A DNA stretch of 64,000 nucleotides from positions 4,154,001 through 4,218,000 of the forward strand of contig NC_043002.1 of NCBI RefSeq assembly GCF_006345805.1, written 5' to 3'. The translations under genes and the position numbers were made by a program. The notes under the pieces were generated by a model that was given only the letters and a program-made list of their open reading frames with translations, had not been told where the DNA came from and searched no databases. Source of the stretch: Octopus sinensis (taxonomy: Eukaryota). Positions 1 to 64,000 of this stretch are shown here, piece after piece (the stretch's first letter is position 1; each line of letters opens with the position of its first letter).

Positions 1-299
1 GAAAAGAATTCAATAATTAAAGATCAAGAGCATATGCGTCATTTATATCTGTACCAAATAATTTCTTAGGAAAATGCGCCTCTTACAATAAAAAAATTGT
101 ACAGCTCTTTGACTCATTCCTGTACAATAGCATAAAGTTGGATTTTACTCAAGGTTTCAATACATTTAACTTAGCAAAAACATTGTATGCAACATTTCTT
201 GAAGAATGAACCAATAATCTCCCTCAACCTTCCAAAGGAGCCTTTATTTACAAAGCTACAACAAAACCTGAAAAGACTTCTAAAAGTACTCCCTATTAC

Positions 300-1530
300 A
301 AGGTGAACGCACCTGACCAAATACTATTAAACAGCTGATTCCTTTAACTGAAAAACCAACAGTCACTATAAATAATAGAACCTTGACAGATGTGGTGTCT
401 GATTAACGGATAAGGGTTGAAGCATCGTGTCTTTCCCCTTAGCCACACTCCAATGACAGGTATCAAAAAATAATTTTTCCATTCCCGGAAATTTTCACTG
501 TGGTTGATGCGGAAGTGGGTATAGATGAGATTTCCAAGAGAGTTATATGCAACCCAAGAATCGCTATATACTACGGACCCTTGGCGTATATATCGGGTAA
601 TTAAGGGGATCAGTGTGGCGGCATCTCGCCTTTCCTCTTCACCACTCAGATGAAAGAGGTATGAAAACTTTTTTTTTGCCTACTCGCTCTATCCCAGTTT
701 TTGTGAGTCTTCCACGATTGTATTTTCTTCCTACAATAACTGTTTCATCAATCCCTACTTCAACTCCTGGTCCACCAATTAAGGTCCTGGTAATTTTCAA
801 CCCAATGCTGACAAACCTCGGAGCAGAAGGATCGCCAATCAATTGAGGTTGGATACAAAATGTTTAAATTTTCCATGACTAATGCATGCGACCAACAGTC
901 TGTAAGGAAGTAGTTTACAAATAACAGGACTTTACAGGAAGGGATTCGCCGATTTACTAATGACATTGAAGCATTAGATTTCTTTCGAAAACATGTCATT
1001 CCCAGCACAGTTGACTGCCCTAGATGCACTCCACGAAAATACAAGCATCTTCCGATGTGGAAGGACTGTTCGCCGTCGAAGGCAAAGGCCAACGCAATGT
1101 GGATATTCTATATCCCTATACAACACTTTTTTGGAAGGAATTTTCGACCCAATGAAGGTAAACTTCACAACAGAAAGATCACCAATCAACAGACATGGCA
1201 AGCGTTATGTCTAAATTTCCCATAACAGATTTATGTGACCAACCTTGTGTTAGGAAATGATTGATAAATAAAGGAACTCTCCACGGAGGTAGACGGCTTC
1301 ACTCCAAAAAGTGTTCTTGAAGATAGACACAGACACTGAAAACCCGCATTTTGTTTTCCTTTGTTTCCAACAACGAACCATCTTCCTACATCGAAACATA
1401 TTAGTCCCATTTCGAGTAACACAAGGGGAATTACATGTTGGCGGAAAAATTGTAATGCCAAGTCATCTTTAAATCGAAATCTATAAGCCCCATCATACAA
1501 ACTTAAATCACAGGCAGTGCAAGATACCAT
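300..1530 (-). pseudogene. Degenerate Merlin (IS1595/ISXO2-like) DDE transposase
   Basis: Fragments in several frames: GGPGVEVGIDETVIVGRKYNRGR (ORF 639-842), IRQGSVVYSDSWVAYNSLGNLIYTHFRINHSENF (~490-600) and an N-terminal piece (LALQFFRQH; TVLPHRKMLVFSWS). Multiple stops and frameshifts; ends approximate. Confidence 0.8.
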
Positions 1531-2019
1531 CCTGATTTAGTGCTAGCTAAAAGGAATTGGTGCTAATTAAAGTGCTCGTGTCAATGATCAGATCAAATAA
1601 TATTACCATTCAGAAAAGGTCTTGCTTCATTGGTCAGCTGAAGTACCAGAGGTGATACAAAACTAATAACTTTTGAAAATATTTTCGTACCAATCGTATA
1701 CGATTTCTGTTTCACTCCTGTGACCAGGTGTTGGGGTTTACTGCTCGGATTCTGTACGGTTGATCGTGGGAATTTTCTGAAACCCCGCCAGTGCGCATTT
1801 TTTCATCATATTCCTTTAATATACGATGCATTACAACTGTTACACATTTTCGTTTCCACTTTTTGCTGCCGGGTGCGGATCTAGATAATAACCGTCGTCT
1901 GTGGATGTTAAGTTTCTTCGGCAACAAGGAGCTCCCAGATCGGCTGCCGTTCCTTGATGTAAACCCTCTCTTTCAGGTATCCCCACAAGAAAATATCTGA
2001 ACTAGTCATGGGATTATTC

Positions 2020-2205
2020 GCTTGTCTCATCACTTGACATTGCAACGATTCCCGTTTCTGTTCCTTGCTTTAATCACTTTCTCACCTGGTGCATCTCTCA
2101 CCTGCACGTGTCGACAGTATGCTCCTGGGTCTGAATTATCGACCCCTGATTTTGGTAGAAGAATTTTGCCACCTGGATGCATTGCTGAGTGCTGTACTTG
2201 TCCAT
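2020..2205 (-). pseudogene. N-terminal HTH fragment of a rosa/DD41D-like Tc1/mariner transposase
   Basis: MDKYSTQQCIQVAKFFYQNQGSIIQTQ, then (frameshifted) RAYCRHVQVRDAP and ETGIV; same motif order as the N-terminus of ORF 13994-15043. Confidence 0.55.
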
Positions 2206-2336
2206 GAATCTCTCAGATCCGTGAGCACATAAAATCTGGAAAAAGAGGAAAACGGTTAAATAATTAATTTCCATAATGTCATTTATGTTGTATCAAAATT
2301 TCATGCTTTCATTTGTAAAATTAAGGAAGTTATTAA

Positions 2337-2558
2337 CCCTTTCGTTACCAACCCGGCCAAAACCGGCCTTGGCTCTGTAATACAAATGTCTTGTTTTCAT
2401 AAGTTTTGAATTAAAATCTTTCACCAAACCTTAGTCACAATTTATGCTCCTAACACTAGCTGAATGATAACTTAGTTATTTTACTAAATTCTTTGTTATA
2501 TTTAAAATTAATTGAAAGAAACACAGAGCATCTCAAAATAAATAGAGTAATGAAAGGG
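2337..2558. mobile_element. piggyBac-type (TTAA) MITE
   Basis: TTAA|CCCTTT...AAAGGG termini (right flank TATA, degraded); inverted homologue of 22188-22398. Confidence 0.55.
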
Positions 2559-2750
2559 TATATTGAAACCCATCATCTTGTATTTGGTGACCGAAGTTAT
2601 ATCTTAGCTACTATTTGAGCTAGAAAGCCCAATTTTTTGTTTCCATTTAACTTACAATAAAAAAGTCGACCTTAGACATGGTTACACAGAAAACTATAAA
2701 CAAATGAATCTAGACCAGACATGCTTTTGCAGTTAACTACAAGCAAGCAA

Positions 2751-3007
2751 CGTACTACTTGAGAACAGTGGTCCTTGTGCGCGCACTCGCACATCTGCGC
2801 TAGCTAGTCGTGACTAGTCGATCCTACAACGACTACTCAGCAAAGTAAATAAAACACAATAGCTAGTCGTGACTAGTCGATCCTTTGTTTTTGTGTGATA
2901 AATACTTTAACAAAAATTATTTACTTTGCTAAGTAGTCGTAGGATCGACTACTTACGACCAGCTGGCGCGGATGCGCGCACCGGGACCACTGTACGCTAG
3001 TAGTACC
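2751..3007. mobile_element. Merlin-type MITE, copy A
   Basis: TIR (G/C)GTACTACT..AACAGTGGTCC / GGACCACTGT..GCTAGTAGTACC; no TSD seen. Confidence 0.75.
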
Positions 3008-3334
3008 ATATATATATATATATATATAGCAGCAGTAATAGAATACTGAATAATTCAATTAGAGTTCACATGTTGGAGTTTATCAAAAATGAAAGAATCG
3101 AGACACACTCGGTCCTCAACAGCTTTTGTAAACTCCTAAAAGTTTTGTGTAGCACAGTTAGACACCATAAACCCAAATCGATTGAGAAAAGGCTCTTAAA
3201 GTGTGCATTCGTTGACTTAGAAATAAAAAAACCCTTCTTTTAACTCAAATAGCCAATGTTGCACGTGTCATTCTCCCATAAGCAACAAAGTACAATTTTT
3301 AGTATTAAATGTTCCAATAAACTGCTAGAATACT

Positions 3335-3479
3335 AATTAGTCAACACTGTTTCAGGTGTCCCCTTTGATGGCTCATGTTGGAATTAAAAGCCTCTCTCGG
3401 GAATGTTTGAACTGTACCAAGGAGAAAAATCATTCAAACGAGCCATCAAAAGGGACACCTGAAACAGTGTTGACTAATT
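3335..3479. repeat. Inverted repeat, 40-bp arms with 65-bp spacer (MITE-like)
   Basis: AATTAGTCAACACTGTTTCAGGTGTCCC...GATGGCTC and its reverse complement differ at one position. Confidence 0.7.
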
Positions 3480-3503
3480 TGTATTCTAGCAGTTATTGGA
3501 ACA

Positions 3504-3899
3504 TCTTTATATATAAAAGTGAGGTTGTGTGCTGTCTGTCTGTCTCCTGCGATTTAGATTCCTAACTACTCCCACATTTTGCGGTGCAGTTTAACCAAAA
3601 CCGGGTATCTTATAGTCGCGATTCATATCGAGCCCTTCTGGGTATTCGCGCGCGTCTACGATGAGCCTACGATTAAAAAAAAAATTTACCATAATTTTTT
3701 TCCATTTTTAATGCATTCTTTTCGCTATTATATAAGGGAAGTAACTCTCTAAAAATGTCTACGATGAGTCAACGATTAAAAAAAAACTTACCATCATTTT
3801 TCCCCCCATTTTTAATGCATTTTTTGGTTATAACTCTCTAAAAATGCTTATATAGTTACTTCTCTTACAAACCCGAGCAACGCCGGGCGATACTGCTAG
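3504..3899 (+). mobile_element. Non-autonomous Helitron
   Basis: A|TC 5' end, subterminal hairpin CCCGAGCAACGCCGGG (3872-3887), CTAG|T 3' end, no TSD. Confidence 0.8.
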
Positions 3900-5472
3900 T
3901 TTAATACTAAAAATTGTACTTTGTTGGTTCTGGGAGAATGACACTTGCAACATTGGCTATTTGAGTTAAAAGAATGCAAACATTCCCGATAGAGGCTTTT
4001 AATTCCAACTTTGTGTACAAAAAAGCTTGGAAAATCTATAAAGATCCGTGATTTCTATAAATCGCTGCCTCCTGCATGGTTGCAATGACCGCTGGTCGTC
4101 ATTTTCTCTTCCAGGAAGAATCTGCAATTAAAAACCTTTTAATTTGTCCCAAGATATTCGGATTTATTGCCCTTGCACTTTGTACCCAGTCCAAAAGCCT
4201 ACTAAATGTAAAAGAATGCGTGGAAAACGAATATGCACACAAAAATTGGTGTTACTTTAGAGTGGACCCGACCCTTTAGTACCGACGGAAACTCAAAGAA
4301 GCCCGTCGTATATATATGTCTGTCCCCCACCATAGCTTAACAGCCGATGTTGGTGTTTATGTCCCCGAGACCATTAGGGGAAATTTTGTGTACTCCCATC
4401 ATAACCTGCGTGTTACATTTTCCAGCACAATTCAACTGAGTTACTAAAGGGCCATTAAGTTTTCTTAATGGTTGACTTTGAAACGGGAATAACCGTGGTT
4501 CGACATCAATGTCAGTCATTCCATTGAAATTCGCTCCAACAATTAGAATTGATAGTTAACATCCATCAGGCTGGGTTTTTTTTCTTTTTTTTTTGTTAAC
4601 GGTAATCTTTCAAACTAAAGCGTTTGACCCCGTCATAAAAAAAGTGTAATGGGTGTAAAACAACTTGCTCTACTCTTCTCAAGTAGTACCAATATCGTGT
4701 TGGGCTTTCCCTTAGAATCGTTGACCCTGAAAGCGAAAAAACAAGACCAACAAGGTAGGGACGATCAACTCCGCTTTTTTCTCGAAAAAGTTGAAATTTC
4801 ACAATTTTTTTTTTTCCCGAATCATAATCTCTGTATTTTTCCACTTATTTCGCCTACAGAAATTTCTCAAAAAAAGTCAATAAAGAAATGGGGATGAGAT
4901 TTTAAATTCGTAACTTGCAAATTTCTTTTCTTTTTTTCAGAATCGGAATCTCTTTAGCCGAAAACGTGGTTTCAGTAAAAAAAAAAAAGGGTGAGATTGG
5001 GGTCACGTCTGGGCCATGTGCGCCGCCAAATACCCGCACACAATCCGTTTTCAGAGAAACACCATCAGACAAAAACTCATGAATTTGTATTGAATTAAAA
5101 ACTTGCTGTTTTTTAAAATAATTTTCTTCTTTTCCTATGGAAGATCGGTTTTATTTAAAATTATAGAAAGACATAAACCTTTACTGTAGTTATGCGATCG
5201 AAATTACCGACCGAAATTTAAATAATATAAACGATATAGATTCCTCTTGGAACACGACACCAATATTTTATAAGACTAGATCTACGTAAATGTAATGTAC
5301 ATGAAAGAAGAGGATAAGGGAGATTCGTTGAGGTTTTCCAAAGATTCTTTTTACCATTTTAAAATTCCTCAACAGACATTCGTCCCTTTAAAACTAAAGC
5401 AAAAAAATGATCAATCGAAGAATTAGTCTTTTTGGCTTTTCCTTTTTATATTACCATATACAATAAATGCGG

Positions 5473-5738
5473 GGTACTACTAGCGAACAGTGGTCCCGGT
5501 CCGCGCCAGCTAGTCATGACTAGTCGATCCTTACTTTGTGTTATTTACTTTGTTGAAAAAAATATTTACTTTGCATTTTTGTGTTTTATATACTTTTTTT
5601 AACAAAAATTATTTACTTTTGTGTAAAAATATTAATTTTGTGTTTAATCTACTTTGTTAGTTAGTCGTTATAGGATCGACTAGTCACGACTAGCTAGCGT
5701 GACTGCGCGCACCGGGACCACTGTTCGCTAGTAGTACC
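5473..5738. mobile_element. Merlin-type MITE, copy B
   Basis: TIR GGTACTACTAGCGAACAGTGGTCCCGGT; perfect 8-bp TSD AAATGCGG (5465-5472, 5739-5746). Confidence 0.9.
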
Positions 5739-6080
5739 AAATGCGGTATTTCTGCTCCATAAATAAAGGTAACAGTATAATTTCATAATTTGTATTCTGA
5801 ATAACGGATAATAACTGAATGGAAGTCCACTTACTTTGCCTCGCATCCGACCACTTCAGCCGCAGAAGAAGAATAAAGGCAGAAGCGACCAAGTTTCGAA
5901 ATATATATAGGCTGCGAAATCTCATGGAAAACGAGACTTTCTTAATGCTAAAACGAGACTTGATTGTCACTAAATAAAATTAGTTTTTTTTTGTAAAATT
6001 GAAATTATTTTAAAATGTGTTTGGAATAAAATTATACTTGCATGTTTAATGTTTCGAATATATATTTTTTTTGTCTTTTT

Positions 6081-6389
6081 GGTACTAGTTAAGAAGAGTA
6101 GCCCCGGTGCGCGTACTCGCGCACGTGCGCTAGCTAGACGTAATTAGTCGATCCTAAAACGACTACCTATCCTATAAAAAAAACCCTATTTGTTTAAAAA
6201 AAAAAGCTCCGTCTAAATTATGATGGGGGTACCAAAAGTTTATCTAAAAACTTCTAATAACTTTTAACCGAATTTCTATGAACATTTGTTATAGTCATTT
6301 TAGGTAGTTTGGTAGTCGTTGTAGGATCGACTAGTCACGACTAGCTTGCGCGAGTGCGCGCACCGGGACCACTCTTCTTAAATAGTACC
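6081..6389. mobile_element. Merlin-type MITE, copy C (variant TIR)
   Basis: GGTACTA..TAAGAAGAGT termini; 8-bp TSD with one mismatch (GTCTTTTT / GTCGTTTT). Confidence 0.8.
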
Positions 6390-6788
6390 GTCGTTTTTTT
6401 TTTTTATGAATTGTACGGAAATAAACGAGAATTGCTTTTGTGCAAGATTATAAATTTTTCTTCAAGTTGGAATTCATTAAATGATGTTTTCACTTTGAGC
6501 ATGTTAAGAGATTAATTAAAAATGAACTCGCTTTAGCGGCGAATTGAAACCAGCTCAACAAGTTACTCTACTGGAAGCTTATGTCTAAGCTTTTCGTGCA
6601 TCCCTACCGACACTTTTCAAATAACGTTTTCCTCATTCATTAAAAGGGGTCCTTTTTTTAAGTTCGTATATCTGCCGGGGTGGTAAAGAAGCTAAGCGAG
6701 ACGAATATGTTAAGGATCAAAAGTCAGTTCAAAGATAATGTTTAATAAGCCGTATTTCATTCTATTTTTGTTCATTGAGTCCTCTATC

Positions 6789-7509
6789 GCGGATCTTTTC
6801 ACGTTGATCGGCAGATTTTCAAAATAATTTCTATGTAACTAAAAAATTTTAAACTTCGTATACTCTCTCTTTACTCTTTTACTTGTTTCAGTCATGTGAC
6901 TGTGGCCATGCTGGAGCACCACCTTTAGTCGAGCAAATCGACCCCGGGACTTATTCTTTGTAAGCCCAGTACTTATTCTATCGGTCTCTTTTTGCCGAAC
7001 CGCTAGTGACGGGGACGTAAACACACCAGCATCGGTTGTCAAGCAATGCTAGGGGGACAAACACGCACATACATATATATATATATATATACATATATAC
7101 GACGGGCTTCTTTCAGTTTCCGTCTACCAAATCCACTCACAAGGCTTTGGTCGGCCCGAGGCTATAGTAGAAGGCACCCTAGGTGCCACGCAGTAGGACT
7201 GAACCCGGAACCATGTGGTTGGTTAGTAAGCTACTTACCACACAGCCATTCCTACCCCTAATGGTAGTGTGTTACATAAAACATCTTTTTCTCTTGGCGT
7301 TCTTGAGAAAATTCTAGTTTCTAAGCTATTTGTTGTTTAATTTCTTGCATTTCGGCAATTTCAACCAATCAATGACGTCTATTGAGGTGAATACAATTTC
7401 TGCCGTATTTTGTCAACAATAAACACATTCTACCAGTATACGAAGTTTAAAAGTGTTTAGTTACAAAGAAATTATTTTAAAAATCTGCCGGTCAAAGCAA
7501 AAAGACCCG
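6789..7509. mobile_element. Deletion derivative of the long-TIR foldback element (cf. 58853-59617), interrupted by a SINE
   Basis: GCGGATCTTTT..GGCAGATTTT and AAAATCTGCCGGTCAAAGC ends; internal sequence matches the arms of 58853-59617. Confidence 0.65.
6864..7258 (-). mobile_element. tRNA-derived SINE, ~400-bp family (S1)
   Basis: Reverse complement of 10807-11213: A/B-box head, (TA)n middle, GAGTAAA-type tail. Confidence 0.85.
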
Positions 7510-7789
7510 AACTCTTTTGTCTGCCAAACAGAAAGGATCCAAGTTTTAGTCAAAGGTTTACCAGAAAGATAAACCAAAAGTCATCAGTTATTTTACTTGT
7601 TTCAGTCACAATGAAGCACCACCTAGAAAGATTTCATCGAACAAATGGCCCCAGAATGTATTCATTTCTCAGCCTGGTACCAATTCTCTCGGCTTCACAT
7701 TGCTGCTAGAGACTGTGGTTAATTCCATGTGAATTCAGGCGGTTTCACATAGCCGTCTGAATCAAACTTAAGGCCCCGTTCAAAGATGT

Positions 7790-8085
7790 GGGGTAGCATG
7801 ATGTGACCCTCACTGTAGACACACGGGTTGCATGTTGCGTTCTTGAGCAAGACCCTTTGTTTCATGTTGCTCCACTTCACTCAGCTGTAGAAATGTGTTG
7901 CTCCACCACTGGTGCTAAGCTGTATCAGCCCCCTTTGCCTTTCATCTGTGGCATGCGGAGGGGAAGCTGGTATTTTCAGGGATGACTGCTGATCTTCCAT
8001 AAACAACCTTGCTCGGACTTGTACTTTGCAAGGGGACTTTCCAGGTGCAATCCTGTGGTCATTCATGACTGAAGGGGGTCTTTAC
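7790..8085 (+). mobile_element. Old degenerate SINE with CORE-like central domain
   Basis: CTTGAGCAAGACCCTTT...TTGCTCCACTTCACTCAGCTGTAGAAATG resembles CORE-type SINE domains; boundaries uncertain. Confidence 0.4.
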
Positions 8086-8528
8086 TGTCCCTTGTATATG
8101 AGTGATTTTGTAACGTTTATAAGAAGCAGCTATCAAAGCTGTATGAATGGATGATGTCTAACATTCAAGGCACCAGAACTTTCATTTCTAATTTTTTTTT
8201 TTTTGTTGACTAATGTTATCAAAGATAGATATTTTTTTTCAAATATCTAATTTAGAACAATTTAGTTATGCAGTAACAAAATTTAAAGCATGGCTACCAG
8301 ACATGCTTGCTACAAACTATCCGTAGGCTTGTTTTACATTCTAATTACCCATGCAGGTATTTCAGAGGTAAGTGCTAAGTCACCAACGACGTGTGTACAT
8401 GACTCTTCTTTATTACAGAGTGTGAAGACTAGAAGTATGAAGAAGTATCAAAAATTTCCAGGACTAATTATAATTAATAAAACATAACTTCTTTACCCAG
8501 GTTTTTGTTATAAACCCAAACTGGAATA

Positions 8529-9790
8529 TCATCATCATCATCGTTTAACGTCCGCTTTCCATTCTAGCATGAGTTGGACGGTTTGACTGAGGGCTGGCGA
8601 CCCAGATGGCTGCACCAGGCTTCAATCTTGATCTGGCAGAGTTTCTACAGCTGGATGCTCTTCCTAACGCCAACCACTCCGAGAGTGTAGTGGGTACTTT
8701 TTACATGCCACCAGCACGGGGCCAGTCAGGCAGTACTGGCAACGACCTCGCTCAAATCTTTTACACATGCCACCGGCACAGGTTCCAGTAAGGCGATGCT
8801 GGTACTAAGTTTAAAAGGTTTTAATCAACTAAATATACAACAATCTACAATACAAACAAAGATTGCTAAATTGTAAGCAAAACCAAACTTCAATGCAATA
8901 ACAGTTTTATGCAGCAAGTTGCTACAGTCTCAACCAACTGAAAACCAACACTAAACACGTTGTGCTGTAAACAGAACATCAGTTGGCATGCTGCAGAACT
9001 AGTCTGGGAACTTTTTGATACCACCTTATATACCCAACAAGCCTATTGTATTCAGAGGGAAAATGAGAGAGAGAAAAAGTCATTAAAAAAGTTTCCTCAC
9101 ATCTCTACTTTAATATGAAATGTTATTCGCAACAGAAACACTGCCAGATCAGACTGGAGCCTGGTGCAGCCTCCTGGCTTCCCAGACCCCAGTCGAACCG
9201 TCCAACCCATGCTAGCATGGAAAGCAGACGTTAAATGATGATGATGATGATGCTTCATGAAACAGTGGCAGCAAAATAAATATTCAGTAAACTCATCATC
9301 ATCATCATCATCGTTTAGCGTCCGCTTTCCATGCTAGCATGGGTTGGACGGTTCAACTGGGGTCTGGGAAGCCAGGGGCTGCACCAGCCTCCAGTCTGAT
9401 CTGGCAGTGTTTCTACGGCTGGATGCCCTTCCTAACGCCTCCGTGAGTGTAGTGGGTGCTTTTTACGTGCCAGACGAGTCTGGCAAATGGCCACGATCGG
9501 ATGGTGCTTTTTATGTGCCACCGGCCACGAACTCATGCGTAAAAACTTCTAAACTTATTAGTTGTCATCAATATACTACAGAACTAATAGTCACAGTACT
9601 GGGATCATCATCATCATCATCGTTTAACGTCTGCTTTCCATGCTGGCATGGGTTGGACGATTTTGACTGAGGTCTGGCAAACCAGATGGCTGCACCAGGC
9701 TCCAATATTGATCTGGCAGAGTTTCTACAGCTGGATGCCCTTCCTAACGCCAACCACTGCGAGAGTGTAGTGGGTGCCTTTTACGTGTCA
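8529..9790. repeat. Cluster of four 5'-truncated RTE LINE 3' ends
   Basis: Copies at ~8529-8800 (-), 9134-9252 (+), 9294-9540 (-), 9605-9790 (-) match the 3' UTR and (GAT)n tail of 12160-13627. Confidence 0.8.
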
Positions 9791-10009
9791 ACATTTGGAT
9801 TGTAATTGTAGGCTTGTGTGCATGCACGCGTGTGTGTGTGTATGTGTGATACAAAAACGTAAGTGCTAAGTATATCTTTATCTTAGTAGTGTGTAAGGGT
9901 CTAATGTTACTGGTTTTGTCTATATCTAGATCTTTGCTGGCTGAGCAGATCTATGATCAAAAGTATTCCATTCCTTAAGATGGAAGTATGATTTAGCTCC
10001 TATTTTGAG

Positions 10010-10445
10010 CATCATCATCATCATCACTGTTTGACCGTGGTCGAGACAATGGGATTTACTATGTTACGCAAGACTTCACTGTCCATCATAGCATTACGGA
10101 GGTCCTGTTGCTAGATGCCTGTATACCTGGAGATTACACCAGGGTAGGAGAGTGTGCGCCCTTTGGTGTTGCGGGTAGATGGCTTCCAGAGGAGAAGAGT
10201 AGAAATTACCTGGTTTTCAGCTCTACAACAATGTCCAGCAAACTGGACTCTTCTACCTTTCACAAGAGATGATACAGGTGGTAGTTTCCCATATATTTGT
10301 ACTTTGGTTGAATGACGCTTCCACGAGAGATTTTGAGTTCTCATAAGGAGCAAGCCAAACATCCATGAAGATAAGAGAAGCACCAGACAGAAACGTGAAC
10401 TGGGGTCAAGCCTAAAACCCTTGAAGGGGACAGTTCCCACATGGC
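10010..10445 (-). mobile_element. LINE 3' fragment (RTE-X-like RT C-terminus)
   Basis: RRVQFAGHCCRAENQVISTLLLWKP motif and (ATG)n tail; related copies at 17254-17530 and 18667-18850. Confidence 0.7.
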
Positions 10446-10806
10446 TACAGTTTAATGACCAAAACTAATAAAAGAATTCTTTGTGTCAGCAGTCGTGCTT
10501 GGTTGATTTTACTTATCAGTGAGTTGAAACGAATAATGGATTACATTTGCAGATTTTTAATGTTATATAGTTCATAAAGTCATGGGTCATTGGCATCACA
10601 TGAACCATGAACAATGCCTAGATTTTCTAGAAGACAGAAGTTGCAGTTCTTTTGGTATCCTACCCAGAATTAGACATGTATTTCATTCTTCAACTCCAAA
10701 TATATTTAACCCTTTAGAATTTAAACTGGCCACATCTGACCCAAATATTCCACCAATTTTATGCTCTAACTATATATACTCTATTATGCTCTAACTATAT
10801 ATACTA

Positions 10807-11213
10807 GGCGCAGGAGTGGCTGTGTGGTAAGTAGCTTGCTTGCCAACCACATGGTTCCGGGTTCAGTCCCACTGCGTGGCATCTTGGGCAAGTGTCTTCT
10901 GCTATAGCCTCGGGCCGACCAATGCCTTGTGAGTGGATTTGGTAGACGGAAACTGAAAGAAGCCTGTCGTATATATGTATATATATATGTATATGTGTAT
11001 ATGTTTGTGTGTTTGTGTTTGTCCCCCCAACATCGCTTGACAACCGATGCTGGTGTGTTTACGTCCCCGTCACTTAGCAGTTTGGCAAAAGAGACCGATA
11101 GAATAAGTACGGGGCTTACAAAGAATAAGTCCCAGGGTCGATTTGCTCGACTAAAGGCGGTGCTCTAGTATGGCTGCAGTCAAATGACTGAAACAAATAA
11201 AAGAGTAAAAGAG
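10807..11213 (+). mobile_element. tRNA-derived SINE, ~400-bp family (S1)
   Basis: A box TGGCTGTGTGG, B box GGTTCAGTCCC, internal microsatellite, tail TGACTGAAAC..AAAAGAG. Resembles described octopus OK/OR SINEs; family name not verified. Confidence 0.85.
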
Positions 11214-12129
11214 TATATGACCTCTCATACCTACTGTAAGATCTCATTTTAAAAATAAATAATCCCATTATTGAAATCTCAATGAGTAATCTAAATGCTA
11301 AAGGATTAAAGAGTACCATGCTTTCCTTTTTATTTTAATTAGTCTTTTTTTTAATTAGTCTATCAGAATGATACAAGAAATTTTTGGAAGGATATTCTGA
11401 GTCCTATGCAACGAGTTCAGCTGTTTTCTGTGATGATAGATGTTGCATTTCACACCATTCTTTAGCAATTGCAAACTAGATCTTGGGGTTTGAAGTTGAA
11501 TCATGATAATATCAGATATTATTAGCATTCAGCTCTAACATAGAGATTGTTTGTTGAGTAGCAACTGGACTTGTGAAATGTGCCTTGATAAGGGAAGAAT
11601 AGTTTTTACTTTCATAGACTCATGGTGTACTGTATTATATACTCTCTTTGCAATAGTTTTAGAACAGTCATTTGTTACTACTAGTGAATACTTAATCTTT
11701 TCCATTCAAGTATCTGTATGTTAGTGCCTCATCATAGTACTTCCACAAGACTGGTAAAAGTGACTATCTCTAAGGATACAGGCCTTGTTCTTTCATTGAT
11801 GTAAGATACATGAACACTTAGTTAGGTATACCTTGTCCAGAACAGGTGGAGGTGGGTAACAAGAAGAGTATCCAAGTGTAGAAAAGTAGCCAAAACAAAT
11901 TCTGACCAATGATAAAGCAATGGTGATATATATTATTGAGTCCTTTTTCAGTTATGCGTTTACATTTATGCTAGTTCAATGACAGTAAATTAAAAGAGGC
12001 AAGGTTTTTAAATTCGTGTATTTAATACACAGTTGTACATGTTAAATGTTGATTTTATTTATGTGTTTCATGAATCAGTTATGTTTGCAAAGATGAAAAA
12101 CAGTTACAGTAAATGACTGCACGTATGTA

Positions 12130-12159
<30 letters not shown>

Positions 12160-12160
<1 letters not shown>

Positions 12161-13627
12161 GGCCTCAGAGTCAATCTAGCTAAAACCAAAGTCGTAATCA
12201 GTAGGAAGGTAGACAAATCACAAACACCTTCAGGTAGATGGCCCTGCTCGATCTGTAGAAAAGGTGTAGGTAGAAACTCTATAAGATGCACCAAGTGTAA
12301 GCTATGGACACATAAGAGATGCAGCAATGTCAAAGGAAGGCTAGCTAGGAAGATGGTTTTTGTATGTGGCAGATGCTCAGGAACAATAAACACTGAAAAT
12401 GCTCTGAGACCAACTTCCGTCACTTTCCAGGGAGAAAAACTAGAAATAGTTGATAGTTTCCGTTACCTAGGTGACCAAGTCAGCAGCGGGGGCGGGTGTG
12501 CTGAAAGTGTAACTGCTAGAGTAAGAATAGCTTGGACAAAGTTCAGAGAGCTCTTACCTCTGCTGGTGACAAAAGGCCTCTCGCACAGAGTGAAAGGCAG
12601 ACTGTATGATGCGTGTGTACGAACAGCCATGCTACATGGCAGTGAAACATGGGCCGTGACTGCTGAGGATATGCGTAAGCTCGCTAGAAATGAAGCCAGT
12701 ATGCTCCGATGGATGTGTAATGCTGGTACTCACACTCGGCAGAGTGTAAGTACCTTGAGAGAAAAGCTGGACCTAAGAAGCATCAGTTGTGGTGTGCAAG
12801 AGAGACGTTTGCGCTGGTATGGTCATGTGGCGAGAATGGATGAAGATAGTTGTGTGAAAAAGTGCCACACCCTAGCGGTTGAGGGAACCTGTGGAAGAGG
12901 CAGACCCAGGAAAACCTGGGACGAGATGGTGAAGCACGACCTTCGAACTTTAGGTCTCACTGAGGAAATGACTAGAGACCGAGACCTCTGGAAGTGTGCT
13001 GTGCGCGAGAAGACCCGGCAGGACAAGTGAGTCCACAACCCGTGGCCTTCTACATGGGATGGAGCCAGCCTACGTATGCATACCTTCCCTTCTTGGGACA
13101 CAAAACTCTACTTGTGAAGACGTGTTGAGGCAAGTGAGGATCAGAATCGAAATCGATCAATGGAAATTGCGGATGTGCTACCAGTGCTGGTGGCATGTCG
13201 AAACTCTGCTTGTGAAGACCCATTGAGGCAAGTGAGGATCAGAATCGAAATCGATCAATGGAAATTGCAGATGTGTTACCAGTGCCGGTGGCATGTAAGA
13301 GAACTTTCCGTTTCGCGACCGTTGCCAGCACCGCCCCGTTTCGTGTCCGTTGCCAGCCTCGCCTGGCCCTCGTGCCGGTGGCACATAAAAAGCACCATCC
13401 GTTCGTGGCCGTTTGCCAGCTCTGTCTGGCACCAGTGCGGGTGGCACGTAAAAAGCACCCACTACACTCACGGAGTGGTTGGCGTTAGGAAGGGCATCCA
13501 GCCGTAGAAACACTGCCAGATTTGACTGGGCCTGATGAAGCCTTCTGGCTTCACAGACCCCAGTAGAACCGTCCAACCCATGCTAGCATGGAAAACGGAC
13601 GCTAAATGATGATGATGATGATGATGA
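12160..13627 (+). mobile_element. 5'-truncated RTE-clade LINE (RT C-terminus plus ~600-bp 3' UTR)
   Basis: Open frame to the stop at 13030: zinc-finger-like CSICRKGVG/CTKCKLWTHKRC, FRYLG, RLRWYGHV, GRGRP motifs; ends in (GAT)n. Confidence 0.9.
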
Positions 13628-13720
13628 TTTACGTATATATATACCTGAGTAAGCACATAAATGTGAAACAAGGTGGGAAAAAATAGTACTCAAGTACTGG
13701 AGGTAGAGTAATGTGCTCTG

Positions 13721-13902
13721 TTATTAAAGCTGCAAAAACATCACAAAAAACTGCTACTCAGAGTTTCACATTTCCGTTCGTCAAGCAGTTGTGATCAAGA
13801 ATGGATCACATTCTTCATCACAACTGCCTGATGAACAGAATCATGAAACTCTGAGTAGCAGTTTTTTGAGATATTTTTGTGATGTTTTTACAGCTTTAAT
13901 AA
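13721..13902. repeat. Imperfect palindrome (~75-bp arms)
   Basis: TTATTAAAGCTGCAAAAACATCACAAAAAACTGCTACTCAGAGTTTCA pairs with TGAAACTCTGAGTAGCAG...CAGCTTTAATAA, with an internal indel. Confidence 0.7.
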
Positions 13903-13903
13903 T

Positions 13904-13951
<48 letters not shown>

Positions 13952-13993
13952 TGTAGATTAGAGAAACATAAATCCATTGATTGATCTGTCCAG

Positions 13994-15043
13994 CTATACA
14001 ATATGATCAATATTCCCCCCTGCAGCTTGTATTAAGTGCTCAACACGCTTTGGTAGATTAGCAACAGCAGCTGAAAAGTCCTCTATAGTGAAATTATTGC
14101 ATGCTTCTATGATTTTGCATTTCATTTCAAACAGAGTTGTTGGAGAGTTATTATGAAAAATTTTAGATTTCAGACACCCCCAAAACCAATAGTCTACTGG
14201 TATTATGTCAGGGGATCGTGGTGGCCATTCATTAGAACAGCCGGGAGAGATCACGCGTTCCCCTGTGAAAGTGTTAACGAGAAAATCTTTTACGGCTGGT
14301 GCAAAATGTGCAGGTGCATCATCTTGCATGAAAATTGTCTGAGAAAGTTTACCTTTTCTAACAAGTTGAGGTCGCACATGCTGTTGCAACATAGCGAGAT
14401 AATTATCAGCATTGATGTGTTCATTTTCGTCAAAGATGAATGGTTCCAGCGCAAATTCAGATGTAAATCCCATCCACAGAGTTAGTCTGGGACCATTCAA
14501 AGACAGTTCTAAATCATTTTCTGTTTTGTGTCGACTCCAGATTCTGCAGTTATGGCGAATAATTCTCCCATCAAGATAAAAGTGGGCTTCATCACTCCAA
14601 AGAATGCGTGAGATCAAATGGAGATTTTCCTGAAGCCAATTGGCAAAGGTAAGGCGTTTGGGTTTGTCCCACTCATTCAGCTCTTCTACCAGGGACATTT
14701 TATAAGGATACAACTCAGGATCGTTTCTCAGTAAACGGTAAACTGATGATTTTGGAATTCCAGTAGCTGCAGCAATGGCACGTATGGATGTTGTTTGCAG
14801 GTAGGTTTTCGCATCATCAATCAGGCTTCTCCGTTCGTCCGCCAATGATTTGCGACCAGATTTCGGTTTATCCATGAGAGTGTAAGTTTCTTCGAAACGT
14901 TTAACAAGTTTAGTAACAGTCGTTGGGTCACAAGGGTCATGCTTTAATCCCTTTTCTTTTTTGTATAAACGAAGGGCAGCAACAGGAGAATTCCTTGATG
15001 CGTAATAACAACGCAAAATGTCCCGCCTGGTTTCAAGATTCAT
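13994..15043 (-). CDS. Tc1/mariner transposase, rosa/DD41D-like (here DD42D), uninterrupted 349 aa
   Basis: HTH N-terminus (KRFEET..KPKSGR), WSDEAHF, FMQDDAPAH, WPPRSPDIIPVDYWFWG; 42 residues between 2nd and 3rd catalytic D; no clear TIR. Confidence 0.9.
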   Translation of the reverse strand: MNLETRRDILRCYYASRNSPVAALRLYKKEKGLKHDPCDPTTVTKLVKRFEETYTLMDKPKSGRKSLADERRSLIDDAKTYLQTTSIRAIAAATGIPKSSVYRLLRNDPELYPYKMSLVEELNEWDKPKRLTFANWLQENLHLISRILWSDEAHFYLDGRIIRHNCRIWSRHKTENDLELSLNGPRLTLWMGFTSEFALEPFIFDENEHINADNYLAMLQQHVRPQLVRKGKLSQTIFMQDDAPAHFAPAVKDFLVNTFTGERVISPGCSNEWPPRSPDIIPVDYWFWGCLKSKIFHNNSPTTLFEMKCKIIEACNNFTIEDFSAAVANLPKRVEHLIQAAGGNIDHIV

Positions 15044-15504
15044 TCTGAAAAACCTGAAACAGATTAATGGATATTGTTTATGTTGCAGTAAATTTATTTC
15101 AAAATAATATATGCTTGCTTTAATTACTAATTAATAGTTGAATATCAATTACAGTTTAATGCTTAAATGTTGCTTTGCTTATAAGCAGTAATGACCTGGA
15201 TCTGGTTGATACATGTTTTATTTTAATGAGAAGCAGTTGTTGACATTTTATTAGATGCTGACCAGAGATCCACTGGGGAAGTTATAATGTCAGTCATGCC
15301 CCATAATCAATTGACTCTGCTTACCTGCGCTTATTCAGCCAGGAATTCAACTAACTCTATAATGTTTTGAAGTGAAAGCTAATCACTAAGCTTGCTGCTT
15401 AAAATTTACTTTTTTAATATTACAATCGGAAGTAAAGCTGTGTGAACTGGGAGGATGGTTAGCATGCTAGGCAAAATGCTTAGTGGTATTTCATCTGTCT
15501 TTAG

Positions 15505-15972
15505 GGCGGCGAGCTGGCAGAAACGTTAGCATGCCGGGCGAAATGCTTAGTGGTGTTTCGTCTGCCGCTACGTTCTGAGTTCAAATTCCGCTGAGGTCGA
15601 CTTTGCCTTTCATCCTTTCGGGGTCGATTAAATAAGTACCAGTTACGCAGTGGGGTCGATTATAATCGACTTAATCTGTTTGTCTGTCCTTGTTTGTCCC
15701 CTCTGTGTTTAGCCCCTTGTGGGTAGTAAAGAAATAGGTATTTCATCTGTCTTTAGGGTGGCGAGCTGGCAGAAACGTTAGCATGCCGGGTGAAATGCTT
15801 AGCGGTATTTTGTCTGCCGCTACGTTCTGAGTTCGAATTCCACCGAGGTCGACTTTGCCTTTCATCCTTTCGGGGTCGATTAAATAGGTACCAGTTACGC
15901 ACTGGGGTCGATATAATTGACTTAATCCATTTGTCCTCTCTGTGTTTAGCCCCTTGTGGGTAGTAAAGAAAT
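15505..15972 (+). mobile_element. Tandem dimer of the ~230-bp tRNA-derived SINE (S3)
   Basis: Copies 15505-15736 and 15757-15972, each preceded by GGTATTTCATCTGTCTTTAG; B box GAGTTCAAATTCC. Confidence 0.85.
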
Positions 15973-15999
15973 GGGTATATCAAATCTAGTAATATTTAC

Positions 16000-16310
16000 T
16001 GTTGATGATGACCAAGGACATCATGCAGGAGAAGATGGGTCATGATACATCTGTGGCTGATGAGGCTGGATGCAGGCTTGGAAGGTTCTGCCGAAGGTTC
16101 ATTGCTGTGAATGGAGACCAAGAGTCAGCTCTGGACCTGCTCAGCTCCTGTCTTCTTTGTGCTCTTACAAACCCGTTCTGTTTGTAGGAGGTGGCACCTC
16201 TGTTGGTGCAGCTATGCAGGGCAGGGCAGTCCTTGTGCTTGCATTTCTCAAGTGTCAGGCTTGATCTGAAAGTACTTCTGTGAGGCTTTGAGTGTATCTT
16301 TGGTGCTTGG
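16000..16310 (-). pseudogene. Degenerate RTE-BovB-like LINE 3' fragment
   Basis: KDTLKASQKYFQI..T*E and SSLISHRC resemble the RTE ORF C-terminus; stops present. Confidence 0.5.
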
Positions 16311-16541
16311 TACTTAGTCTTAAAAAAAGGACAAAATATGTTTTTTTTTTTTTAAACCCAAGTCATCAAATATGCAACAGTATTTTCCCACCTCAGAAGT
16401 TATTCCTTCTCATCTCCCCAATATATTTCAACACATTTAACCCTAACCCTATTAGATGTCCTCCCTCTACAGCTTGCTGGTCCTTCTCTTTTGCTTCTTT
16501 CATGAATCTATTGCTTTATTTCATTAACTTTACCCTTTTTA

Positions 16542-16780
16542 TTGTCTCTGGGGAGAGTCATTTTCTTTTTGTGCCTTATAATTTAACACACTCACCGGTA
16601 AAATTTCCACTTTTTTCTTATTTTTATTGTCCTAAAATTTTTGTTGCGTCTTGCAACTGAAAAGGTTGCGAGACACAATGAAAATTTTAGGACAATAAAA
16701 ACAAGAAAAAAGTGGAAATTTTACTGGTGAGTGTGTTACATAACAAGGCACAAAAAGAAAATGACTCTCCCCAGACACAA
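16542..16780. mobile_element. Foldback MITE / long hairpin (~115-bp arms, 7-nt loop)
   Basis: Arms are reverse complements; the ORF track gives near-identical peptides (VSGESHFLFVP) on both strands. Confidence 0.85.
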
Positions 16781-17253
16781 CAGAATATGCTTCAACACAC
16801 GAACTCATATAAAGAATCTTGCCAACCAAATCCCAAAACGAAATATTTACCCCATTTGTTACAATAATTCTGATTAAGTACATTGCCTTTATTTCAATTA
16901 ACTTCGAAAATTATTGAGAATTTAGTAAAATAATTTGGTAAATACGAAGCTGGTATTTGGAACATAAACATGAAATTTTGACGGAAGACTTTAATGCTGG
17001 TCACTTCAAAACAGGAAATTTCTATCACAGAACCAAGGGAAGTTCCAAGTGGTTAGGTATTAAAAGGAATAATAGAATTTTTGAAATTTCATACTGATTG
17101 TTGTTAATGTCGACCAACTGCAGTTGTTTGAGATTCTAAAATTCACTTTATTTTAAAATTGGATTTTTAGATCTTCATCCATCCAAATTGGGTAACTTGT
17201 CTGGACCAACAAATCATGTTGCCCTTCTGATAGCTGAAATATCTCATCTGTAT

Positions 17254-17530
17254 ATCATCATCATCATTGTTCGACCGTGGTCGAGACAATGGAATTTACT
17301 GTTACGCCAGACTTCACGGTCCATCATGGCATTACGAAGGTCCTGTTGCTGGATGCCTGTATCCCTGGAGATTACATCAGGGTAGGAGAGTGTGCATCCT
17401 CTGGTATCGCGAGCAGATGGCTTCCAGAGGAGAAGAGGAGAAATTACCTCGTTTTCAATTCTACAACAATGTCCAGCAAACTGATCTGCATATACTGCAA
17501 CTCCAGATGATAGCAGTAGTTTAACCGAAC
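17254..17530 (-). mobile_element. LINE 3' fragment (same family as 10010-10445)
   Basis: Direct nucleotide similarity and (ATG)n tail. Confidence 0.7.
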
Positions 17531-17825
17531 TGGTTGATTCTGCCCACTGATGGATTTTTGGTCAGTTTATCCTCTCAGAATCTAGAGATATTTGCCATTG
17601 ACTCAATAAGTTTATCGGTTGAAATAGTTCACATCCATCATGATTTCAATGTACCCTGGTTACATGTGATTTACTTAACCCAAGGCTGGAACCCTGGCAA
17701 GTGGTACTACTCTGGGCCAGAGTAGACCTAGGAATAATAATGGTTAAGAAGTGGTTCTACATTCCTCAAAACACTGGAACTCCTGAGCCAGGGTCCCATT
17801 ACTGGATGCAGTTCAAATTCATAGT

Positions 17826-18190
17826 GGACGCGCAATGGCCCAGTGGTTAGGGCAGCGGACTCGCGGTTTCGATTCCCAGACCGGGCGTTGTGAGTGTTTA
17901 TTGAGCGAAAACACCTAAAGCTCCACGAGGCTCCGGCAGAGGATGGTGGTGATCCCTGCTGTACTCTTTCACCACAACTTTCTCTCTCTTTCTTCCTGTT
18001 TCTGTTGTACCTGTATTTCAAAGGGCTGGCCTTGTCACTCTCTGTGTCACGCTGAATATCCCCGAGAACTACGTTAAGGATACACGTGTCTGTGGAGTGC
18101 TCAGCCACTTACACGTTAATTTCACAAGCAGGCTGTTCCGTTGATCGGATCAACCGGAACCCCCGTCGTCGTAACCGACGGAGTGCTTCC
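17826..18190 (+). mobile_element. tRNA-derived SINE, ~365-bp family (S6)
   Basis: A box TGGCCCAGTGG, B-box-like GGTTTCGATTCCC; head shared with 42381-42683. Confidence 0.8.
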
Positions 18191-18666
18191 ATCCATCAAA
18201 TTCATATCCTGAGGCCTTTTGTATTAGTCTCGAGTAATATTTATTTATTCCTGATATTAGAAATGTTTTGGCCTTTTTTTTGTATAGTACCTGTAGTTAG
18301 AATTTAGGTAGCTTAACAACTTGCTAAAATTTTAGAAGTACAGTGAACAGACTGTAAATATTTTGGCAATACATTATTGCTAAAAGACCAGTCTCTGTAC
18401 AGATTTAGAGTGTCTTCCAGTCAAACAGCTTATATTTTATACGCTAATAAAAGCAAACACTATTAATTCAATGTTTAACTTCAATAATTTTTATTTCATA
18501 AATCTTAATGTCACACATATGTAGAAAATGTAAAGTGCTACTATTAAAATTTAAAAAGTTTTCTTTCAAATCTAAGTTTATATATGCATACTTTTATCTA
18601 TTGAGATGTGTGCATATATCTTGTTCTATGTATTTATCTTTATGTGGTTTGCTTGTATGTCCATGT

Positions 18667-18850
18667 CTTCTCCTCTGGAAGCCATCTACTCGCAATACCA
18701 GAGGGTGCACCCTCTCCTACCCTGATGTAATCTCCAGGGATACAAGCATCCAGCAACAGGACCTCCGTAATGCCATGACGGACCATGAAGTCTGGCGTAG
18801 CATGGTAAATTCCATTGTCTCGACCACGGTCGAACAATGATGATGATGAT
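18667..18850 (+). mobile_element. LINE 3' fragment (same family as 10010-10445)
   Basis: LLWKPSTRNTRGCTLSYPDVISRDT..QQQDLRNAM; (TGA)n tail. Confidence 0.7.
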
Positions 18851-20686
18851 GTGTATGTACATGTATCTGTGCAACGTGTCCTTTAAGAATATCTGTGTGG
18901 TGAGTCTGTAGCTATGCGGGTGTTTAAATTAACATCCTTGTGTAGGACTCGACAGAGGAAATGGTCTAAAAAGCCAATTTCTTCCTACCGGCCTTTCTGA
19001 CGAACACCAGCATTGTGGTTTTCCCCTAACACTCATGCCAAACCATTGGCAAAATTGGATCTATAATATTGTATTGTAGAAATATTAATCTATATTTATT
19101 CATTTCTTTAAAAGGCCAGTCACAACTCTGGGTGTAATCCTTTTTATTTCCCAGCACTCTTGTTCTTTCCTTCTTTATTTACATAATCATATATTTTCCT
19201 TCCCCGACTCTTTCTTCCGGGGTTAATATAAACAGAATTACCAATCAAGCACTGGAGCCGATTCAATCGACTGCTGGTCTGTGCCACCTTGGTACAGTGA
19301 AGCCAAACCGTGGTGTTCGGACAGTAGACGAAGTATACACAACATACTCTATAGTAACTGAGAATACAGTTGAGAGGCTTGGAGTCCGAGTCATCTCGGT
19401 GGCTATCCCTCTCATCCTGGCACGAACAACCTTTTTCGAGAAGCAAGTCACATAAGACGTGGTTCACGCTGCTAAAAAACTCGAGGTAATTTTTTCGTTG
19501 GGTGTGCCATTTAGTAAGTCCCGCGGGCCGCCCGCAGGTTGTCCATGACTGATCTAATCGAACGCTTAATTTCCTTTCATGACCGCAAGAAATCCACCTT
19601 TCGTATTTCTTTTTCCTAATAGTTTTTCTGTAAACACCCCTCAGACAGCTGTACTTTGTTTATGTACGATATTTACAAGCTTCAAACTAATATATTATAA
19701 ACTCATTCCTCCTTGGGGATGATTTATAGGAATATTAAATTGATGTTACTACCTATTTTATAGATCTTTGAGTGAAAAGCAACGATGAGCGCGGCAGGTT
19801 TTGAACTCAGAACGTAAAAAAAGGACTTCACTAAATACCGAAGATATTTTCGCTGACGTTCCAACGATTCTGCCAATCAAAGGACTGGTGGCTTTATTTA
19901 AACAGTTTATTATAGATTTAATATGTATTTGTTTTATTAACACTTAAACTATAACCCTACTTATAACAGAACGAAGTTTTCAGAACCACTAAGAGTCTTT
20001 GCTTGTTAGAAATAGCAGCCAAACCTCCTCTTTTCCTACAGTCTCAAATAAGAAAACGAGTAAATATTCTAAATTACAACAAAAGAAATCGGATAGTCAC
20101 ACTCGGTGAAATGAGTTCGACTGGGTTTACGTGGAGATAGACAACTAATATATTTTTTATGTGGTGTTTGTTTGCATTAATGATGAAAGCAAGTGCTTTC
20201 CACTATTTTTAATGTAACATCTCATGATTCAAGCCCACTGTATCAGTCGAAGAGTCTTTTACTCCCGCAGTTTTAATATAATTAACTCCGAAAAATCATT
20301 TATCTATTTTAATAGCCTCTCAAAACGGAAAAAAAAAATGCATTTTGCGGTTATATTCTTGGTAGACCTAAAGTTTTGGTAACAAATTCTTAAATCATAT
20401 TCGGAAATTAAAAGTTTATGTCTACAAGTTATCGTAAATGTAAATATCTCTTCACACAGAAACGTATGTAACGATGTCTTCATACCGAATAGATTTAAAT
20501 CTAAACAAGAAATTTAGGTAACAAACGTGTGGAATACATCCGTGAGAGTGTATTTATAGATTTTTGATAATTAAAACTAACTTACTTTACAGGACAAGAA
20601 ACATTTAAGGCGCCGCAAACTGGTTTTATAGACGGAGATAATTAAGTAAACGGGCACGTGCTTCGCTCGATATAACAACACACGTT

Positions 20687-20734
<48 letters not shown>

Positions 20735-21389
20735 TGCCGTGGCAATATTATATGAAAACGAGATTTCGTGAAATATATTCTTATAATCAATTTGGCGAAG
20801 TTTACCGAAACTATGCCATCAATTTTTTTTATCTTGGGTAAAAAATAAGTCGATTTATGTGAAATATTGTCTACATAAATGTGTTTATATATACATACGT
20901 ATATATTAATGTAACCGTGTATCCAAATATATTTAAAACGTTAGCGGAATAAAAAGAATATAGAGGCAACGTCTTTTTTTCTATTAACAGAAATTTTGCA
21001 CAAATCGAAATAGATTTTGCAATGAACACTATTCAAAGAAAGTAATTTGGTGCAATTTTTGTTCACAATTCTTCATGGCCTCCGAACAGTTTTCCTTAAA
21101 ATTCTTTTTCAGAACTTCACGGATTCTTAATTGCTCAGTTGTAATATCTATTTTGTTGTGAAGTGCTGTTATATCTTAGTTTACTTTCACGGTTTTATTG
21201 TTTCTGGGTTCACACTTCGCCGTTACATTAATTTTTTTTTCCTTTTTTGATTCTATGCAAAATATTTCCATGCTCTAATCATCAGGTTTATGTATCTAGG
21301 AAAATAAAGATAAATTTACTAATTGGTTTCGTTACAAAGGTGGTTGTTCTTATAGCAAAACTCGGCCTGTTCTTGAGCACCTTCCGTGA

Positions 21390-21775
21390 AAAAATAAGTT
21401 TTAAATTCTAAGAAAAATTAAGGGCATGACTTAATCTTTTTCTCCAGCGCTACAGCGAGAATATATCAGCATTAAATTCAGAATTCTGGCCACATGCCAG
21501 ACACAATTCAGGCTCTCAACTCGTAAATTCACTGTAATAAAATTCCTTTTCAACAGGCTTTGAGCCATTTAACATTACCCCAAGACAAATTCAAAGGTTC
21601 CCATCACCTTCAAACGAAACTTGGATAAATTTCTTGAAAGCATACCAGATAAGCCATCTATTTCTGGATACATCTCCTTATTTAATAGGCCAAATCACAA
21701 AACCTGACTAAACAATGATCTAACATCCTATCAGGTGGTGCTTTTAAGTTAGGACATTGCTCAGGCCAAGGCATG
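21390..21775 (+). pseudogene. Degenerate CR1-clade LINE 3' fragment
   Basis: TFKRNLDKFLESIPDKP is typical of the CR1 ORF2 C-terminus; boundaries approximate. Confidence 0.55.
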
Positions 21776-22187
21776 AGTACCGCCGACTTGTATAGGGAAT
21801 AAACCTGCATATGATCTTTTGACAAAAGCCTCATCAACCAAGTCCTGGGATTTAGCATTTCTCAGTTGGTGAGAAATAGCAAGTCTGACCTAACCCAGTG
21901 CCTTGGGCATATGATGACCACTTCAGTGTTCTTGAATAGAACCAAAGGTGGCCTGGGAAATATTAACAAGTCTTCCTTTCAGATCTACTTGCATTCTCCC
22001 AGTCAGAGGCAAAATCTATAAGATACACAGCTGCTTTTGCTTTAGGAACCTTATCTTTCCATAGAAATCTGATACCCATTGGTGTTAGTTCTTGGTAGGT
22101 CTGCCCACCTGGCAGTTTCTGCAAAGGACCTTATTGTACCTCTTCTGGTATTTAGTCAAAATGGGTCTCCTTTGCCCCGCATTTTAA

Positions 22188-22398
22188 CCCTTTTGTTACC
22201 ATATTTCTGTTGAGATGCTCTGTGTTTCTTTCAATCAATTTTAAATATAACAAAGAATTTAGTAAAATAACTTAATTACCATTAAGCTAGTGTTAGGAAC
22301 ATAAATTGGGACTAAAGTTTGGTGGAAGATTTTAATTCAAAACTTATGAAAACAAGACATTTGTACTCAAAGCAAGAGCCGGGTTGGTAATGAAAGGG
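22188..22398. mobile_element. piggyBac-type (TTAA) MITE
   Basis: TTAA|CCCTTT...AAAGGG|TTAA. Confidence 0.75.
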
Positions 22399-24174
22399 TT
22401 AAGGTTACTCTAGTGTGGCAAGTCAACCACTGTGCACAGTTGTGAGGTTTCCGAATGAGTACCTGTGCTTCCCACCAGGAAGGTTGTTCGCTTGAATGTC
22501 TGATCCTATTGTACCTGATTGCTCTTACCTCGGACTGTTTCCACTATTAAGCCCCCTTGGTGTAGGTGCTTAGTCCGAAGTTCTCATTGGAATGTGTTAC
22601 CTTTTTCTCACTCTCCTTACCTTAATGTTTCTCAGCTCTTCCACCTCTGATGGAACCATTGTCATATAGGTTCACTTAGCTTATTAGAAATAGCAGCTTA
22701 AGAGTTTCAAATCAAACCAAAGTAATGATGTATTATGAAAGTCCTGAAACAAAACAGCGAAAGTAATGAAAGCTGCTAGAATTGGTTAAGGAAATAAAAA
22801 TGTAGGACTTGGAAGCTAAATTTTGTTACCTGTTAGTAGAGCAGTGCTCCACAACCGGTATGCTAGGTACACTGCAGTGTTACCTGAATATAATTTTATC
22901 CTCTATACCTTTAGTTCAGGTGTGCCACCAGATTTTGAGAAGAATATAAAGTTGTGGACCACTGTTCTACAGGGAGCAGCAGTAAATTCTCTGACAGGAA
23001 AAAAAAAAAAAAACAATGCTTTTTTGAACTAATCATTCATTATTTCACAGCTTTGAGCTGTCAATGATGTGATTGTTTATTACAATCTGATAGGAAGCTA
23101 TTAATCCAAGAAATAACATGGAGTCAAGGTATACAGTTTTAATAGGCCTGTATCTCATGGACGATAAAATACCTTCACTGAATTTCTGAGGTTGGAGTCC
23201 AGTGATGGATGACATAAGAATAACTCCATAATGGAAGCTTTACCAGAGATTCCAGTCTTTCTGTTGTATACAATTGTCTTCATTACTTTTAAAATGTGAG
23301 CACATAGGCAAACTATTTGAAGGTAGTGCAATGTATTATCGGGGCTCGTGGGCACGAGTTTGAAGCAATCAGAACTTTTCCTAAAATTTATAAATGCCTG
23401 TGGCTAATAGCAACAGCACTCTTGCAATAAATTTAAAAATATTAATACAAATTAGAAATACGACCACAAAATCTGATGCAAGAACTATAACATATACTGA
23501 CTCATAGTTTGATAAGGTGCAGCATTTTGCCTAACCATCATTAACAATAGCCACCAGTTCAGAATTCAATGTCAAAATATATCAAGGCAAGTGAGTTACA
23601 AGACAGAAGACTCATTAGTCTTGCAGTGGACTTCACTAGTGCTGATGCCATAACACACCAAAGTACTAACAAGTTGCTGGCAGCAGTAAAACCTATGCAA
23701 AGATAAAACATGCACAGGAGCAAACCACAAAAGCAACCTGACCAGTGCCAGTATAAAATGGATGGCAAGAGTGCTCTTCTGGTCAAAAACAAATTCTCTT
23801 CGGAGAAAGAGAGAGCAAAATCTGCAATTATGGGAGAAATTAACAGGAGTAATAATTGAATTCCAGAAACTAATGAGATATAGCTCCACACATGGCACTG
23901 CAAGTATTTGTTCAGGGATGGAGTTAACTCAGCTGGATAGAAGATAACTTGTATGAGCTGATAAGGCCAATCCCAAAATGAATGAATGAATAATCTCTGG
24001 CAGACGAACCCATGACAATGTTTCAAGCTCAATCTACAAATTATTCCATTAATTTACCAACACCGAACAATGAAGAATCACAAGGAGCAAATATAAGATC
24101 CATTTGTCACACCACACTGCTTCACAGCTATACTGTGTATTCCACCAACTAACAATTTATATATTATTATAGTA

Positions 24175-24452
24175 TGCTGCCATTGCCAGCTTCGTCTGGT
24201 CCCCGTGCCGGCGGCACGTAAAAGGCACCATCCGATCATGGCCGTTTACCAGCCTCGTCTGGCACCTTTGCAGGTGGCACGTAAAAAGCACCCACTACAC
24301 TCACGGAGTGGTTGGCGTTAGGAAGGGCATCCAGCTGTAGAAACACTGCCAGAACAGACTGGAGCCTGGTGCAGCCTTCTGGCTTCCCAGACCCCAGTTG
24401 AACCGTCCAACCCATGCCAGCATGGAAAGCGGACGTTAAATGATGATGATGT
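24175..24452 (+). repeat. RTE LINE 3' end
   Basis: Matches 13330-13627, ends in (GAT)n. Confidence 0.8.
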
Positions 24453-25038
24453 TACCATCACCAGGCAACGATTGAACTAACCATTTATTTTTCTAAATAA
24501 ACTCAAAACTTTACATTCCATTAAACCAGTCAAAAGGAACCAGTGCACATGGAAGAAAGCCCACACCCATGATGCAAACGCAATACTTTTGAAACTATAA
24601 TGTAATTGCTCTTCTCTAAGTAGAAAAGCAGGACCTGCAAACATCGAAGCTTCATACTCTCAATTACTCCAAGGATTAATATGCAGTGAAATGAAAAGAG
24701 ATATTTCTAGATTAAGCATTAACAATGTCCCCCAATGAATCCGCACTTTGCAGCACAAAAACAACTCAACAAAATGAAGTTGTGTCAATTTCGGACAGAC
24801 CGCATCCAGATCATTGTCCAAACAACTACCAGAAACAAATTACTAAAGATCACATAGTATGTGACCTCGTCTGTATCACTAGCGATCTGTCTTCCCTTCC
24901 GTGTTTCCGACGAAGAGCTCCGCTTAAAACGTCAAACTCCTTCTTCCCTGAACGTCCAATAATACTTTATTTGTTCCACGTCCTTGCGTTGATTTTGTTT
25001 TTGTTTTCTCGTTTGGATTAACTTTATATATATATATA

Positions 25039-25835
25039 CTAGCAGAATTGCTTGAAAGTACTGTTAATGATTGCACTGAATTATGATGATTATTCAGGCA
25101 AATATTGATATAAGTTTACGGCGGGAGATAAGGACTTAACGATCAAACGTGTGCCATAGGATTCTTTTGGGGGAACCAAATTTCTGATGAGCATTATAGG
25201 GTCACCAACTTTAAGTTTGAGAAAGTGCGCTCAAAGGAATTGAGTACCTCTATTGGATAGTTGATGACGTCCTCTGGGTCAGGAGTTGTATCGATAGACT
25301 GATATACATAGACTTCCCCAGGAATGAGTTTTAGCATTTCATCATTAATATGGTGAACAGTTTTATTCCTCAGGGCCAGTATAGCCTTTTTGCCAATCCA
25401 ATCCATATTCTGATAATTAGCTTGTAGATCTGGGAACACTGCATCTCTGAGATCAGAAGGCGTCTTAACAATGGTACAAATGGAATCGAAGGCAATATTA
25501 CCATTTTCATCCCCTGGTATCTTGCCTTAGCCAAGTGCAAGGAGGGTGTGAGGAAATGCTGCTGATGTGATATTACGTCGCATATGAGCATGCATATTGG
25601 TGGGAAGTTTGAGAGTTACTTCCCTTTATTAAAAAAATATGCATTAAAATGGGGGAAAAAATGATGGTAAATTATTTGTAAAATCATAGACGCGCGCTAA
25701 TACCCAGAAGGGCTCGACATGAATCATGACTATAAGATACCCGCTTTTGGTTAAACTGCATCGCAAAATGTGGGAGTAGTTAGGAATCTAAATCGGAGTA
25801 GACAGACACACAACCTTTCTTTTATATATAAATAT
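25039..25835 (-). mobile_element. Internally deleted Helitron retaining a PIF1 helicase fragment
   Basis: 5' ~250 bp homologous to 3504-3760; KAILALRNKTVHHINDEMLKLIPGE.YVYQSID...YPIEVLNS is a Helitron helicase motif; CTAG|T end. Confidence 0.8.
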
Positions 25836-26615
25836 TTTAGTCCTAAAAAACTTTGTATGGATTGAATGGTTACCTCTATGGAAATATATACACGCACATT
25901 AGACATACATGTGTGTATAGATGAATATATAAATACATTTAAATATCTATATACACTTTTGGGCGATCTTTCTGTTTCTTAGAGATAACTTTATCCCGTC
26001 CGATTCGCTCCAAAATTTACAGGGACATGTAGAATGAGGTGACGATGCTCGTGGGCTACCTTAGAAATCCCTATCTTAAAAGGTGTGGTTGCTAGGGGCC
26101 ATCTTCCTCACTCACCCTATTTCCTCCAGTACCCTGTCACTCCTCTTCATTTGACAGGCCACTACGGTTATTTAATGTAAAGTCTTCCTCAAATCACTCT
26201 CTCGCCATTTACTCTCTTCCAAGAACATTTTCACTCACTCTTATCTCATAACTTCCCATAAATTTTACTCATGTATCTATCAGCGTCATAGACAGAAACA
26301 AATATTACATCGCCATCGCATTCTATTGTCTACCTGTCAACACACACACAGTGAATTACTTTCACTTTATTCGTTGCACACTGTGTGTGTGCGTGTGCTG
26401 CATCCCACACTAAGAAAGGCATTTGACTCATACACCACAATGTGAGTTTTCTCTAAATTTTGCTTAATTGGGGTTGAAATTTTAAAAAGTGGACCTGGCA
26501 AGACCCGATGTATTCTACTCTTAAAAATGCTAGGTAAATTGTAATTGAAGAAATCCTATATTGTAGATTTCTACAAGAGACAAAGGGAGGCAGATAAAAT
26601 CTGCCTTTTATAATA

Positions 26616-26687
<72 letters not shown>

Positions 26688-26754
26688 AAAAGAGGCAAAA
26701 CAAGAATTTATACAATGATAAATCTTTAATGGAGAAAAAAATGATAGATGATCA

Positions 26755-26825
26755 TTAGTCAAAGAGACCAAAGCCCATGTCATCATCTGATTCTTCTGAC
26801 TCCTCTTTCTTCTCTTCTTTCTTTT
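26755..26825 (-). CDS. RPLP2: 60S acidic ribosomal protein P2, last coding exon
   Basis: (E)KKEEKKEESEESDDDMGFGLFD*; TTACAG acceptor; ATTAAA poly(A) signal at 26725-26730. Confidence 0.97.
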
Positions 26826-26962
26826 CTGTAATGGAGAATTAAAGGAAAAAATATAAATATTAGAAAAATACAGAAGGAAATTAAAAAGTAAAAAGAAAAA
26901 AAAATGTTTTTAAAGTGGAATAGAGGAAAGAGAAATGAAGAGGGAATGTTTTAGTCTCTCAC

Positions 26963-27058
26963 CTTCAGCTTTCTCTGCAGGTGCTGCACTAGAGGCAGCG
27001 GGTGCAGCAGAAACAGCAGCACCACCTCCACTTGGGACAGATGCAAGCTTCAGTTGAC
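26963..27058 (-). CDS. RPLP2: 60S acidic ribosomal protein P2, middle coding exon (96 nt)
   Basis: QLKLASVPSGGGAAVSAAPAASSAAPAEKAE; TTTCACAG acceptor, GTGAG donor; phase 1 on both sides. Confidence 0.97.
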
Positions 27059-27651
27059 CTGTGAAAGAAGAGAAAAAGAAACCCCAATCAAATCCAGACA
27101 CAATCTTTCTAAGGAACTGCAGTCAAGAAATAGAATCAACAAAACACCAGCATACTACATCACTGCAACAAATTCTGTAGGCTCTTTTAGTGGAAGGGCA
27201 CAACCTGCACATCCATCATAACTGTCATCTCTCTTTGAGTAAAGACCCTCCCCTCCTAAACCGGCCTTCATCAAACTGACCTTTGTGCAAGCCAACTCCA
27301 GTTTGTTACACGTTTAATACCTTATCCTCCAAGCAGCTCAAGCAACTCGAAGGCAGGTCAAGTTTTACGGCCAACTTTTGTTTGCACACACAAGTAATGT
27401 TGACTCATCCACCCCCAATTGAAAGAAGAAACAGAAAGAAAAGTCATAATCATTTAATGTCTGTTTTTTTATGCTGCCATGGGTTGGGACAGTTTGACAG
27501 GATCTGGCCGGCCAGAGAACTGTCGTCACAGGGCAACACAATTCTCTATGCGACACTTAACGACCATCTTTTTACAGTGTGTATCGGGTGCTTTTCTTTG
27601 CGCCAACACAAGTTACCAAGTGACTTGCAAGACAAAACGAAAGGAGGGCCA

Positions 27652-27827
27652 ATCATCATCATCGTTTAGCGTCCGTTTTCCGTGCTAGGATGGGTTGGAC
27701 GGTTCAACTGGGGTCTGGGAAGCCAGAAGGTTGCACCAGGCCCAGTTTGATCTGGTAATGTTTCTACGGCTGGATGCCCTTCCTAACGCCAACCACTCCA
27801 TGAGTGTAGTGGGTGCTTTTTACGTGC
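27652..27827 (-). repeat. RTE LINE 3' end in an RPLP2 intron
   Basis: Same family as the 8529-9790 copies. Confidence 0.8.
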
Positions 27828-27867
27828 AAATATCAACAACAAATAAACGTGGCAGTGCCAAAATTAC

Positions 27868-28039
27868 CTTCTTTAATGAGAGTGGCTGGGTCTTTGTCCT
27901 TAAGCTGTGAGATGACTTTCTTCATTTTACTGGCTTCGGCCTCAATACCAACGCTGCCTAAAATCTTCTCCAAATCAGCTTCAGTTGGTTGTTTCACACC
28001 CCCAAGGGTGGCAAGGAGATAAGCGGCCACGTAACGCAT
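27868..28039 (-). CDS. RPLP2: 60S acidic ribosomal protein P2, first coding exon (172 nt)
   Basis: MRYVAAYLLATLGG...KILGSVGIEA...; acceptor TTGCAG 1 nt before ATG, so a non-coding exon lies upstream; GTAATT donor; spliced CDS 339 nt = 112 aa + stop. Confidence 0.97.
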
Positions 28040-28384
28040 TCTGCAATGAGATAAAAGAAAATGCACACCTGTCAATAAGGCAAATTTATGTTACACTCAC
28101 TCATCTGACGACTGCATCTCATAATCTGAGACCCAGTTTTCAACACACTAAATACTAATTTGCTGTTACATTCACCTTAACAGAACTTCTCTAATAAAAA
28201 AATTATAAGGCAGCAAAAATATAATATAAATTGAAGTGAATCTCAGATTGAAAAATAAAAATGCATTTTAGGTTTCTTATTGTGTAACGTAAAAAATGAA
28301 ATTAAGAGGCTTTTGGGACAATTATTTACTAATTGAAGAGTTTATTTTTGTACACAGTTAAATCTCCACATTACTTGCCATAGA

Positions 28385-28695
28385 AGTACATCAGACGGTG
28401 GTAATGTAGCAATTAAGGTGGTAAGCTGGCAGAAACATTAGCACGCTGGGCGAAATGCTTAGCGGTATTTCGTCTGCCGTTACATTGTAAGTTCAAATTC
28501 TGCCGAGGTTGACTTTGTCTTTCATCCTTTTGGGGTCGATAAATTAAGTACCAGTTACACACTGGGGTCGATGTAATCGACTTAATACCTATGTCTGTCC
28601 TTGTTTGTCCACTCTGTGTTTAGCCCCTAGTGGGTAATAAAGAAATATAGAAAATTAATCAGGCTTTCAGAGCATCAAAAAGTCATCATCTGTTG
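28385..28695 (-). pseudogene. Box C/D snoRNA paralogue split by a SINE
   Basis: ATGATGA (28683-28689), D' CTGA, then SINE 28417-28646, then GCTACATTACCACCGT-CTGA, matching the D guide of the array copies. Confidence 0.65.
28417..28646 (+). mobile_element. tRNA-derived SINE (S3)
   Basis: Similar to 15505-15736. Confidence 0.85.
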
Positions 28696-29078
28696 AATGG
28701 CCGTAGTGGAGACTGCTGAAGTAAACAAATAGAAATTTGAGCACTTTTCTGTACTTAATGGTAACTACATTTTCTTAACTTACTTCTAAAAAGATTAACC
28801 TTACCTCTCAATCTCAACTGCTGATGTAAATTGTATGTTGTAGCATGCAAGTGAAAGCCAACATTGTGACCTTTCAATGACAATCACAAAACAGCCCAAA
28901 AATGCAAAGTTCTCTTACATAATTCCTGAGTGACAATAATGGATTTTTCATAGAAAAAGCTGATTGGCATATATTGTCTGGAGCCTAAATTGATACCAGA
29001 ATGAAGGAGTAGTTCAGAGCATGCAAGACTATTCACTCAATGTGGCACCACCAAGAAAGCCAAAGTCTGGAATATACA

Positions 29079-29208
29079 CATTGTCCGGTGTCTTAACGGG
29101 CACCTGACTGAATTAGCACAGTTGGTGTACGCAGGATCACCGAGTTAATGTAGCACTTTTAATCAGTAACTCACAATCTATGAAGAGTGAAAGTGGTCGA
29201 GGAAGTGC
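29079..29208 (-). ncRNA. Box H/ACA snoRNA candidate, copy 1
   Basis: 130 nt: hairpin GCACTT/AAGTGC, H box ACATTA, hairpin TCGGTG/CACCGG, ACA three nt from the 3' end. Confidence 0.85.
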
Positions 29209-29867
29209 AAATTTCAATTTGCATTACGAAGAATAACTTCCATTTTTTAAATATGTACATTTGTTTAGAACCATTTAATGAATATAGCATCTTCAAACAT
29301 GCTCACAATTTACAAGTACCGAGATTGCTGAGAAGTACCTTGTGAAGACATAGATCTATAGCTTTCCTCTGCTTTAAAGGAAAACATCCCAATTTACAAT
29401 CATGTTTGTCCTGAATTCAAAATGTAAGACAGATTTCAAACTCACAGGTAAAATACATGTCTTATATAGTTTAACAAAGAAATTCAAAATAACCTATTAA
29501 TCTTGGTAGAAACATGTCCTGCTTGCTCTGGTTTATTTAGCCATGTCTTTGAGGATAACACAAAAACGTTTACTTGTAACACCTGCAAAAACCCGACTCT
29601 TTGCAATACAGCATCTATACAAAAAAACTTTAAGAACAATGACTACAATTCCTTAACTATACTTTAAAACACTAAAGCTGTTGAAGGAACTCCCAACTTT
29701 CACACTTCTAAATGCTGATTTGCCAGGAATCTAAGAGCATCACTGTACAGTATTACTACCAACCAAAACCTCCCCTCTAGAGCATAAATTGGAAAAGAGA
29801 GAGAGGAAGCGAATACAATCAGTCGCCTTTCTAAATGATTTGTAAAGATGTTTCACAGGTGCCATAG

Positions 29868-29947
29868 CAGTATATCAGACGGTGGTAAAGTAGCATAAAA
29901 TCTTAATCATACAATCAGAAAATATTCGAAAGTCATCATCTATACTG
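29868..29947 (-). ncRNA. Box C/D snoRNA candidate, copy 1
   Basis: 80 nt: terminal stem CAGTATA/TATACTG, C ATGATGA, D' CTGA, C' ATGATTA, D CTGA. Confidence 0.88.
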
Positions 29948-31027
29948 TCTAGAAATGGCAGCTATGGAAACCCTAACCCATATGCCACACCTTCAGTTAT
30001 AAATAATTTCCATGTCTTAGCTTCCATTAGAACCCCAGATTTCAGCAACTGCTCCACAGTCCGTGTTAATTTAAAATCATAAAGACATATAATGTGCTGA
30101 ACATTATCCTAAATACTACTTCCCTCGCCTGAAAATAAATATAAAACTAGTCCAGACACAAACTATAATTCCAACGGCAACAATGACAAGACCCCTATTA
30201 CAGGGGGCAAATATCACTTGAGCAAAACTGGGCTTTCAGTTTTGCATGTTGGGCCTAATGTAACTTGCACACTGCTGCCCAGTGGGACTGAACTCAAACC
30301 AGCATGTCTCAAGTGAACATTTTTTTCATAAGGCCACACTTACTTGACAAACATTAACGTTGTATAAAAAAAAAGAAAGAAAAAAAGGTTTGAAGCCTAT
30401 ACGGTCACCTAAAAGAGAAAACTGGAAGTCCACTGGCTTCGACATGGTCTCTGGATGAGACTCTCTTTCAAGATCCCAGATGCCCCATTAGTCTACAATT
30501 CTACATAAACAAGATGCGCAATAAAATCACTATAGTAGTGATGTGCTTACTCCAGTAACCGAGACAATTGGTTAGAGAGAAGAGGGCAACTTGTTTAGAA
30601 ATAGCAGCCAAATTCCCTACAAACTCACATTAAAAATTCAGAAACGACCACTGAAACCTCTTTGATTACATTTGTTACAAAGAATGGCAAGTCTGTACTG
30701 CTAGTTTATTTCGAGAATTCCATGTGAAATGCAGTACAGACGAGTTCTCGGACTTTCGATACACATTTACATAAGAGGTTACAAACGGGGCAGCGCCTTA
30801 AGTCGTAATTCAGTGAAATCATACTGTGGACAGTGTTGTGGATGGCCCTGTATCCTTCAATGGCAAGCCCTGCATTTGATCTTGATCTCACTACCTAGGC
30901 TTTTAAAAGGTAATGACTTTAAATGGCCATAACTGTTAGACTTTCGAATTAGCTAAATTCATATCATTTCATACTGACATCAAAACAGGATCAGAACTCC
31001 TGCGTAGAAGCAGACTTAAATTATACA

Positions 31028-31157
31028 CATTGTCCGGTGTCTTAACGGGCACCTGACTGAATTAGGACAGTTGGTGTACGCAGGATCACAGAGTTAATGT
31101 AGCACTTTTAATTAGTAACTCACAATCTATGAAGAGTGAAAGTGGTCGAGGAAGTGC
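31028..31157 (-). ncRNA. Box H/ACA snoRNA candidate, copy 2
   Basis: Same boxes; one mismatch in the 3' lower stem and a G>A change in the 5' pocket. Confidence 0.75.
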
Positions 31158-31809
31158 AAATTTCAATTTGCATTACGAAGAATAACTTCCATTTTTTAAA
31201 TATGTACATTTGTTTAGAACCATTTAATGAAAATAGCATCTTCAAACATGCTCACAATTTACAAGTACCGAGATTGCTGAGAAGTACCTTGTGAAGACAC
31301 AGATCTATAGCTTTCCTCTGCTTTAAAGGAAAACATCCCAATTTACAATCATGTTTGTCCTGAATTCAAAATGTAAGACAGATTTCACAAACTCACAGGT
31401 AAAATACATGTCTTATATAGTTTAACAAAGAAATTCAAAATAACCTATTAATATTGGTAGAAACATGTCCTTCTTGCTCTGGTTTTATCTAGCCATGTCT
31501 TTGAGGATAACACAAGAAGGTTTACTCGTAACACCTGCAAAAACCCGACTCTTTGCAATACAGCATCTATACAAAAAAACTTTAAGAACAATGACTACAA
31601 TTCCTTAACTATACTTTGAAACACTAAAGCTGTTCAATGAACTCCCAACCTTCACACTTCTAAATGCTGATTTGCCAGGAATTTAAGAGCATCACTGTAC
31701 AGTATTACTACCAACCACAAACTTCCCTCTAGAGCATAAAGAGAGAGAAAGCGAATATAATCAGTCGCCTTTCTAAATGATTTGTAAAGATGTTTCACAG
31801 GTGCCATAG

Positions 31810-31889
31810 CAGTATATCAGACGGTGGTAAAGTAGCATAAAATCTTAATCATACAATCAGAAAATATTCGAAAGTCATCATCTATACTG
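31810..31889 (-). ncRNA. Box C/D snoRNA candidate, copy 2
   Basis: Appears identical to copy 1. Confidence 0.88.
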
Positions 31890-33380
31890 TCTAGAAATGG
31901 CAGCTATGGAAACCCTAACCCATATGCCACACCTTCAGTTATAAATAATTTCCATGCCTTAGCTTCCATTAAAACCCCAAATTCCAGCAACAGCGCTACA
32001 CTTGTTTATAAATCATAAAGACATATAACGTGCTGAACATTATCCTAAATACTATTTCCCACGCCTGAAAATAAATATAAAACTAGTCCAGACACAAACT
32101 ATAATTCCAAAGGCAGCAATGACAAGACCCCTATTACAGGGGGCAAATATCACTTGAACAAAACTGGGCTTTCAGTTTTGCATGTTGGGCTTAATGTAAC
32201 TTGCACACTGCTGTCCAGTGGGACTGAACTCAAACCAGCATGTCTCAAGTGAACATCTTTTTCATAAGACCACACTTACTTGACTAACATTAACCGGTTT
32301 AAAAAAAAAAAAAAAGATGGTTTGAAGCCTATACAGTCACCTAAACCACTGGCTTCGACATGGTCTGGGTTAGGGTATTCTCTAGTTGAGATTCTCTTTG
32401 AAGATCCCAGATGCCCCATTAGTCTACAATTCTACATAAACAAGATGCGTAATAAAATCACAATAGTAGTGATGTGCTTACTCCAGTAACAGAGACAATT
32501 GGTTAGAGAGAAGAGGGCAACTTGTTTAGAAATAGCAGCCAAATTCCCTACAAATCTCAGATTAAAAATGCAGAAACGACCACTGGAACTTCTTTAATTA
32601 CATTTCTGTTAGATTAGGGCTCATCTGAGGAAAAACTTCAAAAAGAAAGCAACATCCCATTAATTCCGAGAAATTTCAATTGCCCTAACACCGAAAAATG
32701 AGTCATACAAGGTTTATTCAAATATATTTTACAATAGTAACACAAAGACCGGGTTAGGACAAAATCTCATCAATATAATTAGTTCGGGTGCCCTTTCGCA
32801 GATGTCTATAAAATAAAAAGAATGGCAAGTCTGTACTGCTAGTTTATTTCAATAATTCCATATTAAAAACAACACAGACGAGTTCTCATGGACTTTCGAA
32901 ACACGAGATATTTTACTTCCCAAAACACATTTACATAAGAGGTAACAAACGGGGCAGCGCCTAAAGTCGTAATTCAGTGAAATCACACTGCAGACAGCGT
33001 TGTAGATGGCCCTGTATCCTTCAATGGCAAGCCCTGCATTTGATCACGATCTCACTACCTTAGGCTTCAAATATATTAAAAACAGTACAGACGAGTTCTC
33101 ATGGACTTTCGAAACACACTCACACAAGAGGTACCAAATGGGGCAGCGCCTAAACTCGTAATTCAGTGAAATCATACTGTGAACAGCGTTGTAGATGACC
33201 CTGTATCCTTCAATGGCAAACTCTGCATTTGATCTCGATCTCACTACCTAGGCTTTTAAAAGGTAATGATTTTAAATAGTCATAACTGTTAGACTTTCGA
33301 ATTAGCCAAATTCATATCATTCCATACGTACATCAAAACAGGATCAGAACTCCTGCGTAGAAGCAGACATAAATTATACA

Positions 33381-33510
33381 CATTGTCCGGTGTCTTAACG
33401 GGCACCTGACTGAATTAGGACAGTTGGTGTACGCAGGATCACAGAGTTAATGTAGCACTTTTAATTAGTAACTCACAATCTATGAAGAGTGAAAGTGGTC
33501 GAGGAAGTGC
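33381..33510 (-). ncRNA. Box H/ACA snoRNA candidate, copy 3
   Basis: Same variants as copy 2. Confidence 0.75.
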
Positions 33511-33579
33511 AAATTTTAACTTGCATTAAGAAGAATAACTTCATTTTTTAAATATGTACATTTGTTTAGAACCATTTAA

Positions 33580-33798
33580 CCCTTTAGTATTTAAACCGGC
33601 CATATCCGGCCAAAATAGTTAATCTGTTTTATGTTCAAACTGACCAGATCCAGGCTCTCACACCTACCCTACAATGTTATTCTACATTAAGTAATTACAC
33701 CATCAAGATCTTGAAGATATGAGATAATGCATGATTAATTCAAATCAATGGGAATCAATAAGCATTATGTTTGATAGAATAATCAGAACGCTAAAGGG
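33580..33798. mobile_element. piggyBac-type MITE inserted in one array unit
   Basis: TTAA|CCCTTTAG...CTAAAGGG|TTAA; the other units show the empty site CCATTTAATGAA. Confidence 0.9.
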
Positions 33799-34383
33799 TT
33801 AATGAAAATAGCATCTTCAAACATGCTCACAATTACAAGTACCGAGATTGCTGAGAAGTACCTTGTGAAGACATAGATCTATAGCTTTCTTCTGCTTTAA
33901 AGGAAAACAACCCAATTTACAATCATGTTTGTCCTGAATTCAAAATGTAAGACAGATTTCACAAATTCACAGGTAAAATACATGTCTTATATAGTTTAAC
34001 AAAGAAATTCAAAATAACCTATTAATATTGGTAGAAACATGTCCTTCTTGCTCTGGTTTTATCTAGCCATGTCTTTGAGGATAACACAAGAAGGTTTACT
34101 CGTAACACCTGCAAAAACCCGACTCTTTGCAATACAGCATCTATACAAAAAAACTTTAAGAACAATGACTACGATTCCTTAACTATACTTTGAAACACTA
34201 AAGCTGTTGAAGGAACTCCCAACTTTCACACTTCTAAATGCTGATTTGCCAGGAATCTAAGAGCATCACTGTACAGTATTACTACCAACCACAAACTTCC
34301 CTCTAGAGCATAAAGAGAGAGAAAGCGAATATAATCAGTCGCCTTTCTAAATGATTTGTAAAGATGTTTCACAGGTGCCATAG

Positions 34384-34463
34384 CAGTATATCAGACGGTG
34401 GTAAAGTAGCATAAAATCTTAATCATACAATCAGAAAATATTCGAAAGTCATCATCTATACTG
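34384..34463 (-). ncRNA. Box C/D snoRNA candidate, copy 3
   Basis: Appears identical to copy 1. Confidence 0.88.
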
Positions 34464-35433
34464 TCTAGAAATGGCAGCTATGGAAACCCTAACCCATATG
34501 CCACACCTTCAGTTATAAATAATTTTCATGTCTTAGCTTCCATTAGAACCCCAGATCTCAGCAACTGCTCCACAGTCCGTGTTAATTTAAAATCATAAAG
34601 ACATATAACATGCCGAACATTATCCTAAATACTATTTCCCTCGCCTGAAAATAAATATAAAACTAGCCCAGACACAAACTATAATTCCAACGGCAACAAT
34701 GACAAGACCCCTATTACAGAGGGCAAATATCACTTGAACAAAACTGGGCTTTTAACACTGCTGTCCAGTGGGACTGAACTCAAACCGGCATGTCTCAAGT
34801 GAACATTTTTTTCATAAGGCCACACTTACTTGACAAACATTAACTGGTGTAAAAGAAAAAAAAGATGGTTTGAAGCCTATACAGTCACCTAAACCACTGG
34901 CTTCGACATGGTCTGGGTTAGGGTATTCTCTAGTTGAGATTCTCTTTGAAGATCCCAGATGCCCCATTAGTCTACAATTCTACATAAACAAGATGCGCAA
35001 TAAAATCACAATAGTAGTGATGTGCTTATTCCAGTAACCGAGACAATTGGTTAGAGAGAAGAGGGCAACTTGTTTAGAAATAGCAGCCAAATCCCCTACA
35101 AATCTCACATTATTTCGAGAATTCCATATTAAAAACAGCAAAGACGAGTTCTCATGGACTTTCGAAACACACTCACATAAGAGGTACCAAATGGGGCAGC
35201 GCCTAAACTCGTAATTCAGTGAAATCATACTGTGGACAGCGTTGTGGATGGCCCTGTATCCTTCAATGGCAAACTCCGCATTTGATCTCGATCTCACTAC
35301 CTAGGCCTTTAAAAGGTAATGATTTTAAATGGTCATAACTGTTAGACTTTCGAATTAGCCAAATTCATATCATTCCATACGTACATCAAAACAGGATCAG
35401 AACTCCTGCGTAGAAGCAGACTTGAATTATCCA

Positions 35434-35563
35434 CATTGTCCTGTGTCTTAACGGGCACCACACTGAATTAGGACAGTTGGTGTACGCAGGATCACAGAGT
35501 TAATATAGCACTTTTAATCAGTAACTCACAATCTATGAAGAGTGAAAGTGGTCGAGGAAGTGC
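35434..35563 (-). ncRNA. Box H/ACA snoRNA candidate, copy 4
   Basis: H box ATATTA; lower stem TCTGTG/CACAGG is a compensatory double change relative to copy 1. Confidence 0.85.
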
Positions 35564-36173
35564 AAATTTTAACTTGCATTAAGAAGAATAACTTCATTTT
35601 TTAAATATGTACATTTGTTTAGAACCATTTAATGAAAATAGCATCTTCAAACATGCTCACAATTTACAAGTACCGAGATTGCTGAGAAGTACCTTGTGAA
35701 GACATAGATCTATAGCTTTCTTCTGCTTTAAAGGAAAACAACCCAATTTACAATCATGTTTGTCCTGAATTCAAAATGTAAGACAGATTTCACAAATTCA
35801 CAGGTAAAATACATGTCTTATATAGTTTAACAAAGAAATTCAAAATAACCTATTAATCTTGGTAGAAACATGTCCTGCTTGCTCTGGTTTATTTAGCCAT
35901 GTCTTTGAGGATAACACAAAAAGGTTTACTCGTCGACTACAATTCCATAACTATACTTTGAAACACTAAAGCTGTTGAAGGAACTCCCAACCTTCACACT
36001 TCTAAATGCTGATTTGCCAGGAATCTAAGAGCATCACTGTACAGTATTACTACCAACCACAGGTCCAACCCAAACCTCTCCTCTAGAGCATAAATTGGAA
36101 AAGAGAGAGAGGAAGCGAATACAATCAGTCGCCTTTCTAAATGATTTGTAAAGATGTTTCACAGGTGCCATAG

Positions 36174-36253
36174 CAGTACATCAGACGGTGGTAAAGTAGC
36201 ATAAAATCTTAATCATACAATCAGAAAATATTCGAAAGTCATCATCTATACTG
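36174..36253 (-). ncRNA. Box C/D snoRNA candidate, copy 4
   Basis: All boxes and the guide intact; one A>G change in the terminal stem. Confidence 0.88.
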
Positions 36254-37051
36254 TCTAGAAATGGCAGCTATGGAAACCCTAACCCATATGCCACACCTAC
36301 AGTTATAAATAATTTTCATGTCTTAGCTTCCATTAGAACCCCAGATCTCAGCAACTGCTCCACAGTCCGTGTTAATTTAAAATCATAAAGACATATAACA
36401 TGCCGAACATTATCCTAAATACTATTTCCCTCGCCTGAAAATAAATATAAAACTAGCCCAGACACAAACTATAATTCCAACGGCAACAATGACAAACCCC
36501 CTATTACAGGGGGCAAATATCACTTGAGCAAAACTGGGCGTTCAGTTTTGCATGTTGGGCCCAATGTAACTTGCACACTGCTGCCCAGTGGGACTGAACT
36601 CAAACCAGCATGTCTCAAGTGAACATTTTTTTCATAAGGCCACACTTACTTGACAAACATTAACGTTGTATAAAAAAAAAAAGAAAGAAAAAAAGGTTTG
36701 AAGCCTATACGGTCACCTAAAAGAGAAAACTGGAAGTCCACTGGCTTCGACATGGTCTCTGGATGAGATTCTCTTTCAAGATCCCAGATGCCCCATTAGT
36801 CTACAATTCTACATAAACAAGATGCGCAATAAAATCACTATAGTACAGATGTGCTTACTCCAGTAACCGAGACAATTGGTTAGAGAGAAGAGGGCAACTT
36901 GTTTAGAAATAGCAGCCAAATTCCCTACAAATCTCACATAAAAAAATTCAGAAACGACGACTTCAATGGCAAGCTCCGCATTTGATCTCGATCTCACCAC
37001 CTGGGCATTTAAAAGGTAATGATTTTAAATAGTCATAACTTAAATTATACA

Positions 37052-37180
37052 CATTGTCCGGTGTCTTAACGGGCACCTGACTGAATTAGGACAGTTGGTG
37101 TACGCAGGATCACCGAGTTAATATTGCACTTTAAAACAGTAACTCACAATCTATGAAGAGTGAAAGCAGTCGAGGAGTGC
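37052..37180 (-). ncRNA. Box H/ACA snoRNA candidate, copy 5 (divergent 5' hairpin)
   Basis: H box ATATTA, ACA box and 3' hairpin intact; several 5'-hairpin changes. Confidence 0.75.
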
Positions 37181-49333: not shown

Positions 49334-50390
49334 TTGTCCCCCTAGCATTGCTTGACAACAGATGCTGGCGTGTTTACGTCCCCGTCACTTAGTGGTTCGG
49401 CAAAAGAGACCGATAGAATAAGTACTGGGCTTACAAAAAGAATAAGTCCTGGGGTCGATTTGCTCGATTAAAGGCGGTGCTCCAGCATGGCCACAGTCAA
49501 ATGACTGAAACAAGTAAAAGAGTAAAGAGTAAAGAGTATATATATATCATCATCATTATCATTTAACGTCTACTTTCCATGCTAGATGGGTTGGATGATT
49601 TTGACTGAGGGCTGGCGAACCAGATGGCTGCACCAGGCTTCAATCTTGATCTGGCAGAGTTTCTACAGCTGGATGCCCTTCCTAACGCCAACCACTCCGA
49701 GAGTGTAGTGGGTGCTTTTAGCGTTAAACTAATATATCTACTTGTTGTCTATACCACCTGTCTTCGTCTTTTGTTTTTTTTTGTGAATTATCCCCCTATA
49801 TACATACATATATATCTATGTGTGTGTCTGTGCTTGTCCCCCCCATCACCACTTGACAACTGGTGTTGGTGTGTTTACATCCCCGTAACTTAGCGGTTCG
49901 GCAAAAAAGACTGATAGAATAAGTACCAGGCTTAAAAAAAGTAAGTCCTGGGGTCGATTTATATATGCATGTATGTATGTATGTATGTATGTAGTATGTA
50001 TGTATGTATGTATGTATGTATGTGTGTATGTGTGCATGTATGTGTGTATGTATGTATGTGTGTATGTGTGCATGTAAGTATGTGTGTATGTGTGTATGTA
50101 TGTGTGTATGTATGTATGTAGTTATGTATGTATGTATGTATGCATGTAGTTATGTATGTATGTATGTGCATGTGTATTTGTACACTGCCACCACTTGACA
50201 ATCGGTGTTGGTGCATTTACGTCCCTGTAGCTTCAGGGTTAGGCAAAGGTGACAGAATAAGTACCAGGTATTACAAAAAGTACTGGAGTCGATTCGTTCA
50301 ACTAAAATTCTACGAAACGGTGCCCCAGCATGGCCGCAGTCAGCATGGCCGCAGTCAGCATGGCTGAAATAAAGTAAAAGATGAAAGATA
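48320..50390 (+). repeat. Stack of S1 SINEs and fragments, an RTE tail and microsatellites
   Basis: Partial S1 48320-48470, full S1 49108-49536, RTE tail 49547-49722 (-), S1 3' halves around a (TATG)n tract at ~49961-50175. Confidence 0.8.
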
Positions 50391-50406
50391 TATTTTATAA
50401 CAATTA

Positions 50407-50637
50407 AGGCGGCGAGCTGGCAGAATCGTTAGCCCGCCGGGCGAAATGCTTATCGGTATTTCGTCTGCCGTTACGTTCTGAGTTCAAATTCCGCCGAGGT
50501 CAACTTTGCCTTTCGTCCTTTCGGAGTCGATAAATTAAGTACCAGTTACGCACTGAGGTCGATGTAATCGACGTAATCCGTTTGTCTGTCCTTGTTTGTC
50601 CCCTCTGTGTTTAGCCCCTTGTGGGTAGTAAAGAAAC
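50407..50637 (+). mobile_element. tRNA-derived SINE (S3) with 20-bp TSD
   Basis: TSD GATATATTTTATAACAATTA at 50387-50406 and 50638-50657. Confidence 0.9.
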
Positions 50638-51040
50638 CGATATATTTTATAACAATTACCAACCACCGTGTGTTGAAGTCCGGGTTAAAATTGGGATCAC
50701 TCGACTCCTGTATGTAAATCACTCACTATCTACATCACTGGCATGAAGAAAAACCATAATAATTAGATGCATAAAGGCAGAGAAACCCAAATTTATGTGA
50801 TAACCTCATCACTTTTAGAACAATATTAACGATGAAATATCTGGAGCACGTAAAACAGAACCATCATCTTTCGTGTATATTAATGATACAAATAGATAGT
50901 TAGATATGCAGCAAGAAGAAAATTAAAATTAAAATTAAAAAAAAAAATCAAAACGAATGGAAATAAAATTATTGAATGGTCAAATTAAAATTAAAATTTA
51001 ATAAAGAACGAAAGAAAAAAAAAGCAGACCAGCCACCGGA

Positions 51041-51113
51041 TGCCGAAACCCGGGATTGAACCAGGGACCTTTAGATCTTCAGTCTAACGCTCTCCCAACT
51101 GAGCTATTTCGGC
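51041..51113 (-). tRNA. tRNA-Phe(GAA)
   Basis: 73-nt canonical cloverleaf, intact A/B boxes, oligo-T terminator 17 nt downstream. Confidence 0.97.
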
Positions 51114-51757
51114 TGGTGAAAATTTGGCTATAAACTATCGCAGTCATTTCTACTCTGTATCAAGTTCAGAGTGAAATCAATTAGTGAAATTAATTAGTAA
51201 ACTGTGTAGAGATGAAAGGAAAGAATGACCCCACCGTCGGCGTTAGGATTCCCTGGCATTCTAACTTATTCTACGTTGAGAACTATTTCTTCTGTCGCAT
51301 ACCATTACTGTATTTTCCTCAGATTCTACTAATTCCATTTGATTGTTGTTTACACTGGCGCGTAAGGCCGTGTGATATGATTCGTATTTGGGATTATTCT
51401 ACACATGTTGTTACTATCTATTACGAAATTATTAACAGTATTATTTACCATTTTATTTATTCTATAGAAAAGAAAATGATCCTAGTTTTAGCTGAGACAG
51501 TATAGAATAATGTTTCTTTGTATTTTGTTCGTCCAACCACCCGCTTTTTGATGGCATATCAACAGTCATTAGGACCAAAAATTCAAGCTAAACTTCCAGC
51601 CTTTACATACCACTAAGTAAGATTTAAGGAGTACTAGCCCAGTACTCCTGAAATCCAATGGTTAGCACTCCAAGTTCAGAAACTCTACTATTATAGAAGT
51701 AATCGAAAAGCTTTGCAGCAAATAATTTAACCCTCGCAGCACTGTTTCCGCTTTCCG

Positions 51758-51912
51758 CAGAGGTCCCCAACCATTTCACTACCAAGGACTCCTTTTATTT
51801 AAATGAGTTTTCCCACGGACCCCTTTTAATACGCTTTGTATATATATAAAATTTTGAATTTAGTTCACGGATCCCAGTACTGCCTTTGCGGACCGCAGGT
51901 TGTGAACCACTG
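51758..51912. mobile_element. hAT-like MITE
   Basis: CAGAGGTCCCCAACC / GGTTGTGAACCACTG termini; no TSD match. Confidence 0.45.
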
Positions 51913-53029
51913 AGCGAATAGCCGATGTAATTACCCTGTTCTAACAGCCTATGTAATTACCAACTACGACCATCCAATCTTTTTGTCTATCGGGGACAAC
52001 ATTGTCTAATGTATCCTCTCTTTTTAATGTAGAAAGATGTGTGTTTCGAATGAGATTAAGCTGCTATTTCTAGCAGCCAAATTTAAGAGTTCGAGCAACA
52101 ACGCAAAACTTTATACTCGGTTATGTAGAATGATACCCATTACTCCATGGGGTACTTATTTACCCGTCGGGAAGCGAAAAGGCGGGATTCTAGAGAGTAC
52201 CTTGTCGAACGTATCCTTTAGCGCTTATTACCCTGTATTTCAAACAGAAGCAAAATAAATACAATTGTATAGTAAAAAAAAAAACTAATAGTAGATGCGT
52301 GGAGTTACATTAATTAACGTTCCAAAAATTCAACAGACACAATATATGTGTTTATTCACTCGTATTTGCGAAATAACTTCTGGTGGATCACAATGGAATT
52401 TATTACACCAAATATATCAGTTATGAACCGAACGAATTACATTTTAGTAATTAGTCGTGGAATATATATATATATATAGATTAAACGTTACATTGCTCCG
52501 CATGGTGTTACTTCCTATTATAACGGATTATGGTAACAAGTGAAATTTAAATATATTAAAGATTGCCGATTGCCTATTAAAAGATGTATATTTGTAGAGA
52601 TAATACAGTATATTGAAAAATGGTAAAAATTCTAAGAAGTATACATGTTTTTGTAGCAGCCTATAAACACACATATACAACAATATACGATCATTAAATA
52701 CATTTTATCATTTGTATTTCAGTTTTTCATTTTATTTTCGTATAATTTTTGCAATTATATAAGCATCTGACTCTACTAAAATTTAACATTAATTATCACA
52801 GTGGACAAAGAACCAGTTTAAATTTACATTGCAGTACTTAATTAGGTTCTGGGCGGTGCAGATCGATGAAATAAGGGCTATGTGTTGCCAAAATAAGTGG
52901 GTCTTCCCCAAATACGGCTTTGTGTTAGAAATCCCATATCGAAAAGAGAATAATTTACGCAGACATAAATAATTAAATTGTTATATACAACACGACTGAC
53001 ATCGATAATGTACAAGCATATCTTTACCA

Positions 53030-53102
53030 GCCGAAATAGCTCAGTTGGGAGAGCGTTAGACTGAAGATCTAAAGGTCCCTGGTTCAATCCCGGGTTTCGG
53101 CA
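53030..53102 (+). tRNA. tRNA-Phe(GAA)
   Basis: Identical 73-mer; oligo-T terminator. Confidence 0.97.
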
Positions 53103-53577
53103 TCCGGTGGCTGGTCTGCTTTTTTTTTTTTTTTTTTTTTTTCGTTCTTCATATTCTGTTTTCATTCATGTTTGAATCTAGGCCTGGCCAACTGTTCTTT
53201 TCAAAGATTTTATTTCTTATATATATACTTAACTCTTAGACATGACGTCGAGGCTATAACGTAATCCACAGAAAAGATAATCCTGTGAATACAAACAAAA
53301 TATAAGTTGCGGATCTTTTCTGTTTGATAGACGGAAACAGAAAAGATCCTCAGTTGCAATACGTTACAAAGTGAACGAAGAATCATAAGGTTTTTTACTC
53401 GCTCACACGCCGCCATCTCCCTCTCTTTCACTCGCGCGCTACGCACTCACACACACACACACACACGCACGCACGCACGCACACACACACACACAAAGGC
53501 GCGCAAGAATTCGTAGAGAGCAGTACTTACGTTCTAATTTCATCGGTAACTCTAGGTTGTGGGGCCAATGAAATCTG

Positions 53578-53804
53578 GGTACTACTTGAGAACAGTGGTC
53601 CCGGTGCGCGCACTAGCGTAGTCGCGCATCTGCGCTAGCTAGTCGTAAGTAGTCGATCCTACAACGATTACCTAGCAAAGTAAATAAAACACAAAACACA
53701 AAGTAAATAACACCCAAAAACACAAAGTAAGGATCGACTAGTCATGACTAGCTAGCGCGACTGCGCGAGTCCGCGCACCGGGACCACTGTTCGCTAGTAG
53801 TACC
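53578..53804. mobile_element. Merlin-type MITE, copy E
   Basis: GGTACTACT TIRs; flanked by a ~35-bp direct duplication. Confidence 0.85.
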
Positions 53805-53976
53805 CGGTAGGTAACTCTAGGTACTGGGGCCAATGAAATCTGTAGCACCCGAGGTGGATACGATCAATGTGTCGCCTTTTATTAAAAGCCATGACTACAA
53901 GAAAACGTCTTTGGTAAGAATGTACTTTGATATGCAATACGACTGACATGGAAAGTTTAGAGAGAAACCATTACCA

Positions 53977-54049
53977 GCCGAAATAGCTCAGTTGGGAGAG
54001 CGTTAGACTGAAGATCTAAAGGTCCCTGGTTCAATCCCGGGTTTCGGCA
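53977..54049 (+). tRNA. tRNA-Phe(GAA)
   Basis: Identical 73-mer; oligo-T terminator. Confidence 0.97.
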
Positions 54050-55075
54050 TCCGGTGGCTGGTCTGCTTTTTTTTTTTTTTTCGTTCTTCATATTCTGTTT
54101 TCATTCATGTTTGGATCTAGTCCTGGCCAACTGTTCTTTTCAAAGATTTTATTTGTATTCATTTCATCCCGGATCCCAACTACCTTTCATCCTTCTGGTT
54201 ATGTATTATATTACAGGTATGGTGATAAGTGCCCTCGCGCAAAAGTCTCGGACCTTGAGTCACTCTGTTGTTTCTGCTAAATATTAATAAAAATGTAATA
54301 TTATATTACATCAATTTTCAGCGACTTACTACCAATTTTTGTTCAAGCCTCGTGTTTCTTTTTTACGACTTCCATTAGTCTGCAACTATTCCTGCTTATA
54401 TCTTTCACCCAGTTAGCACCACGAGCTTAGGATCTCTCGAAGATTCTATCTATTTCGTATTCACCGTTTAAACTTTTTTTTCTAAAAGAAAACCACTCCA
54501 TTTCTTTAACCGTTTTAGTGTTATTTTTTCTCTTTTCATTTTTCTAATTATGATAACGAAAATGTTATTACAGTAATACTTAACTCTTAGACATGACGTC
54601 GAGGCTATAACGTAATCCACAGAAAAGATAATCCTGTGAATACAAACAAAATATAAGCTGCAATACGTTACAAAGTGCACCAATAATCATAAGATTTTTT
54701 ACTTGTAATTATTGGATAACTTAGTATCGTGACGAACTGCCTCTGTATCAATCTTGAGAATCTGGGTTTCACAAAACCAAAAAGAACTCGCTTAACAAAG
54801 ATATTACAGTTACAAGCTATTAAAGACACCGTGGGAATATGTGACACACTGAATAAGTGTAGCATATATTATATATGAAATATGTCATAAATCACAGTGA
54901 CAGATATATTGTTGTTGAGCGAAGGTGATAGGTGGAGAACTCGGAGTAACGATTTCTGAAGTTTTGGTCTCTCGTACAATGTCATTACTGAGTACTCTTT
55001 TCTACTCGATCACACGCCTCTTTCTCCCTCTCTTCAGTTTAACGCTCTCCCAACGCACGCGCACACACACACACA

Positions 55076-55146
<71 letters not shown>

Positions 55147-55374
55147 CACACACACCCACACACACACGCACGCACGCTAGTAGCACCCGGTAGGTAACTC
55201 TAGGTACTGGGGCCAATGAAATCTGTAGTACCCGAGGTGGATACGATCGATGAAACCCCTCTCAATGTGTCGCCTTTTATTAAAAGCCATATCTACAAGA
55301 CAACGCCTTTGGTAAGAATGTACTTTGATATGCAATACGAGTGACATGAAAAGTTTAAAGAGAAACCATTACCA

Positions 55375-55447
55375 GCCGAAATAGCTCAGTTGGGAGAGCG
55401 TTAGACTGAAGATCTAAAGGTCCCTGGTTCAATCCCGGGTTTCGGCA
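55375..55447 (+). tRNA. tRNA-Phe(GAA)
   Basis: Identical 73-mer; oligo-T terminator. Confidence 0.97.
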
Positions 55448-55699
55448 TCCGGTGGCTGGTCTGCTTTTTTTTTTTTCGTTTTTTATTAAATTTTAATTTT
55501 AATTTGACCAACTAATCCTTTCAATAATTTTATTTCCATTCATTTCATCCCGGATTCCACCTGCCTTCCGTTCCATTGGATTTGTTATATTCCTGATGCA
55601 AACAGGAAAAATATAACTCACACTTTGAGTGTATGTCTATTTCTATTAAGCTTCGAAAGTGCCAATGTACGAAACTCCGGGCCCTTGAGTCACTCTATC

Positions 55700-56220
55700 G
55701 CGGAATTTGTCACTGTTATTTATGAGAAAAAAGATACCCTGTGGCCATAAACTGAGGGCTCTCTCGTAAACAGAGCTGGATAACAAAACCGTTCCCTCTT
55801 TAGTGTCCACCCATAATTATGACCCTCGTATCGATCTATTGCATTTCAATCTGTTTTAGGATTAGGGTTAGGGTTAAGGTTAGAGTTAGGGTTAGGGTTA
55901 GGATTAGGATTAGGGTTCATGGCCACAGGGTATCTTTTTTCTCATAAATAACAGAGACAGATTCATATGACAGCGCAAATAATTGTAGTGGACAAAGATC
56001 CGGAGATATTGTATTCACCTCAATAGACGTCATTGATTGGTTGAAATTGCCGAAATGCAAGAAATTACACAACAAATAGCTTACAAACTACAGAATTTTC
56101 TCAAGAAAGCCAAGAGAAAAAGATGTTTTATGTAACACATTCTACCAGTATACGAAGTTTAAAAGTGTTTAGTTACAAAGAAATCATTTTAAAAATCTGC
56201 CGGTCAAAGCGAAAAGATCC
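55700..56220. mobile_element. Foldback element with central TTAGGG tract (left arm largely deleted)
   Basis: Telomere-like tract ~55855-55917; right arm matches 59310-59617. Confidence 0.8.
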
Positions 56221-56794
56221 TAATCTTATAATCCTATAATCTACAAATGAAATGACATTCATATCTGCACCCACCTGCTCCTGCGTGCAAACACATGTGT
56301 ATTCATTATGTATACATGTATACATGTGCGAGTATGCTTATGTACATGTGTTTATTAATGCATGCATACGTGCGTACATTGCATACATACAATGTATGAG
56401 ATTATCCTATTGGCGCTGTGTGAATTCCAATGAGTCTAATCTCTGGGCTAGAAATGGATTATTTTAACATTTAATTAGAAAAATTAACACCAAGTAATCA
56501 TATATATTGTTGTTGAGCGAAGGTGATAGGTGGAGAACTCGGAGTAACGATTTCTGAAGTTTTGGTCTCTCGTACAATGTCATTACTGAGTACTCTTTTC
56601 TACTCGCTCACACGCCTCCTTCACCTTCTCTTTCACTCGCGCGCTACGCACGCACACACACACACACACACACACCACACACACACACACACACACACGT
56701 ACACACACACACACACACACACACACGTACACCACACACACACACACACACACACACACAAAGGCGCGCAAGAATTCATAGAGAGCAGTACTTA

Positions 56795-58085
56795 CGAGGG
56801 GCGTTCAATAAGTAATGCCTCTGACCCACTTGCAGTTGTTTGATCTAGCTGAAATTTTGCATGTGCAATTATTTATATTTCTATAGATTACGTGGCAAAT
56901 TACAGCTCCGAACTAATTGTGGTTTCTGATTTACAGGTGTTTGAAATGAGTCAAGTGTGAAATGGAGCCTTTTAAGTGTCGAGCAATGATCCGGTTTTTG
57001 TATTTGAAAGGACGCACACCACGGGAGTCTTTTGATAAAATGAAAGTAACTTATGGTGATGATGCCCCTTCATATGACCTTGTAAAACGCTGGCATCGTG
57101 AATTCAAACATGGTCGGAACTCTGTGGAAACAGCTCCCAGATCTGGTCACCCCCTTCTGCCATTGATGAGGCATCTGTCCGTCAAGTTGAAGCTGCCATT
57201 TTGAAAGATCGACGCATAACTATTCGCCAAATAGCCCATGAGGTCAAGATCAGTACCGGGTCTGTGGAAACTATCATTCATGACCATTTGCATATGCAAA
57301 AGGTGTCTGCCAGATGGAGTCCCCAGGTTGTTCACACTTTTCCAGAAGCAAGAACGCGTCGGTGCTCGAGGATGAATTTAGGGATGTGCCAAGAAGATGA
57401 GTCAAAATTTTTCAAAAGACTGATTACACAGGATGAGACCTGGGTCCATCACTATGATCCAGAGACCAAAGCCCAGTCAATGCAGTGGAAGCACCATGAC
57501 TCACCTCCTCCAAAGAAGGCAAGGGTGCAGCCCTCCGCTGACAAGGTCATGCTCACAGTCTTCTGGGACTAGGACGGAGTAGTGATGACAGATTTCCTAG
57601 AAAAGGGTACCACAATTACAGGAGCCTATCATGCTTCACTTTTGAGGAAATTAAGAGAAGCTATCAAAACCAAGAGGCGGGGCAAGATCAGCAAAGGCAT
57701 CCTCCTCTTGCAGGACAACGCTCCGGTCCACAACTCGCGTGTCGCCAGATCAGAAGCACAGGCGTGCGGCTATGAACTCTTCCCTCATCCCCCTACTCTC
57801 CTGACCTTGCACCCTCTGATTTTCACCTCTTCCCAGCCATGAAGTTGTTTTTGAAAAGAAAGTGTTTCCCAGATGATGCAGCCTTGATTTCTGAAGTCAC
57901 ATCGTGGTTGGAAGACCAAGCTGGGGTCTTCTACGAAAACGGTCTCCAGAGCCGCATCAAACAATGGGAGAAATGCGTAACTCTGGGTGGTTCCTATGTA
58001 GAAAAAGACTAATAACTGTGCCAAGTTTCGTTGCTCTACTGCTATGGGAAGTGGATCAGGGGCATTACTTATTGAACGCCCCTCG
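56795..58085 (+). mobile_element. Full-length but defective mariner (DD34D) transposon, 1291 bp
   Basis: TIR CGAGGGGCGTTCAATAAGTAATGCC at both ends, TA TSD. Transposase 56962-58012 (ITQDETW, QDNAPVH, YSPDLAPSD) broken by frameshifts and a TAG at 57570. Confidence 0.95.
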
Positions 58086-58135
58086 TACGTTCTAATTTCA
58101 TCGGTAACTCTAGGTAGTGGGGACAATGAAATCTG

Positions 58136-58338
58136 GGTACTACTTGAGAACAGTGGTCCCGGTGCGCGCACTCGCGTAGTCGCGCATCCGCGCTAGCTAG
58201 TCGTAAGTAGTCGATCCTACAACGATTACCTAGCAAAGTAAATAAAACACAAAACACAAAGTAAGGATCGACTAGTCATGACTAGCTAGCGCGACTGCGC
58301 GAGTCCGTGCACCGGGACCACTGTTCGCTAGTTGTACC
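58136..58338. mobile_element. Merlin-type MITE, copy F
   Basis: Same position in the tRNA unit as copy E, with a small internal deletion. Confidence 0.85.
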
Positions 58339-58527
58339 CGGTAGGTAACTCTAGGTACTGGGGGGCCAATGAAATCTGTAGTACCCGAGGTGGATACGAT
58401 CGATGAAATCCCCCTTAATGTGTCGCCTTTTATTAAAAGCCATATCTACAAGACAACGCCTTTGGTAAGAATGTACTTTGATATGCAATACGAGTGACAT
58501 GAAAAGTTTAAAGAGAAACCATTACCA

Positions 58528-58600
58528 GCCGAAATAGCTCAGTTGGGAGAGCGTTAGACTGAAGATCTAAAGGTCCCTGGTTCAATCCCGGGTTTCGGCA
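58528..58600 (+). tRNA. tRNA-Phe(GAA)
   Basis: Identical 73-mer; oligo-T terminator. Confidence 0.97.
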
Positions 58601-58852
58601 TCCGGTGGCTGGTCTGCTTTTTTTTTTTTCGTTTTTTATTAAATTTTAATTTTAATTTGACCAACTAGTCCTTTCAATAATTTTATTTCCATTCATTTCA
58701 TCCCGGATTCCACCTGCCTTCCGTTCCATTGGATTTGTTATATTCCTGATGCAAACAGGAAAAATATAACTCACACTTTGAGTGTATGTCTATTTCTATT
58801 AAGCTTCGAAAGTGCCAATGTACGAAACTCCGGGCCCTTGAGTCACTCTATC

Positions 58853-59617
58853 GCGGATCTTTTCGCTTTGACCGGCAGATTTTTAAAATAATTTCTTTGT
58901 AACTAAATACTTTTAAACTTCGTATACTGGTAGAATGTGTTTATAAAACATCTTTTTCTCTTGGGTTTCTTGAGAAAATTCTGTAGTTTGTAAGCTATTT
59001 GTTGTTTAATTTCTTGCATTTCGGCAATTTCAACCAATCAATGACGTCTATTGAGGTGAATACAATTTCTGCCATAATGTGTCAACAACAATTATTTGCG
59101 GTGTCATATGAATCTATCACTGTAATTTATGAGAAAAAGATACCCTGTGGCCATAAACTGAGGCCTCTCTCGTAAACAGAGCTGGATAACAAAACCGTTC
59201 CCTTTTTACTATCTACCCATAATTATGACCCTAGAATCGATCTATTGCATTTTAATCTGGGTTAGGGTTAGGGTTAGAGTTAGGGTTAGGGTTAGGATTA
59301 GGATTAGGGTTTATGGCCACAAGGTATCTTTTTTCTCATAAATTACAGTGACAGATTCATATGACACCGCAAATAATTGTAGTGGACAAAGATCCGGAGA
59401 TATTGTATTCACCTCAATAAACGTCATTGATTGGTTGAAATTGCCGAAATGCAAGAAATTACACAACAAATAGCTTACAAACTACAGAATTTTCTCAAGA
59501 AAACCAAGAGAAAAAGATGTTTTATGTAACACATTCTACCAGTATACGAAATTTAAAAGTGTTTAGTTACGTGGAAATTATTTTAAAAATCTGCCGGTCA
59601 AAGCGAAAAGATCCCCG
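58853..59617. mobile_element. Foldback element: ~305-bp TIRs around a unique core and a TTAGGG tract
   Basis: Arms 58853-59158 and 59310-59617 are reverse complements; (TTAGGG)-like tract 59259-59310. Confidence 0.85.
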
Positions 59618-59806
59618 TTATGATACATATATTGCTGAGCGAAGGTGACGGGTGGAAAACTCGGGTTGACGATTTCTGAAGTTTTGGTTTCTTCTATAAG
59701 CCATCGCTGAGTTCTCGTTTCTATTCGCTCTTCCCTGTCTGCAACAGGAATGCGGTTTGGTATACAATACAATTGACATGGAAAGGTTAGACGCAATCAG
59801 CCGCCA

Positions 59807-59879
59807 GCCGAAATAGCTCAGTTGGGAGAGCGTTAGACTGAAGATCTAAAGGTCCCTGGTTCAATCCCGGGTTTCGGCA
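59807..59879 (+). tRNA. tRNA-Phe(GAA)
   Basis: Identical 73-mer; oligo-T terminator. Confidence 0.97.
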
Positions 59880-60957
59880 TCCGGTGGCTGGTCTGCTTTT
59901 TTTTTTTTTTTTATCTTTCGCTCTTCACATTCAAGTTTTAGTCTAGGTCTCACCAACAGTTCCTTTCACTGGTTTTATTTCCATTCCTTTCATCCCGGAT
60001 TCCACCCACCTTTCATTCCACTCGATTTATAATATATTACAAGTTTGGTGATGCAAACAAGAAAAATAGAATCCAAAATACGAGTGTATGTATATTTGTA
60101 TTAGGCTCCGCAAGTGCCAACGCATGAGACTCTCGGCCGTTGGGCCACTCTTTTGCTCCTGCTAAATATTAATAAAAATGTATCATATTGCATCAATTTT
60201 CAGCGACTCCCTACCAATTTTTGTCTAAACTTCACGTTTCTTTTTCAAGACTTTCATTACAGTCTCAACGGATTCCTGACAATACCTATTTCTTTACTAC
60301 CCACAAGGGGCCAAACACAGAGAGGACAAACAACGACAGACACACTGATTAAGTCGATTATATCGACCCCAGTGCGTAACTGGTACTTATTTAATCGACC
60401 CCGAAAGGATGAAAGGCAAAGTCAACCTGACAATACCTTTCACCTAGTTGCCACTACAAGCCTTTTATATCTCCTGAGGATTTTGTTCATTTCTCATTCA
60501 CCATTTACATTTTTTTTTCTTGAAACACAAACCACTTTTTTAATCGCCTTTTGCTATAAACTTGGGCTGACTAAAGCCTTGTGAATGGATTTGGTAGATA
60601 GGAACCGAAAGAAGGACTGCTGCAGTAAGCGTGTGAGTCTGAGAGGGGAATATGTTGAATAAAATCATAATTAACTGATCCTCCTGTGTTTTCTTTTACC
60701 TCAAGCCAAGAACTTTTCAGCACTACCTCGTACATGTAAGACTATGCTATTGATACTGTGTAAATTCCAATAAAGCGCCTCATGACTAGAAAATGGTTAT
60801 TTTCCCCCACTGGTGATTTATGCGAAAAATAAAAACAGGAAAACATGCGTCCATATAGTTTTGATCGAAAGTCAGGAACGGAAAACTCAGAGCAACAATT
60901 TCTTTTCCGCTTCTTCTCACTCAAATGCTCTCTCTTTCTTTCTCTCCCTCTGTGTGT

Positions 60958-61000
<43 letters not shown>

Positions 61001-61256
61001 GTAAAAAGGCGCACACATGAATTCATAGAGAGCCACTTTAAATCCTTTGCAGTACTTACATTCTGATTTCATCGGCAACCCCGGCTACTGGGGGCCAATG
61101 AAATCTGTTGTGCTGTGTTTGATATAACTGATTAAAGTACTCTCAGCTTGTCGCCTGATGTTAAAAGCCATTATCTACAGCAAAACGTCTTTGGCAAGAA
61201 TGTACTGTGAGACACAATACGATTGACATAGAAAGTTTAGATAAAAGCAGTCACCA

Positions 61257-61329
61257 GCCGAAATAGCTCAGTTGGGAGAGCGTTAGACTGAAGATCTAAA
61301 GGTCCCTGGTTCAATCCCGGGTTTCGGCA
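61257..61329 (+). tRNA. tRNA-Phe(GAA)
   Basis: Identical 73-mer; oligo-T terminator. Confidence 0.97.
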
Positions 61330-61745
61330 TCCGGTGGCTGGTCTGCATCTTTTTTTTTTTTATTCTTATTCTATTTTCGCTTGAAATTTGCTTTTGACCT
61401 GAATAACTAATCGTTTCATTGATACTTTTTCGACCCACGTTCTAGCTATTCCATCTAGATTCTGTCTCAAACACTGTGATAATAGTATTAACATCAATTT
61501 TCTGCGACTTTCTACCACTCTATGTCTCAGTTCACATGTTTCTTCTTCTTCTTCGCGATTTGCTTTATGGCCTTCATGCACTTCCCGACTTGTATTACAA
61601 TCTCAAAAACCATTTTCACTCCATTTTTTTGCCTTGCGTCTTGAGAAGAAATCTTTGAACTTTTTCACTTTTCATCGCTATTTGCATTTCTGGTTTTTTT
61701 CTTAAAACACCGCGACACTGATTGTTTGGAGCGATGCTACCGCCA

Positions 61746-61788
61746 ACCGAAATGGCTCAGGCCCCTGGTTCAATCTCGGGTTTCGGCA
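61746..61788 (+). pseudogene. tRNA-Phe pseudogene with a 30-nt internal deletion
   Basis: ACCGAAATGGCTCAG joined to GCCCCTGGTTCAATCTCGGGTTTCGGCA; anticodon arm missing. Confidence 0.9.
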
Positions 61789-62273
61789 TCAAGTGACTGG
61801 TCTGTTATTGGATTCTCTTTTCGTTCAAACTTTATTTTAGGAACGAAGACCCGTTCCTTTCAATGATATTTTTGTCTTTCATTTCATATCGGATTCGACC
61901 CATCTTCGCTTCCAGATTCCAGCTATTTCACCTAGCTTGTCTGTCAGACATTAGATTTTTAAAATTACGTTAGATAATTTTCGAGTGTTTCTTCCATTAT
62001 ATGTATAAACCTGATGTTCTTTCTGACTCGTAAGAGTATCAAATGATTTCTGAACCCACTTTTCGCCCACTTTGCGCCTGGAGCCTTGTATCTTCAGAGG
62101 AAATCTAATGTTTGCCAGACAAGCTAGGTGAAATAGCTGGAATCTGGAAGCGAAGATGGGTCGAATCCGATATGCAATGAAAGACAAAAAAAAAACCATT
62201 GAAAGGAAAGGGTCTTCGTTCCTAAAATAAAGTTTGAACGAAAAGAGAATCCAATAACAGACCAGTCACTAGA

Positions 62274-62346
62274 TGCCGAAACCCGAGATTGAACCAGGGG
62301 CCTTTAGATCTTCAGTATAACGCTCTCCCCACTGAGCCATTTCGGT
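62274..62346 (-). pseudogene. Divergent tRNA-Phe(GAA), probable pseudogene
   Basis: Six substitutions (G1A, A9G, U17G, G30U, U47C, C61U); they break the 1-72 and 30-40 pairs and the B-box C61. Confidence 0.8.
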
Positions 62347-62762
62347 TGGCGGTAGCATCGCTCCAAACAATCAGTGTCGCGGTGTTTTAAGAAAAAACCA
62401 GAAATGCAAATAGCGATGAAAAGTGAAAAAGTTCAAAGATTTCTTCTCAAGACGCAAGGCAAAAAAATGGAGTCGAAAATGGTTTTTGAGATTGTAATAC
62501 AAGTCGGGAAGTGCATGAAGGCCATAAAGCAAATCGCGAAGAAGAAGAAGAAACATGTGAACTGAGACATAGAGTGGTAGAAAGTCGCAGAAAATTGATG
62601 TTAATACTATTATCACAGTGTTTGAGACAGAATCTAGATGGAATAGCTAGAACGTGGGTCGAAAAAGTATCAATGAAACGATTAGTTATTCAGGTCAAAA
62701 GCAAATTTCAAGCGAAAATAGAATAAGAATAAAAAAAAAAAAGATGCAGACCAGCCACCGGA

Positions 62763-62835
62763 TGCCGAAACCCGGGATTGAACCAGGGACCTTTAGATCT
62801 TCAGTCTAACGCTCTCCCAACTGAGCTATTTCGGC
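62763..62835 (-). tRNA. tRNA-Phe(GAA)
   Basis: Identical 73-mer; oligo-T terminator. Confidence 0.97.
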
Positions 62836-63290
62836 TGGTGACTGCTTTTATCTAAACTTTCTATGTCAATCGTATTGTGTCTCACAGTACATTCTTGCCA
62901 AAGACGTTTTGCTGTAGATAATGGCTTTTAACATCAGGCGACAAGCTGAGAGTACTTTAATCAATTAAACCCTACAGTTTCCAAGAGTACAACTGTATTC
63001 GTCTTTGCTTAGATGAAATGACAAAATTGTGGGTGTTAAGTCTCCATAGAGAAGTCTTTCTAACTTATAAGAAGATTAAATTTTATAAATATTACTTCAT
63101 TTGTGTCTAATATCTATGGTTAAAATTTCATCAACAGCAAAAATATATGAATTGTCATGGGGGTTGTGGCCCTTATGCATAGAATATAATTTCCAAATTT
63201 CATAAAGATCCATTCAGTACTTTTGACCTAGGTTTGGATCATAAAAGAAATGACTAAAATTTGGGAGTTAAGGCCCCCATTAGGGTGTTT

Positions 63291-63330
<40 letters not shown>

Positions 63331-63332
<2 letters not shown>

Positions 63333-63855
63333 AGTTAGTTAGTTAATTTGGCTTAAAAGCAAATAGCAAGGCCATGTAGGGGGACATGGAGTTAAGTACA
63401 GAGTGGTGTTCATGTAAAGAGTTCAGGCCACTTGAGGTCAAGGGAGGCTTTGAACAAAGCGGTCGTCGGCATTTTCACCATCTCGTCTGGCAGCTTGTTC
63501 CACGGATCCGCAACCCGGACGGAGAAAGCTCCTTTCCTTCGATTAAGATGAAATCGTCGCAGGTAGAGCTTTTCGGAATGACCCCGCAGCCGACGCTCTG
63601 GAGCAGGAGTGAAGAACAGCTCTTTCGAGAGGTTACACTTTCCGCTTATGATGTTGTGGGCGAGAATGAGATCACCACGGCGGCGGCGTTTTTCAAGAGA
63701 ATAAAGGTCGAGCGTCCTCAGCCTTTCTTCGTAGGACAAATTTTTGAGACCATGAACCATGCGGGTAGCCAGCTTCTGGACTCTTTCGAGATGCTGTATG
63801 TCTTTGAGGAGATAAGGAGAAGAGGCTTGAATCCCATACTCCAATATGGGGATGT
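63331..63855 (-). mobile_element. 5'-truncated CR1-clade LINE (ORF2 C-terminus)
   Basis: PILEYG..ASSPY..KDIQHLERVQKLATRM...YEERL..L.LYSLEKRRRRGDLI...WNKLP; (TAAC)n tail. Confidence 0.9.
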
Positions 63856-64000
63856 AAATAAACGAACACCAGTTGTGAAGCAGTGATGAGGAAGAAACAC
63901 AAAGACATACACATAGACTTACATATATACATACATATATATACAATTGATTTCTTTCAGTTTCTGTCTACAAAATCCACTGACAAGGCTTTGGTTAGTC

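What the first reader, a model, noticed from the sequence alone, without database searches (positions are those of the whole stretch)
29079..37180. H/ACA candidate: compensatory stem change and a predicted 28S pseudouridylation site
Seen: the 3' lower stem is CGGTG/CACCG in copies 1 and 5, CTGTG/CACAG in copy 4 (compensatory) and mismatched in copies 2-3. The H box varies only at an N position (ACATTA/ATATTA). The 3' pocket strands CCTGCGT and CCGTT are invariant and sit 15 nt from ACA. Recalled metazoan 28S sequence AAACGG-U-A-ACGCAGG pairs 5+7 bp, predicting a pseudouridine there; I do not recall this as a mapped human site. The 5' pocket ACTGATT could pair with 18S AAUCAGU (~nt 103-109 human) in copies 1 and 4 only; its geometry is weaker.
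Basis: partly seen in the sequence, partly recalled or inferred. Interest (0 to 1): 0.75.

Follow-up and report, generated by a model that had tools for sequence, protein, structure and literature searches.

The report
Amplified octopus H/ACA snoRNA candidate
Five tandem copies of a roughly 130-base element in an octopus-like genome have the shape of an H/ACA guide RNA. Their guide sequence fits a conserved uridine of the animal's own 28S rRNA next to the ribosome's catalytic centre, which makes a plausible but still unproven new snoRNA, not a new kind of system.

Summary
The sequence facts hold. Five minus-strand copies (130 nt, 93-100% alike) have hairpin, ACAUUA/AUAUUA hinge box, hairpin, then ACA. 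The invariant 3' pocket (CCUGCGU / CCGUU, 15 nt from ACA) pairs 7+5 Watson-Crick bp around an unpaired U-A in the genome's own 28S rRNA. Only 4 of 2000 shuffled pockets do as well.

That U corresponds to human U4218 in the helix 81 loop, two bases 5' of m6A4220. A compiled human modification table lists no pseudouridine there.

The best 5' pocket match is instead a 28S U 42 nt upstream, on the other side of the P-loop, but its geometry is off (17 nt to the H box).

Context helps. Each ~2 kb unit also carries a canonical C/D snoRNA. The array lies between a TOP-like first exon and the ATG exon of RPLP2.

The evidence has limits:
- The single compensatory pair is not significant.
- The units are about 97% identical throughout.
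- H/ACA-like shapes arise by chance about 3 times per window.
- There is no Rfam match.
- The tools for sequencing reads and for cross-species loci were unavailable.

Verdict: a probable new H/ACA snoRNA (~0.6), a new member of a known kind.

The parts
29079..29208 (-). H/ACA-like copy 1 (nearest the RPLP2 ATG exon). Its 3' lower stem is intact (G-C at the variable pair). It has one private change, in the apical loop of the 3' hairpin.
   Evidence: R1 169.9 bits
31028..31157 (-). H/ACA-like copy 2. It has a U.C mismatch in the 3' lower stem, and a G-to-A change in the 5' pocket shortens the pairing to the 28S.
33381..33510 (-). H/ACA-like copy 3, identical to copy 2.
35434..35563 (-). H/ACA-like copy 4. 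The lower stem is restored as U-A. A CA-to-GU change adds a pair to the upper stem. The H box is AUAUUA.
37052..37180 (-). H/ACA-like copy 5, at the upstream edge of the array. Its 3' hairpin equals that of copy 1. Its 5' hairpin carries 7 changes, none in the upper stem. Its 5' pocket has the longest complementarity (9+8 bp) to 28S U5656.
29868..29947 (-). C/D box snoRNA-like element, first of four intact copies. The others are at 31810-31889, 34384-34463 and 36174-36253. It has a 7-bp terminal stem, a C box AUGAUGA, and D' and D boxes CUGA. Both guides fit adjacent stretches of the own 28S (about nt 1885-1909).
   Evidence: (Rfam SNORD34 30.5-33.2 bits, below the gathering score of 38)
28380..28700 (-). 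An older, diverged C/D copy, split by an insertion of about 230 nt of a SINE-like repeat. The same repeat family occurs at 39001-39235.
   Evidence: read directly; repeat family D12
38139..38292 (-). Candidate promoter and non-coding first exon of RPLP2. It has pyrimidine (TOP-like) tracts, CACGTG motifs, and a donor A|GUAAGU at 38138-38133.
   Evidence: read directly; an inference, with no RNA evidence
27860..28040 (-). RPLP2 ATG exon. The acceptor UUGCAG sits immediately before A-AUG, and the ATG is at 28039-28037. The low-coordinate end of the exon is approximate.
   Evidence: (98% identity to Octopus bimaculoides 60S acidic ribosomal protein P2)

Best explanation
The element is a lineage-specific box H/ACA snoRNA gene, amplified together with a C/D snoRNA as a ~2 kb cassette. 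There are five H/ACA and four intact C/D copies. They lie in the non-coding region between the TOP-type first exon and the ATG exon of the ribosomal protein gene RPLP2.

Proposed steps, all inferred rather than shown:
1. The RNA is released from the host pre-mRNA's intron or introns.
2. It is bound by the dyskerin complex.
3. Its 3' pocket pairs with the helix 81 loop of 28S rRNA. The strand CCUGCGU pairs with ACGCAGG, and CCGUU pairs with AACGG.
4. This presents U5698 of the own 28S (human U4218, two nucleotides 5' of the conserved m6A4220 position) for conversion to pseudouridine.

The 5' pocket may guide a second site, U5656, 42 nt upstream on the other side of the P-loop. This is most convincing in copy 5.

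What is shown: the sequence anatomy, the complementarity to the own rRNA, and the genomic context.
For: - Architecture. The element is hairpin, U, ANANNA box, hairpin, ACA, then 3 nt, 130 nt in total. The pockets are 10+10 nt. The lower stem of 5-6 bp abuts the ACA.
- 3' pocket. It pairs 12 contiguous Watson-Crick bp around an unpaired U-A, 15 nt from the ACA. This is the best hit in all own rRNAs. Only 4 of 2000 shuffled pockets reach 12 Watson-Crick bp.
- Target. It lies in a universally conserved loop beside the P-loop and the peptidyl transferase centre, the kind of place where rRNA pseudouridines cluster.
- 5' pocket. Its best hit lies 42 nt from the first target. Shuffled pockets land that near in 2-4% of trials. 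For copy 5, 0 of 500 shuffles equal its score.
- Variation. All five variable columns of the 3' hairpin avoid the guide strands, the upper-stem pairs and the ACA. One lower-stem pair changes G-C to U-A. The 7 changes in the 5' half of copy 5 avoid the upper stem.
- Context. Every unit also holds a canonical C/D snoRNA. The array sits in an RP gene's 5' non-coding region, a classic snoRNA host setting.
- Not a dispersed repeat. Only this array and one degenerate copy exist in the 2.7 Gb genome.
- No coding potential. The ORFs in the array match no protein domain.
Against:
- No Rfam H/ACA family matches, even at E<=10.
- The units are about 95-100% identical outside the elements as well, so conservation between copies says nothing.
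- A simple H/ACA grammar finds about 3 chance candidates per 128 kb of random sequence and 6 others in this window. Shape plus a 12-bp match would therefore recur by chance many times genome-wide.
- With G-U pairs allowed, the complementarity p-value is only about 0.03.
- The compensatory pair is one event.
- Copies 2-3 carry a mismatch in a 5-6 bp lower stem.
- The 5' pocket geometry is non-canonical. It lies 17 nt from the H box, with 3 spare nucleotides on one strand.
- Several snoRNAs in what may be one intron is unusual for animals.
Confidence: 0.6

Rival explanations
1. The element is simply part of a young, non-functional tandem duplication that hitch-hiked with the C/D snoRNA or the RPLP2 promoter region. 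On this view the H/ACA-like boxes, stems and rRNA complementarity are coincidence.
For: - The units are about 97% identical throughout, so there is no extra conservation of the element.
- H/ACA-like grammar hits occur by chance several times per window.
- The compensatory change is not significant.
- There is no Rfam match.
- Two of the five copies have a broken lower stem.
- The divergence of copy 5 rises gradually towards the edge of the array (3' half 0 changes, 5' half 7 changes, flank about 77% identity). A limit of copy homogenisation would give the same pattern as selection.
Against: - A 12-bp all-Watson-Crick bipartite match with correct spacing to a conserved core loop has p of about 0.002.
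- The second pocket's best hit falls 42 nt away.
- The boxes, the 15-nt spacing, the pocket sizes and the placement next to a canonical C/D snoRNA inside an RP gene all coincide.
Confidence: 0.22
2. It is a genuine H/ACA RNA, but the 28S helix 81 uridine is not its substrate. It would then be an orphan, a guide for another RNA, or a factor in pre-rRNA folding or processing that pairs without modifying.
For: - Human U4218 is unmodified in compiled data, and no paper in the library names a pseudouridine there.
- An A.C mismatch closes the pocket, instead of a base pair directly at the upper stem.
- Many real H/ACA RNAs have pockets with no confirmed target (general knowledge).
Against: This rRNA match is the best among all own rRNAs and is statistically unusual. 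Its geometry is canonical for modification.
Confidence: 0.13
3. It is another class of structured RNA or DNA element, such as a scaRNA, a miRNA precursor or a regulatory hairpin of the host gene.
For: The fold z-scores are only modest, -1.6 to -2.9. The minimum-energy fold pairs the H box with the 3' tail.
Against: - Neither apical loop (UCAU, UCCUAAUU) contains a CAB box (UGAG).
- No miRNA or other Rfam family matches here.
- This reading explains neither the box positions nor the rRNA complementarity.
Confidence: 0.05

Closest known systems
Box H/ACA snoRNAs of animals (pseudouridylation guides bound by dyskerin/Cbf5, Nop10, Nhp2 and Gar1)
   Same: It shares the two-hairpin layout with an ANANNA hinge box and a terminal ACA. 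It shares a bipartite pocket that leaves U-N unpaired 14-16 nt from the box, a length of about 130 nt, and a location in non-coding parts of a ribosomal protein gene.
   Different: It has no sequence or structure match to any of the Rfam families. The predicted target is not a known pseudouridine in human, nor in yeast by my recollection. Its expression and its protein binding are untested.
Human SNORA52, an H/ACA snoRNA hosted in an intron of RPLP2 (host relation and target from my own knowledge, not tested here)
   Same: The host gene is the same, RPLP2, and the RNA class is the same.
   Different: The Rfam scan of the window, which covers all Rfam families, found no H/ACA match. SNORA52 is reported to guide a different 28S site, Psi3823 in the old numbering. 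The octopus element lies upstream of the ATG exon and is amplified fivefold.
Intronic clusters of tandemly duplicated snoRNA isoforms, as described for Drosophila melanogaster and plants (my own knowledge; Huang et al. 2005, RNA)
   Same: Several near-identical snoRNA isoforms generated by tandem duplication lie in one host-gene region, with H/ACA and C/D genes close together.
   Different: Here the repeat is a two-gene cassette of about 2 kb in a mollusc. Whether each copy has its own intron is unknown.
ZCCHC4-dependent m6A4220 in the helix 81 loop of human 28S rRNA (PMC6954407, PMC11724314)
   Same: It concerns the same loop. The predicted pseudouridine is two nucleotides 5' of the equivalent adenosine. 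That adenosine would be the first base paired with the guide's 5' strand.
   Different: It is a different modification, made by a stand-alone enzyme rather than by a guide RNA. Whether the octopus has this m6A was not established. One search found one exon-level match to the Pfam domain PF10237, which I recall occurs in other methyltransferases besides ZCCHC4, so the match may not be specific.

Membership tests
Box H/ACA snoRNA | Hairpin, hinge, hairpin, tail fold with an H box (ANANNA) in the hinge | tested here: met
   ACAUUA or AUAUUA sits 1 nt after hairpin 1 and 2-3 nt before hairpin 2 in all five copies.
Box H/ACA snoRNA | ACA box 3 nt from the mature 3' end | tested here: inconclusive
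   ACA directly follows the lower stem in all copies.
Box H/ACA snoRNA | Internal pocket with bipartite complementarity to a target, leaving U-N unpaired 14-16 nt from the H or ACA box | tested here: met
   The 3' pocket pairs 7+5 Watson-Crick bp with own 28S U5698, 15 nt from the ACA; 4 of 2000 shuffles do as well. The 5' pocket's best site, U5656, is 17 nt from the H box with a 3-nt spacer, so the criterion is not met for that pocket.
Box H/ACA snoRNA | Helices supported by covariation, or conservation in related species | tested here: inconclusive
   There is one double change (G-C to U-A) among 28 pairs, and 260 of 500 shuffles reach it.
Box H/ACA snoRNA | A stable ~130-nt nucleolar RNA associated with dyskerin, and pseudouridine at the predicted site | not testable with these tools
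Any curated Rfam H/ACA family (including SNORA52) | Covariance-model score at or near the family threshold | tested here: not met
   No H/ACA family matched at E<=10 over 28500-37700, nor at E<=0.5 over the whole window.
scaRNA (Cajal-body H/ACA RNA) | CAB box (UGAG) in the apical loops | tested here: not met
   The apical loops are UCAU and UCCUAAUU.
SNORD34 (for the neighbouring C/D element) | Rfam gathering score and the family's guide sequence | tested here: not met
   The score is 30.5-33.2 bits against a gathering score of 38. The aligned guide region differs. Its own guides fit 28S around nt 1885-1909 instead. It is a canonical C/D snoRNA, but not shown to be SNORD34.

The most novel reading that the evidence does not exclude
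Octopods carry a lineage-specific dual-guide H/ACA snoRNA, amplified fivefold in the 5' non-coding region of RPLP2. It would install two pseudouridines bracketing the P-loop of 28S rRNA. One (the equivalent of human U4218) lies two nucleotides from the conserved m6A4220 position. The other lies at a position that, by my recollection, is C in human. If so, cephalopods decorate the peptidyl transferase centre differently from vertebrates and yeast, and modification of the helix 81 loop can be guide-RNA-dependent.
Probability: 0.25. Interest if true: 0.5.

Novelty: new member of a known kind. Interest (0 to 1): 0.35.

Why it matters
If real, this adds an unannotated snoRNA gene family and one or two rRNA pseudouridylation sites not listed for human (and, by my recollection, yeast), right beside the P-loop and the m6A-bearing helix 81 loop. 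It would give a concrete, cheaply testable prediction for modification mapping of cephalopod ribosomes.

It also shows a snoRNA cassette (H/ACA plus C/D) being amplified in tandem inside a ribosomal protein gene. This fits the earlier scan note of a SNORD31 array just upstream of this window, and suggests that tandem snoRNA arrays are a feature of this genome.

It does not change how H/ACA guides are understood to work.

Tried and rejected
- **Orthologous loci.** I built no joined, spliced RPLP2 model.
- **Rfam.** No H/ACA family matched.
- **Paralogues.** DNA and covariance-model searches of the own genome found only the five copies plus one degenerate copy on contig C15. That copy has no ACA, a changed guide and an insertion in hairpin 1, so it is useless for covariation.
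Rejected, because the heptamer is absent from the own 18S.
- **Conservation between copies as evidence of selection.** Rejected, because the flanks are equally similar.
- **Architecture alone as evidence.** Rejected after the grammar and Markov control. The strict two-pocket grammar does not even recover the candidate, because of its 5' pocket spacing.
- **Literature.** Searches for a pseudouridine at human U4218/U4188, yeast U2641 or E. coli U2272 found nothing relevant.
- **ZCCHC4.** There was one exon-level PF10237 match in the genome, which is not specific enough to use.
- **Earlier scan notes.** Word searches for snoRNA failed.
- **Tandem Repeats Finder.** It found nothing, because the unit is longer than its maximum period of 500.
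Full report
**What is there.** The window is part of contig C6 of a 2.7 Gb, 13,516-contig genome. An earlier scan note calls the genome octopus-like. The ribosomal protein exon next to the finding is 98% identical to Octopus bimaculoides RPLP2 and 95% identical to that of Argonauta hians.

Between 29065 and 37180 lies a tandem repeat with units of 1.6-2.4 kb. Tandem Repeats Finder misses it because the period exceeds 500. All candidate RNAs are on the minus strand.

A 130-nt element occurs five times: 29079-29208, 31028-31157, 33381-33510, 35434-35563 and 37052-37180. The copies are 93-100% identical. Each of the four full units also holds an 80-nt C/D-box element.

Almost every sequence statement is correct.
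- The lower stem of the 3' hairpin has G-C at the variable pair in copies 1 and 5, U-A in copy 4 and U.C in copies 2-3.
- The hinge box is ACAUUA or AUAUUA.
- The pocket strands CCUGCGU and CCGUU never vary.
- From the first guide nucleotide of the 3' strand to the ACA is 15 nt.

The layout is the canonical one:
- hairpin 1 of 56 nt, with a 6-bp lower stem, 11+11 nt pocket strands and a 5+3 bp upper stem;
- then U and the H box;
- hairpin 2 of about 60 nt, with a 5-6 bp lower stem, 10+10 nt pocket strands and a 4+4 bp upper stem;
- then ACA plus 3 nt.

With the pockets left open, this structure has -21 to -27 kcal/mol. Free folding gives z-scores of only -1.6 to -2.9.

**Test against the species' own rRNA.** I extracted one rDNA unit from contig C18: 28S = L013:663-7316:-, 5.8S = L013:7779-7937:-, 18S = L014:1679-4286:-.

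The 28S reads ...GUCAAACGG-U-A-ACGCAGGUG.... A scan of all three rRNAs for bipartite pairing around an unpaired U-N puts this site (U5698) first, with 12 contiguous Watson-Crick pairs. Of 2000 shuffled pocket pairs, 4 reach 12 Watson-Crick pairs anywhere. With G-U pairs allowed, 12 of 400 reach the same score. The long, GC-rich cephalopod rRNAs offer many wobble matches.

One detail departs from the ideal. An A and a C face each other between the guide duplexes and the first upper-stem pair.

**Where the site is.** The human helix 81 oligonucleotide used to assay ZCCHC4 is CACCUGUCAAACGGUA(m6A)CGCAGGUG, nt 4204-4228 (PMC6954407). The predicted uridine is therefore human U4218, two nucleotides 5' of m6A4220. 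A4220 would be the first base paired to the guide.

Helix 81 lies in domain V close to the active centre. The P-loop sequence CUGGGGCGG sits 20 nt upstream in the same stretch.

The compiled table in the supplement of PMC11724314 lists Gm4196, m6A4220, Um4227 and Gm4228 as the consistently reported modifications between 4196 and 4293. It has no entry at 4218. Text searches for a pseudouridine there in human, yeast or E. coli numbering found nothing. From memory, yeast has no pseudouridine there either.

**The 5' pocket.** The proposed 18S partner AAUCAGU does not exist in this animal's 18S. The usually conserved region after GGCUCA is diverged.

The best partner of the 5' pocket is instead 28S U5656, in CAGUG-U-C-GGUCGGGG. 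It lies only 42 nt 5' of U5698, on the other side of the P-loop. Shuffled pockets reach the observed score in 23 of 500 trials for copies 1 and 4, 53 of 500 for copies 2-3, and 0 of 500 for copy 5. The best hit of a shuffle falls within 60 nt of U5698 in 2-4% of trials.

All four pocket differences in copy 5 keep or extend pairing to this site. The degenerate C15 copy suggests that at least one of them is ancestral.

The geometry is poor, however. The guide starts 17 nt before the H box rather than 14-16, and three nucleotides of the 5' strand are left over. I treat this as a possible second target, not a prediction of equal standing.

**How much the rest proves.**
- The compensatory change is real but is a single event. 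The shuffle control reaches it in 260 of 500 trials.
- The units are 95-100% identical over most of their length, so the elements are no better conserved than their flanks.
- Copy 5, at the edge of the array, has a 3' half identical to copy 1, seven changes in its 5' half (none in the upper stem), and a 5' flank that is only about 77% alike over about 65 nt. Selection fits this, and so does a limit of copy homogenisation.
- A home-made H/ACA grammar finds about 3 chance candidates per 128 kb of Markov sequence and 6 others in this window. It detects copies 1, 4 and 5 only when the 5' pocket spacing is relaxed. Shape alone is therefore worth little, and shape plus a 12-bp match would recur by chance across 2.7 Gb.
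- No Rfam H/ACA family matches, even at E<=10.
- The element is not a dispersed repeat. DNA and covariance-model searches of the whole genome find only the array and one decayed copy.

**Context.** This is what lifts the prior.
- The companion element has a 7-bp terminal stem, C, D' and D boxes, and two guides that fit adjacent stretches of the own 28S. It is a canonical C/D snoRNA, although it falls below the SNORD34 threshold and lacks that family's guide.
- Reading 5' to 3' on the minus strand, the array is preceded at about 38292-38139 by pyrimidine (TOP-like) tracts, CACGTG motifs and a donor A|GUAAGU.
- It is followed at 28040 by an acceptor UUGCAG immediately before the AUG of RPLP2.
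- The array therefore occupies the 5' non-coding part of a ribosomal protein gene. It is either one ~10 kb intron or several small introns. Conserved donor-like and acceptor-like motifs flank both snoRNAs in every unit, but this cannot be weighed without RNA data.
- An older C/D copy between the array and the ATG exon is split by a SINE-like insertion.
- The ORFs in the array match no protein domain.

**Verdict.** The most likely reading (about 0.6) is a genuine, previously undescribed H/ACA snoRNA whose 3' pocket guides pseudouridylation of the helix 81 loop uridine of 28S rRNA.

The main rival (about 0.2) is a non-functional piece of a young duplication with coincidental motifs. A real H/ACA RNA with another or no substrate takes most of the remainder.

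This is a new member of a known kind. It is of interest mainly as a specific, testable prediction of a lineage-specific modification beside the P-loop and the m6A4220 position.

Noticed in passing
window 29868-29947, 31810-31889, 34384-34463, 36174-36253 (minus strand): There are four intact copies of a canonical C/D box snoRNA (Rfam SNORD34 30.5-33.2 bits, below the threshold of 38). Its D' and D guides fit adjacent stretches of the own 28S (about nt 1899-1909 and 1886-1894). It does not keep the SNORD34 guide.
   Followed up: partly
window 28380-28700 (minus strand): A fifth, older C/D copy lies between the array and the RPLP2 ATG exon. It is split by an insertion of about 230 nt of a SINE-like repeat also seen at 39001-39235. 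Its D guide is kept and its D' guide differs.
   Followed up: partly
window 38139-38292 and 28040 (minus strand): A TOP-like promoter and first exon with a GUAAGU donor lie about 10 kb upstream of the RPLP2 ATG exon, whose acceptor sits 1 nt before the AUG. The whole snoRNA array lies between them.
   Followed up: partly
window 31000-31020, 33353-33373, 35406-35426 (minus strand, about 25-30 nt 3' of copies 2-4): The downstream flank contains ACGCAGGA, the same heptamer as the rRNA target plus one base, so it is complementary to the guide's 5' strand. It overlaps a possible splice acceptor (CUACGCAG|G). It is absent beside copies 1 and 5. It may be coincidence or pairing within the precursor.
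   Followed up: no
window 51041-62835: There is a cluster of nine tRNA genes on both strands. Eight are identical and carry a GAA anticodon (Phe). A tRNA-derived fragment lies at 37398-37455 between the RPLP2 first exon and copy 5.
   Followed up: no
L001 (G000:C6303:415486-418798) and L010 (G000:C1618:6101-7767): The assembly holds a compact, AT-richer LSU and a 1667-nt SSU rRNA that differ clearly from the expanded octopus rRNAs. For example, helix 81 reads CUAAACAAUAACGCAGAUG. They probably come from a parasite, symbiont or contaminant, and they lack the guide's target sequence.
   Followed up: no
L014:1679-4286:- and L011 (own 18S copies): The octopus 18S is about 2.6 kb long. Its 5' region is diverged where most eukaryotes have GGCUCAUUAAAUCAGUUAUGG. 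Many 18S copies are scattered over different contigs.
   Followed up: partly
L009/L020 (G000:C15:46129570-46129721): A degenerate solitary copy of the H/ACA-like element, about 85% identical over the 3' hairpin. It has an insertion in hairpin 1, changed guide bases and no ACA. It is probably a pseudogene, and it shows that the family predates the array.
   Followed up: partly
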